Made by a program: the position numbers and the translations under genes. Positions 1 through 64,000 of a stretch of 64,000 nt of DNA are shown in pieces (positions within the stretch are counted from its first letter, which is position 1; each line of letters begins with the position of its first letter). The DNA lies in the NCBI GenBank assembly GCA_002633005.1, contig NMRA01000262.1, positions 6,902-70,901 on the forward strand. The letters are read 5' to 3'. This stretch comes from Phoronis australis (taxonomy: Eukaryota > Animalia > Phoronida). The notes beneath the pieces are model-generated. The model saw nothing but the letters and a program-made list of their open reading frames with translations. It ran no database searches and had not been told where the DNA came from.

Positions 1-444
1 TTGACTCACTTCAATACAAACGTCACGTGACAACAACATATGTGTTCGTCCAGATTTTTGCCGGGTGCGATCTAGCGCAGATTTTGACTTTATCTGCGGT
101 TAATCCCGACTCCGAGTCCACAGGAACTTAAGAATCTTAGGAAAGGCTATTTGGAAAACTTAAAAGAGGATTTGAGGTAATTTGAGTCGAAACTATTTTT
201 ACTCAAGAATTCAAGTTGTCCTAGCGACGATCGCGAAGCAGCGACGCATCAGTCGGCTAGTTTTCGCCCTGGGATTTCAGCACATTTTTTTTAAAAGATT
301 AACAACAGAGTTTGATAGCAATGCACCACAGTTTTGTAGAAAGTCTGTCATAGGTTACACATACGTCACAGCGGAGACTGGGTTTTAACTGCCGTAGGCT
401 ACAAAAAGCGTCCCCCTGGGCGCTAATTATTAGGGCAAATACGG
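1..444. mobile_element. Right-hand part of a Tc2/pogo-like non-autonomous DNA transposon (truncated by window edge)
   Basis: Ends ...TTATTAGGGCAAATACGG|TA, matching the right TIR plus TA of the complete copy at 33753-35250. Internal blocks (AAACGTCACGTGACAAC; TTTTCGCCCTGGGATTTCAGCAC) are shared with 34750-35100. Confidence 0.75.
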
Positions 445-1621
445 TAGCCCTAATAGATGGTGACATCAGTGCACGAAACGATGATTTTTATTTAAACTAT
501 TAGCAAGTTTGTGGTGACTTGCGCCAATGGCCGGGTGACTGAACTTCGGGCGAGTAAATTTTCTGGCTCCGGCACTCGCCCAGCTGGCGAGCAGGGTTTT
601 TCAAGACTAAAAGCCTGGGTAAATCCCTGACTTCCACACTTTTTCAAAAGAGGGAAAACTACTAAGGAATGGCTGAGGAGGGTAAAAGTCTAGTTGCCCT
701 AAGTATTGGTATGTTTTTGGAGATCGATTCAACATCAGACAACTTGATTTTTGGTAACGTTGATAAGTCTTTTGACCACACCACTTTGCAGGACGATGCC
801 ATGTTTGTCAAGGCGCCTCGTTTTCGATCAACACGACAGCAGCGCCCCGCGTTCGTGAAAGAGGTGAATACATGTTGTAAAACAACACATGGTAGAATGT
901 TGTAAGGGATGTAATCATCTTTTAAATTGATTTGAAATCATAAAACACAACAGGTTTTGTTGTTGTATAACTCTGGTCAAAACTAATTACTTCAAGAAGT
1001 CTATCCTATTCAACAATAGTCCCAAAGTAGTGTTTTTCAGTCACGAAATGTCCATTAAAGCGACTATAAATCTGCGCCTTCAATCACAAAAAACACTTTT
1101 GATTTAGATCACTTACAGTTATTAGTCTCAAAAATTTCCTTGGTATCACTTGAGAGGATTTCAGAGCTTCAGTAGAACTGGCAGTTGTCTATTGTGTGAC
1201 ATGAGACTCTACAAGGTACTAGTTTGTCATGTCAATTGACGCATCAAGCATCATGTCAAGTGATGCATCAAGTATCATCTCAACAAATAACTATCTTTGC
1301 AAGCCCAGAAATAATTTCACATCTGAGTAACAACAAGTTCAAACCAGTTTTACACTGGTACATACCACATGGCCTAAATCAAAATTTCGCTTCTTGAACG
1401 GAACGCAGGTTTATAATCACTTTAAAAGCTAACACCGAAAATGAGCCAACATTTCACAACATTTTCCTTGGCATACTTCTTGAAAATTAGCACAGAAGAT
1501 TTCTGCAAAAATGCACCAAAAGCTTTGAACAATGGTTACACTTTGGCCGAGGGGAAACCCCATCATAAGGGTTGACTAGCAGCCCAGTGTCTGGCAAAGG
1601 CCTGTTTCTCTCAACACTTAC

Positions 1622-1727
1622 ATCCTTCACAGTCGGACACTGTATTATTTTTCTCATCATTGTCACTGGCAAATTCAATTATGGTGTAGAGACGACATCC
1701 TCGTTCACAGGCAGTATTCAGATCTAT
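1622..1727 (-). CDS. TMEM59: TMEM59-like protein, coding exon 2 (106 nt, phase 0->1)
   Basis: Minus strand ttacag|ATA...GGA T|gtaagt encodes IDLNTACERGCRLYTIIEFASDNDEKNNTVSDCEG, matching the TMEM59 'ACxRGCRL...N-T..C' luminal motif. In frame with exon 1. Confidence 0.85.
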
Positions 1728-1893
1728 CTGTAATATAAACCAAACAAATTCAGTGATGGTGTAGAGAAGACATCCTCATTCACAGGCATTATTCATATCT
1801 ACCAGTAACATAAACCAAACAAATTCAGTGATGGTGTAAAGATGACATCCTCATTCACAGGCATTATTCAGATCTATCTGTAATACAAACCAA
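1681..1893. repeat. 75-bp tandem triplication covering the TMEM59 exon 2 acceptor and first ~47 coding nt
   Basis: Units start at 1681, 1756 and 1831 (ATGGTGTA.AGA.GACATCCTC.TTCACAGGCA...). Confidence 0.9.
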
Positions 1894-1999
1894 AACAGTA
1901 AACCAGTGCCTTATTTGATTATACATTTAAAACTCTGGCTCATTACAAACAACAAACTAAAGCATTGTTCAGTTTTCACTTATTCAGGTACAATGTTGT

Positions 2000-2160
2000 A
2001 TTTAGTGTTTGCGATACCAACCAATACATACATTTAGTGTAAAAGATACCAACCAATACATATATTTAGTGTTTGCGATACCAACCAATACATACATTTA
2101 GTGTAAAAGATACCAACCAATACATACATTTAGTGTAAAAGATACCAACCAATACATATC
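2000..2160. repeat. 32-bp minisatellite, ~5 copies
   Basis: Unit TACATTTAGTGT(AAAA/TTGC)GATACCAACCAATACA. Confidence 0.9.
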
Positions 2161-2879
2161 AATAGTCTCGTGTAAAAAGGTACCAGGTTGTTCTGCACGG
2201 CTTGAATGTCTCTTCATTTTAAGATCACTACGTGTCAACTTGAGAGTACTCGAGTATTACTGAACAACTTCACTCAAATTATCATGTTCACATTGATAAA
2301 AACTGCACTGCGCTAAAACAAAACACACTGACCAACCTTTATTGGTTGCTTTCAACTATTAGCAATCTTATTCACCAAAGATTAATTGATTTTTTCACCA
2401 ATTCTGTGACACAAGTTGTAGTTAAAGCAGAAAATGTGTGATTGTGAGTCAACAATAACAAACATTCTTTAAAATATTTATATACGTGGCAACTTTCACC
2501 TCCTGATTACTTTCATGACAACAAATTACACCAAAACACATGGGATTATGCATAATTCGAAGTTTAAGTACAACAATTCCACCCATTAGAAGTTTTGAGA
2601 TAGTTGCATCAGTCTTTCGATGGTCCCTGTTTTAATCAGTTTCATCCACTAACTGGAGGAGATAGTTCAACTAGCAATACACAGTAGAGAAGCAACAGAC
2701 AATAATAAGTCACAAAAACGCTACAGTTGAACATCCACCGACCACAGACACTGGCACAACTCAAATTCATACAAATATTAGCGACAAGACACAGAGTTCA
2801 CCAACGCCAGTGTTCAATCGTTCGTCATTCTGACAATAGAAGAAAACACCACTATCAAAGGATCGGTGCATAAACGTAC

Positions 2880-3029
2880 CTGAACATTTCTCACCAGAAA
2901 CTTGTTCTTACAAGAAGCCGTACATGAAGATGTGTCGTCTAGAATTCTATCAAAAATGTCTGCGGCGTAACATGAATAAATTGTGTAAAATAATAAAGCT
3001 ACCTTGAGCAGATACCTCTGCGTAGCCAT
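2880..3029 (-). CDS. TMEM59: TMEM59-like protein, coding exon 1 (signal peptide plus N-terminal Cys motif)
   Basis: MATQRYLLKVALLFYTIYSCYAADIFDRILDDTSSCTASCKNKFLVRNVQ|gtacgt. Hydrophobic signal peptide followed by 'FD.iL.DT.SC...C', as in TMEM59. 150 nt with a phase-0 donor. Confidence 0.85.
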
Positions 3030-4195
3030 ATTGCCATTTGTTATTTACAAAATATCGTAACATTCCGCTGACTCCTCGGGTATTTCCGTATCTTCAAATT
3101 TCTGCCTGAGTTTGCCACAGTCAAACCAAGGAGTGTAGTAGTTCAAAAACAGTCGGAGTAGAAACTGACCAGCCTCAGCCGCGGCGCACCATAGGGGGCT
3201 GTAGCCCCACGCCTTTTTCAGTGCTGCGCCGCCCATGCACACCTTTGGGAAGTTATTTCAGTACTAATAGTGCACGTGCATCGAAGTTTTAGAGGAGGCC
3301 CCCGAGGACCTACGTATCGCCACAGTATTCTCGCCTGTCTTGGCCGGGTGTTGGCCCCACACTGTTCAGTTTTCTTTTTTCTTGATGCACGCAGTAAATT
3401 TACGTTTAGTATTTCTACAACCTGAGACGCCCATTTATTGCCGAGACGGTTGTTTGATTGTTTTCATTTTTCCTTTATCAGAATCCGGAGTTCAAATTAT
3501 GTTCCCGCAAAACCTAAATGACTTGACTTTAAGTTTACTGTGAGTAAGCTTGAAGCGGCTTTGAAATCTGCCCTCGTCACGTGACAAAAAAAAAACTTTT
3601 CACTTAGACCACTTACCGAGTTGTCTTAAATTGTTCCTTAGTCAAAATAAGCGTAATTTCTGGACTTGGAAACCGTACTCGGTCAAAATTCGTTACACAA
3701 AGTTGAGACATGGGTCTTCGGGATGACTTAATTGTCACGGCATGTCAGAGGCGAGCTTCATNNNNNNNNNNNNNNNNNNNNNNNNNNNNNNNNNNNNNNN
3801 NNNNNNNNNNNNNNNNNNNNNNNNNNNNNNNNNNNNNNNNNNNNNNNNNNNNNNNNNNNNNNNNNNNNNNNNNNNNNNNNNNNNAAAAATGTTTATCTTC
3901 GAAAACGTTTTCCACTGAGCGCACCCAGGGGGGCTCGAGGCGAAGTGGGCAAAAGAGGTTCGCCCTTGAGAGACAAAAAGTCCGAGAAAATGGGACAAAA
4001 GTGCTCCCGTTTTTGTTTTTTTTTTTAGTCAGCCCGCTGTTTTGTTAGCAAAAGGTCCACGACGTCGAGAATTCGAGCACCCCATATTGAAGGCTGGGTG
4101 CACGCATGTTTTCAATTGTATATGTATAGACTTAACCTAATATAGCATACATTCTTTGAATCACAACGCATACCACAGAATTAAGAATATATTAC

Positions 4196-4341
4196 CCGTG
4201 GCGGATTTAGAGGGGGGCCAAGGGGGCCATGCCCCCCTAAAATTCCATTGGGCAGTTCGGGGGTGCGAATGTCTGACGGGAAAAATCCTGGCTTATACTC
4301 TGCCCTGGTAACCCTAACACAAAATTCTGGATCAGCCCCTG
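4196..4341. mobile_element. 146-bp MITE with 5-bp target-site duplication ATTAC
   Basis: ATTAC|CCGTGGCGGATTTAG...CTGGATCAGCCCCTG|ATTAC. Imperfect TIRs related to the element at 50277-51948. Confidence 0.65.
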
Positions 4342-4887
4342 ATTACATCATAAAATCTTTCATAATTTCCGTTTCAACACTCATCTTGGTTTTACGCCAA
4401 AGTTAAACTAGACAATGGACAACAAGCCTTGGACGTGTTTGTAGAAGAGTCCCATTGTTTCTAAATATGTCATATTGCCAAAGCGCTATTTTCTGTTTCT
4501 TTAGTAGCATTATGGTGTGAGCCGTGCGGAACGTTATTTTGTATCCAAAAAGAGACCCCAGCGCCGGGCCTCTCGGAAAGAGTAGTGGGGCTCTCCTATT
4601 GCCAGAGCGCCCTCGTTCGGCTATAAGCTTCTAATTAGGCATGATGTCGGCAGTTTCATTGTTAAGCGACGACACTTCTCATTAACAATGTACTCGAAAT
4701 ATTTTTAAAAGATCATAAATTGAGGAAATTCCGATATACTCGGCACAAACTTTACAGGCAAAACTGTTTCCAGTGGAGATTTTTTCAACCCTGTAAGTAA
4801 GAGCCCTTTCCTGACGCCTCAGTAAATTCAGACTCCGAAGTGAACATTGTAAGACGAGTTAACCAGAGCACATGTGACACCTAGTGC

Positions 4888-5048
4888 CAGTGCTGTCAAT
4901 GGGGCGTAGGCGCACGTACCTAGGCGCAGCCAACCATCTTTTGGCATTTGAACGTAGCGCCTACACACCGTAAGTTACGTTCAGAGCTCGAGGGGATGTG
5001 GTGGTCTTTGGGCGCCTATTTACCACTAATTTTACCACTACAGCACTG
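4888..5048. mobile_element. hAT-type MITE (161 bp), 8-bp TSD CCTAGTGC
   Basis: CCTAGTGC|CAGTGCTGT...ACAGCACTG|CCTAGTGC: 9-bp perfect TIR starting CAG and an exact 8-bp TSD. Confidence 0.85.
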
Positions 5049-8000
5049 CCTAGTGCCAGTTTGGAGAATTGCTGCTACGCATTACTTGCAGCTCTCTTTA
5101 CGAAACGTCAGCCGGGAATATTTTTGGTTTAAGTAGCAGACGCAGGAGGCTCAGTACTGAGTACATGTATAGTCAATTGTGTTTGGAGAATATTCCATAA
5201 ATTTGGTTTGTCAGTCTGTCTAACTTATCCAAGTGATGTAAAAAGCCCCGTTGCCCAGTGTAAACCAGCTTATAGATACGTACGCTAAACCAGCGTGTCA
5301 AGACTAAGTCACTAGACGGTGAGCATAGTAGAGTACTGCGCATAAGTTACGTCCATTACATCACTGATCTCGTTTGTTAGGAGCTTCTCGTAATGTGTGC
5401 TTAATTTGAGCAAACAATCCGTTATACTGCATGCTTTCTTACACAACAAAGCGCATTAGAAAGAATTGCGAAGATAACACAGGAACTTTCGGTATTTGTC
5501 AATACCATCAATCATTTCTAATACGAGATACGGATATGTAAGACCATAGAAAAAAGTCCAAATTTGGCCAACTCTGGCAGATCTAGACCATAGGTTGAAC
5601 ACAACATATCTCACCAATGGGTAATCAGTTCCATAGGAAATGTTCAGACTACTGTTTTATGCACAGCTCTGCAAAACTCTGTTGGATCTTGGTTTCAAAA
5701 TGTTTCACTTTTCTACGAGGAGTTTTCAATAAAGGATTTTTATTTCGCGAAAAAAACAACAAAAGGTGCATAAACGAGAACGAAATGATAATTTAGACAA
5801 CTGTAATGAAGTTTTTGAGGTTTGATCTTGAATATTTGCGTCAACTAAAATTTGGTCATGTCATTGATGCCATTTTGTAGTTTTGCTATCAATGTACCTT
5901 TCTCTTTTCTTAAAGTTTACTTATGAGACATGGCCATGCGACTCAATTAATGGGAGAACAAATCTACAGGCTTTCTACTTTCAAAAAATATTATGTTTTT
6001 ACAGAGTTAAAATATATAATTTGTGTATATTCAACTAGTCGATAAGGTGCTACAAACTGACTTTAATAACGTAAGGCAAGTGGTTTAATCATAAATTTGT
6101 AGATGATTTTATAGCAGTTTTAATAAGATAACGTGCAGTCAATAGCAATGGTGTCATGATAGCTAACGGGGCGTGTCCTGCTATACGTCATTACCTTGTT
6201 TCCGTTGATGCGATCTCCTTTGAAATGGGGCTAGTCTTCATACATCTCTTTCTCTGTATTTTATTTAAAGGTTAATCTCGTCTTATTTTGATCTTGCCAG
6301 GAGATGAGACAAGGATATTCTATATTCTAATGGTAATCTACTCTGTTCTTACTCTTTGGCGGACGAGTGACTCAGCCACCATTTGACAAATTTTGCAAGA
6401 AGAGTTTCTCCCAATCTAAATTGTGTACAACATATTTTCACACATGTATTTTGAATATGATGGCAAACATAAAATCTTTCTTTCGAATAAACTAGTAGCT
6501 ATTATTGTCGATTAATTAAGAATTAGTCTAGCCTTCTGCAATATTGACGATAGTTCTTTTTCTTTGATTTCAATAAAATTATAACTGATGAAGCGAATCG
6601 TACAAATCAAAATGAGACGGAAAAGTGTCTCGAAATATTTCCATTCTAACTGTGTGAAGGTCACGACGGTGGTTAAAAAATTTGCTCAATTGGCAATAAG
6701 GCGCACATGCCCAACTTTTGGAACCGTATTATGGAAATTAAAACGTGCAAAGTACTTGTGAGAATATTATTGTCTTTCTAAGGAAATTCCCTGGCAAGAA
6801 GGAAAAGACAAAGTCATGAAATGTAGGGTCTTCAACACTTTCGCACTCACCGATTCGTACGGCCATAATTTTAGAACCGTTATTGAAATATTGCGTGATG
6901 TTTTATTGTTTAAACATTACAGGAAATTAATTTGAAAAATAAAATTGTAAAAAACGAAGGTGAATTCGATAACTTTGATGTATTCACGATTAAATAACGT
7001 TAAGTTTTGTGTCATTTGGAACTGAATTAGTTGATCATTATGCGAGCTTTCTGTCGATGAACAAAAACATGATGAACATATGCAAAATACACGTCATAAC
7101 TGGGTGACTCATAGTGAGAGAAATCCTTGCGTTTCATACACCAATGCTTACAAGTAAAAAAATGTAACCCGATTCCACCACCTTGAACATAGACATATTT
7201 GTGTGCTCGCCTGAACTTACAGTAGCATGACATAAATAAACCCCCGGAAATTGGACCCCTTGATGGTAGGCACAGTTTGCATTCAGAAACACTAGTCACG
7301 GATCTATAGAACTCAACTAGTAAACAACAATTGCACGAGTCAGTTTCAGTTTGTTTCATGTTTGTTTTTTAAACTGCCTGTCTGGCCTTCCTTCAATTAA
7401 CAAAAGCAAATTTTGATTTAGACGATATAAATTAGTCTTAAACTGTTCTTTAGTCTAAGGTGTGGTTTCCGGATTTAGAAAGAACCGACAGTTAATTATT
7501 GCTGCAGATTTCTCTACACTGTCTGGTCACGATTGTCATTTTACAATTTTATTCACAAAACATGGGTTCGAGCAGTAACAAACAGTCAGTTTTAAGCAAG
7601 ACCATGCAAAGATTACTTTTAGTCATCTGAGCCAGTAAGGTCATGTGGTCAAGCTAAATCAAAAGTTAGTTTCTTCGACGACGCGCGGCTTTATATGAAA
7701 TGTATTCTGAACTGCAGGGCCTAATTTAATGACAGGATGATGACTGCAAACTAGTAGGTTAGAGGCGTACACTCAACTGAAATTAAACTCCCGCCAGTAC
7801 TTTTTTGTAGTGTTACTGCATGGACTCTTTAACGTTGTCAGGGGCCGAAGATACGTTATCGAGTACGGTCAAACTCCCCCCTCCAGGTAAATTGTATGTA
7901 TTCCCGGTCGCCACTCCCAGGTTTCGCCTCTGCCTGGGACACGTGCCCCTCTCCACGTACCCGACCCCCTTTCACGGTCACTAAGACTGAGGCTTTGAGT

Positions 8001-8339
8001 CCTAAGTTCCCTGAAGTACGGTCCCGTGCGAGACAGTTCCCCGACAGACGTTAGCACAACTTTCTAACGCTTACAAACGGAGTCGATACAGACTGAGCAA
8101 GGCGTTCAGCCGCCAGCTGGTCCGCGACGATGACAGCCTCTGCTGCCCCGTCCAGTTGAGGTCCAAGGGTGCACGAGGAAGAGCTGGTATAGACAATGTT
8201 AATATTCCACTCAATGTTTCCATAAAACAAGAGCCGACAGTCACAAAACTCAATAAAGTTGCAGTGCCGGTGGCTTTTGCGTCGCGGTGCATGGATTTTC
8301 TCATGCAGAAAGTTTTTATTTTGTCTCTATTGACTCAAT

Positions 8340-8520
8340 ATTGATATGCAATGAAAAGCTGATTGGTTGAATTTGCGTTTCGTCATGACAACCTTTGTAG
8401 AGGGTAATTCATTGGGTCAATAGAAACCACGTGACCACAGGTTCTCGGATCTTAAATTCAAACATGGCCGTCGTTCAAGTTTCTGTGCCAGGATGGTTTG
8501 AAACGAATTAGTATTTTGAA
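8340..8520 (+). promoter_or_regulatory. Putative CDC14 proximal promoter
   Basis: Inverted CCAAT boxes (8362, 8411), E-box CACGTG (8428), YY1-like AACATGGC (8461), CHR-like TTTGAA (8497) and RFX-like half site CATGACAAC (~8384), all 230-380 bp upstream of the ATG. Motif-level evidence only. Confidence 0.4.
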
Positions 8521-8734
8521 TCTTAACGTTTTATTTTCATAACTAAGGCCACAACTTAACTCTCTCAAGGGTTTACGGTTTATCATATCCGAAGCTTGCC
8601 ATTCTACAGCGATCACCGACTTCTTTTTGCAGGGGGGTAAACTTCGGACCAACGTTGCTGTTGATTTGGTCCGAACGTAAACATTAGAAGTGCCCGTTGA
8701 AATCTGGGACACAGGTCGAATTCATATTGAACGA

Positions 8735-8798
8735 ATGGGACCCCAGAGTATGGCAGATGAAGATGACATCATTGGAAGTGCATCAGAGTTTATCAGAG
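8735..8798 (+). CDS. CDC14: CDC14 phosphatase exon 1 (MGPQSMADEDDIIGSASEFIR; alternative ATG at 8750)
   Basis: ATG...AGA G|gtagga. Phase 1, joining exon 2 to give '[12 protein letters not shown]', typical of the CDC14A N-terminus. Confidence 0.88.
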
Positions 8799-9004
8799 GT
8801 AGGAACTATTGAAATAAAGCAGTCTTAATTGAAAATGAAACCCAGTGCCGTGACCCTGACATAGCCCGTGTTGGCAGCTACCCGGGCTCACTTTGCACTG
8901 ACTGGCACTTTATCATTTTGAATTACTATGATTAAATATGAATCGTAGATTGTCTTTCATCACCAGAATCATCCCTCATGTATCCTTTGTCAATCTGTTT
9001 TCAG

Positions 9005-9095
9005 ATCGCCTCTACTTTGCTACGCTTAGAACTAAGCCACGCTCTACTGCTCACACTCATTATTTTTGCATTGATGAGGAGCTGATATATGAAAA
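9005..9095 (+). CDS. CDC14: CDC14 exon 2 ([31 protein letters not shown])
   Basis: tttcag|...AA|gtaagt, 91 nt, conserved N-terminal DSP domain sequence. Confidence 0.95.
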
Positions 9096-9332
9096 GTAAG
9101 TGACAATTTATTTGGCTTACTGCCAAAAGTTGCCTGACTGACTACAACATGTCTCATTCACATTTACCCAGGAAACTGACCTAACATGCAGTAACTATTC
9201 ATTCCTTCAGTATGTTTAGTGATATGGAGTCAACGCTGTCTATTATTGTGGCAGTTAATAGCTGTGTCTTTTAAACTGAGATAAATCTAAAAAAATATTG
9301 CAAGGAGCAACAAGCCACTAATTTCTCCTTTT

Positions 9333-9430
9333 CAAATGCTTCATAATTATAAATGCTTCATAATTATAAATGCTTCATAATTATAAATGCTTCATAATTA
9401 TAAATGCTTCATAATTATTTATAAATGCTT
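9333..9430. repeat. 17-bp tandem repeat, ~5.5 copies
   Basis: Unit AAATGCTTCATAATTAT. Confidence 0.9.
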
Positions 9431-10701
9431 AGAATTTTGCTACACATAAAATGACAAATACTTGACAGTGCTCTAAAGCAAGTAAATTTTTCTTCAGCAA
9501 TGCTCCTCAGTAATGTATTCTTGTGTAGAAATTTGACGCTACACAGTTTTTCTGCATGAACATCAGGCTGCAATATAATTTAGTAGTCTGTTGTCTGTTG
9601 TCTGTTGTCTGTTGTCTCATATACAGTGTGTAATGAGCCTGTACTCATTTAACCATGTTGAGGTCTTGCCAAGTATGGAAGACGTTATTTTTTGTTTGGC
9701 TGCGGATGTAAGAATGGCTTGAACTAAATAAATTGAAATATTAAATTGAATTGTTGCAGGATATGTTCATGGATAAGATAAAATTAAAGAAATTTATGTC
9801 TAGACAGACTCGCCCTGGTATTAGAGAAAACATTAACATACTTCATAAACCTTTTAATTTTGATGTTGGAAATAAGTCTGAAGTGACACAGAACAATAAT
9901 TTTCTTCATTTAATTTAATCGTAAAATCCTCCTTTGGTGACATTTGGCAACTAAAAGTGAGAAATGCCTGTCTGCTCTTACAATTATGTCTACCGTTTTG
10001 TAACAAGTTTCAAAAATCACCTGCACAATGCAATGAGGAAGCCTCACTTTGACATTCATTTGTTTGTCTTCTGGAATATATGCTCTAAATACTTAAAATT
10101 TGACTTCCATATGCTTTTTTCTTGTCTTTCGCTCTTTCATAAAATGAAAATTTATTGCATACACTCCAGTGTATATTGTCGTCTGCTCAAACTTTTTGCC
10201 ACTTTGATTGGAAACAATGATTTGACTTTATGTTTGCCAAACTCATTCTGGAAGATCGTTCCTGGACAAAGATCTAACCGTGCATCTAGCGTTTATTTTA
10301 GATGTTTATTAATTAATCTGTCTGTTTCTACGTCACATAAACAAACAACAATCAGTAACCTGGAATTGCACCATTTACGTTTCCTGGCCATGTCTCTCCG
10401 TCACGTCAATGTTTTGTTCATTTAATAAAACTGCAAGAAAAAGCTCACTAGGTTGAATTGCAACTGTGCATGGAAAACAGTGTGTTAAGGGATCTTTGCA
10501 CTTTGTTATTACAGAATTCAAGTTGTAGCAGTAGGAACAGAAACTAATTAGTTTCTAGTGTTTTTGGATCTGAACTCAAATCTTCACTAACAGTGATTAA
10601 GACTTTTTGTTGGGGAAAATATTAAGATTTGTTGTTAATGGCGTACTGGTAACTTCTAAATGGGCTGCCTGTAACTCAACCAGTTGTTCTTTATTTTTCA
10701 G

Positions 10702-10777
10702 CTTTTATGCAGACTTTGGTCCCCTTAATTTAGCTCAGTTGTACCGATACTGCTGCAAGTTGAATAAGAAACTAAAG
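10702..10777 (+). CDS. CDC14: CDC14 exon 3 ([25 protein letters not shown])
   Basis: tttcag|...AAG|gtaagt. Contains the FYADFGPL signature. Confidence 0.97.
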
Positions 10778-13640
10778 GTAAGTCAGCCGCCTCATTAATC
10801 CTGTCTGGCTTGAAATAATGAACTGCTGTAAAATGTCACCAAGTTTAGACAAAATAATAGCCAAAATTGCTTTTTTAGTTTTCAATGGCTTCTACTATCT
10901 CTGTTGTTGCCCATAATTTTCAAAATGTTTTTTATTTTAGCTATGTTACAGGACTTGTAAATCGTAAAGCAATATGTTGATTGCACTTGTTTTAAAAATT
11001 ATTAGTAAACACAGTTTGACAAGTTGGTGATATTCTGCCCTAAATTGGTGAATGTACCAACCTTCCTGTAGTTAGTTGTTCCTTTCCTGTGTTGCATTTT
11101 TTCATAATTCAAATAGTTTGCTGTTAACAATCAAAATTGGTGTATGATATTTATTTTGTAAATGAAAGCTCTGTCTTAGTATTAGGTTCGAGAAGAGTTG
11201 CCTTTAAATGACTTAATTGTCTGACCACTGAATGACCACAACTGCCTGACAATGGAATGACCAGAAATGTCAGACCAGTGATCTTTTGAGGATGCTGGTT
11301 TGAACTAATCAAAAGATTTTGTCCCTGACACTATGGCCGTCTAGCCTTTGCCTATGCTGCGGTTTGCAGTTCCGAAGCTTACTGCTTCCTGTGGCCTTGC
11401 ATATGCCAAATTTATTGTGGAAAACTTAAAACAGGATGGAAAGAATTTTGGTTCAACGTAGTTGTATACAATTTTACATGAGATTTGTTCAGTTTTAGAT
11501 AGTCTTTTCATGCCTAGGGTTAATCGGCTACATTAAGAGAACGTTCACTTACAGTAGGGCTATAACACTTAAACAGTTATTTGGTAATAAAAGAACTTTA
11601 TGAATTGATGTGGCTAACAGCTGTTTGGAAATTCTATGTAATTTGTTGGCAATGTATTATCAAACGGTCAATGGCTGGTTGTTGTCTCACAGAGCTGATA
11701 TCCTTCTAAGCGTTATCGAGAAAATCCTGGCAACTGTTGGGTACCACTAAGGCGTTTGTGTATCTGAACAGTCCTTAAAATTTAAACACTCATGCAAACA
11801 AATCTAATCTGTGGTTTACTGTTTCTTCTGAGGTCTTATCGTCAGCGATAATCGTTGATGTAAAAATATCATAGAACATCGTGGAGTACTTAATTAATTG
11901 CAATTGGTAGAAGTGTGTAAAACCTTGGTGATGTTAGTAAAGTGGGTCAAATGTGACATGGCACGAGTAGAATTGGGTTATGGAATTGGTTTTATCAAGT
12001 AAACATCAAGATTGGTTAATAATCATTCATGTTTTGTAGTTACTCCTTATGGTGTTGGCTTGTTTTTATTGAATTAACTTTCCTGTGTTCTGCATAGCTA
12101 TCACAGGTAGATGGTATTAGTGCATGTTACATTCAACTTTACTGTAATGTGCGTACTATCACAGGTAAACTTAATTTTGATTTAGGGGAATTTCCACTGT
12201 AAAGCTAGTCTCGGTTTTTCCTTCAATTCAGATAAAAAGTGATTTCTTTGCTTGTAAAGAGCTGGCAGTTGCGTACAGCTTCAGACCATGACAGTTGCAT
12301 GAAATGACCAGACTGGATAACTGACCAGTCACCTTCATCCGTTTGATCTCTATGAATAATGAACGGTCAGATCTTTGAATAACTCAAATATCACCTTTAG
12401 GTAATGTGAATAAATACCAACGGGACTAATGTTGTCGACTATTGTCAGTTACTCATGACTTTGTGTGTAACTTGTCCAGTCATTCAAGTTGATATAAAGT
12501 TTAATTCTCCTAACTTGTTATTCACTCAATATGCTTACCATCAACTTTAAAATGTCATAATTTCGTTTTTTACAACAACTCACAAAATTCTGCCATTGCT
12601 GGAAAAAAAAACCTTTTCAGGTGAATGGGGGCCTTAAAATTGGACAATTTTTATTGGAAAAATGCTTACTGCTTTTCATACAACTTAGTGGAACTGGCAG
12701 TGTTTAGAAATGTTATGATTTTGTTCGGTTAAGTTTTAACTTGTGACAATGTGATGATGGATTGTTCTATTTCTGGTTGTTTGAACTGGACATGGTAGTT
12801 TTGTTCACATCGCAGTTGTCATCTAAAATCTAGAAGGGGGTTACAGTCTGTTGCACGCTCTTTTTTGTTTACAGCTACTTAGTGGTGTTTATCCTATCAA
12901 CCAGTCTCTACTGATGTTGACTCAGTTGTCATGTAAGCTGTGCAGACTGTCATTTGGTTCTATAGAGTATTTACTTTGATCTAGTTGAACATCTGATAAC
13001 TGGTGAACTTATACCTGTGGAAGGGTATTGCCTCTTCTGTAGCTGCCTGACTGGTTCCTAGAGAGACAGATGGAAAATATGGCCAACTGCTTGTGTTGAG
13101 AAATACTCCGACTGTCTATTCCATGATGACGCATAAATTCAAGCCTAACAAAACTCAAATTTTTGAGTTCAGACTCCAACAGTCCAACTTATAGCTTTAG
13201 TGCTGGGGTCGTTATTTTCAAACTAGGAGCAGACTGTTGTCCATCTAAATCACAATGTACGCTAGCAGGGAATTATAGACATATCTTGAATTCGCCCAAA
13301 AATAAAACGGAAATGGCAAAAATAATTTCGAGTTCAATTTCGAGTACAGTGAGTAAAACAGAGGCTCAGGTGTGGATACACATTGTGGGCCGTAGACCAC
13401 TGAACTTACGTGAGACGCGTGTTGAAAGTTAAGCAGTCATATTACGTGGAATTTGACAGTTAAAACCATGTGTCAAACGGGGCCAATTTGTGAGTCGAGT
13501 CCATTTGAAAAGGTGGTTTTGGTCCCTGATGTCAAACAGTTGGAGAGGTGCTGACACGCAGTGTTTCGGGATCTGACCACTGTGCGTATCTCGGGCCAAG
13601 TATGTTGGTCTTCCATCAAGTTTGTTTTTTTTTTATTTTT

Positions 13641-14831
13641 ACTTGGCGAAATAAATTTCGCCAAATGGCGAAATAAATTTTTTTTTGTTCACTCTCTACA
13701 GGTTGCAATTTTCGTCCGATTTTCACGAAATTTGCACACAACGTGTACTGGAACGCTATTGTTTTTGGTCATGATCGGATACTAAATGGCAGACGTGGCG
13801 GCCATTTTGTATCCAATTTCACAGTCAAATGCTCGTAGAGGCCTCATTTTTTCGACATAGAGGGCTGAAACGTGGTACGATTATTATAAAACACATGTGC
13901 TACAACTGTGCCGAAAATCGTTGACTTCCCGTCAAAGATGGCGGAAATATTGGAAGTGGCGCATGCGCACCCCGATATCTGGCTAAAAACATTTTCTCCT
14001 TTAGAGGCGTATTTGCGAACCAATCAGTTTCAAACTGGTCACGTGTTTGTTGCTATTAACAAGCTTTTATAAAATTTTGTTTAACCGGAAGTCACTGTCA
14101 AGATGGCGGCTGTGGCGCATGTTCACACGTTTTCAATCGTTCTGCGGTCACGTTTTTAACGGGAAAAGCAAATGCCGTCAATTTGTGCATGTGGATAAAC
14201 GGCAAAATTTCAATTTTTTCCAAAAAGTTATGGAATGCTGCCAAACGTTCAAGTAAGATAGAGTTGTGAATGGGCTTTCAGAAGATATTTTCCATTTTTC
14301 GCTACGACGTCTACTTTTTGAATTATTCGAGATTCTCTGTTCGTTCGGTCTCTGTTGCACTGCCAATGCAAGCACACGCAGCTGGCCGGCTCTCTTTTGT
14401 TTTGGTTATGCCTGTACAAGTTGACCCCGAATGACCCAGCTAGCATCGTCCAACTGTAGACTTGGTTTGTTGACCCCAACTGACCCAGCTAGCATCGTCC
14501 AACTGTAGACTTGGTTTGTTGACCCCAAATGACCCACTTAGCATTGCTTCGTGGATCGTTCTTGCTGCTCTGATGTAGGTTTAGCTTTGTTGAGCTGTGT
14601 CCATTATGTTGCGCCATCTATTGTTCTTTTATTTTGATTAAATGCTCTCTTTTCTTGTCATGTATATTAACCGATCAGAAATCTGTACAGTGCGATAGAG
14701 TTTTAAATGGGCTTTCATAAGATGTTTTTCATTTCTCGCTAGTCGTCATGATCGTCGTCGTCGTCCTTCCCATCGTCCTGTTTTCGCGTAATTTCGCCAA
14801 GTGTCGCTCCTCCGAGCGCTCTCGATTGTTT
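13641..14831. mobile_element. Helentron/HINE(DINE-1)-like non-autonomous element
   Basis: 5' ACTTGGCGAAAT followed by an internal inverted copy (ATTTCGCCAA). 3' subterminal ATTTCGCCAAGT plus hairpin CGCTC-CTCC-GAGCG. T-rich flanks and internal ~44-bp repeats at 14415-14545. Confidence 0.55.
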
Positions 14832-14898
14832 TGTTTGCAGTGTTGTCATTGGCGAGATGTGTCAACTGTATAAAGCCTTACCACTTGATATTACACTA

Positions 14899-15069
14899 GA
14901 GTCATGAGTGACATAGTCATGAGTGACATAGTCATGAGTGACATAGCCATGAGTGACATAGTCATGAGTGACATAGTCATGAGTGACATAGTCATGAGTG
15001 ACATAGTCATGAGTGACATAGTCATGAGTGACATAGTCATGAGTGACATAGTCATGAGTGACATAGTCA
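14899..15069. repeat. 15-bp minisatellite, ~11 copies
   Basis: Unit AGTCATGAGTGACAT. Explains the three spurious repetitive ORFs here. Confidence 0.95.
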
Positions 15070-16011
15070 ACTGTGGATATGGTACTAAATGGGCAGATAG
15101 TCTTGTAATATGAACAGCTGTCACTATAGCAACATGACTTCATTTTGTTATCTTGTTTCATGTTGGAAGGTCCTGGAGAGAAATCTCCCTTGGCCTCATT
15201 TTAAAAATGATCTATGGTGTCAGAAAATATAGGTCTATGGATACTAATAGTTAAGCTCATCCAATGTTCTGCCCTCAGAGTTGCAGCCAACAACATAGCA
15301 GTAAAACTTGGCTGGCACTGGAAGGTCGAATATAGTTAATTTAAAAAAGTTAGGCCCAACAAATAACATGAAAACGAAGCTTGAGATGTTCTTGATGGGT
15401 GTTGCAGCATGGTAGTTAAATATTGTGAGATCCAAGTGTGGCTGTATAATCCTGGACAGTCCTAGTTCTGAAGGAAAAAACCTCGTGAGAGCCGTAAAAC
15501 AAACATGCCGGGACCGTTCTTTCATCCTTTTTGGTCCCCTTCCTCTTAAATTCATCTGTGAACTTACGTATGGTTAAGTGACAGAGGTCTCACATTTAGA
15601 CCCTATTTTGTCCACTGAATAAAGGGCATCTAACTGGTTCTCATGAGTGATAATCCAAGACCCGGTAACTATTGCCGTTGTATCATTACGAACCAGGCAG
15701 TAAACCTAACGGTAACTATTGCCGTTGTATCATTACAAACCAGGCAGTAAACATAACTTTCTGCAGTTTATGTGTCACTGTACATGTTTTGCATTTCTTA
15801 GAAAATACTGTGTACGTTCACTTCAGCAGAATTTTTATGAAAAGATTAGACTGTTGTAAGTATCCTGTGTGCTGTGACCTTCAACAACTGGTGTTTTTAG
15901 CTAAGAAGTTTTAAGGTCAGCCTGAGTTTAACCTAAACAGATATTCAATTAGTTTGAATATTTTATGAGTTGTAACCCAAGCTGCTCTGTGGGGGTATCT
16001 GAATGTTGAGC

Positions 16012-16385
16012 GCTGAACCGCTGACCAGATGAAGGATAAACATGGTGTTTTTGGGACTGCATATACTGAACCGCTGACCAGATGAAGGATAAACATGGTG
16101 TTTTTGGGACTGCATATACTGAAGCGCTGACCAGATCAAGGATAAACATGGTGTTTTTGTGACTGCATATACTGAACCGCTGACCAGATGAAGGATAAAC
16201 ATGGTGGTTTTGTGACTGCATATACTGAACCGCTGACCAGATGAAGGATAAACATGGTGTTTTTGTGACTGCATATACTGAACCGCTGACCAGATCAAGG
16301 ATAAACATGGTGTTTTTGTGACTGCATATACTGAACCGCTGACCAGATGAAGGATAAACATGGTGTTTTTGTGACTACATATACT
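16012..16385. repeat. 53-bp minisatellite, ~7 copies
   Basis: Unit CTGAACCGCTGACCAGATGAAGGATAAACATGGTGTTTTTG(G/T)GACTGCATATA. Confidence 0.95.
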
Positions 16386-17121
16386 TTCAGTATTCTAGTA
16401 TTTATTGGGAGTATTCTAGGCGTTGTAGTAGTACTGGTCTCTGTTATCATTTCCATTAAACTTATCACAGTCAAGAAGTTATCCACTGATCTTTGTGAAA
16501 GTTGGCCTCATTTCCTTGTTTGGTTACTGTTGAAGTGATGCTTTCAGTCTCTCAAGACTCCGCTCTATATCCTGGGGGTACTCCCTTAGCATAGGTACAC
16601 ACCTGACGTTCCGCTCAAAAGGGAGACTTTCATGGCAGTTTCCCTATGTATGGCTTATGAAATGGTGATTTTGTGTGGAAGCTCCATGCAAATGGGTTCT
16701 TTTTTGAGTCCACTCTTTAAATGGGTGTGTATCCTAATTACATAGCTGCCCCCTGTCAAGCTGTACTTCTGTATTATCTCCCCAAGGTTTTGTGTGCAAT
16801 CATACTCTATTGGTTCCCTATGCAGGGTTCTCACTCTGCATGGGTTCTAAACACTGGTCTTCCTATGTAAGACTGTCACACTGCATGGGTTCCAAACACT
16901 GGTCTCCCTTTCTGACAATTCACTGAATTACTCATAGTTATACAATCATTTCCACTTGTTGAACTCGTCACTAACTATTTTTACATCTTGTATGAGTGCA
17001 CAACTCTAAGCTCTTGCTTTTCAAACATTGAAGATTTCCAAACATGGCTCAAATCTTTTCAGAGCTGCATAAATACTGTTATGTGGGAATGTTAAGCTAG
17101 AATGAGCTGAACAAAGCTATA

Positions 17122-17290
17122 CCTAGCTTTGCCTTAGGTCTAGAAATAGTTGTTATCATGACTCCTAGCTTTGCCTTAGGTCTAGAAATAGTTGTTATCA
17201 TGACTCCTAGCTTTGCCTTAGGTCTAGAAATAGTTGTCATCAGCACTCCTAGCTTTGCCTTAGGTCTAGAAATAGTTGTGATCAGCAGTC
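17122..17290. repeat. 42-bp minisatellite, 4 copies
   Basis: Unit CCTAGCTTTGCCTTAGGTCTAGAAATAGTTGTTATCATGACT. Confidence 0.9.
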
Positions 17291-19940
17291 CTTGCAATTG
17301 TCAAAGTTTTGGTGACTCGTCACTTTCTTGTTCTCTTTTTTCCAGGGTGTCATGATTTATCGATACGATGACAAGGTTTGCAGCATGTGCACTGCTCAAT
17401 GCTGATTGGCCAGTCTCAATAGTTTCATTCCTTATTCCTCACCTCCACCTTTCTTTATAACATTAAAACACATAGAAATATTCCATCCTTACTATTTGCC
17501 TTGTGATTTTGAAGTGCCTACAAGTTATGCTGTAATTGTGTTGGGCTTAACAATGAGAATCATGTATAGGCAATCAGGCTTATGTAGCCTGTGTGTATTG
17601 TATTTGGACTGTAGAATAGTGGAGTGCTTTTTAGTCTGGTGACCAGAGAGTGTAACCTGGGGATGCTGGGCGTGTGATTGGAGCTTGCCTCTCAGATTTC
17701 ATTCAGCGCAATTCTCCTGACTGATTTCTCTCAACCTGGAGTCTGTTTTGTGAATGTGACGACAGAAATTTAGTGTTATGCCCCCCACTTCACAATTGCA
17801 TATAGCAATTTGGAGATAATTTATTGAAATTATCTTAGTACCTAGTACTTATGCATGCATATTCTCAGAGGCTGCACTTCGATCAAGTGAGATTTAATTG
17901 TTTTGTTTTTGGAGATATAGCATGCCTGTATCCTGTTGATGAATGCTGGTCCTCACATTTTACTGTAAGGTCACATAGTTTCCAGTCGGGTTGCTCCTAT
18001 AGCTACTACTAAGCCTATGTGTGTCCTTATTTTCAAGTTTGTGCATTCAGCCTAATATTTGCAGACCTACATTCATTTAATTAATAAGTACTGTACCTGT
18101 ATATATTGTCTGAATATAGACTGAAACCCTTTGTTCTAGATTATTGTTTTGCTTTTGTTTCTTACACCTTATGCAGTTTTTTATGAAAATCCTTCAATTT
18201 CTGGTTTTGATTTGCCGACATGCAAAGCTGGGACATTTTAAAAATGAGCTTTTTGGAGAACAGTTGGTGTATAAAGCATATAGTTTGAGATTTCATTTGA
18301 ATATGGTCAGTTTAAATCTCTGTCTCTCTGCCCTGCTTCCTGATATATTTTGAATGTGTTCCAAAGTTTGCCAAATTTGTACAATTCCCTAGGGTTTTAT
18401 ATAACCTTAAGCAGACATTTACAACTGTGTGCACTGTAACTGTTCCCATGTAGCCACAGAAACATGTAGTAGTCGCAAAAACAACAAGGAAATGTTGCAG
18501 TTCTTTGAGCAAGCATCTGTTTCACTGAAGGACAAAAAAATGTTTGAAGTGCTCGATGATCGTATACAGGAGGTTACAAGCATCAATATGATCCTATGCA
18601 GGACAGTACCAACATGAATATGATCCTGTGCAGGACAGTACCAACATGAATAATCAAATGATGTTATTTCCTTTTCGGTCTTTAGACGCTGTTGAGAGTG
18701 ATCAAAATATGCCGTTTTGGATATTTCACAATTTCTCATCAGTGCTTAAAGCAAATCAAGATGTTGAAAGATTTCTATGCGGTTAGAACAACCTCATGGT
18801 TTTTTAGCATTTTTTTGTTTCAAAACCTTGTAGCAAAATTGGTACTAACTCTCACCAATAGTAGGCAATACAGACAACATGTGAGATTTTGTTTCATTAT
18901 TTCTCCATGACACACATGTCACATCAGCAAACATTTTAGAAGCAGTTGAACAATCAAAAAAGGCAGACTTTGCAATTTTTTTTCTGAGATTAGCGAGATT
19001 TTACTGTAAACTAAGTACATTGTGCCGCTCAACCCTTTACTAGGTTCGTGTAGTTTTTGTTACAAACTCTTGCTATCCAATTCATGCCATGTTGTCAGTG
19101 AACCAGATTATTTGACTGTTTTCCTTGTGTTTGTTTTTTGTTTTGGTAATGAGATGCACCATACATGTTGACCGGGTCAACAACCTTTCTGGTGGGGGTG
19201 GACTGCATCTTGTTTATTGTGCCTGGTTCTTTAGCTAGCAATACTTACAGCCTGAGAGTGATTGTAGATTATTTGCCTTATTTGTCTGTCTGTTCAGCAC
19301 TGCATCATGCTGGACCATTGGAATTTAATTGTTTCAAATTTCTCAGCAAAAATATATTTACTGGGATATCAAGGAAATATTTCTCTGTTTATTAGCACTC
19401 TTTGTCTAGATGCACCAACTAGTCTAGTGTCACCATCCTGTGCCAAGGCATATTTCCTTTGTTGTAGCGATCAGAAAATGGCTGTTGTAGATATTTTAGT
19501 GATGGTGAGTGGGTGCTATGGAGATTGTGAGGTAGTTATCATGTTGATCTGCGTCAATGTGTTGAACACAGTGTTACGTGCTGTTGTGACCAGGAGTGTT
19601 ACTATCCAGGATTTTTCTGCGGCTTATAGTACATATGCACAATTGATTACTGCAGAGGTCTCCAATGATCTGATCAGTACGTCCTTTTCTCTTGGTACTA
19701 GTATGTAACTTACGGAGCATGGCATTCAGATACTGTGGTTGGCTATCCCAAGATGCTCTATTCAATATCCTGGGGTCTTATTAACTTCTTATTATAACAC
19801 TGATAATGTGTGTGGAGAGCTGTTTGGAGCTGGTTGTGTGCAGAGATATTATAGATTGTTGTTTTTGTGCCCAAGTTAGGTTGGTCAAGATCCTGTGTTT
19901 TGTGGTAGTAGGCCATCATGTATTGACAGCAGTTGACCTA

Positions 19941-20195
19941 CCGTATTCGCCGTAATAACTGCCCAGGGCTCTTAGAAAAGTTCGTTTCAGGGCACTTATT
20001 ATAACCCAAGGCCGTTGAAACCCGGTCACCGAAACGGGTGAAATCGGAAGCTAAGATTCATCATATTTACGCTCTGTAGCATATTGGTAATCTATGAAAA
20101 GACTTTCTTCAAAACTGTGGTGCATTGCCATCAAACTTTGATGCTAAATTACGATCATTTTACGGGAAATTGTGCTGAAATCCCAGGGCGAAAAT
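19941..20195 (-). mobile_element. Tc2/pogo-like element end (inverted partial copy of the 33753-35250 family)
   Basis: TA|CCGTATTCGCCGTAATAA... is the reverse complement of ~35015-35250. The other end was not located. Confidence 0.75.
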
Positions 20196-21164
20196 TCTGT
20201 GCCATCTATTGGCCATTTTTTATGCTAGAAATAAACACTCCTAGAAGCACACCGTTTGTGGTGCACTCGTTGCTCTTGTTCACAATGCAAAACTTTATTT
20301 CAAACAAAGTAATGGAGAAGTTGTATTGTGAACATATCTCTGTATTCCTTAACATTAAAGTCGCATCCAGTATTTGGTTTTGGACGCCATCTTTTACTTT
20401 GATTATTTGGTTCAACATAGTTAGCACTCTTCATTACTGTTAACAACACCATGGACTGAATAATGTTGTTTTAACGCAACATCTTTATCGCTACAATAGT
20501 TCTTCACTTATTTTGAACAAATTGCCAAAATTGTCGCCATTCTATTGGGCTGCTTTCGCATTGGAGTTAGTTCGAACTAGTTTGCAGTTGGAACATATTT
20601 AAGATTAGAGTGATATCTGCCATGCCAAACTGTCCTCTTTCTTACCAGACCAGACTAACATTCTACCGTCCTAACTTGAAAGCTTCATTGTACTAAACAT
20701 AAGATGTTGCTACGCTGTACCCCAATAGGGATTTGACTACCAATTTCAACAGTATGTGGACTTAAATGGCAACAACGTCGAGAGTGTACGAAATGGCGGG
20801 ACGCAAAGTATTAGCCATCGTCCGCGTGCCCGCCAAGTGGGCGGGCAGATGTTAAATCTGGCGGGCAAAATTTGCAACTGCGGGGGTGACGGCGGGCTAT
20901 TTACATGCCAACATTTACGCGTTTTCTTCTGGAGAGTATACGCTTTCGATACTTAAACACAACACTACAGTCACGAAAAGTAGTCTGCACCAAACCTTTC
21001 ACATTGCGCTCTGACCAACTTTGGTACGCTCTTCAGTTCGATCTTTTCTAGAGTACTAACTTGAGTACCATACCAAATTTAGACTGTTTTAAATCACCTT
21101 CCACATTTTGACTAAAATGTTGTGGTCTAGAAAAAATGTAAGTCCACCATAATGCTACTTTCGG

Positions 21165-21520
21165 AAAATAATGCATATACCGTTACGAAGTTAAAATAAT
21201 GCGTATACCGTTATGAAGTTAAAATAATGCATATACCGTTACGAAGTTAAAATAATGCGTATACCGTTACGAAGTTAAAATAATGCGTATGCCGTTACGA
21301 AGTTAAAATAATGCGTATACCGTTACGTAAGGACCAGAGAAGTCCTTTATGTTTGTGCTGTCACCAGCTATTACTGAACTGATGATCCCTTACATGAGTT
21401 AGGACCAGAGAAGTCCTTTATGTTTGTGACTGTCACCAGCTATTACTGAACTGATGATCCCTTACATGAGCTAGGACCAGAGAAGTCCTTTATGTTTGTG
21501 ACTCACCAGCTATTACTGAA
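21165..21520. repeat. Abutting 28-bp (x~6) and ~71-bp (x~2.7) tandem repeats
   Basis: AAAATAATGCGTATACCGTTACGAAGTT repeats to ~21327, then AGGACCAGAGAAGTCCTTTATG... repeats. Confidence 0.9.
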
Positions 21521-22405
21521 ATAATAGGTTCTGTCAGGTTATCATAGTTGACCTACTTATATTGTTTACATCAAATGCAATGTCTGTTAATCTCCTGTGT
21601 TGCAGGGGTAGAGTGTTTAAACCTTTATGTTTATTTCTATTCTATTTACCAAACATGTCAACCAGTGCGATTTCTATCTTCCGCACTTTTTGCCAATTTG
21701 AAATAACTCCAATCGTCAGTTTTCCCGAAGTACTGCTGTTTTTTAAAGCGCCTGATTCTCCATTTAATTCTCCCATATCGCCAAAACTTGTCATTTTTTA
21801 TTGTTCACTGTCTGATAAGTTTGCTACAGATAGTGGACACTTTACCAAATGTTGTTTTATGCCAGTACAAACTGTGCTAGTAGTATAGGCTAGTAGTAAG
21901 CTAAAGTTATCTTAATCTTCATTTTGTGAAGAAATTTGACAAAATGGATTTCACATGGCGGTCATATTGTACACTATAAATGAAGAATTACCATATAGCT
22001 GATTCAGACTGGGACATTATGTCATCACTCAGGACTGGTGTGCCACTGTATTCAGCCGGCGATACAGAACTGCAATTTTGATATTTTTTTACAAAATTAG
22101 TAGCTTAGTTACTTTGTCTTGTTGCTAAGGTCACTAGAATGTTGCCAAATCAAACACTGGAAATTTCTGTTATTTCATGATGCTGTTGACCTTTGTTTTA
22201 ATGGTCTAAAGCTACCTTTCTTCATGCTTTGTGGTTTTAATAAAATAAAAATCCACTTTTATGCGTTATTATTTTGGGTAGAACAATTGTTTTCAGCTTT
22301 AATTTGTGTTGAAGCAGTCACATTTTCCGTATGTTTTCTTTGTAACCACAGCGCATCACCAAAGTTCTTCCGCACACACCTCAATTGTCATGTTTCGCTT
22401 TTCAG

Positions 22406-22498
22406 TCTTTCTCATTGGCCAAGAAGCGAATAGTCCATTACACCAGTTTTGACGCAAGGAAACGAGCAAACGCCGCTTTTCTAATAGGATGTTACGCT
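22406..22498 (+). CDS. CDC14: CDC14 exon 4 ([31 protein letters not shown])
   Basis: tttcag|...GCT|gtaagt, 93 nt. Contains the KRANAA motif. Confidence 0.97.
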
Positions 22499-23334
22499 GT
22501 AAGTACATAGATGTTTAGTGATTATGTATTTGCCTACTATTATGACCTGATTTGTACATTCACGTCACATCATTTAAAAAAAGTTGTAGGTCTTTGGGTT
22601 TTTTCCGATTCAGGTAACCATGGTCGCAGTGTAGTACTTTTTTACAAAATTATGTGTTTGGGTCAATGGGTGTGCTCTGACAACTGGTACACCCTTTGTA
22701 TGCTCCCGTGGAGTTGAGGATTACGATTGACCAATTAAGTCCACAGCCCGGTAATAATTTTCAAAGTTTTTAGAAATTTACCTTGCAGAACTGTTTATCA
22801 AACCTCACTTGACATCATAATGACAACTGGCAAACTAATCTCAATTCAAAATAGTGATGCGCTCAGCAGCAATGTACAACTACATGGGAAGTGCCCTACA
22901 AATGCACAGGGTTGTGGGTATTATTGTCTTAGTGGTTGAACAGGCTTGATGTACGCCAAAGAGATGCACCTGCAAAACAGCAACCTCACACCTTGTGCGG
23001 AAATTTGAGCTTGCAAGCACTAACTCCATACCAAGAAATAAACTATTGCAACTAAACTCAAGTCATGGGGTTGTGATGCCAACACGGTGTGCTTGGGTGA
23101 CGGGAATTGAGGGTCTGGGCCATTTTTGTTACTTTGCAACACATTCACATCCTTTTTGGGCCTATTTCGTTAAAGAGACCAATCAAAGGAAAAGTGCAGA
23201 GAAGAAAATAAGATGAAAGAATTTTTAGTTAAGAAGTTTGTTTGAGTTTTCAAGGAGAAGATGTGCATCGGATTTCTTTGAAAACTGCTTCATCTAATAT
23301 CTTGTAGGAATTAAGTAAAGTTTTTCTTTGCCAG

Positions 23335-23414
23335 ATTATGTATTTAAAGAAGACGCCAGAAGAGGCGTACAGACCATTAGTAGCAGGAAATAACCCTCCA
23401 TTCTTTCCCTTCAG
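23335..23414 (+). CDS. CDC14: CDC14 exon 5 ([27 protein letters not shown])
   Basis: gccag|...AG|gtaagt, 80 nt. Confidence 0.96.
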
Positions 23415-24629
23415 GTAAGTTGAGTTATTTGTGAACTCTGTGGTGTATTATTTCACCATCCTATGCGTTTCGCCATCATACTACTTCTACAGTTTTTGAC
23501 CATTTTGACACACAGGAGGCTTAACTGGGGAAACTGAAAACTCTGGACGTAGACATTTAAATGCGAAAATTTAAAGATTCTTTGGTGTAAGGTTGTGAAG
23601 AATCTTAGAAAAATGTCCAAATTTGGCTAACTTCAGAACATCATATCTCAGAAATGAAACTTTCAGGCACTATGCTTTTTTGCACTGTTCTCCAGACGAT
23701 TTTATGAATGTTTTTTTAAAATGTTCCATGAAGTACGAACAAAAATGGAACAAGTCTTAAGTCACTTTTCAGAAAACAGACATTAGGGCACTTTGTACTT
23801 TCTATTCAAGGTGTGTTTCAACTAGTCTTTTACTGTTATTGTTGTGGGTTAGCATAAACTGAGGGAAGTTATCTGCAAAATATGCCAACTGGGCTAGTTC
23901 TTTCAGTTGTTCTCTTACTTTCACACATTAGCTTGTCTATGTGCTTTGCTTACCGGGATGTGGGGCTGTTAGTTTAGCATATAGCCATTTGTCTACACTA
24001 GGCATTATTAATGTAAGTTAATGATTGTTGGATACTGACGTAGAGTAAGTGGGTGTTACCTGTCAACAGGCAAACATGAAAATTATGACTCAGTCATCAA
24101 TATCCTTTGAGCAGAAAACTGGACACAAGCTTTGTTCAGTCTATTCAGGATTTAATCCATTATGTATTTTGAGCCTGACCCACTAAGATTGGCCCTTGCT
24201 TTCACACTTGGTCCTAATCAATAGTTGGTCAACTGTTATTATTGACCAATTACCTAAGGTGAGCTTGTTTCCATTCATTATTTGTAATATGCCTCTAGAG
24301 GGAGCTGCTGATAGGTAATACTTTCCAACTACAGACCAAAGGATTACTTACAACCAGCAATATACATATATTGAGAGAGGAGAGCTTGATTGCTTTAGAT
24401 TCCTAGCTGTCAGTGATAGTGTCCCAGTGACCTGTTCTGTTCTAGCCTCATCTCCATTGTTGGGTTCTGTTTGTTACGTTCAAAATAGGGAAATTAGGGC
24501 TCTTTAGGATATTCTGTCACCGTGGATCAAACTCTTACTGCTATTATATTGGAAAATAGGGATCACAAGTTATGAGCAGAAAATGTCTTTTTTAAACTAT
24601 TTTAATGTATACATGAGTTATTTGCTTGT

Positions 24630-24648
24630 GTACACACACGCACGCACG

Positions 24649-24683
<35 letters not shown>
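24630..24683. repeat. (CA)n/(CACG)n microsatellite
   Basis: Directly visible. Confidence 0.95.
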
Positions 24684-24685
<2 letters not shown>

Positions 24686-25411
24686 TATGGCATGAGGTTT
24701 AGATTTTAAAAAGTTAGTTTTGTTGAATTTTGTCAGTCTGAATGTATGTAAGCCAACTGCCATCTTGGTGATCTTGTTTATCTCCAATTTGGATTTGTTA
24801 CTTGGAGTATGATGTAATTACTTTCTGTCCCTGTGTACAGTGTATTGAAATAGACCCGTCCTGAAATAGTACAGCATCACTCTCATTCTAAGATATTTAC
24901 CCACAATGAAACACTGTACAGTGTATTGAAATAGACACGCCCTGAAATAGTACAGCATCACTCTCATTCTAAGATATTTACCCACAATGCAGCACATGTG
25001 TCAAGACATTGTCTTGCTTCTACACATAAATGTCTAGTTACTATCTCATGTCTAATCGTTACGTGTTGCCAAAATTCGCCCTTTTCACTTTGCAAAAGGT
25101 TCTAACATCGTTACGAATGACCAAACTTTTTCAGAATCTTGGTGTGATGGTAACATTTATTTGGAGCTACTTATATGAAAAAGATGAAATTTCACTTATT
25201 GGTCATATTTATGTCCTGAATTGGTGACACTTGATGGTATTGCATTTAGAGTTGGAATTGTGACATTGGCAAATATCAGTAATGGATACACAGTGTATTA
25301 TTAATCAACTCATTAGTGGAGGACATTTTGAAAAGTAGGTCAGTCATGCAAAAGTAGGTCAGTCATGCTAGATACTTTGCTATCAAGAAAGAGAAAGTTT
25401 CAATTCATGTT

Positions 25412-25766
25412 CAAGGTACCTAAACTACACGGTTAACGGACTCATAAACACGGTCATGGATGCTTGAACACGACTCACGTACCTGCAAACACCATTCACT
25501 GACTCACAAACACGGGAACGGACTCACAAAACACGATCCATTCATCCAAATACATGGGACACGGACTCACATTCACGAAGAAACACGGTTAACGGACCGC
25601 CAAACACGGTTAACTTCGATAAAGCATGCACGGGTCATGGACTCATCGGCTTCCTGAGACAGCTGACATCTACGTTTTCTATGTAAACTGTGTTTGAGAG
25701 TCCGTGGTGTTCATGCGTCCGTGACCATGTTTATGAGTCCGTTAACCATGTAGTTTAGATACCTTG
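25412..25766. mobile_element. MITE with long (~55 bp) terminal inverted repeats
   Basis: CAAGGTACCTAAACTACACGGTTAACGGACTCATAAACACGGTCA... pairs with ...TGACCATGTTTATGAGTCCGTTAACCATGTAGTTTAGATACCTTG. Internal GGACTCA/ACACGG subrepeats. TSD ambiguous. Confidence 0.8.
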
Positions 25767-25837
25767 GTGTTAGGCATATTGTGTTCACTGTAAGTAGTGC
25801 AAGAATGTTGTGATTTTAATCTTTCTGTTTGTAATAG

Positions 25838-25904
25838 GGATGCCTCCTTTGGAGCCTGTACATACAACCTGACACTGTTGGACTGTTTACATGGTCTGAA
25901 CAAG
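25838..25904 (+). CDS. CDC14: CDC14 exon 6 (DASFGACTYNLTLLDCLHGLNK)
   Basis: aatag|G GAT GCC...AAG|gtaaga, completing the PFRDAS motif. Confidence 0.97.
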
Positions 25905-25928
25905 GTAAGATGGACATTCCGTATTTGG

Positions 25929-26229
25929 CATCTCTCTAAGACTCACATCTCTCTAAGACACATCTCTCTAAGACTCACGTCTCTCTAAGACACATCTCTC
26001 TAAGACTCTCATCTCTCTAAGACTCACTCGCATCTCTCTAAGACTCACTCACATCTCTCTAAGACTCACATCTCTCTAAGACTCACATCTCTCTAAGACT
26101 CGCATCTCTCTAAGACTCGCATCTCTCTAAGACTCGCATCTCTCTAAGACTCGCATCTCTCTAAGACTCGCATCTCTCTAAGACTCGCATCTCTCTAAGA
26201 CTCGCATCTCTCTAAGACTCACATCTCTC
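25929..26229. repeat. ~17-bp minisatellite, ~17 copies, just downstream of the exon 6 donor
   Basis: Unit CATCTCTCTAAGACTC(A/G). Confidence 0.95.
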
Positions 26230-26731
26230 CACAAACTTGCAAGATTCTACATTGAACTTTATCAGGTGTCCACGTTCAAATTCTTCAGCTAATCCGTGGG
26301 GATTCATAGTGAGCCCAGAATGGTAACTGGTTTGTTGTAGCGATTACAAAAGCCAGACATTGGTCTTAGTGAGCCATATAACGGATTGTATTTAATATCC
26401 TGCTACTGTCCCTTCCAGAAATCTGTCCATTGCTCAAAATTGTCCAAGGTTATACAAAAATTAATGTTGAAATTTTGGTTAGGTGTTTTAAGTTGTTCAG
26501 CATACGTTTTGCTTCATCTTTAGCTGTACGACATTTTTAACTCAGGAAGTTAGAACTTAAATTTTTTCAAGATATCCTCACTGTTAAGATTTGCCAATAT
26601 TTGTCTTTTTGTACCATGTTCTGTGCCTTTTCGTATTTAGTCTTATTCACAATGGCTGACTCAATATCAACTAGCTTTTGCAGATTATGGCAACTGTCAA
26701 CTTTTCATCTCATTTCCATGTTGTCTTGCAG

Positions 26732-26794
26732 GCCTTGTCCAATGGCTTTTTCAACTTTGAAACATTTGATGTTGATGAGTACGAACATTATGAG
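26732..26794 (+). CDS. CDC14: CDC14 exon 7 (ALSNGFFNFETFDVDEYEHYE)
   Basis: ttgcag|...GAG|gtgagc. Acidic inter-domain linker helix. Confidence 0.97.
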
Positions 26795-28162
26795 GTGAGC
26801 TGTTGTTTGTCATCTAGAGTGCTTTGGAATGTTTTTAAAACTCAAATTGCTGATTCAAAATAAAATATTTTTGCTTCCTTACTGCGAGTTGAAATTGGCT
26901 CACATCAGTCACTAGCTGTGTTGGACAAGTCATCTATATGAAAAACAAAGTCATTACCGTGGTTACTGTTTCCATGGTGATTCAAATCTTTGATTCTATG
27001 GAAGCGAACAGCCCCCTTGAGAGTTTTGGCATGTTGACTCAAAAATGTTGAAATGTGACGTGTCATTGTTGCTAACTTGTACCACTGGCATGCTTGTTAA
27101 GTCAACTCAAACTTAGTTATCCTGGGTGAAAGATGACTTTTTTAGTATTTTCAATATGTACATGCCTTCAACTGATTAAAAGTCTCACACAACTCTTATC
27201 AAGTCAAGAACAGATGGCAAACTTCAAACTGGAGTAAAAGTCTCACGCATCGCATCGCTTGTCAAGTCAAGCACAAACTTCAAACTGGAATGTGTTGGAG
27301 CTGAATGTTGCCATTGATTCACTTAATGAATCACTTCAGTCCATGGTTTTGTCCTGAAACGCTGGCTTATCGTATTTCAAAACCAAAACTAAGTGTTCCA
27401 TCCCAAAAGATGAAGAAAATCGGTGCTTTTCAGGATTGGTGTTTCTTGGTCTTTACAATTGAGTAAAATTTACGATTTTGTTATAATTGTTTTATGTATT
27501 CAACTGTATGGGATTTGAATTGTATACATATAGTATGGGTTTAATATTAAATTGATATTACAATATGGTTCTCAGACTGTTGAATTTTGGATGTAATGTG
27601 TTATGGTTTGGCTGTTTTTAAAACATTTTTATTTCACTACCCTCACTCGTGGGGAGGGGCAAATTTGGTGGGACTCTGTCATTTTCATTGCAAAAATATC
27701 TCGTTTTCATTTTGCAATTATTTTACTCTTTTGTTGAATTGCAGACAAAATGTTTTGAGTTGTGCACCTATTTTATGGTCAATAGCAGAAGGGGAGACAA
27801 GCTTGCTTACATTACAATGTCGATCTTAATTCTTAATTGTAATAAGCCCGCTTTTTTGGAGTTTTTGTTGACAGTTGTGACTGAAGTCAGCTGAAAGTTT
27901 GATGCAGTCAATGATTAAGCCGGAAATTTTTCTTCAAAATTTTCCGATTTTTGAGATGTATTGGAAATTAGCATCCAAGTGATTCTGCTGGATATGGAGT
28001 CAAAGCTTGAAAACCACAATTTTGAAAACAGTTATGGTGAATTGTCTGAGGACTTGTTTTGATGTGAACTTTCTGAGGACTTGTATAGATTTGATGTCAC
28101 AGTACCAGCAGTTAAGTCGGTTAGGTAAGCTTTGCATTTCGATGTGTGTTTAAATGTTGCAG

Positions 28163-28250
28163 AAAGTAGAAAATGGTGATTTCAACTGGATTATACCCCA
28201 CAAATTTCTGGCTTTCTGCGGGCCGCACCCTAAGAGCAAGATAGAAAATG
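28163..28250 (+). CDS. CDC14: CDC14 mutually exclusive exon 8a ([30 protein letters not shown])
   Basis: ttgcag|AAA...AAT G|gtaggc, 88 nt, phase 0->1, intact. Too short to appear in the ORF track. Confidence 0.92.
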
Positions 28251-29205
28251 GTAGGCCTTGTTATCACCTGCTTTTGACACGGTCATCGTAGGGACCTCTT
28301 TTTCCGGTGGCGGAGACGATTTGAATTGACATTTCACGTCCGTTTGTCTATCTTCTTAGTCTCTGTATCAAAATAGCCTGCCCATTTGCTTTCCAAATTT
28401 TGAACCAACTTTTAGAACCACTGAACTTTCTCTTCACAAACTCAGAAGTATTCATTCCCAGCACCAAAATGCGAACTTTTGGAACAAGACCAAAGCATTA
28501 AGATGTATACTCCGATTGCTGTATCACCGGTCAGACGAGGGTATGAATTCATTTTCCCAAGGGGTGGCCTGCAATTAGAAGTCTGACTTTATTTTAAGGA
28601 TGTATTTCAATGATTTGGAGCGTTTATTCAGGGTTTGGAAGATAGATTTACGGTTTACCTTGTGTGTAATTTCATCAAACTTGATTCACTATCTGGTCCT
28701 TCCATGTGATGAATCAAGTATTGTATTTTGTCTCTACATTCTTATGTCTTTTGATCTCTGGCACGTATGGTCCCTAGCGATGACTTGAACAGGGTCTGGT
28801 AGTTAGGGAAATACTCACTCAGATGACAGAGAAAACTGGCTTTACCCGAATATTTCCTTAAGAAAAGATGAACATAATTTTAGAAGAATGTACTTCGGAT
28901 ATTGTACCTCTTGGTGTAAGCTATTTTGTTTTGTTATTCTATCTTATCAAACTGGTTATCAGGAATTGATGCAACAATATTTTTACAGATTTCTGAATCT
29001 GTCTCTTCCAAACACTTTGCTATGATGAAAATAAGGAAATGTTATGGGCATGCATAAGTCAAAAACCTATGTTCAGAAGGGATTATTATCAAGGTATCAA
29101 AGCCACTGTGACTGTCATCTACTGCTACATTCTCCCTTTTACCAGACTCTGTGCCAAGTAATTCACTTCACTCACATGTTCTTGTCTCGTGTCTTACTTC
29201 GACAG

Positions 29206-29293
29206 CGTGTTGAAAACGGTGACCTTAACTGGATAGTCCCCGAGAAATTTCTGGCCTTTAGTGGGCCGCACCCAAAGAGCAAAGTTGAGAATG
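29206..29293 (+). CDS. CDC14: CDC14 mutually exclusive exon 8b ([30 protein letters not shown])
   Basis: gacag|CGT...AAT G|gtaacg, 88 nt, phase 0->1, intact. Confidence 0.93.
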
Positions 29294-30438
29294 GTAACGG
29301 GTTCCCCTAGCTAGCTAGCTCATCGTTTATCGTTGTTGCTCACTAATTTCTTACATTGCTTCTAGTTGTTTAAACAACAGCTTCCTTACGGCTTTATCTA
29401 TCCAGATTGCATTTTGTTGTTTGTCTTGATGTGTGTATTCACTGAAGCTGTGTTAAGAAATGAACTCTGGTTTGTTTCACTACCGAGTGGTCCTAAATTT
29501 CTGTCATTGAACCTGCATTTATTTTTATTTTTCTCGGGGTCCATTTCATGAAATGCCGCTTAATACATTTTTTGCTCTTTATTTCATGATGTTTTTGCAA
29601 AGTTATATTTTGGAAAAATCCTCTTTATTGTTTATATATAACTTGTAACCATGTTTTCCAAAAACGCTTTGAAAATTTGAATGAACAATTTTTGAAAATA
29701 TTTTCATGAAATGGGACCCTAATTCACTTACATGGTTAGCCTTTCCATATTTCTGTCATTGTGGATTGCTCGTTAAATTTTTGTTGCGACTTTAATTTTG
29801 CTCTCAATTCTCCCAACATATGACTGTATTGTGTTTTTTGATACATTATATGTGAGTCTGTGTGTCTGTGATATCTTACTCGCGTTATTTACTAACTCAA
29901 GATTTGTCCTTTGTTGTAAAGGTGGTGATGCGATTGATGTAGGTGGACTCTACTAATGGCTACTGAAAACTGGTGTCTTTATTTTCTTATCCAACAATAC
30001 AGTGTTGGCTGAATCATAATAAACATCAAAGCCAGTTCACTTTACTGCACTTAAGTGAAATGTTTTAGTCTTGTAGCATATTCAGTAAATCCAGCTTTTT
30101 ATTGACTTTGGTGTTTATCCACAAGTTTTAGACGACGTGTATTCCCAACATTTGTTAGGTCAGTGATGCACAACAACTTTTATTTCATTTTTCGAAAAGA
30201 TCACCAAAATCATGATGTGAACTGTAGACAATACAAATTCAGCTTAATTTGAAAGTGCAGTTTTGTCAAATTCTATGATTTATGTTGTTTTTTTTTTGAT
30301 TTCCTGTACGATTTTTACTTCAATGGAACTAAACTTAAAGTAGTAAGATTTTTGTGCAATCTACTGTAGATTTGCATGTATGTTATAACAGATCTATTGT
30401 GTAATTTTAGTTCTGTCACAAGTTGTTCCATATTTCAG

Positions 30439-30669
30439 GCTACCCATTGCACGCACCCGAGGCCTATTTCCCCTACTTCAGAAAACACAATGTGACCACC
30501 ATAGTGCGACTGAACAAGAAGATTTATGATGCACGGCGGTTTACAGATGGTGGCTTTGACCACCACGATCTGTTCTTTGTCGATGGCAGCACGCCAAACG
30601 ACAATATTCTTAGGAACTTCATTGAAATCGCTGAGAATGCTGAAGGAGCCATAGCTGTCCACTGTAAAG
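30439..30669 (+). CDS. CDC14: CDC14 exon 9 ([18 protein letters not shown]...[10 protein letters not shown]...AIAVHCK)
   Basis: tttcag|...AAA G|gttagt. Contains the general-acid DGS loop and the start of the catalytic HCK. Confidence 0.98.
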
Positions 30670-31116
30670 GTTAGTATGTGGTGGCTTCTTGTGAAATCAC
30701 ACGGCAAAGTTGTACAATCTGTGTTTTTACAAAGTTTTTAAACAAAAGAAAGAAAGCATTAAATAATGTGTTTGCATTTACTCTCTCTATTAATTTGTTA
30801 GCATGTACTCTCTCTATTAATTTGTTAGCATGTACTCTCTCTCTCTCTAGTAATTTGGTGTTATTACCTGGTAGTGAGCTAGCTTTTTATCAACAGTTTT
30901 TCAACATCAGAGTGTTTATATGTTTTAGCATGGTGGAAATAGTATTTCACTAAGTTTTCATCAAAATTGCCTAATTCTGTCATAGAAGGCAAAACTTCTG
31001 GTATTTGATTGATAGAAAATTAACTTCTTTTTAATGAACAATTTTAGGCAAGAATACATTTTGCTTTCTTTATTAATTAGTTTCATGTCTTATCGTCTGT
31101 TTTTTTATGTTTACAG

Positions 31117-31255
31117 CTGGTCTTGGACGTACTGGTACCCTGATAGCCTGCTACATGATGAAGCACTACAAGTTCACAGCAGCTGAGTGTATAGCTTGGC
31201 TCAGAATCTGTCGACCGGGTTCTGTCATTGGTCCACAGCAGAATTATCTAGAAGA
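31117..31255 (+). CDS. CDC14: CDC14 exon 10 ([18 protein letters not shown]...[14 protein letters not shown])
   Basis: ttacag|...GA|gtatgt, completing the CX5R motif HCKAGLGRT. Confidence 0.98.
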
Positions 31256-31838
31256 GTATGTGTTTGCTCCCTATGCTGCTGTGTCACGCAATATGTCATG
31301 ACTAGTTACACACGTGCACCTCTGTCCAACTAGTTACTCACGTGCACCTCTGTCCAACTAGTTACACACGTGTATCATTTCAAAGGTACAACTTTAAAAG
31401 GTTTAATACCTTCGCACCTACTATTAAAAATTTTGATTTAGACTATTTACTGTTATGAAATTGAATTGATCTTGTTTTTTACTTTGGGGCTAGTTTCTAT
31501 TCTTGGGAAGAACCGACGTGTCGTTATCACTTGAGACAGTGCTTGTTTATTTGCTTGTTGCACCGTGTTAGTAACATTCTCCGAAGCAGTATAGCTAAAC
31601 AGATAATTCTGAGTATTTTATCATAACCAATTCATGTTCAAACAACTGATCAGAGTGTTATGACGTTTTTTAAGAGAAAATACTGCATGGGAAGAGAGCA
31701 TCAGAGTGTTGCGTATACGGCATGGGAGTGTTGCGTATACGGCATGGGAGTGTTGCGTATACGTCACGCGACTATAAATTGTAAGAATTGTAGGTCAAAT
31801 AGATCTTGTATTATTGTGTCTTCAATCTTCACTTTCAG

Positions 31839-32046
31839 TAAACAATCGTGGTGTTGGATGCAGGGTGACATCTATAGGTCACGCCAGAAGGACCGGTTCC
31901 GTGACAAGTCACGAGACCACGTGTCAGGCATCCTCAGTGGCGTTGACGAGATGAAAATCAGTGATGTTCTCGAGAACAACAACAAGTACATGACGTCGGC
32001 GTACGACCGCATCGACGACGACGTAGACGGGCGGTATGCGGATGAT
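31839..32046 (+). CDS. CDC14: CDC14 exon 11 (KQSWCWMQGDIYRSR...YADD)
   Basis: tttcag|T AAA...GAT|gtacgt. 'W.QGDI.RS' motif, phase 2->0. Confidence 0.9.
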
Positions 32047-32577
32047 GTACGTTATCGGTCAAACCCGAGTGTAAATGTTAAGATTTTCTTTCATCTTGTT
32101 TCCTAGAAGTGGTGCTGGTGTGCTTGTCTGTCCTTTGTTGTGGGTCTCAGGTACTGTATACTGTCTTTATGATGACTTGAGCTGAAAACTGTTGAACTTA
32201 ACCAGTCAAATGATCACTGTTGTTACCAAAGTTCTGTCATTACAATGTTTGAATCAACATTATATGGTTTTGTTAAATGGAAGCAGAGACAATGAAATTT
32301 AGTGACGGTTATCTTTTCAATGTTGTTACCATTCACATCTGTGTTGGTTATCCTTGTAAAATTGGGGAATTATTGGCATTAAGAAGATAATGGCCTATGA
32401 CTAAAAACATTAAAGGAGAATGCCACCCTATTTAAATAGTCTTTTTTATCGTCTTAATTGGTCTATATCCACATCATCTCTTATACGGTCAAACTCACCT
32501 CGCTGAGAGGTGTTGCGTGAGGAAGGTGAGAAACGACACAGCGACGTCAGTGGTTCTTCTGTGGAGTGAATGCTACT

Positions 32578-32796
32578 ATGGTGTGGTGTACTGTTCCCAC
32601 TTGTGCGCACTATGAAGCAGCGAGGAAAGCGTGTGTATCGTTTTTTCGATTTCCTCGAGAGCCCGTGATGCTTCGGAAGTGGCTTGCGGCAGTGAAGAAT
32701 GAAAAGTACGCCGTTAATACCAAGTATGAGGCCGTGAAACATCTCCGTGTCTTTGGCCGGCATTTCGTCGACAGTGATTTCATTTGCCAAACCTGA
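32578..32796 (+). pseudogene. Degenerate THAP zinc-finger ORF within the Kolobok-like element
   Basis: MVWCTVPTC...SFFRFPRE...RKWLAAVK...LRVFGRHFVDSDF follows the THAP C2CH pattern, with the third Cys replaced by Phe (TTT), and stops immediately after the domain. Confidence 0.8.
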
Positions 32797-33752
32797 GCTC
32801 ATGCCAGGGTAGAAAAAGAGACAGAGGCTGAAAAACGTGAATCAGCTGTTGATCAGTTTTTGATTACGGAGAATTGTTGTTGGCTATGAAAACATAAACA
32901 ATTACAATTAATCCAAAGCATGAGAATATAACGTATTAATATAACCTGTTTGATGACTTACTCGTTTGTCACGCTTCTGTTTGGACGTCCGGGTGTAGGA
33001 TGTTTTCACCAGTTCTTTTTCCCAGCCCTAAAAAAACGTCTTAAACACACCTCTGTTGAGATGTGGTGCAAAATCAGGGTGGTCCATGAGACACATCTGT
33101 GCTTCTTCAAGAAGGCGTTTCACTTGCAGCAAACCTAAGCGTCAGTCATTTCCATTATCGAGCAGTTATCGCACTGACACCACGACGAGTCATTCAAACA
33201 GTTTTCAAAACTATCCATATGTTGCGTTGCCTGTGGATGTTCACGGTGTCTCTCTACCTGTGATGTCATCGTAGGATGAGCACTCGTCTAAGTCGAGATT
33301 ACGAGTTGCCATGTTGACGTTTATTAATTGCTGTGCGTTCTGTTTCAAATTGAATTATTCTCACCATAACCAATGCTTATATAAAACTGAAACAATTGTC
33401 TGCCTCTTAAGATACAATTTGTAATGCCTTTGGAGTGATCGTGAGTGTAGTTGAGAAGCCAGCAATGAATAAATCACTGCGTTACCAGCTTTAGATGCAA
33501 TAAAGCTTAATTGACCGGGCACCGAGGCTGTGTGAACGCATGATAATTCAGTGTTTGCTGACAGAAAGCTGTTGTGAAACTGTAACTCAATTTTACATCC
33601 TGTGGTCAGATGTTTGGGGAATCTTTATTTATATATACATGTACATTATTCGAATCAATGTTATTGTACAGCCTTTGCACTGACGGTTTTGTGGGAGGGT
33701 AACCTGACTTCGCGGCCCCCGACGAGTAAGTAGATTTGCAGTGTCTCGGCTA

Positions 33753-35250
33753 CCGTATTCGCAGTAATAACCGCCCATGCCCCTATAAGTGCCTCCCACG
33801 TATTTCCATCCTTTGCTAAAATAAGCGCCCAGTCCATGAACGTGTACGTGCGAAAAATGCCTTACTTACAGTCCTAAAATTCTACAGTAACGTCTTCAAT
33901 TTATCAATAATATCCAACAGTCCTGAAAAAATTATTGGGCGCAGAATTTGTAGACCACAAGCCTCACCGCTATGTCGGTATTTAGCCGTGACTGTACACT
34001 TCAAACTCCGCCATGCCTCAAAACAAACACAAAAGTTCTGCTGATATTGCGAGGACCAATGGTCTGGCCTTTCAGAACAGAAGTAGTGTACTTGTCTATG
34101 GGATTACTTTGTAGATATTTCCCAGTTTCAACAGGAATCCAAATTTCTTTGTAGGCCTACACGTGAAAACCGCGAATCGAAGACTAATTAAAAGCTTGAC
34201 CAGTGTTAAAAGCACGTGGCAAGGAAGCGCGCGCTACATATATGAACCTGTCATCAAAGACATTAGTCAGGAACTATCCATTCATGAAACGGGTAGCATA
34301 GCATCGATAAGAAATGAATATTGGAACTAATTTCCGACAGTTTCTAATACTATAAAAAATGTTTGTGTTATTTTAAAATGAATTGTTTGATTAACCATAA
34401 TTGGTTTTTTAAGCCAAATATCCGATAATATGACCACTGACGGTGAATGCTTTAACACCCTTACACCGAAAAATAACCGTCAGATAGTCACATACGCCGC
34501 ATCCAGCCACACGGCGACTAATATGGTGTTACCGAGACAAATGTCGAACGTTTTAAGCACATGAGACCGGCAAGTGCTGAATGAAACACGCTCTGGCTTA
34601 GGCCTACTGCTTGTGCAAATTTCTTTAGATACAATGCACATCTAGCTCATTAGATTGCGTGGCTCTGGCCAAAAGACGGTATCTGCTCTGGCAAATGAAC
34701 TCTGATGACACGCACGCGCTCGCTTACTCACAAACGCAGACAACTTCAAAACAAACGTCACGTGACAACAACGTGTGTTCGTCCAGACATTTTTCTCATG
34801 TTGCGCCGATCATACATGTAGATGTTACGATGTAGTAGCATAGATTTGTACTTAAACCTGCCGTGATCTTGACTCCACAGGAACTTAAAAATCTAAGGGA
34901 CGCTACTTGGAAAACTTAAGGAGGATTTCAGGTAATTTGCTCGAGTCTAAACTATATTTTTATTCAAGCATTCAAGTCGCCATATCGACTATTGCGAGGC
35001 AGGCAGTCGGTGAGTTTTCGCCCTGGGATTTCAGCACAATTTTCTGTAAAATGATCGTAATTTAGCAGCAAAGTTTGATAGCAATGCACCACGGTTTTGT
35101 TGAAAGTCACAGAGCGTAAATATGATGAATCTTAGCTTCCCATTTCACCCGTTTCGGAGACCGGGTTTCAACGGCCTTGGGTTATAATAAGCGCCCCTCC
35201 CTGAAACGAACTTTTCAAAGTGCCCTGGGCGATTATTACGGCGAATACGG
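33753..35250. mobile_element. Complete 1.5-kb Tc2/pogo-like non-autonomous element, TA TSD
   Basis: TA|CCGTATTCGCAGTAATAACCGCCC...GGGCGATTATTACGGCGAATACGG|TA. CCGTATT termini with a TA target are typical of the Tc2 group. No transposase ORF. Confidence 0.85.
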
Positions 35251-37170
35251 TAATTCACCAATATAATGACGTACACATTATTTCTTTGGCTCACTAGCAT
35301 AGTCTTTTCGTGACCGGAAGTTTAGTTTCCAACTTTTGGTGGTTTATGTTTGTGATGTCTTCAGTCCGGCCGCGATGGGCCTGATCCGGTTCCGCTAATA
35401 AGCTGACACCAATAAGCATGTTGTGAACTGCTGAACAGACTGCGTTCGAACCTGTTGCGTCATTGGTTAATTTCAACACCTCCGTCTGCCGTCAGGTAAA
35501 AGAATTGTACTTGCTGTTATCAAGTGGATTTTTCATCTAAATTGATACAAAATAAGTTGTATTTTGGGGTGGCATTTTCCTTTAATCCTCCAAAGCAATA
35601 TGACAGGAAATGGAAGTAGGGTGATTGTCTGGTTAAACTCTAGATGGCGTTGTTTGGTCTTTAGGAGTAAAAAAATGAAAGCACATCTGTCCATGGTTGT
35701 TCTGTGTGCTATATCTTTATGTGTGTTTTGTGCTGTCAAGTTGGCTTGAGTATTTTCTTTTGTTGTTGTCCATGTATTAGAGAGCTATTTGCTGGAAATG
35801 TGCAAGAGTGTCGCTGTTTCCATGCCCTGTTTTACTTGTTTAAGGTTATACAGGAGCCAAGAAGTGACAGATTGGATTCATATAATACTGTGCTGTGTTA
35901 GCAGCTGTTTTTGAAGTCTTCCACTTTTGCATTGAGAAGTTATCAAAGCATGGTTTTTGATTTTCAAGGAAAAAATTGATGAAGCGCTTAAAACAAGATG
36001 GAAATCGCAATTTGGAAATTTTTAACGTTTTTGATGTCTCATCTTGAACATGTATCCCAAATAAAATTTGATCACGTTATTGATAGTGTTGTTTTGCTAT
36101 CAATATACCTTTTTTTTCGTTAAATTTTACTCAACACATGATACTAATGGATTGGTAAAACGTAAAATTAAAATTCTATAGTCTTTCTACTTTCAGAAAA
36201 TTAAAACTTAGTAGTTAAAAAAATCTATAGTTTTGTAGACATTTTGCTCAGTACGCATATTTGTCTATAACATTTTACGTAACCTTGATATCCACAAGAC
36301 ATGGTGTAAACAACTTATTTGGAAAGTAGTGTGTATTGTGAAGCATGGTTATTGTAAACCTTCCACAAAAAATGAGCAAAATTACCTCACATTCCTTCAA
36401 TGTCCTGTGGCTCACATCTTCCTCAGTCATGTTGAGTTTTGTCACCAGGTGGCATGGAAAACAATGCATTGTATGTTTGGCTAAGATGGACCATAATTTG
36501 TTGTGGTAGCGTAACAAAAAAACATTCTTTGCTATTTAATGCTTCTTGTCCACAGATATTAGCAAAGCGAAGTTTATTCTGAAAAATGTGTTTAATGTTC
36601 TAAGTAACATTAAAAATACATGTGACTGAACATTGAACTGGTGACTCAACTATTGCACTCCAGTTTTGTTGTAAAACCATGAAAGTTCAATATCACTTCA
36701 TGTTCGTCTCGGTTTAGGTGTTTAGCTACATTACACCCTTTTTTAACTGGCAAATTGGATCTTTTACACTGATAGCATCAGGCTAAAAATTATCTTACTA
36801 AGAAAAACTTTGTTTTCTGTTATCAAAAAGAACATAAAATCCTCAACAGGTCAGGAAATGCGATTTATTCAGTTTCCCCAACCTTGAATTGTAACAATGG
36901 CGTGGAGGGAATTCCATTCTGAAATAGTTGTCATGTGACTGCAATGGCCATTAACCATAAGTGCATTGCAGGTCAGATGTTGGTGTGTTCTCTTTCATTA
37001 AGAACTTGGAATATGTTAAAGTGACAACTAAGCAGTGTGTAGTTCACCTTGAAACACTGTTTACAGTAAATTTTGTTCAAATCGTATGTGAGTTTGATAT
37101 GATCCGAGTGTCTGTTTCAATTTCTCTTGTCTATGGTTGATGTCTCTGTGTTGCTGTCTCTCCCCCACAG

Positions 37171-37274
37171 TACGCTGGCACCTCCACCAGGAGTGGTATG
37201 ACACAGGGCGACAAGTTGAACCAGTTGAAGATGCAGAGGAAACACCCAAGGTCAGCCACTACCGGCACCATGGC
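37171..37274 (+). CDS. CDC14: CDC14 exon 12 (YAGTSTRSGMTQGDKLNQLKMQRKHPRSATTGTM)
   Basis: ccacag|...GC|gtaagt. Contains the conserved metazoan CDC14 'TQGDKL' motif. Phase 0->2. Confidence 0.93.
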
Positions 37275-38072
37275 GTAAGTTAACATCTCCAGTCTGCCCT
37301 GTTTTATTGTGTTCACTTCTCTGTGTCACTGGTATTTTTTGAAATTCAGATATTTGTTACAATTAATTTTTTTTCAGATATCGTATTCTCAGTACTCGTT
37401 GTCTAGAAGCTATCAGTCCACTGTTCTGAGCATATAGCATTTAATTCACGGTACAGCAGAGGTTTCCAACTTGCAATTTCGTAAGATACAGGATCACAGG
37501 ATAATGTTTGATTTGTGAACAATTACCTTCACTAACATTGAAATTCATTGGAAACATTTCCATACATCAACCAGTCTGATCTCGTTTAGTTGTGCTGAAT
37601 GTACAGTCCAGTGTTGACACCTGATTGAGTGAGGCCTCAGTGGACACAAATACTGGTCTGTAAATAAGTATTTGCATGGACCTTGCTGGATAACCACCAT
37701 GAGCTGACTTAAAAATCTTACACCTGCGCTTTTCTAAGGCACCAAAAATACTCTTTCCTTACATTTTGGTTAAAAAAATGACAAATTTTAGCTCAAATAA
37801 ATTTAGCCAAAATGTATTCCCAAATGGTAATCTTCTAACATGACAGTAATACCTTTCAAAGTTAAGGTTATTTAGGACTCTAGAAAAATGTCCAATTCTG
37901 GCCAACTTACTGTCCTTAAAGAAATGATGATTGTCAAAGATGGGCCTATGTGAGGCTTTAAATTTCATTTTGAAATGTTGAAATTCTTGTGCAGCCCCTG
38001 TCTGCACTCCTAAGAACATTGCTGACCTTCGTAGTGATCTTTCTTATCTAGTGTCATGGTTGTCACTTTCAG

Positions 38073-38261
38073 TTCAACATCACAGGTGGCAGTTAAGCCT
38101 CACGTGACACGTGACCAACTAGTTAGGCCTCATACTCACGCTAGTTACAAATCATCACCCAGTAAGGGATCATACAGGCACTATAGTCATGATGAGCGTG
38201 CGCTCAGTCATAGGTTACGCCACTCCGGCTTTACTAAGCCAAGACGATCACTTCACGACAG
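38073..38261 (+). CDS. CDC14: CDC14 probable cassette exon 13 (189 nt, phase 2->2; STSQVAVKPH...RRSLHDR)
   Basis: ctttcag|...AG|gtagat. Open in the frame required by exons 12 and 14, and skippable without a frameshift. No conserved motif recognised. Confidence 0.65.
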
Positions 38262-38512
38262 GTAGATCTATCATACTTTACTAAGTCAAGACCATCACTT
38301 CATGACAGGTAGATCTATCATACTTTACTAAGTCAAGACCATCACTTCATGACAGGTAGATCTATCATACTTTACTAAGTCAAGACCATCACTTCATGGC
38401 AGGTAGATCTATCATACTTTACTAAGCCAATATGATCACATCATGACAGGTAGATCTATCTTACTGTACTAATGCAAAGACAATCACTTCATGACTGGTA
38501 GATCTATCATAC
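38229..38512. repeat. 47-bp minisatellite (6 copies) built from the exon 13 3' end and donor site
   Basis: G|GTAGATCTATC recurs at 38261, 38308, 38355, 38402, 38449 and ~38497. Confidence 0.9.
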
Positions 38513-38721
38513 TCTACACTCCAGGGAGCTCCACTTGAACACGTAGGGTTCGGAGTAATGGGTAGATTCTAAGTCATATTGTCCGATTGTTTTTGGTGTG
38601 TACCGCAAGTACAGCGACATCTGTGGTGAAACAGGAAGACATTTTGTGAGTTTAAATTGAGTCATGTTTTTTATTGTTATTACCACTACTTTTACTATAA
38701 TGTGCTTTTAAACATCTTCAG

Positions 38722-38925
38722 ACTTGAAGATGGCAAACCACACAAGCGTTCTACGACACAACCACTCCGTGTGGCTGGCTCAAAAAGCGCTCAGTCTGTC
38801 ATGTCACCGCTCAAGTCATCCAAGGTGACCTCATTGCATTCTGGGAACTCGACTTCTGCGGGGTCATCAAGTGTTAAGCGAGTCAGTCGACACACCAGTC
38901 CAACCAGCTCCAGTTCTATCAAGAC
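38722..38925 (+). CDS. CDC14: CDC14 exon 14 (LEDGKPHKRSTTQPLR...SSSSIKT)
   Basis: cttcag|...AAG AC|gtgagt, 204 nt, phase 2->2, Ser/basic-rich tail. Confidence 0.88.
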
Positions 38926-39104
38926 GTGAGTTACATTGTGTAGAGTCTGCTTTGTAACCTATGGTGGTGAATCATGCGCACTGCTATTGTATTTGTATGT
39001 TTATATAAATGAAAATTGACGAAATCTGTTCTCGTTGAAACCTAGCTAAATTTGGAGAAAAAAATTTACTTTGCTGCAGATGATTCCCAGTTATTTCACT
39101 AAAA

Positions 39105-39295
39105 CTTTGAAGCATTTTGTAATCAAATATTGTTTACATTCTGTCCAAACTTTGATGAAGCGTTTTGTTATCAAATATTGTATACATTCTGTCCAAACTT
39201 TGATGAAGCATTTTGTAATCAAATATTGTTTACATTCTGTCCAAACTTTGATGAAGCGTTTTGTAATCAAATATTGTTTACATTCTGTCCAAACT
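39105..39295. repeat. ~57-bp tandem repeat, ~3.3 copies
   Basis: Unit ...GAAGCATTTTGTAATCAAATATTGTTTACATTCTGTCCAAACTTTGAT... Confidence 0.9.
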
Positions 39296-40176
39296 TGTTT
39301 AAAGCAGTCGTGTGATTCATGGCCAGCCATCTTCCACTTTTATAATTCTTCAAACCTTCTAGCTTATTAGTTATGATATCCAGTTTTACTCACGAACCAC
39401 ATGGGTCTTTTCACTTTATCAACATTCTTTTCATATGAACTCAGTTCTTTTCTCACAGGCTGCATTTTTCTCGCACATCTCATTCCTAACAAATACAAGT
39501 TTTCGTGAGAAAAAGGGGATGTTCTTTGATAAAGAACTGTGATTCATGAGAAAAGAAATGTATCTAAGAAATTGTTTGCTGTGTATGAGGAAAGAAATGC
39601 AGTTTGTAAAAAAGGAATTGCATTGCCAAGAAAAACGCTTTTAGTGAGAACACTGATGTAGTCAGGGTGACTGTGGTTGCCAGGTCTATCATCTACCCAA
39701 TAGATGTCACCACTGGTAAGGATTAGTAGTGGTCATTGCACCGATCACTTGTTGATGTTTGTGGTAGGCATGGTCACTGGTGAAGATATTTGGCAGTTTT
39801 ACTTTGCCACTCACTAATTCCCATTTTGAGTCGGAGTGTCTTTAAAGATTCCTTACAAATGATTGAATATACATATTTAGTAGCGCTGCACACCCAAGAA
39901 TTGCTGTATATCAATAGTAATTGAGAAAGTACTGGCAAACTTTCCGTTGGAAAAGTACCAGTTTCCGTGTTTTGAGAATATGAGCATGCCTCACTGTCGA
40001 TGGTGGGAAAGCAGGACAGGTGTCTGGGGCATCTCTAGTCTTTAAATATCAGTTTGGATGAAAGCAGACTATCCACAATAATCAGTTTACGCTTTGGTGA
40101 GAGAGAGGTTGAGGCTTTTTGCATACGCAAATTGACAACATAAAATTGGCTTTGATTATTGTGGAGGTTCTTATAT

Positions 40177-40343
40177 TTGACATGGCTTTACATGGTCCTT
40201 GACAGGGGTTTACATGGTCCTTGACGGGGGTTTACGTGGTCCTTGACGGGGGTTTACGTGGTCCTTGACGGGGGTTTACATGGTTCTTGACGGGGGTTTA
40301 CATGGTCCTTGACGGGGGTTTACATGGTCCTTGACGGGGGTTT
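40177..40343. repeat. 22-bp minisatellite (left block)
   Basis: Unit GGTTTACATGGTCCTTGACGGG. Confidence 0.9.
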
Positions 40344-40484
40344 CAGGGCATGGAATTTTCCTCTTTTAAGAGGATTTCCTCTTTTTTGTTTGGATTTCCT
40401 CTTATTTGATTTCCAGTTTCCTCTTTTGTCGTCTCTTTTTTATTTGGTTAGGGTAGTGCCGTTGAATCTCAGAATTGGCGACCA

Positions 40485-42256
40485 TTTTTATGCGCCCACA
40501 TATTTATTCAAATACTGGTGTGCCCCCTAGTGGCAATTTTAGTTTTTATGCGCCCACATATTTATATGTGGACTCATTATGCCGACATCTCCGTCCGTCC
40601 ATCCGTCATGGCGGCGTCCGTCCGGCGTCCGCTGTTTTATCTCCAAAACCCTTTGACATACGTTCATGAAATTTGGCACATGTGTTCCATTCATGAATGG
40701 GACAACATGTGCGAACTTTCGGACGGATCCGACTATCGGTGTGCCCCCTAGTGGCAATTTTAGTTTTTTACGCTTACCTTTGTATCTTCAAAAGTCCTGA
40801 ACGGATTTTCATGAAATTAGGTATATAGGCACGTATTAGTGAGATGACGCTATCCTCCCGTTTTCAGGTGGATTCGACATAGTTTGCGCCACGTAGTGGC
40901 CATTTTTACTGTTTTCGAGTCTGTATTTTTGCGTCCACCCCTCTATCAACCAAACCACTCAAAGGATGATTGTGAAAATTGGTGTGTATGTGCTTACTAT
41001 AAAGGGGACAGCTGACAATGATTTTCAGACGATTTAGACTACTGTGGCGCCTCCTACTGGCAGATGTTTTTTTTTGTGCCTATGGCTGTTTCTCCTAAAC
41101 CGTTGGCAGGATCTTTACGAAATTTAATAAGTGTATTTATATTATGTTAACAACAGACGATGACGACTTTTGGACGGATCCGCTTACCAGTGTGCCCCCT
41201 AGTGGCAATTTTATTTTTTACGTTTACCTCTGTATCTTCACAAGTCCTTAATGGATTTTCATGAAATTTGGTATGTAGGCACGTATTAGTGCGATGACGC
41301 TATCCTCCCGTTTTCGGATGGATTCAACCTAGTTTGCGACACCCAATGGCCATTTTTACTGTTTTTGAGTCTGTTTTTGGCATCCACCCCTCTATCAACC
41401 AAACCGCTCAAAAGATGATAGTGAAAATTGGCATGTATGTGCTTACTATAAAGAGGACGGTTGACGATGATTTTCCGACGATTTTGACTATTGTGGCGCC
41501 TCCTAGTGGCAGTTTTGTTTTTGTTGCGCCTATGGTTGTGTCTCCTAAACCGTTCGCAGGATCTTTACTTAATTTAGCAAGTGTATTTATATGATGTTGA
41601 CTACGGATGATGACGACTTTCGGACAGATCTGACTAGTGGCAATTTTAGTTTTTTACGTTTAACTCGATATCTTCAAAGGTCCTCAATAGATTTTCATAA
41701 AATTTTAAATATAGGCATCTATTGGTGTGATGACGCTTTTTTCCTGTTTTTGGATGGAATCGAGGTATTTTGCACCACCTAGTGGCCATTTTTGCTGTTT
41801 TCAAATCTTGTTTTTGGTGTCTACCCCAATTCATTTGAAAATTGGCATATATGTTCTCAGTGTGAAGATGACCTTTGATAGTGGTGACTGACTACTGTGG
41901 TGCCTCCTTGTGGTAGTTTTGTTTTGCGCCCATAGTTGTATCTCCTAAACCCACTGCAGGATCTTTATTAAATTTAGTAAGTGTATTTATATGAAGATAA
42001 CAAACGACGACGACTTTCAGGCGGATCCAACGGACACTGTGCCCACTAGTGGCAATTTCATTTTATTCTGTTTTCCTTTGTTTCTTTGTAGTTCCTTGAC
42101 AGATTTTTATGAAATAGGGCATTTCCTGTTTTTGGATGGATTGTATGTTTTTGCGCCATATATTGGCCATTTTTATGATACAAATAAATAACCCTAAAAC
42201 AATACCATTTGCAATGCATTCGTGGGCGCATTTCAACGCTCTGCGTTGCTCTTGTT
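40485..42256. mobile_element. Helentron/HINE(DINE-1)-like element with internal ~450-bp tandem repeats
   Basis: 5' TTTTTATGCGCCCAC, a (CCGT)n tract at ~40590-40630, ~3.5 internal units (40741->41192 = 451 bp), and a 3' subterminal GTGGGCGCAT plus hairpin CAACGC-TCT-GCGTTG. Confidence 0.7.
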
Positions 42257-42401
42257 ATCATTATTTTCACTTTATTTTTCGCAAAAATGTTTATTTCAGT
42301 TAAATTTTACAACACAAAGATTTCTACTGCACAAGCTTATTTGTGGAACAATGCATCACCTGGAAAATTTTATTCTTTTTGACATTGGTCATTCCAAGCC
42401 A

Positions 42402-42850
42402 TTGACATGGGTTTAAATGGTCCTTGACATGGGTTTACGAGGTTCTTGACGAGGGTTTAAATGGTCCTTGATGGGAGTTCACATGATTCTTGACAGGAGT
42501 TTACATGGTCCTTAACTGGGATTAATATGATCCTTGACATGGGTTCACATGGTCCTTGATATGGGTTTACATGGTCCTAGACGGGGTTTACATGGTCCGT
42601 GACTTCAGTTAATATGGTCCTTGATATGGGTTTAGATGATCCTTGACATGAGCTTACATGGCCCTTGATGGTGTTAATATGGTCGTTAACGGGCTTTTAC
42701 GTGATCCTTGACATGGGTTTACATGGTCCTTGACATGGGTTTGCTTGGTCCTTGACATGGGTTTTGGATGGTCTTTGACGGGGCATATATGATATTTGAC
42801 GGGGGTCTGTGACATGTGTTTACGTGGTCCTTGTCGGAGGTTTACATGAT
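42402..42850. repeat. 22-bp minisatellite (right, more diverged block)
   Basis: Same consensus (GGTTTACATGGTCCTTGAC...) as 40177-40343. Confidence 0.85.
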
Positions 42851-43043
42851 TCAAACACTTCTTGGTAGTGTCTGGCATGATGCAGTCAGTTTACATCACT
42901 TCTTATCTCAAAAAATTGTTGCACTTGCAGCAAGAGAGGCGGTGGATATTGTTGTGTACGCTCATTAAATGGAGATAACTGAATTGTTAATGTGTGTTTA
43001 TCTTGGTAACTACCCACTGTTAAAATAGCTTATTGATATGGAA

Positions 43044-43151
43044 ATACCAATATCAGATATGATATACCAATATCAGATATGATATACCGATATCAGATAT
43101 GATATACCAATATCAGGTATGATATACCAATATCAGATATGATATACCAAT
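43044..43151. repeat. 20-bp tandem repeat, ~5 copies
   Basis: Unit GATATACCAATATCAGATAT. Confidence 0.9.
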
Positions 43152-43887
43152 GTTTTGTTGACTATGGTGTGTAGGCAGTGTTCAATGACTATTTCTCCAG
43201 AAACAAGTAAAACAATTATTTCCTTTTAGCTTATCAACCCTAAGAAGGCTAATGAAATAAACTTTTACTTCAATTTGCCACTCTGCACCTGACAGAGAGT
43301 AGAAAATCAATATATTTGCCCTTGCTGACCCTAACTTTGATTTGTTTTGGGGCCTCTTTCACCATAGATTGCTGTCATCTCTTAGTGATCCTAACCAGGC
43401 TCTACCTGGCTGGTATTAGCACATACCATCTTTGTAACCCTTGGATACTTCAGTATGATATCAGCACATACCATTCTGGTAACCCTGGATACTTCAGTAT
43501 GATATCATTCACATACCGTTCTCATAACCCTGGATACTTCAGTAGTTTGTTAGAACTCCTCACCTAGTGTGTTACTTCCTGTTTGTTGACCTCAGCTTGT
43601 GACCCTTTAGTGCATTTAACGCCAAGCTTTTTCTAAGTGTGTTTTGAAATCTGTTTTAGCAGAGATACTTTTCTTACCATTGTCTATTAAGTATTTCAAA
43701 AGTGTGATTTTCCATAACCAGTTGCATTAAAAGAGTGTGTTTTCTGAAAAGGACTGTGGAAATCAACAACTGAAAATAATGTTATACAAATCCTTTTTTC
43801 CTCTTGGAATATCTGCCTAACTTGCTTTTTGCCATACATTGGGTCATACATATTCTACTAACCAAGTTTCATTAACCTTTCTCACAG

Positions 43888-44035
43888 CACATCTAGGGTA
43901 GACTCGGGCGCGTACAATGCGCGGGACAGCTCCAGAGAACCGTATTACACGCGGTCGAGAGATAACTTAAGAGATAGCCGTGATCATAGCCCTTGTTCCA
44001 CCAACAAGTATAGGTCCAATTATTCTACACTGTCA
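43888..44035 (+). CDS. CDC14: CDC14 exon 15 (TSRVDSGAYNARDSSREPYY...KYRSNYSTLS), frame-switching exon
   Basis: tcacag|C ACA...TCA|gtaagt, 148 nt, phase 2->0. Open frame, CpG-richer than the flanking intron. Confidence 0.82.
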
Positions 44036-44357
44036 GTAAGTGGGTTTTGTGTTGAAATCTCCAATCTCAGCCATTACGTGACGAACTTGAAGTTGATAAC
44101 CAGCATGGCATTATAGTGTGGTTTGGTATGGAGTTACGTTAGATTTAAAGCTTTGTCAGAGCCATGCTGTGTGAAGCATGCTTTTATGTTGTCCAGTGTA
44201 ACAGTGTTGTGTGTTGGACGTGCGTGTGTTACCAATGCAGGCATTTTCAGGATGGAGAAACAATTCTGTGTCTGGATCCCTGTTCCGCTTAGTCCAGTGG
44301 ACTCGACACTGAAAATTCCTGTGCCTGGACTTAAAAGCTCTGTGACTGGTTCTTGTA

Positions 44358-46226
44358 AATCCATTGGCTTGACTCTCTGAACATGACTATGGGAGATCAA
44401 ATCCATTGGCTTGACTCTCTCAACATGACTATGGGAGATCAAATCCATTGGCTTGACTCTCTCAACATGACTATGGGAGATCAAATCCATTGGCTTGACT
44501 CTCTCAACATGACTATGGGAGATCAAATCCATTGGCTTGACTCTCTCAACATGACTATGGGAGATCAAATCCATTGGCTTGACTCTCTCAACATGACTAT
44601 GGGAGATCAAATCCATTGGCTTGACTCTCTCAACATGACTATGGGAGATCAAATCCATTGGCTTGACTCTCTCAACATGACTATGGGAGATCAAATCCAT
44701 TGGCTTGACTCTCTCAACATGACTATGGGAGATCAAATCCATTGGCTTGACTCTCTCAACATGACTATGGGAGATCAAATCCATTGGCTTGACTCTCTCA
44801 ACATGACTATGGGAGATCAAATCCATTGGCTTGACTCTCTCAACATGACTATGGGAGATCAAATCCATTGGCTTGACTCTCTCAACATGACTATGGGAGA
44901 TCAAATCCATTGGCTTGACTCTCTCAACATGACTATGGGAGATCAAATCCATTGGCTTGACTCTCTCAACATGACTATGGGAGATCAAATCCATTGGCTT
45001 GACTCTCTCAACATGACTATGGGAGATCAAATCCATTGGCTTGACTCTCTCAACATGACTATGGGAGATCAAATCCATTGGCTTGACTCTCTCAACATGA
45101 CTATGGGAGATCAAATCCATTGGCTTGACTCTCTCAACATGACTATGGGAGATCAAATCCATTGGCTTGACTCTCTCAACATGACTATGGGAGATCAAAT
45201 CCATTGGCTTGACTCTCTCAACATGACTATGGGAGATCAAATCCATTGGCTTGACTCTCTCAACATGACTATGGGAGATCAAATCCATTGGCTTGACTCT
45301 CTCAACATGACTATGGGAGATCAAATCCATTGGCTTGACTCTCTCAACATGACTATGGGAGATCAAATCCATTGGCTTGACTCTCTCAACATGACTATGG
45401 GAGATCAAATCCATTGGCTTGACTCTCTCAACATGACTATGGGAGATCAAATCCATTGGCTTGACTCTCTCAACATGACTATGGGAGATCAAATCCATTG
45501 GCTTGACTCTCTCAACATGACTATGGGAGATCAAATCCATTGGCTTGACTCTCTCAACATGACTATGGGAGATCAAATCCATTGGCTTGACTCTCTCAAC
45601 ATGACTATGGGAGATCAAATCCATTGGCTTGACTCTCTCAACATGACTATGGGAGATCAAATCCATTGGCTTGACTCTCTCAACATGACTATGGGAGATC
45701 AAATCCATTGGCTTGACTCTCTCAACATGACTATGGGAGATCAAATCCATTGGCTTGACTCTCTCAACATGACTATGGGAGATCAAATCCATTGGCTTGA
45801 CTCTCTCAACATGACTATGGGAGATCAAATCCATTGGCTTGACTCTCTCAACATGACTATGGGAGATCAAATCCATTGGCTTGACTCTCTCAACATGACT
45901 ATGGGAGATCAAATCCATTGGCTTGACTCTCTCAACATGACTATGGGAGATCAAATCCATTGGCTTGACTCTCTCAACATGACTATGGGAGATCAAATCC
46001 ATTGGCTTGACTCTCTCAACATGACTATGGGAGATCAAATCCATTGGCTTGACTCTCTCAACATGACTATGGGAGATCAAATCCATTGGCTTGACTCTCT
46101 CAACATGACTATGGGAGATCAAATCCATTGGCTTGACTCTCTCAACATGACTATGGGAGATCAAATCCATTGGCTTGACTCTCTCAACATGACTATGGGA
46201 GATCAAATCCATTGGCTTGACTCTCT
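44358..46226. repeat. 42-bp tandem array, ~44 essentially identical copies
   Basis: Unit AATCCATTGGCTTGACTCTCTCAACATGACTATGGGAGATCA. Ends at a single-N contig join (46227). Confidence 0.97.
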
Positions 46227-46227
46227 N

Positions 46228-46387
46228 ACTCAGTTGGGCAGATTGTTCCATATTACATGATAATACAGCACACTCAGTGGGGCAGATTGTTCCATATTAC
46301 ATGATAATTCAGCACACTCAGTTGGGCAGATTGTTCCATATTACATGATAATACAGCACACTCAGTTGGGCAGATTGTTCCATATTG
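46228..46387. repeat. 44-bp tandem repeat, ~3.6 copies
   Basis: Unit ACTCAGTTGGGCAGATTGTTCCATATTACATGATAATACAGCAC. Confidence 0.9.
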
Positions 46388-46703
46388 CTTACATTGTCAC
46401 ACAATTATAATGCACTTTGACCTGTCCTGTGTCATAGGTCAAAGACTGCTTTCTCTCGCCATATGTTAGGTCGTCTGGCAAAGACCTGATTTGTTTGTGG
46501 CCTGAAAGTTGTCACTAGGAACCTATTGTTGACCTGACATGCTTTAGGCGAGCGAATCAAGTCTAGTCACAGAGATCCATTGATTGAATAAAAAAATTAC
46601 AATTACGATCAGATTCATTTCATTAGCACTGCTTGTCTATTTTTGCCTACGTGCATTTGAAGCATGTGGCTTGTAACTATATTAAGCTATTTTTCTTTCT
46701 CAG

Positions 46704-46752
46704 TCGCTCCGCAACTCATACACGAACTACTAGATCTACAGTGCTGCGATGA
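46704..46752 (+). CDS. CDC14: CDC14 terminal exon, coding in two frames: SLRNSYTNY* (stop 46733, after exon 15) or RSATHTRTTRSTVLR* (stop 46752, after exon 14)
   Basis: Strong acceptor tttttctttctcag|TCG. Both frames give CDC14-like C-termini, followed by an AT-rich 3'UTR-like region. Confidence 0.8.
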
Positions 46753-47394
46753 TGCCCTCTTGTGGTGTTCCCAATGGCACGTCTGTGATTCTACCACCCT
46801 CTCCATACAACAAGTGGTGTTTACCTTGTGGTGCAAACAAGTGACGGTGTTTACTGTTTTACCCTGACCAGATTTCTACTGTGCTGCCCCCTTGTGTGCA
46901 CCCGTATATTTATACTATGTTTCATATGTTCTTATGGTTAGAATACAACAAGTCAGTTATAAATAACAGTGTTAGTGTGAGTGTTACGGGTATTTATTAA
47001 CTGTAGTTTGTTAATATGAAAAACAATTGAGGTTGTTAATGTGGTTCTTGAGACTGATTCAATTATATAACTGTCAGATGATAATGCACTGTTTGGTCAC
47101 AAATTTATTTCCATTGGTGTAACACTTAAATACTACCCTTGACTTACTGTCTGCATGTCTGATAGTAAAATATTTTGATAACTGTTTCATGTATCTGCAT
47201 ATTTATGTTTATCTTGGAATGAAAAGTTATACTGCTTATGCTACGGTAAGGGTGATTCTTTGTGTGATTTTTTTACATCTGGTACTGTATCCTTTATGGT
47301 TTGGTGAACTTAGACACTTTGACCTTGACATTTGATCTTTGACCTAAGATTATGATCTCACTGGACATGTCTTTAGTTTGATACCCTGTTTTTC

Positions 47395-47400
47395 AATAAA
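47395..47400 (+). terminator. Candidate polyadenylation signal for CDC14
   Basis: First AATAAA downstream of the stop codons (~650 nt). The UTR may extend further. Confidence 0.3.
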
Positions 47401-49117
47401 TTATGACTATTAATTAACTCACTGGAGGTCCTTGTGGAAATTATATTGTTTTAATATTAACAGTTTTTGAACATCAGAATCTTTTAAGAACTCGAAAACT
47501 TTTATTCTGGTCAACGCATGCCTGCAATTTTCTTGTTCAGCATTATTTTGCATTTGATTACACGTGCAAGTGTGAAGCATTTGTCTCAACTGATGTCTTT
47601 GTGTGTGTTATTGAAGAGCGTTGCACTTTCACCTGATTGCAGCAATAATGATGCGGAGTGGTAATGTTTTTAAATCAACATTTTAGCAACTGTTGCTTGT
47701 CTTTGTATATAAAGCGTATTTAGATTTTTGAATAAGATTATTTTTGTACGTTTGCTCTGTATTGTCTACTAAATTTTAGATACTATTTTAAGAGAACATT
47801 ACATGGCGTACAAGCTTAGATATGAAAAGTGAGCTGTTGTATTGGCGTTGAAATCATCTCCCTGCAGTGTTCTGCGTATTGACTTTAAACTCATTGACAA
47901 CCTTATTTTTGTAAATTTTTATGCATGCAGATAAAATGAATTTAAAGACATCTGTCGCTTGTGATTGGCCTTTGGCATGATGTAATCTAAATAGATTTTT
48001 AAACTGCGTAGTTACAGTAAAGTTTATTCAAATTCAAACTAAAAATGCTGTAATTTTTATTTTTCAAATGCTCATACTGCATAGCTAAATAATTGTGTGT
48101 TAGTTGATGACAGCTGTTCAATACAAGCTGTGCTTATGGTGATGTCAATTTTTCTTCCTATATTATATTTTGTTGATAAATCTGATCAAATTTTGCCATT
48201 CTGCTATATTCTATTCTAAACTGGGGAAGCATTAAAGACAACTGTTTGTCCATGGAAATTTGTGCTTCTAGATCTAGGCCTTGGTGTAATTGTATGGACA
48301 TGCTACCTCTTTAGAGCTACTTAACAGCTCAGAGGATTTTCATTACTCTAGACTGTTTATAGATGGCGCTGTGCGTGGCTATAATTGATAAACATGTATC
48401 CTGTCCATGTTTTACTTTGGGCTGAAATTGAGTGTGCTCTAGTTCAGCAAATCCTGTTTACAAAAGTGCTTTGATCAGAGAGGGCTCAGCGTTTTGTCAA
48501 AAAAAATTCACATACTTAGTTATTTTAATTTGTTAATTTGCACAATTTTCAAGAATACATTACTGTGTTGAATTTCTTGTACACTTGTTTATCAACCACA
48601 AGTGAATACAGGTGAATACAGGTGAATACAGGTGAATACAGGTGAATACAGGTGTAAAAATATCAAAGTTCTTGCTATCTTCGTTTTCTTAATTTTTTGG
48701 AAGTGGAAACGTCAGGGATTCTGAATGTTGTTTGTTACCAATCTGCCATTGTTTTTTTTTTCACCTCTACATTCATAACAAAACAACTGGTCTTAATGAA
48801 ACTACTTTCATTTGAAAATTTCATATAGGGTTAGGATTTTTATTATTTGTTTCTAATGCTCGAAACCAGGTATATTAATTTACAAAAAGAGCCCCTCGAT
48901 GAAAAACTGAACTCGTAATGGTAGATGTCTTGGTAAACGAAAAATGTACGTCGAATTGAGTATGATAGATAAATAATGATCTTGAAAAGTGTCGTTGAAA
49001 TTTTCGAAATTCGTGTTCCTGACCACGTGATGGAAACAAAACGTCAAATGACATGAAATGAAGGAATCTGATGAGGAATTGCATTTTGAAAACAACCCTA
49101 GACTCGCCCGTGCAGTN

Positions 49118-49463
49118 GCTACTTAACAGCTCAGAGGATTTTCATTACTCTAGACTGTTTATAGATGGCGCTGTGCGTGGCTATAATTGATAAACATGTA
49201 TCATGCTCGAAACCAGGTATATTAATTTACAAAGAGAGCCCCTCAATGAAAAACTGAACTCGTAATGGTAGATGTCTTGGTAAACGAAAAATGTACGTCG
49301 AATTGAGTATGATAGATAAATAATGATCTTGAAAAGTGTCGTTGAAATTTTCGAAATTCGTGTTCCTGACCACGTGATGGAAACAAAACGTCAAATGACA
49401 TGAAATGAAGGAATCTGATGAGGAATTGCATTTTGAAAACAACCCTAGACTCGCCCGTGCAGT
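49118..49463. other. Haplotype/contig-overlap duplicate of 48316-49116 lacking 455 bp
   Basis: Starts right after a single N (49117) and is near identical to 48316-48400 plus 48856-49116. Confidence 0.85.
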
Positions 49464-50276
49464 CGAACGTTTATCTGCCGTAACCACGTTTTGATCGAAC
49501 GTTAAAATTTTTTAACAACTACAAGTGTGAGACTGTGGTGCAAGATAAATCAGTAAACTTGTTTTGTCAAAATTAAGGGCACAGTCTGAGCCTTGCGTCT
49601 GCCAGCAGAACTCGTTATCGATACTGGATTAGAGTGACAACTTAGTAACCTTGAACCTTGCTCTGTAGAAACAAAAATCTCCAAGCAGTTTAAGGTTGTG
49701 CTGTATGAAGCGCCAAACGGTTATTGACTTTCTGCGCGTTGAAACTGGGTGCTTTATCAATGCGCAGATTTGCTTGTCAGTCAACGCGCTGAATAGTCCT
49801 TAAATGGTCATCTTTCTGCTTTCGTTGTACTAGTTTACGTAAAAGGATACCAAACCCGGTTTTGGACTAGCCAGTACTGACGGCCTTTCCATCCAGTTGG
49901 AACTAAATAATGCTCTGTAACCCTCAACCCTGTTTGGAGTAAAATTTGTAAATTCCTTTCAAAGTCACGGGCAAGCGTGACCTACGCTTTTAGCGAATTA
50001 CATGCACGTTGGAAAAGACCAGCCACAAGAACCATAATGTAAATAACATGCACACGACAAGTGTTGGAAAAGACCAGCCACAAGAACCATAATGTGAATT
50101 ACATGCACACAAGTGTTGGAAAGGACCATTCACAAGAACCATAATGTTCAATCTTGTAACAGGAAGTGCAAGTTATATTGTTAATTACTAACTTTAACTT
50201 GGAACATTGACGCCTAAGCTGCATTAGCAGGTTACGAACAAGGATTCGAGTGGAAATCACTAAAGCAAGGAAACTT

Positions 50277-51948
50277 CAGTGGCGGATCTACGGGGGGGAG
50301 TTCAGGGGGTTTAAACCCCCCCCCTCGGGCCAGGGCCCAAAAATTAAAAAAAAAACGTCTCCGCCAGCGTGTGTAAACCCCAAGTAAACCAACTTGGAAA
50401 AAAATGAGGGTTTCACTCTGAAAATGTATTGTTTTGCTGTTATGAAAATCAACGCATTTCGAGTCTTCGTGGCTCATCGGCAAAACCCCAGAGATCAATT
50501 GCCGAGCGCGCGCTTCCGTCGACACTTCTGAAGTAGACTAGCCAAGAAATTTAGATGGTTCCACCGCTGAAAGAGCAGCTCTATTGCTGATTTCTTTAGG
50601 TAACTAGTTTCTTTACTGTAAGATATGTTTTAATATGATTAGGGGAAATACTGTGGTGCCGCAACCCTGATATTCAGGCGAATTGACGTGCAACGTTTTT
50701 ACCTCATCTCAGTGTCATGCCGTGTCATGCTATTACACTCCACACGTTTGTAACTGGTGTATAGTAAAGTTGTCTTGCGCAATATCATACAGTGTACATG
50801 TAATACTTTTGAAAAAAAAATCGTTTTCCGAAGAATGGCTGTTGTGGCGGGCGCCGTGGTCTGGTCGCGAGTCTGTTTGAAGATGCACTCTAACAAGTTA
50901 TGTCTATACAAGGAATGACCAAGGAGGCACTCACATTGACAAAGTGACCGCATTCGCGAACAGTGTACAGTACCAGAAATTTGCTGAGAGACTGTATTTT
51001 CATTCACAACAAAGTCTTGTGGGACTCGTGCGATGTTCAATAGGCCTCCTAAGGAGCCCGAAGTGCCGACCTCAATACCTACCGTCTTTCTACCTGCAAT
51101 AAGCACCACTGCCATTTTCTATACTGGGAATTTCCGCAGAAAGGCCCACCCGACGAAACGCCCATGCCNAGCCTTTTTGTGTTCTCTCAGCGTACATGCA
51201 CATCTGGTCCCTCTGCAAACTAGTCCAGTATATCTTTTCACCACTGTGCACAAGTTTTGTTTCGTGAAACTGTTTTCAGATGATTTGTTTCCTTATACAT
51301 TTGACGTTTTTTAATTGTTGTCAACGTGATTCAGCTTAATAAAGTGATAATTAATTGTTTATTGTCGTTTTTAATAATAGACTATGAACTGAGAGCACCG
51401 TCGTTCGCCAGTTTTTCTCGTAACGAGACAGAATACATGTTTATTTCTGCACTAACAGTACAGGTATTCGTTCTCAAACTGCTTGAGGCTGTTGCGATCA
51501 TCTGATATTCAAGTTTTTACGCCCCGTCGGTGCTCCTTGTGCTCTTGAATATTTGGTAGTTGTCCAAACCCTTGCATACACACCACACTTTTTCGTTTGC
51601 TAAAAAGGTGTGTGTAAGCCGATGTTCCAACAAAAATTTTTGCTGGTGGTGTGACTCATACCCAGATGTGCAAAAATATGGTTTCACGAAACTTATGAGC
51701 CAAGTTCATGTGACGAAATCGAGAAGGGTTTTTAATTATCTTAAGAAAAACTCCAGGGACATGTTAAGTGCCAGAAACGTACGAGGATGCATGGAAATTT
51801 CACTGTTTGGCTACAAAAACAAAAAAATTGTCTTACACGGGAGGGGGTTTATCAGACCTACCCCCCCCCGCTCGGCGCCACGCGCCTCGGATTTGACCTT
51901 TGCGGGAATCCTAACCCCCCCCTTACTGAAAACGTAGATCCGCCACTG
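50277..51948. mobile_element. 1.67-kb non-autonomous TIR element with 5-bp TSD AACTT
   Basis: AACTT|CAGTGGCGGATCTACG...CGTAGATCCGCCACTG|AACTT. 16-bp perfect TIR and G/C-run subterminal repeats. An internal single N at ~51169. Confidence 0.85.
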
Positions 51949-53516
51949 AACTTGAAGAACTGATCAGATGCAAATGCATATCAAGTAACCACGTAAATGA
52001 TGGCGCCGTTAACTTTGTTAGGAACAAACATGTTTCAAAATATAATATTCACAAAAATTTAATTAATTTTGATTTTTGCTCAGGGATACCCATAGTTTAC
52101 GTATTGCCTGAGTAAACTCGCCTTTGATTGGACATAACGGCAAATCTGTTCAGGGCCTTGAATAGGCAATACTACGCGTTGAATACGTTGAATTCACAAT
52201 ACTACGAGTTGAATAAGAGCATAACGATGATCGTTAAGGAACTAATTTAGCGCGTTTATTAAGCAAAACTACTACATTTTTCATCTCAACATGCTCGCAA
52301 ATACAAACAAGCCACATTCACTTGCCCTACAAGCTATACCTAACTAAAAATTCCCCCAAGCCTGGCCTACCTCTAACTGAGCAGTGCCACCTATGGGAAA
52401 TGAACGGTCAGAATTCTGACACATTGTTATGGAAATCACCAGAGTATCACTAGTAATATAAAGTTACATCAACTTTGAAATTTTCTGCAGTATAATATAA
52501 AAATGAAAACTAACGGTATATTGTAATAATTTAGGTCTAAATCATTGCAAAAATGATGTATGTTGATAAAAAACAGATTAATTTTATGAATAAAAATGAT
52601 TTGAAAATAAGTACGGCAACAACCCTTATTCCAAACAATAACCAATACAATGCCTTCTGCTTCATAAACGACAGCAACAATGCCTGTGAAAATAATTAAA
52701 ATCTGCCTTTGTTTTAATGACATCAAGCCAACGGCGCACACAGTATTTCCCATAACCTAAAATGACTAAACCGATAAGCGCCATTTTGAGGCTTGGGAAC
52801 GAGGCTGATAAACTGAATGATTCTTGCGTGTTCTCTACACCCTAGCGGACAGGCATGGAATCGGAGAGAACGAAAGCTGGAACCATCGGCGCTGAAAATT
52901 TTTATAGTTACACTCCGACCCTGGAGACTGCTATCCGGCGAACTTGATGTCCAGCTTATCAATAAACAGGCACATTGTTCACTTTTCATGAAATGTTAAG
53001 ATTTTCAAAAAACGGAGACGTTTTTTCTAGTCTTCTCACAATTTCCTTAACTTTTTCCTCAAGTCTCTAAATTTTCTTCGTCTAGTTAAGATTTCCTTGA
53101 CTTTTTCTTGAGAGTAATGAAGCTCGATACCAGTCTCACCGAGTCAGTCACAAACTGGCGGCGTATTGCTAAAAAATTTGACCGGGATCCCAGAGCTATT
53201 TTGGGCATGAAAAGGTAACCAATTTTCTTTGGTGCCACAGTGCTCTATGGGTATCCTGATGCTTGGAAATGGCTTCTGGCAGGTTCGCTTTGGTGGGTGT
53301 GGTCAGGGGAGCCAAGAGAATGACATTCGAAAATTGAGCTAGATCAACTTTTCTGGTAACCACTTCAAACTGCCTTGGATACCTACTACGTAATCCACTG
53401 TATCAAAATTGGCCTCTGCCAGACAATTTCACTGGTGGGGACTACCCGCCAGACGAACATATACAGGGTACAAAAATTGAGCTAGATCAATCCAAGAGGT
53501 AACCGCTTGAAACCAN

Positions 53517-53770
53517 TGGAGACTGCTATCCGGCGAACTTGATGTCCAGCTTATCAATAAACAGGCACATTGTTCACTTTTCATGAAATGTTAAGATTTT
53601 CAAAAAACGGAGACGTGTTTTCTTGTCTTCTCACAATTTCCTTAACTTTTTCCTCAAGTCTCTAAATTTTCTTCGTCTAGTTAAGATTTCCTTGACTTTT
53701 TCTTGAGAGTAATGAAGCTCGATACCAGTCTCGAGTCAGTCACAAACTGGCGGAGTATTGCTAAAAAATT
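53517..53770. other. Haplotype/contig-overlap duplicate of 52922-53178
   Basis: Follows a single N (53516), has a few substitutions, and the two copies diverge after ...CTAAAAAATT. Confidence 0.85.
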
Positions 53771-56684
53771 ATCTCTTCACTTTTCGCCTTAGATTTTTCA
53801 ATTACAAAGTAGGTACGTTTTCCGGATCATCAGGGGTCGAAAACCTCGTGTGTGTTGGCTAGATTGACCTAAAAAAGTCATGAGACGTTGTTCAAGTGTT
53901 TTTTAGGTGAAAATCCGCCAAAACGTTTGACGTAACTCAATTAAATTCTATTTGCATGTCAGTGAGCATAACAACAACTGAACACGGTAACAGACCATTC
54001 CGTTAGTAAAAGCAATATGATCGCCGACACATTTAATTGAGTTCATCTGTTCAGTTTTTTGACAAGATGAAAACAACCTTTGTCGACAAAACATAAAGCC
54101 GGCTTACCGCAATTCTATAGGAATGTTGACCCAAATCGTAATTCTATGGGTGAGCGTAGTTTCAGTGAAAAGATACTGCCGGTGCACATTGAGTGAAAGT
54201 TGGTTAAACCAATTCGAGTATCCGTTTCGGATGAGTTGCAACCTTTCAATCTGATATCGTCCCTTCTGCGTTAATATACATGAAGCGCTACCGTGAGTGC
54301 ATAACTGTATACCGCGATACTGTAATTTAATTGTCTAAACAAAAGCTACCGTTTTAAATAGTCAAACTCAATCACCGCCTAAATACTAATCTATAACTCA
54401 ATTTGATTACCTATGCACCCATGAACAACACAATAATTTGGATTTTTTTGCACGCTCATTCGACACAATTTGCCACATGTACAACGTTCGTATAATGTAC
54501 ATACCAGCGTGATAACGTCACACCGAAATGAACGAACTTCGTCTCCAAGGAGCTTAGAGGATGTTCATGCATTATATTAGTAAACTGTAATGATTTTTTA
54601 TTGTTTTAATTATAAATATGTCAGTAGGCAGTCATAAATACGTTGCGTCTTAGATACGTTAGGTTTCACAGTTAATTACGTCTCGTATTCCCGCAATATT
54701 GGGAGTGACCTACTCACTGGCAAACTCTAGAGATATATCGTCTGCTGCATAGCTTAATTGACTGGTTCGAAAAACCGTATTGCTGAGAAATTTAAATGCT
54801 ACATATGGCTGCACACAGGGAGGGTGTCATGGGTTGGAGAAATTTACGACTCGGCGAAGACCACTTCCAAAACCAAGCACTCGTAGCTGTCCACTGATTG
54901 GACTAACTGGGACAAATAATGTCACGACGAGTACTGGCAAGTCCCCGGTAGAACTCTGACGCACAATACGTAGCATTATTCGATTACTTAGCACGTGACT
55001 GCCTGTTGATATTATTCAAAGGCTTCGGTACATGTCGGAGAAGCTTATTGTGTACAGCCAATTTCCTCGAAATACCATCGCCCATTGCTTTTATGGTCCG
55101 AGTCACGGCTGTGCTAAACAGTTAAGGAAAGGTTCGGGAAAGCTTTTTACTCATATTAATGAGGCAGCTACAAAGTTAGCTCATAGCTCATGTATGGCAA
55201 CAGTTGTCCTAGCTCCTATCAAGCCGCTGAAAAGCAACTCAGTCCGTCATGAGAACGAACTAACGGTAGCCAAGGCCATGCTCAGGTGCATGATAATCGT
55301 CCTGCTTTTTGGGCTCGGGGCTTGTGAGTCAAACACCGGCCTCTGTGGCTGTCAAGGTAGGTACATTGAATGTCATTTACGTCAAACTGTGTCACAAGGT
55401 ATGGTAATGAATGTGTGGTACGGTATGGGAAATTTATAAGTGTTCATAGGATGTTTGTGTCATTTACTTGTAGCCTCACTGTTTACATGCGCCAGGCGGC
55501 TCTGCATATGCCCGGACGTAGTAGTAGTGAGTAGTAATAATCTTTATTTAAAAGTCAGTGAGCTTTAACAATGAAACGTTAGCACAAGTGCTGTTATCCG
55601 ACAGGTGGATTTCTCCCAACTCCGATAACAAAACCATGGTCATTGAGTCATAACGTCAATTTTACATTCGTCCTCAGATTTTTTACTTCAGGTCGAGATC
55701 TTAATATGCCGTGTAATGAGATTGACTGCCACGGGAAGTAGTCAGCCGCGGTGTTCGCTCATACATGTATATCCCTGGACAATCTGAGTGGGTTGCTTTG
55801 GGATTACAAATTGCATTAGAACAATATTTTCCTGCACTGAATATAGTTGTCAACAGCTCACATATAGACATGTACGTTTTATGCAACATGTCTGCTGTGC
55901 ACTCAAATTGGCTTGTTAGAGAATTTCACATCATTTGTTTGTTGGGAGAAATCCGCCTGTCGTGTTAAGTTTTTTATTTAAGGATTAAGACATTTTTATG
56001 TTACATTGTTTAGGCATTATCAATACTTGCTGATACGTAAACCCACATGTACAGAGTAATCATCATTATCAGTAAATTGTTCTCAGGGTCTCGGGGGGGG
56101 GGCACTACTGCATGTGCAATTAAGTGTAATCCTACAGGTCCGACCCGGGCCTCAGAGTTGGAGGGGTGCCCCTGCGCCTTCAAAATTGTGACTATGTTTA
56201 CTTCACCCAAAAATTTAAAAAGTGCGAACTAAAGTTTCAGTGCATGCTACTATAAAAGTGTGGAATTGTGCACTATATTTCTATGTGTAAAAAGGCGGCT
56301 GCTTGTTGTATACTATTCCCGTGGCTTGGCCCCATACTTTGCATCATGAGCTCCACCGGGGGGAGGATGGTTGGATTCACTCTTGCGTAGAACTGGTTGG
56401 CAGGAATATGTTGCGTACCTGGCGTTAGGGGTATTTTTGTCGTCTACATTTGTAACTAATTAAAGGTTTACTTCCTTTTTGCTCACCGGCCAAACTGCGA
56501 AAACTGAATTAGAATAATGTAAGATAAAAACGATGTCGCAGTCAAATATTTCAAACCATGATAAAATTGATTTCCGTTCTCAAACACAGCCATATCTTTT
56601 GACGGGCTTGTCCAACCCCTTCTTAATCAATGATGGCACGCGATAAACGATACAGTATGCGGTAAAGTCACCCGCCTTTCAGCN

Positions 56685-57169
56685 CTTCACCCAAAAATTT
56701 AAAAAGTGCGAACTAAAGTTTCAGTGCATGCTACTATAAAAGTGTGGAATTGTGCACTATATTTCTATGTGTAAAAAGTCGGGTGCTTGTTGGATACTGT
56801 TCCCGTGGTTTGGCCCCATACTTTGCATTATGAGCTCCACCGGGGGGGGAGGATGGTTGGATTCACTCTTGCGTAGAACTGGTTGGCAGGAATATGTTGC
56901 GTACCTGGCGTTAGGGGTATTTTTGTCGTCTACATTTGTAACTAATAAAAGGTTTACTTCCTTTTTGCTCACCGGCCAAATTGCGAAAACTGAATTAGGA
57001 TAATGTAAGATAAAAACGATGTCGCAGTCAAATATTTCAAACCATGATAAAATTGATTTCCGTTCTCAAACACAGCCATATCTTTTGACGGGCTTGTCCA
57101 ACCCCTTCTTAATCAATGATGGCACGCGATAAACGATACAGTATGCGGTAAAGTCACCCGCCTTTCAGC
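56685..57169. other. Haplotype/contig-overlap duplicate of 56201-56683
   Basis: Follows a single N (56684) and is near identical apart from scattered SNPs. Confidence 0.9.
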
Positions 57170-58185
57170 GAACGGTTGGCATACATCGGTAAGAATGGGT
57201 GATTTGTAATAAAACCACGATAACAATGGATTCTATTGTTTTATGGCTCTTCTTTTGTCACGTTTAACAAAAATTCCGAAAACGAGTTCTCAGTAAAAAC
57301 GACAGATTCAATTTAAAGGCTATAAGGCTGTGCTGAAAACGCGAGTCATTTCACCGAGGCAAGTTATAAACTGAAATGAAACAACTTTACTGTTGTTATT
57401 CAGTGGTAGAAACAATAGGCAAACTCCATTGGTTCTGGAACGTGTGTGTAAAGTTTTGGTTACTAAATTAAATAGAACTGCATTTAAAGTCTTCGAAAAT
57501 TTCTTGAACGTTTATTCATGCCATCGGCCCACGGTACTTACATATCAATCACAACAATAAAATACAGTAAATATGCATACGCAAGTGTAGTACTTACAAT
57601 CGTTAAGTAATTTTTCTCTAAAACAGAAGCATGATATACAAATTTGATTAGGTTTTTAAGCACGATGGGATCAGAAGTTTTCATTAATCTTAGAAATCCA
57701 CAATTGGTCGCGTTGGTCCAATATACTCTAGGTAACATTCTTATTTTCAGTTTATCATAAAATAAAGTGATATTCATCCTCAATAAAGTTCTATTGTATT
57801 GAAACACTGTTTTTCCATAGTATTACTAATACAAGCTCACACGAGCGGCCAGGTCAACAAAACAAGTTTTATCGTCTATACAACTTCATGAAACTAATAG
57901 GTTGGAAGGCTTTTCCTAGATGGAAAGGTGGTGAAGAGAGGTCCTTATGACCAGGTGATTGTTGTGACAGGAAGCTCATTTTTGTAGCCAGAACTTGAGT
58001 TCTAAGCCGCTCGTTGAGTCGCAGCTGTACCACACTGAACAGAGTGTGCTGGGTTATTTGATGTTACAGCCTAGGGCCTCGGATAAAATATGGCCGGGCC
58101 CCGCTTGGTGATAGCCACAGGGCTCCCTCGAATGTTGTGTCGACCGCGACACGAAAAATTGTGGCGACCGGGTAGTAACTCGAAA

Positions 58186-58293
58186 TGACTGACGACCGGG
58201 GAGTAACTCGAAAGTACTAATGACTGACGACCGGGGAGTAACTCGAAAGTACTAATGACTGACGACCGGGGAGTAACTCGAAAGTACTAATGA
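58186..58293. repeat. ~37-bp tandem repeat, ~3 copies
   Basis: ATGACTGACGACCGGGGAGTAACTCGAAAGTACTA repeated, ending at an N. Confidence 0.85.
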
Positions 58294-59027
58294 NCTTATC
58301 GTCCAGATTAAAACCTAACGGTAAAGGGTCGTTACCGGAAAGCGGCGGCAGGCTGTGAGGTAAAGCAGGAGGTAGCGGTCCAAGTTCGGTGGCGGAGACA
58401 GCAGTAGGCTGAGGCGCTGGTGCATGGGCGGCGGTCGACGAAGATAAGAGCGATGGCAAAGGAGAAGGCGAGTCCATATGCTCACATAAATATATTTAAC
58501 GAGTGAAATACCATTTTTGTCTAAACACCCAGCCTTGTCAATATAGTCCCGCAAAACTTTTAGGTTGAATCTTAAAATGTGTTTTCATTCATCAAAATTC
58601 TCTTTGGCATCGTTTTTGAGCGCCTAGTCTTAGACTGACGTAGGATTGCCTGCTAACATTTCTTCTTTATTATCGGGTCATGGCATTTTTAGTGACATCC
58701 TAGCCGGTGGCAAGTCAATCGACATGACGTCATATACGGAAAGATGTCATTCGCTCAGTTTTCCCCTCGCAGGTTCCACACGTGCCTAGCCAGCACACGT
58801 GCCGGCTGCCGACCACCTAGTGGCACGCCGGGAACCAGCGAGAGTTTTCCCGAGACCACGCCATTTCCGTCTGCAGCTTTAGAACGAACGTACTGGGGTC
58901 GAAAGACGGATTCTTTTTGAAGCCAAGTGCCTACATAACTTTTCTTCCAGAACTTATTGTTATACTACTCCACAAAACATTATTAAAAGATTTTTACTCA
59001 CTCCATTCACGTGTTTTCTTCAGCTGC

Positions 59028-59317
59028 AAAAACTCACCTATTACCGTACAAAACTCACCTATTACCGTACAAAACTCACCTATTACCGTACAAAACTCAC
59101 CTATTACCGTACAAAACTCACCTATTACCGTACAAAACTCACCTATTACAGTACAAAACTATTCAGAAATATGCCCATTATCAAACTACGGAATCTGCAT
59201 GTCAGCATTGTTAAAGGTGTATCTTACCGGTCACAGCTGATACCATTGTTAAAGGTGTGTCTTACCGGTCACAGCTGATACCATTGTTAAAGGTGTGTCT
59301 TACCGGTCATAGCTGAT
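59028..59317. repeat. 21-bp (x~6) and ~38-bp (x3) tandem repeats
   Basis: AAAACTCACCTATTACCGTAC; CATTGTTAAAGGTGTGTCTTACCGGTCACAGCTGATAC. Confidence 0.9.
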
Positions 59318-59909
59318 TCTTGTTTGCCTGCGCTGTGTAATGAATTTTAATCATACATAACAGTTACGCCTACCCAGCCATTTTTATTTTTTCTCAGTAT
59401 TGAAGTTTTCTTATAATATATGCATGACGTATTTATTCTTTTTTCTTTCCTCTGTTGTGCCAAACATGTTTAAGTTTTTATCGTTCTTATCTATACCTAA
59501 GTTTCAGTTTCTTACGTTATTGTACCGGTAGTTTATACTGTAATTCTTAGATATCTGTCCTTTGTATACTGTATGTACACATTTTACATAGACATGTAAT
59601 CATTTTGCTGACAGTAGAAATAGGTTGATGTTTCACTCATGTAGCGAGTTAAATTGCTGAAACCAACACTTAACTAACTAGATATAGGTGATTTTCATGC
59701 AAGTGGTTCCTTAGCCTTTTGAAAGTATCCTTGCGATGCTTTGATATCTGAAAGTAGTCAATGACTATTATTCATATAGTCTGCTCAGTAAAACGTCAGT
59801 CTAATTGTTTTAGTTCGGCTACTACAAGTCCCACTCATTTCATTTGAAGATACGTTTTGTACGCACTAGGCGCTACTTATGCAGACTATTTGTATTATGA
59901 ATGGCTAAA

Positions 59910-60385
59910 TAAACTATCTACTATCTATATATCAATCAATCAATTTATCTATCTATCTATCTGCCCACCTACCTACCGACAGACAGACCAACCTATCTAT
60001 CTATCTATCTATTTATCAATTTATCTACCTACCTACCTACGTACCTACCTACCTACCTACCTACCTACCAACAGACCGACCTATCTATCTGTCTGTCTGT
60101 NCCTACCTACCTACCTATCTACCTATCTGATTGGTATCTTTCTTTCTACCTACCTACCTATCTTTCTTTCTGCCTACCTAACTACCTACCTTTCTATTTA
60201 CCTACCTACCTTTCTACTTACATACCTATCTTTCTATCTACCTACCTACCTTTCTACCTACCTACCTTTCTATCTACCAACATACCTATCTTTCTATCTA
60301 CCTACCTATCTTTCTACCTACCTACCTATCTTTCTACCTACCTACCTAACCTATGTTTCTATCTACCTATCTACCTACCCACCTA
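59910..60385. repeat. Compound (CTAT/CTAC)n microsatellite
   Basis: Directly visible. Explains the 184-aa low-complexity ORF. Confidence 0.95.
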
Positions 60386-63300
60386 TGTATATGTGGAAAG
60401 TGACGCCGTGAGTTAACACTGGGGCAGTTGTAAACGGACATCATCGTGGCATAATCACTCAGTAAATAGAAGTATATTGTGAGGAGTGGGTCTACCCGTG
60501 TAGTTGCATGTGTATTTATGTGGCTGAGTTACTCGATGTTATTTTGACCCAGAATGATAGATCGGAGCCGTTTAGTCACTGCTAGGGGTTGAGGGTCACG
60601 GCACCAAAAAGATGCGGATTATATTGTGTATGAGAATAAAACCCGAAGTGGTTCGAAGAGAAAAGTATTTCTGTTTGTGGTATGATGTATTTAAAAGCTA
60701 CTGGTGAGATAGTATAAGGATATAACATATAACATGCAAGTGAAAACTAATCAATGGGGAAGATTAGCTAGTGCTGGGATGATTTGTAAATATATGTCAA
60801 GAGGTACCAATTAATAACAGTAAATACCTAAGCTAATTAACCGTGAACACCTGTCATAAACACATGGCAATATGCGACTAAAATGAATTAATTTTCCACA
60901 TTCTTTAAAAGCACGCCTCCACGGTTTTTAAAATACACTGAGAAGCACAACACGCCACATGGGTGGTTGGTTGCAGTAGCTTGAGTCGGGGGGTCATCTT
61001 GGGCAACACCGTGGCAAGGTTGCTGCACAGATGGGGGGAGACCAGGTGGTAAAAATTACCCATGGGCGACACAAAGGAAGACGGAGCTTAAGCGAAATTG
61101 GGTAATTTATAGACAAGAGCCACCCCCAAGTTGTAAAAGTGTCGACATTACACCACCGTGATGTCCATCACTTGTAATGGTGAGTCGCTACACTAAGCTC
61201 TGTGCATGTGAATTTTTCGAGCACTCCTCGCAGTGCAATTACTTGACTGGGAATTGTGAATCTCTTGGCAAATCATGACGTTTCAAACCTTTGCTTTCTT
61301 ATGCTTAAGTAGGCCTTCTTAATATCTGCGTTTTTTCAATAAAAAAACAACACGAAATTGTGTGTGCAGTTCTCAAAATGAGTCGGGCTCTGATGATTTT
61401 TCTCTCAAAATGTAGTACTTTACCGTAGCCATAGAAAAGGCGAGCACAAGCCTATTATTATACACGATATTGAAAATCGAAGTTTAAAATCGAAAATGCC
61501 TGATCAATATATAGGCCTAGTCATCCATTTTTCCAAGAAAAACCGGCGCAAAACATTAACTTCATTTGGTGAGCTACCCTACACCGTGTTTATTCGCTTA
61601 TTTGCTCGCCACAGGTGTGTTTGCTATTGGTCCCATTGTTATCATTAACTCTCTGAACGGTACTTTTCTGACCTCACCTTTGAGACCGCATGTCCCGCCT
61701 CCAGGAAAAGGAAGAAATTGTAGCGTCAGTTTTATGAAGAAATTAAACTTCAACTCATTTTATTGTTAGTACAAATTTCAATTTCGACTGTGACATTTTC
61801 GCCAATGTCTTTGCTATCAGTAACAATAATTTTGGTCATTTCTGTTAAATATAACAAAATAGATATTTTGTTACTATCTTATTTCATAGGTCTAGGAAGC
61901 TGGAATTGACTGGCAAAACTACAATTATCTCTTTCATTTTTTTCTTTAAAATATGCAAATTATTCAACAGTGGCACGATCGCTTATAGGGTAAAATGCAA
62001 ACGCGCATTTTAAAATGTGGCGAAGTAATCCACATTTCGTTTCGCTAGGGAAACCCAGCGGAACTTCCTGATCGTCGCGTGGCCTGCACCTGCACCTGCA
62101 CCACCGGCGCTCAGTTTCTGGCGGCCGGGCGGAGCAGCAGGTGGGCACCTCAGTGTCCAAGCTTTCTGATCGGCCCCCCCAGCCGATCACTTGCACCGGG
62201 GATTTTTGGCACCTGTCGAAACAACAGGTGCGCGCGCCGGGTGGAACAATGGGTCCGTACACTGACACATTTTAAAACGCAAGTGTTCTCTTTACCCCGC
62301 CTATATCGTGGTGCCCTCGCTGTCGTGCCATCAAATTATAGGTCACATGACCACAAACGTCATGACCTTGGCGGGCTCTTTGAAGAAAATGTGGCTAGGC
62401 TGTGAACGAACGGTGGGGTCATGGACGTCTTTCAGTGAGTTCTAGTAAATTGCACTGGTAATAAATTCTGTAGGATTGGATCTAACTCTGTTGCAAGAGT
62501 AGGGGACCAAAGAACACGGCAAAATAGGAAAATAGTTCATTGGCAGCTATAGACCGGCAGCCCAGAGCACTTAGCATAGATGAACGAGGTACCAACATCT
62601 GACCACGGGAGCATTTAAAGTCCACCTCAGTATGTACAGAAATGGACGTCTGCCGTTGTATGCACTCTGGGTGTGACCCCTGGGGGCCTTACAAAGACCC
62701 CAAAAAATGAGCTAGACTAGATATTCGAGGTACCAACCAAAACTGATTTAAAACGAACAATAATACCGCACTGAACACCGAATGACCCATGACAGACAAA
62801 TTGCACTCTGGAATGGGTCCGGCAGAAGCCAAAAAAGGACCCCCCAAAAATGAGCTAGCACATACATTCGAGGTACCACACAAAACCAATTCCATGTGAT
62901 TCAATACATGTCACAGATCACTAAAACCNNNNNNNNNNNNNNNNNNNNNNNNNNNNNNNNNNNNNNNNNNNNNNNNNNNNNNNNNNNNNNNNNNNNNNNN
63001 NNNNNNNNNNNNNNNNNNNNNNNNNNNNNNNNNNNNNNNNNNNNNNNNNNNNNNNNNNNNNNNNNNNNNNNNNNNNNNNNNNNNNNNNNNNNNNNNNNNN
63101 NNNNNNNNNNNNNNNNNNNNNNNNNNNNNNNNNNNNNNNNNNNNNNNNNNNNNNNNNNNNNNNNNNNNNNNNNNNNNNNNNNNNNNNNNNNNNNNNNNNN
63201 NNNNNNNNNNNNNNNNNNNNNNNNNNNNNNNNNNNNNNNNNNNNNNNNNNNNNNNNNNNNNNNNNNNNNNNNNNNNNNNNNNNNNNNNNNNNNNNNNNNN

Positions 63301-64000
63301 NNNNNNNNNNNNNNNNNNNNNNNNNNNNNNNNNNNNNNNNNNNNNNNNNNNNNNNNNNNNNNNNNNNNNNNNNNNNNNNNNNNNNNNNNNNNNNNNNNNN
63401 NNNNNNNNNNNNNNNNNNNNNNNNNNNNNNNNNNNNNNNNNNNNNNNNNNNNNNNNNNNNNNNNNNNNNNNNNNNNNNNNNNNNNNNNNNNNNNNNNNNN
63501 NNNNNNNNNNNNNNNNNNNNNNNNNNNNNNNNNNNNNNNNNNNNNNNNNNNNNNNNNNNNNNNNNNNNNNNNNNNNNNNNNNNNNNNNNNNNNNNNNNNN
63601 NNNNNNNNNNNNTGAACTACCGTATTTCATTCTTGCATTATGAAAACCCCGATGAACATGTTCATATTATTAGGGAAAAGTAGGTCTAGACCTAATAAAC
63701 TTTGGTCAATGAAGAAAGTCTTCTCTTGTCAATCAGTGCGTCATACGAGCAAAAAAATTGACGGAAAAGATTTCCAAGGTTACATGTCACTATTCCGAAT
63801 GTTCATCACTCCAAAAGTCGTCTACTTCGAAGTTACTGCGAAGGTTCGCTACCTTCAAAAGTTCACTCTACTTCGAATGTCCACAATTCCGAAACCAAAA
63901 CTCCGTCAGTTCATTACTCTGCCTTGTACGTGCTAACGAGTCGGAACTAATATGAGAAAAGTATTGTATTTTTGCCCATTTAGTAACTATTTAAAGGGCG

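Follow-up and report, generated by a model that had tools for sequence, protein, structure and literature searches.

Two alternative copies of CDC14 exon 8 in Phoronis australis, shared with molluscs, may supply or withhold a backdoor cysteine

The CDC14 gene of the phoronid Phoronis australis carries two adjacent copies of exon 8, which raises the question of whether the gene chooses between them, how old such a choice is and what it would change in the enzyme. The gene is the only CDC14 gene in the 64,000-nt stretch of DNA that was analysed (the window) and all its exons lie on the + strand. Exons 1-3 (8750-8798, 9005-9095 and 10702-10777) and exons 4-6 (22406-22498, 23335-23414 and 25838-25904), identified from their open reading frame, GT-AG sites and tblastn matches, encode the DSPn domain (8750..25904), and the exon 5-6 junction is present in RNA as loose ends. 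Exon 7 (26732..26794) is constitutive, ends in phase 0 and is supported by the gene model and by the RNA joints 6-7 and 7-8a. It is followed by exon 8a (28163..28250), the major form, identified by sequence and RNA joints and bearing Lys1, Phe7 and Cys19; by a U2-type intron of 955 nt (28251..29205), characterised by sequence, helix and element searches; and by exon 8b (29206..29293), the minor form, identified by sequence and RNA depth and bearing Arg1, Leu7 and Ser19. Exon 9 (30439..30669), also constitutive, matched CDC14A with an E value of 2e-39, and its last residues, His-Cys-Lys, belong to the phosphatase motif and include the catalytic Cys278. The remainder of the HC(X)5R motif is encoded by exon 10 (31117..31255; RNA and gene model).

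Downstream of exon 10, exons were recovered between 31839 and 38928 using RNA, tblastn and sequence. They include 31839-32046, with an RNA joint 31255-31839, about 37171-37276, where an RNA loose end reaches to about 37171 and the boundaries are approximate, and about 38723-38928; for the latter, as for a candidate exon near 38060-38262, approximate boundaries were taken from the sequence. Exons 1-7, 9 and 10 remain open with either 8a or 8b, and the full frame contains DSPn and catalytic DSP domains in tandem with the HC(X)5R motif, as in the CDC14 family. The Haliotis relative P0204 has DSPn and DSPc domains and a fold matching 9RIB/1OHE. Two weakly supported trees, one made with a quick method and the other with FastTree, placed the window CDC14 outside the molluscs that were sampled, and its best identity was 86-87%, with Crassostrea. 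Among the other features of the window, a THAP domain reading frame (32575-32793, + strand; Pfam PF05485, E 4e-11) in the intron after exon 11 probably belongs to the remnant of a DNA transposon. An array at 44357-46226, with 44.5 copies of a 42-nt unit matching at 99%, about 630 codons open in one frame and 44-nt repeats following it, is probably an intronic minisatellite. Short intronic stretches at about 25707-25766 and 31428-31463, covered by many divergent reads of both strands with loose ends, are expressed repeat families.

The original prediction described two intact 88-nt exons with identical phases, and both were found in the sequence. Each has 88 nt, an AG acceptor and a GT donor, and is entered in phase 0 and left in phase 1; as neighbouring homologues that match in length and phase and have valid splice sites, they take the form of a tandem duplicate. 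The copies are identical at 66 of 88 nucleotides. At the codon level, 14 are identical, 9 differ at synonymous sites only and 6 change the residue, and these changes (K/R, F/L, I/V, H/E, C/S and I/V) are exactly the ones that had been predicted. Synonymous sites are saturated (pS 0.79, compared with pN 0.12). There was no significant similarity between the 8a-8b intron and the 8b-9 intron, the best match being an inverted one of 22 nt (E=1.8), and the comparison of intron 7 with the 8a-8b intron listed no match, in agreement with the claim of unrelated flanking introns. Since the synonymous sites are saturated, the introns unrelated and the pair conserved across species, an assembly artefact or a haplotype copy was excluded. 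The proposed old duplication under purifying selection thus holds, given pS and pN and the RNA and conservation described below.

The frame permits exactly one of the two exons, as had been reasoned: together they create a stop at residue 205 (TGA at 29211-29213), and without either of them a stop follows at residue 192. The distance between them is indeed 955 nt. Their placement at the start of the catalytic domain was correct in that the exon runs into the strands before the core, but it begins in the interdomain linker helix. Exon 8 corresponds to CDC14A residues 173-202, from within the linker helix to the first strands that precede the catalytic core, the interdomain linker of CDC14A being residues 157-179 (PMC12796106). 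No other duplicated CDC14 exon was found in the window by tblastn with eight relatives. That 8a and 8b are a real, conserved and mutually exclusive pair is, in our judgement, close to certain.

The use of the two copies was examined in three stranded RNA runs from one study, bearing the same species label, of each of which 18-19% was read. Joints, which were listed only when covered by at least 3 reads, connect exon 7 with 8a (49, 49 and 12 reads in the three runs) and 8a with exon 9 (58, 39 and 22 reads), alongside the joints of exons 6-7 (50, 46 and 19) and 9-10 (61, 57 and 35). Joints to or from 8b, between 8a and 8b, or between exons 7 and 9 were not listed in any of the three runs at this threshold of at least 3 reads, 8b being rare. 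When the reads were mapped again with depth bins aligned to 8b, run X3 had a depth of 1.0 in exactly the two 8b bins, with 0.05 in the preceding bin and 0.02 in the following one. In run X2 the depth was 1.77 and 1.0 in the 8b bins, with 0.09 and 0.02 beside them. Run X1 had no 8b reads, and the X4 contigs contained nothing on the stretch, which is no proof of absence.

About two reads in X2 and one in X3 therefore cover 8b, with overhangs of 2 nt at the 5′ side and 1 nt at the 3′ side. Since the 5′ overhang fits the final AG of exon 7 and the 3′ overhang the first G of exon 9, these reads indicate splicing of exon 7 to 8b to exon 9; splicing from 8a would match 1 nt only, rather than the 2 nt matched from exon 7. 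About 3 reads for 8b, two of which may be one pair, against 112 exon 7-8a loose-end reads correspond to roughly 3%. Scattered intronic reads of depth 1-2 are also present in the RNA. Judged by the depth shape of about 3 reads, a small proportion of transcripts in this species apparently contains 8b, joined to exons 7 and 9. Both copies are thus joined to the same flanking exons, 8a by joints and 8b by depth shape and the mollusc isoform pairs described below. The junction reads that the original prediction had called for are clear for 8a in the three runs; for 8b no joint was listed, and its splicing is read from depth.

The pair is conserved well beyond this species. We refer to copies with Cys or Ser at position 19 as the Cys type (8a) and the Ser type (8b). 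Same-length isoforms differing only in exon 8 were found in Haliotis (P0204 and P0316), Patella (P0522 and P0350) and Mytilus edulis (P0511 and P0520). The Ser type was also found in H. rubra, and both types in two Patella species and in the oyster cluster, in Magallana gigas and Saccostrea echinata. In Patella the Ser type is the commoner one (6 of 10 listed members). The Mya and Sinanodonta representatives are of the Ser type and the other bivalves of the Cys type. Among the listed models, Littorina, Aplysia, Pomacea, Candidula, Liolophura and Capitella had the Cys type only, and two nemerteans, Tubulanus (7 of 7) and Lineus (9 of 9), the Ser type only; Owenia and Lingula had one model each. 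Absence from gene models does not amount to absence from genomes.

A scan of metagenomes for the exon, in which 79 loci were kept from the best 80 of 509 confirmed, detected two copies in at least six of these loci (L006, L034, L039, L045, L062 and L041), always with the Cys type upstream and the Ser type downstream. The second copy of L041 is cut by the contig end, and this locus is near-identical to L006. Of the 28 genomic loci among the best 80 of 509 that span exons 7-9, four had two copies and 24 had one. Judged by the remaining exons, L006 (96-97%) and L045 (95%) are bivalve-like, L034 and L039 are annelid-like, being closest to Capitella and sequences near it (86-90%), and L062 could not be placed. 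The length, frame and splice sites of 8b were kept in all six ordered loci, with pN 0.09-0.23 and pS 0.91-1.06 relative to the window 8b. With pN far below pS, and with the pair present in five further ordered loci and five named genera, purifying selection across species is evident. The pair is shared with snails and clams and probably with segmented worms. Its simplest reading is one duplication before the split of gastropods and bivalves, probably on the lophotrochozoan stem. That split dates from the early Cambrian. From the sequences compared, a single lophotrochozoan origin of the pair seems likely.

Other peculiarities of CDC14 were met in the same survey. Seven loci (L046, L056, L059, L063, L066, L071 and L072) stand apart as a divergent CDC14 group that has a single exon 8, of the Lys/Leu/Cys kind, and an altered start of exon 9, where L063 also has repeated partial copies. 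L045 lacks the exon 6-7 intron, and its exon 7 has a GC donor (position 961) in place of GT and an extra residue. Two divergent CDC14 proteins in one species of the snail Babylonia (P0356 and P0360), both of the Cys type, represent a gene duplication. In Branchiostoma, four same-length pairs (P0451/P0362, P0453/P0452, P0449/P0448 and P0446/P0455) have 11 differing residues in exon 6 (residues 135-151), apparently a separate mutually exclusive pair in CDC14; exon 6 is a single copy in the window.

To see what distinguishes the two copies, 29 columns were compared in 11 pairs, six genomic and five from named genera. The a/b label of the five named pairs rests on residues and is tested independently by the six genomic pairs; Mytilus and L045 are kin, as are Magallana and Saccostrea. 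Position 19 was the sole fully diagnostic column of the 29, with Cys in all 11 8a copies and Ser in all 11 8b copies. Position 1 is Lys in every 8a copy, and Arg (10) or Lys (1) in 8b. Position 7 is Phe in every 8a copy, and Leu (7), Ile (2) or Phe (2) in 8b. Glu3 and Asp6 do not vary in either copy. All six ordered 8b copies encode Ser19 with AGY. The mean identity among 8a copies is 25.9 of 29 residues and among 8b copies 20.4 of 29, with 8b varying at many other sites, most strongly at positions 23-29.

In the window, Cys19 of 8a (codon TGC, 28217-28219) is protein residue 192, 86 residues before the catalytic Cys278, and the corresponding Ser19 of 8b is encoded by AGT at 29260-29262. In PDB 1OHC, position 19 corresponds by alignment to chain position 190 and the catalytic Cys is residue 276; the spacing of 86 equals that between residues 228 and 314 of human CDC14B; it was the same in 7 of 7 proteins checked. 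Because of this alignment and spacing, we equate position 19 with the Cys228 site of human CDC14B. The original prediction had proposed mapping the six differences onto the structure but had missed that C/S falls on this position. In the AlphaFold model of Haliotis P0204, the position-19 residue lies just past strand 188-191 and the catalytic Cys just past strand 273-277. According to PMC4493999, only Cys228 and Cys314 of the 10 cysteines of human CDC14B are needed for the H2O2 gel shift; a disulfide between them was suggested, inferred from the gel shift only. Backdoor cysteines favour disulfide formation, as summarised in PMC4351059. A second Cys at the known disulfide-partner site is present in 8a only, and the 8a protein would accordingly be predicted to form a Cys192-Cys278 disulfide that the 8b protein could not form.

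As the best explanation, we propose that the exon 8 swap may be a splice switch between a predicted redox-sensitive CDC14 and one without a backdoor cysteine, a proposal for which belief and doubt are evenly balanced. That such a redox toggle would be the main selected difference between 8a and 8b deserves slightly less than even credence. A single origin followed by ordinary conservation would likewise give a fixed Cys/Ser difference. Position 19 is labile in single-copy genes, with 45 Cys, 34 Ser and 5 Ala among 84 exon hits (loci from the best 80 of 509), and these flips would fit lineage-specific tuning or weak constraint.

Separate duplications in molluscs, annelids and this lineage, followed by convergence, could also have produced the pair, as in the mrp-1 precedent cited in PMC7434440. 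The introns range from 163 to 1302 nt in size without common sequence, and the exon tree has only 29 columns, with 83% support for the a/b split. We nevertheless consider separate duplications improbable, since the order is the same in 6 of 6 loci, the same three positions serve as markers and the AGY serine codon recurs in all six. In addition, 8a agrees across species at 25.9 of 29 residues, whereas 8a and 8b within a species agree at 20.1 of 29, and the a/b labels need one tree change as against 7.1 for shuffles. More improbable still is a pair that predated the vertebrates and was split into CDC14B (8a) and CDC14A (8b) after genome duplication, the correspondence that had been suggested originally. 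Human CDC14B does share Lys1, Ile11 and Cys19 with 8a, and mouse CDC14A shares Arg1, Val11 and Ser19 with 8b. However, Ser19 was found in all 120 CDC14B-type rows retrieved and the CDC14A-like Arg1 in 119 of them (the named rows being from teleosts, bowfin, sturgeon and sharks, and none being tetrapod CDC14B), and the suggestion had to be abandoned. Both exons scored better against CDC14A than against CDC14B (bit scores of 50.5 for 8a and 50.3 for 8b with mouse CDC14A, and 40.2 and 36.6 with human CDC14B). The 15 listed members, out of 27, of the stickleback cluster of CDC14B all have one exon version, and the listed deuterostome models have one Ser-type version each (amphioxus 15 of 18, Ptychodera 15 of 20, Saccoglossus 4 of 4, Diadema 14 of 14 and Amphiura 9 of 9). 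Deuterostomes have Ser, and Strigamia and insect-like loci have Cys. With Ser in 120 of 120 fish and shark CDC14B rows, the vertebrate paralogues do not descend from different copies and subfunctionalization of the pair is not indicated. Since these rows are of the Ser type, the Lys and Cys of human CDC14B are later changes, probably convergent with 8a.

Selection may instead have acted on substrate or partner binding, through Lys/Arg, which lies next to the substrate groove where the linker helix ends, through Phe/Leu (position 7) or through the surface loop at 23-29, with Cys/Ser riding along. The near-fixed states of Lys1 (11 of 11 in 8a, versus Arg in 10 of 11 8b copies) and Phe7 (11 of 11, versus Leu or Ile in 9 of 11), the variability of 8b at positions 23-29, and the position of the exon at the linker (CDC14A 157-179; PMC12796106) between two domains that both build the substrate groove (PMC11407943) are all in favour of such a role. 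We regard it as unlikely, though it deserves attention: the Lys/Arg and Phe/Leu exchanges are conservative and separate the copies incompletely, the acidic residues Glu3 and Asp6 never vary in either copy, and the loop differs in the window by Ile/Val only, with no loop state common to all 8b copies. Another explanation, that 8b is a foldable vestige under relaxed selection which has no distinct role while 8a does the work, would account for its use of about 3% here, its faster divergence and the odd substitutions in L034 and L062. The Cys type is also the only one in many mollusc and annelid model sets, and L063, which covers exons 7-9, has a single copy, of the Cys type. Against a vestige, the length, frame and splice sites of 8b have been kept in 6 of 6 ordered loci despite saturated synonymous sites, and 8b is listed more often than 8a in Patella (6 of 10 members) and is the sole listed form in two nemerteans. 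This makes the vestige quite unlikely.

How the choice of one exon is enforced was approached through the introns. The spacers between 8a and 8b measure 163-1302 nt, and in six loci the zone without AG ahead of 8b covers 31-62 nt (45 nt in the window). The spacer length and the short AG-free zones speak against steric exclusion, which would place the branch point of 8b within about 50 nt of the 8a donor; a distant branch point was rejected, and the original view of steric exclusion as unlikely is borne out. An incompatibility of U12 and U2 sites was rejected as well, all donors having GT and U2-like bases and all acceptors AG when compared by eye with the U12 splice-site consensus. No conserved intronic docking or selector elements were found across the loci, which are from species too distant for short elements to be recognised. 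The best intron matches between species are AT-rich chance hits; L039 and L062 match each other over 18 nt ahead of 8a (E=0.13). In 17 of 18 tests of helices between intron pairs, at least one of 12 shuffles scored as high, the exception being intron 7 with the 8b-9 intron in L062. Two inverted matches in the window (28474-28495 with 30106-30127, and 28484-28499 with 30059-30074), among 122 pairs, would loop out 8b; for the best helix between the 8a-8b and 8b-9 introns that carry them, 7 of 12 shuffles were as high. RNA pairing, which had been put forward as a mechanism, consequently finds no support in the absence of conserved elements and of helices above chance, at distances too great for short elements. 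The early stops lie several junctions before the last exon, and the wrong products would therefore be substrates of NMD, which is a plausible filter. Competition between splicing factors with such a filter would be the remaining mechanism.

These observations suggest the following course of events. It would start from two intact copies of which the frame permits exactly one, 8a being dominant in the three RNA runs, and from an 8b that, on indirect evidence, is spliced between exons 7 and 9 here and also occurs in the gene models of five mollusc genera. One early-lophotrochozoan duplication probably gave rise to the pair, with later loss or fixation to one copy in some lineages. Ordinary competition of splicing factors would choose between the copies, and NMD would remove the products of double inclusion or skipping. 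In the 8a protein, the Cys192-Cys278 disulfide would make oxidative inactivation reversible; the 8b protein would be differently sensitive to H2O2 or recover differently from it, perhaps in a single tissue or under one kind of stress. We propose tentatively, and with rather more doubt than belief, that exon choice may have given lophotrochozoans redox-sensing and redox-blind forms of CDC14 for more than 500 million years, and that mammals may have convergently rebuilt the contrast between CDC14B and CDC14A.

If this were so, splicing would tune the response of an enzyme to oxidation by moving a backdoor cysteine in or out. Whether the H2O2 sensitivity of CDC14 is of consequence in cells is judged from little more than one human CDC14B mutant series. 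Here, natural matched isoforms, identical outside 30 residues, have kept Cys versus Ser across molluscs and probably annelids; they make it testable whether the second cysteine protects or sensitises, and which tissues or stresses drop it. The results also correct the tempting story that the pair foreshadows vertebrate CDC14A and CDC14B. Both isoforms are already in RefSeq or automated annotations, unnoticed, and a literature search outside subscription journals and supplements found no prior paper on a CDC14 exon duplication. What appears to be new is the depth of the pair's conservation and the fact that its sole fixed difference falls at a reported redox cysteine.

Alternative exons that are homologous and ancient form a well-known class. 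The exon 8 pair belongs to the ancient tandem duplicated exon substitutions (PMC9741552), and shares with them equal length, great age and mostly conservative changes. One of them, in Ca-alpha1T, is likewise a protostome-wide pair absent from chordates. CDC14 is not named in the main text of that article, and its pair differs by a single diagnostic thiol in an enzyme. Like the one-of-two systems of Dscam, Mhc and ATE1, with their docking and selector clusters, and the steric pair 4a/4b of OGDH, the CDC14 pair involves a choice of one exon, but it lacks above-chance helices, conserved intronic elements and a long AG-free zone. The nearest functional analogues in these phyla are coq-2 exons 6a/6e (PMC7434440) and the duplicates of exon 10 in oyster AOX (PMC5589949), duplicated alternative exons with which molluscs or annelids adjust an enzyme and which are linked to oxygen stress. 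Those are metabolic enzymes with demonstrated functional or expression switches, and the AOX exon is terminal, whereas CDC14 is a signalling phosphatase with a predicted switch.

The Cys of 8a resembles the backdoor cysteines of PTEN, Cdc25 and SHP phosphatases (PMC4351059), and it has the same position and the same 86-residue spacing as the Cys228-Cys314 pair of human CDC14B (PMC4493999). In a narrow literature search, no backdoor cysteine subject to a splicing switch came up. In mammals, the Cys/Ser contrast lies between two genes, with Cys in human CDC14B and Ser in mouse CDC14A, and arose after fish, whereas here it is made by splicing within one gene.

Follow-up and report, generated by a model that had tools for sequence, protein, structure and literature searches.

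The last coding exon of the CDC14 phosphatase gene of the phoronid Phoronis australis raises the question of whether one short stretch of DNA can specify two different protein C-termini, read in two frames according to the splicing of the exon before it, and, if so, how old this arrangement is and what became of it when the gene was duplicated in vertebrates. The gene lies in the window, i.e., the whole stretch of 64,000 nucleotides of contig NMRA01000262.1 (assembly GCA_002633005.1) that was analysed here. The first-pass annotation, made from the sequence alone, proposed that a frame-switch cassette governs the choice between the two ends, that an ancestral overlapping exon encoded both of them and that each vertebrate paralogue subsequently kept one frame. 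Taken as a whole, we consider it quite probable that the terminal exon is used in two frames through a 148-nt cassette, that this organization likely goes back to the ancestor of protostomes and deuterostomes and that the switch likely alters the site or the binding of the phosphatase.

The CDC14 gene is complete in the window, where it occupies the forward strand from 8750 to about 48500, as do the parts of the gene described below. Its upstream coding exons (8750..37274) were modeled as 12 exons separated by GT-AG introns; RNA joints were observed from 28250 onward, and the exons before 28100 are model only. Membership of the CDC14 family was judged by tandem DSPn and DSPc domains with an HCx5R catalytic motif, and the spliced model, which contains HCKAGLGR, has its best PDB matches in CDC14A (E 1.4e-39) and CDC14B and shares 73-77% identity with bivalve CDC14 over about 500 aa. 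A quick tree, midpoint-rooted with no outgroup and with SH-aLRT as its only support measure, placed the gene with lophotrochozoans (95) and apart from the group formed by CDC14A and CDC14B (97). Judged by this tree, the window gene is a pre-duplication co-orthologue that falls inside neither the vertebrate CDC14A clade nor the CDC14B clade. Two further features were observed in the upstream part of the gene. The intervals 28163-28250 and 29206-29293 are tandem duplicated 88-nt exons, both bounded by GT-AG introns, of the same phase and 78% identical in DNA, which encode near-identical segments of the catalytic domain and are candidate mutually exclusive exons; the first was used by 58, 39, and 22 reads in RNA runs X2, X3, and X4, and the bin depth over the second was 0-0.67. 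An intronic open frame of 88 codons (32530-32796), which we take to resemble a THAP-type zinc finger, lies in a region to which reads of diverged repeat copies align in both orientations.

The 3′ end of the gene carries the elements of the switch. An upstream exon of 204 nt (38722..38925), entered and left in phase 2, has a donor that can be spliced to the cassette or directly to the last exon. The cassette itself (43888..44035) is a Ser/Arg/Tyr-rich exon of 148 nt with GT-AG boundaries that is entered in phase 2 and left in phase 0, and thus shifts the frame. A single acceptor AG (46702..46703), preceded by a pyrimidine tract and common to both forms, accepts the donor at 44035 when the cassette is in or the donor at 38925 when it is out. 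On the one hand, inclusion of the cassette sets the dual-coding part of the terminal exon in frame 0, which reads SLRNSYTNY up to a TAG stop codon (46704..46733). On the other hand, skipping sets it in frame +1, which reads RSATHTRTTRSTVLR up to a TGA stop codon (46705..46752), and the final residues of this second tail are 3′UTR in the inclusion isoform. Both stop codons are inside the last exon and are followed by an unspliced 3′UTR common to both forms (46753..48510), which shows read depth and no joints. The acceptor, the 148-nt exon and both readings had been described exactly by the first-pass annotation, as a recheck of the sequence established. A second cassette, absent from that description, is an in-frame exon of 189 nt (38073..38261) delimited by the joints 37274>38073 and 38261>38722. 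It is lineage-specific and His/Arg-rich, had no match among stored proteins, and its donor sits in the first unit of a tandem repeat of 47 nt x 6 (38229-38517). The 148-nt cassette weakly matches the tail of Lingula CDC14 (E 0.001). Most of the last intron is occupied by a 42-nt x 44.5 tandem array (44357-46226, 99% near-perfect), which lies downstream of the cassette and upstream of the dual-frame exon and contains an assembly N at 46227. The predicted spliced products measure 513 aa when both cassettes are skipped and 619 aa when both are included.

Both splice forms are present in RNA. The four runs listed under the species label were aligned, of which X2 to X4 belong to one study and the contig run X1 to another; the analysis covered about 18-19% of each raw run. 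All reads matched the 3′ exon at 95-100% and in the sense orientation, and the loose read ends listed before the last exon all fall at 46704. In X2 and X3, these loose ends gave as their consensus the final 30 nt of the cassette (60 reads each, with agreement 0.97 and 0.86, respectively), which corresponds to the junction 44035->46704. In X4 (39 reads, agreement 0.89) and in one X1 contig, the consensus was the final 30 nt of exon 38722-38925, which corresponds to the junction 38925->46704; in every case the consensus letters were identical to the respective exon end. The skip junction was therefore read from loose-end letters; it was not counted as a joint because its two exons were on separate mapped stretches. 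The joint 38925>43888, which enters the cassette, was supported by 60, 52, and 2 reads in X2, X3, and X4, and the cassette bin depth was 18.7, 18.1, and 0.98, respectively. The 189-nt cassette switches together with the 148-nt exon, being included in the same runs, with 64, 59, and 0 reads for joint 37274>38073 and 43, 49, and 0 reads for joint 38261>38722. The minor form amounts to roughly 4%, 18%, and 14% in X2, X3, and X4; these figures are rough upper estimates obtained by hand arithmetic and rest on the two exon ends being only 23% alike. Inclusion thus mostly dominates in X2 and X3, and skipping mostly dominates in X4 and in the X1 contig. X2 and X3 mainly encode the 619-aa form and X4 probably the 513-aa form, an assignment made from per-exon reads with the cassettes unphased on single molecules.

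No joint was found downstream of either stop codon between 46390 and 48590 in the reads of X1-X4, and neither mRNA is therefore predicted to be a target of nonsense-mediated decay (NMD). One exon behind one acceptor is thus read in two frames through upstream splicing, each form is abundant in some run and neither is a predicted NMD target: the last exon of the window CDC14 is a real, expressed and sample-regulated two-frame exon, set by a frame-shifting cassette as had been anticipated. The 3′UTR differs as well between runs. Four X3 reads with a poly(A) loose end place a proximal 3′ end at about 46963; coverage falls after about 46960 in X2 and X3 and stays high to about 48500 in X4, and the length of the UTR may co-vary with splice choice.

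Annotated pairs of isoforms with both endings were found in bivalves, a snail, a bryozoan, amphioxus, vertebrate CDC14A and teleost CDC14B. The two tails read, up to their stop codons, ISSSYSKY and RSVPHTRSTKAAVIR in oyster, IHGSYTLY and RSTAHTHSTRSLRKAF in the bryozoan, PLKPTHTYY and RSSQRIHTTRASLHH in amphioxus, SLQSEYVQY and PFSLNMFSTKALLLR in gecko CDC14A, and SLHTQS and HSIPKARAPLLR in teleost CDC14B. Isoforms of the relatives are mostly predicted gene models, and dual coding in these species was deduced by back-translation of protein pairs, chosen where both tails are annotated: for each pair we asked whether one DNA sequence can encode the two tails in frames 0 and +1, all stop offsets being tried. 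In a set that includes the window and in which one pair spans two genera, 22 of 22 pairs fitted best at the offset of the window, namely six residues and a stop after the first stop. The compatible run was 6-7 codons long in the four CDC14B pairs and 9 codons long in the other 18, and shuffled tails matched this fit in 0-15 of 5000 trials. An overlapping set of 20 pairs gave the window's stop offset in 18, the two exceptions being the bryozoan, whose tail is one residue longer, and a catfish CDC14B, whose first stop lies two codons earlier. The recurrence of this two-frame register across phyla exceeds what chance would produce. The isoforms also part at the same protein position in 14 species pairs, and chordate cassettes open with a common RLA-S motif. 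Several other observations were made in the course of these comparisons. Oysters (P0124, P0130, P0134) and a manakin CDC14A (P0268) have annotated isoforms that contain all or part of the cassette and yet end in the basic tail, which indicates that additional routes into frame +1 exist. In Oncorhynchus kisutch CDC14B (P0393 and P0387), two-frame compatibility runs over 29 codons, and teleost CDC14B appears, from such back-translation, to have a further upstream exon read in both frames. A search of the ESM Atlas with the oyster tail returned one match at 0.80, a lead only.

The recurrence of both tails bears on whether their residues matter. Of the 34 distinct frame +1 tail types listed, 28 count exactly six residues from the K/R, usually with L/I-R at the end; these residues, past the first stop, belong to the UTR of the inclusion form, and yet their length is kept, which argues for selection on frame +1. 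Conversely, given the skip protein alone, the chance of the frame 0 stop is 0.08-0.25 per lineage under equal codon use and that of the terminal Tyr 0.25-0.5, and both were kept in nine of the nine deep lineages examined (the window, bryozoan, oyster, scallop, clam, mussel, snail, amphioxus, and coelacanth CDC14A). Multiplied by hand over lineages, the stop chances give about 1e-7, a value that is indicative only, given the shared ancestry of the lineages and the pre-selection of pairs in which both tails are annotated. From protein-level register and residues, rather than dN/dS, we infer that both frames are conserved and under selection. It could be argued that inclusion or skipping of the cassette is all that matters and that the second frame is a passive, NMD-escaping end whose residues have no function. 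The overlap is indeed just 9 codons, the terminal Arg of the basic tail is replaced by His in amphioxus and by Trp in birds, cyprinid CDC14A tails vary between 4 and 7 residues, and five of seven mammalian second-frame entries run past the old stop. However, any nearby stop would escape NMD, and yet the length is constant in 28 of the 34 tail types; moreover, basic tails of the form T-[K/R]-x4-R recur in lineages that range from the window genome to gecko and to teleost CDC14B. We accordingly hold a passive second end to be unlikely, if the most serious of the alternatives, and favor selection on both tails.

The distribution of the two tails is nonetheless uneven. Among the entries listed, only the short tail was seen in Lingula, Mya, Solemya and shark CDC14A, only the basic tail in Capitella, and other endings in Owenia and two land snails. 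The register varies in the bryozoan and Amia (7 residues), in cyprinid CDC14A (4-7) and in catfish CDC14B, where the stop is shifted. Among the best 150 representatives at 50% identity, a pattern match, some of it by chance, found a Tyr-type ending in 6 and a basic-type ending in 5, and most of the distant ones have neither tail type. The two-frame exon was not found for ecdysozoans, non-bilaterians, echinoderms or hemichordates among the entries recovered.

Vertebrates, which have two CDC14 paralogues, offer a view of how the pair fared after gene duplication. According to the first-pass annotation, the ancestral exon was split at that point, so that the short frame stayed with CDC14A and the basic one with CDC14B. 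In line with such a division, human CDC14A isoform 1 (NP_003663.2, P0584) ends with SLQSEYVHY, exactly as the first-pass annotation had it, none of the six human CDC14A entries examined uses the second frame, and the short tail of CDC14B is degenerate in teleosts, where the overlap is three codons shorter, the terminal Tyr is lost and, in catfish, the short-tail stop has moved. Both frames are nevertheless found at the ancestral spacing in CDC14A from coelacanth to dog and in teleost CDC14B. Both CDC14A tails are annotated in coelacanth, ray-finned fishes, salamanders, lizards, crocodilians, turtles, birds and Canis. Since both tails occur in CDC14A and in teleost CDC14B, the frames were not split by the duplication; judged by these annotated tails, both vertebrate paralogues inherited both frames. 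A split at the duplication is consequently very improbable: it is contradicted for the duplication itself and holds only as a late trend. That part of the proposal stands, in a partial form. Among 259 proteins from searches of mammals, a few of which are not CDC14A, 86 have the short CDC14A tail and 7 the second frame; of these 7, the dog and jackal entries retain the ancestral second-frame stop after PFSLNMFITKAPPLR, and the cheetah, mole-rat and three shrew entries have lost it and read through. No terminus of human or other tetrapod CDC14B was recovered in the homologue searches, cluster look-ups or representative search, and the termini of the two tetrapod-like CDC14B representatives (P0727, P0758) are encoded by exons other than this one. 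The later decay is partial and opposite in the two paralogues: the basic tail has become relaxed in placental CDC14A, as has the Tyr tail in some teleost CDC14B.

Convergence, in which protostomes and chordates would separately have come to skip the next-to-last exon and splice to a short terminal one, gains something from tails that are short and low in complexity, from a cassette that aligns poorly between phyla and from a comparison made on the proteins of the relatives, but it is marginally less probable still, as the frame offset, stop spacing, phases, protein position and residues in both frames are all alike across six lophotrochozoan lineages, amphioxus and both vertebrate paralogues. 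Shared inheritance is thus preferred. One stop-to-stop register across phyla suggests that the two-frame exon was likely already present in the ancestor of protostomes and deuterostomes. That it arose before the vertebrate duplication, as initially proposed, is borne out by the pairs of molluscs, bryozoan and amphioxus, and the origin is likely bilaterian. The bilaterian ancestor lived over 550 million years ago.

As to what the two ends may do, the splice switch alters the length of the disordered tail and the last residues, and the catalytic domains are unchanged. With the cassette in, the protein would acquire a Ser/Arg/Tyr-rich disordered segment and a 9-residue tail ending in Tyr; with the cassette out, a shorter protein would bear a basic tail ending in T-[K/R]-x4-R. 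This swap probably sets the localization of the phosphatase or its binding partners. PDZ-binding C-termini have Ser/Thr or a hydrophobic residue at position -2 and a hydrophobic last residue. The short tails end in [S/T/V/P]-x-Y, and the Tyr end could, at a guess from motif classes, be a PDZ-type ligand. By a similar guess, the basic end could direct the protein to microtubules or to the nucleus or act as an Arg-degron. The Arg/C-degron of FEM1 ligases consists of a terminal Arg in an R-x-x-R type context (PMC12580893), to which the basic tails, with a common terminal Arg (absent in amphioxus and birds) and K/R-x4-R spacing, are a loose fit. A reading of the basic tail as an SxIP (EB-binding) motif was rejected on account of a mismatch at the first position. 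In human CDC14B, 3′ splice variants are distinguished by localization to the nucleus or to microtubules, and a variant without the tail goes to the nucleus (PMC2422853); likewise, CDC14A without its disordered tail concentrates in nuclei, and deafness results (PMC12796106). The exon offers a concrete handle on the role of the CDC14A tail, whose loss leads to deafness (PMC12796106), and on the differing localization of CDC14A and CDC14B, in that it marks two tiny motifs as selected within a disordered tail that is otherwise unalignable. It also shows whether, and in what way, gene duplication parcels out ancestral splice isoforms between paralogues. A bolder reading, which we advance tentatively and rate as a little less than probable, is that this is the oldest splicing-controlled dual-coding exon described, with both frames kept since the bilaterian ancestor, separately selected signals in the two tails and an incomplete sorting of isoforms in mammals. 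If this is true, tails of 6-15 residues would be targeting signals, e.g., ciliary or cortical vs. nuclear or microtubular, and mammalian CDC14A and CDC14B would be diverging through the slow, still incomplete sorting of two ancestral isoforms.

The mechanism has known counterparts. A literature search, which had subscription papers outside its coverage, found no description of a CDC14 two-frame exon. The CDC14A rows in the supplements of two studies (PMC13160074 and PMC13247117) concern other, NMD-type events, and CDC14B is absent from the supplementary sections concerned; the 27 nucleotides recoded here are below the 60-nt threshold of the latter (PMC13247117). Human CDC14A dual-coding region 343 (PMC13160074) was considered as this exon and set aside: its alternative isoform is flagged as NMD, and its canonical frame is common to isoforms 2 and 3, whose tails and lengths show no use of the terminal exon. 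The 3′ variants of human CDC14B likewise alter localization through C-terminal splicing, but, as far as the text of Rosso et al. (2008; PMC2422853) describes them, no two-frame exon or deep conservation is reported.

The class of mechanism is that of NMD-insensitive frame switching near the 3′ end, which CDC14 has in common with other genes. As in MAP2/MAP4/MAPT, MARK1/3/4, DCLK1/2, and ATP2B1-4, non-triplet splicing picks the frame of the last exon (Tress et al., bioRxiv 10.64898/2026.05.28.727796), and those cases also share with CDC14 alternative C-termini, an origin before gene duplication, retention in paralogues and short overlaps. That study counts 90 dual-coding regions that predate jawed vertebrates, of which three families and one ATP2B1 region are conserved across chordates (Tress et al., bioRxiv 10.64898/2026.05.28.727796). 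CDC14 has no occurrence in its main text, and its supplements could list the gene. The oldest cases that it names date to the chordate ancestor, whereas the CDC14 exon extends to molluscs, a bryozoan and the lophotrochozoan of the window. The CDC14 exon thus belongs to a known class and is probably older than the oldest cases found described. Dual-coding exons are usually young, and the case of CDC14 would move the class back to the bilaterian ancestor.
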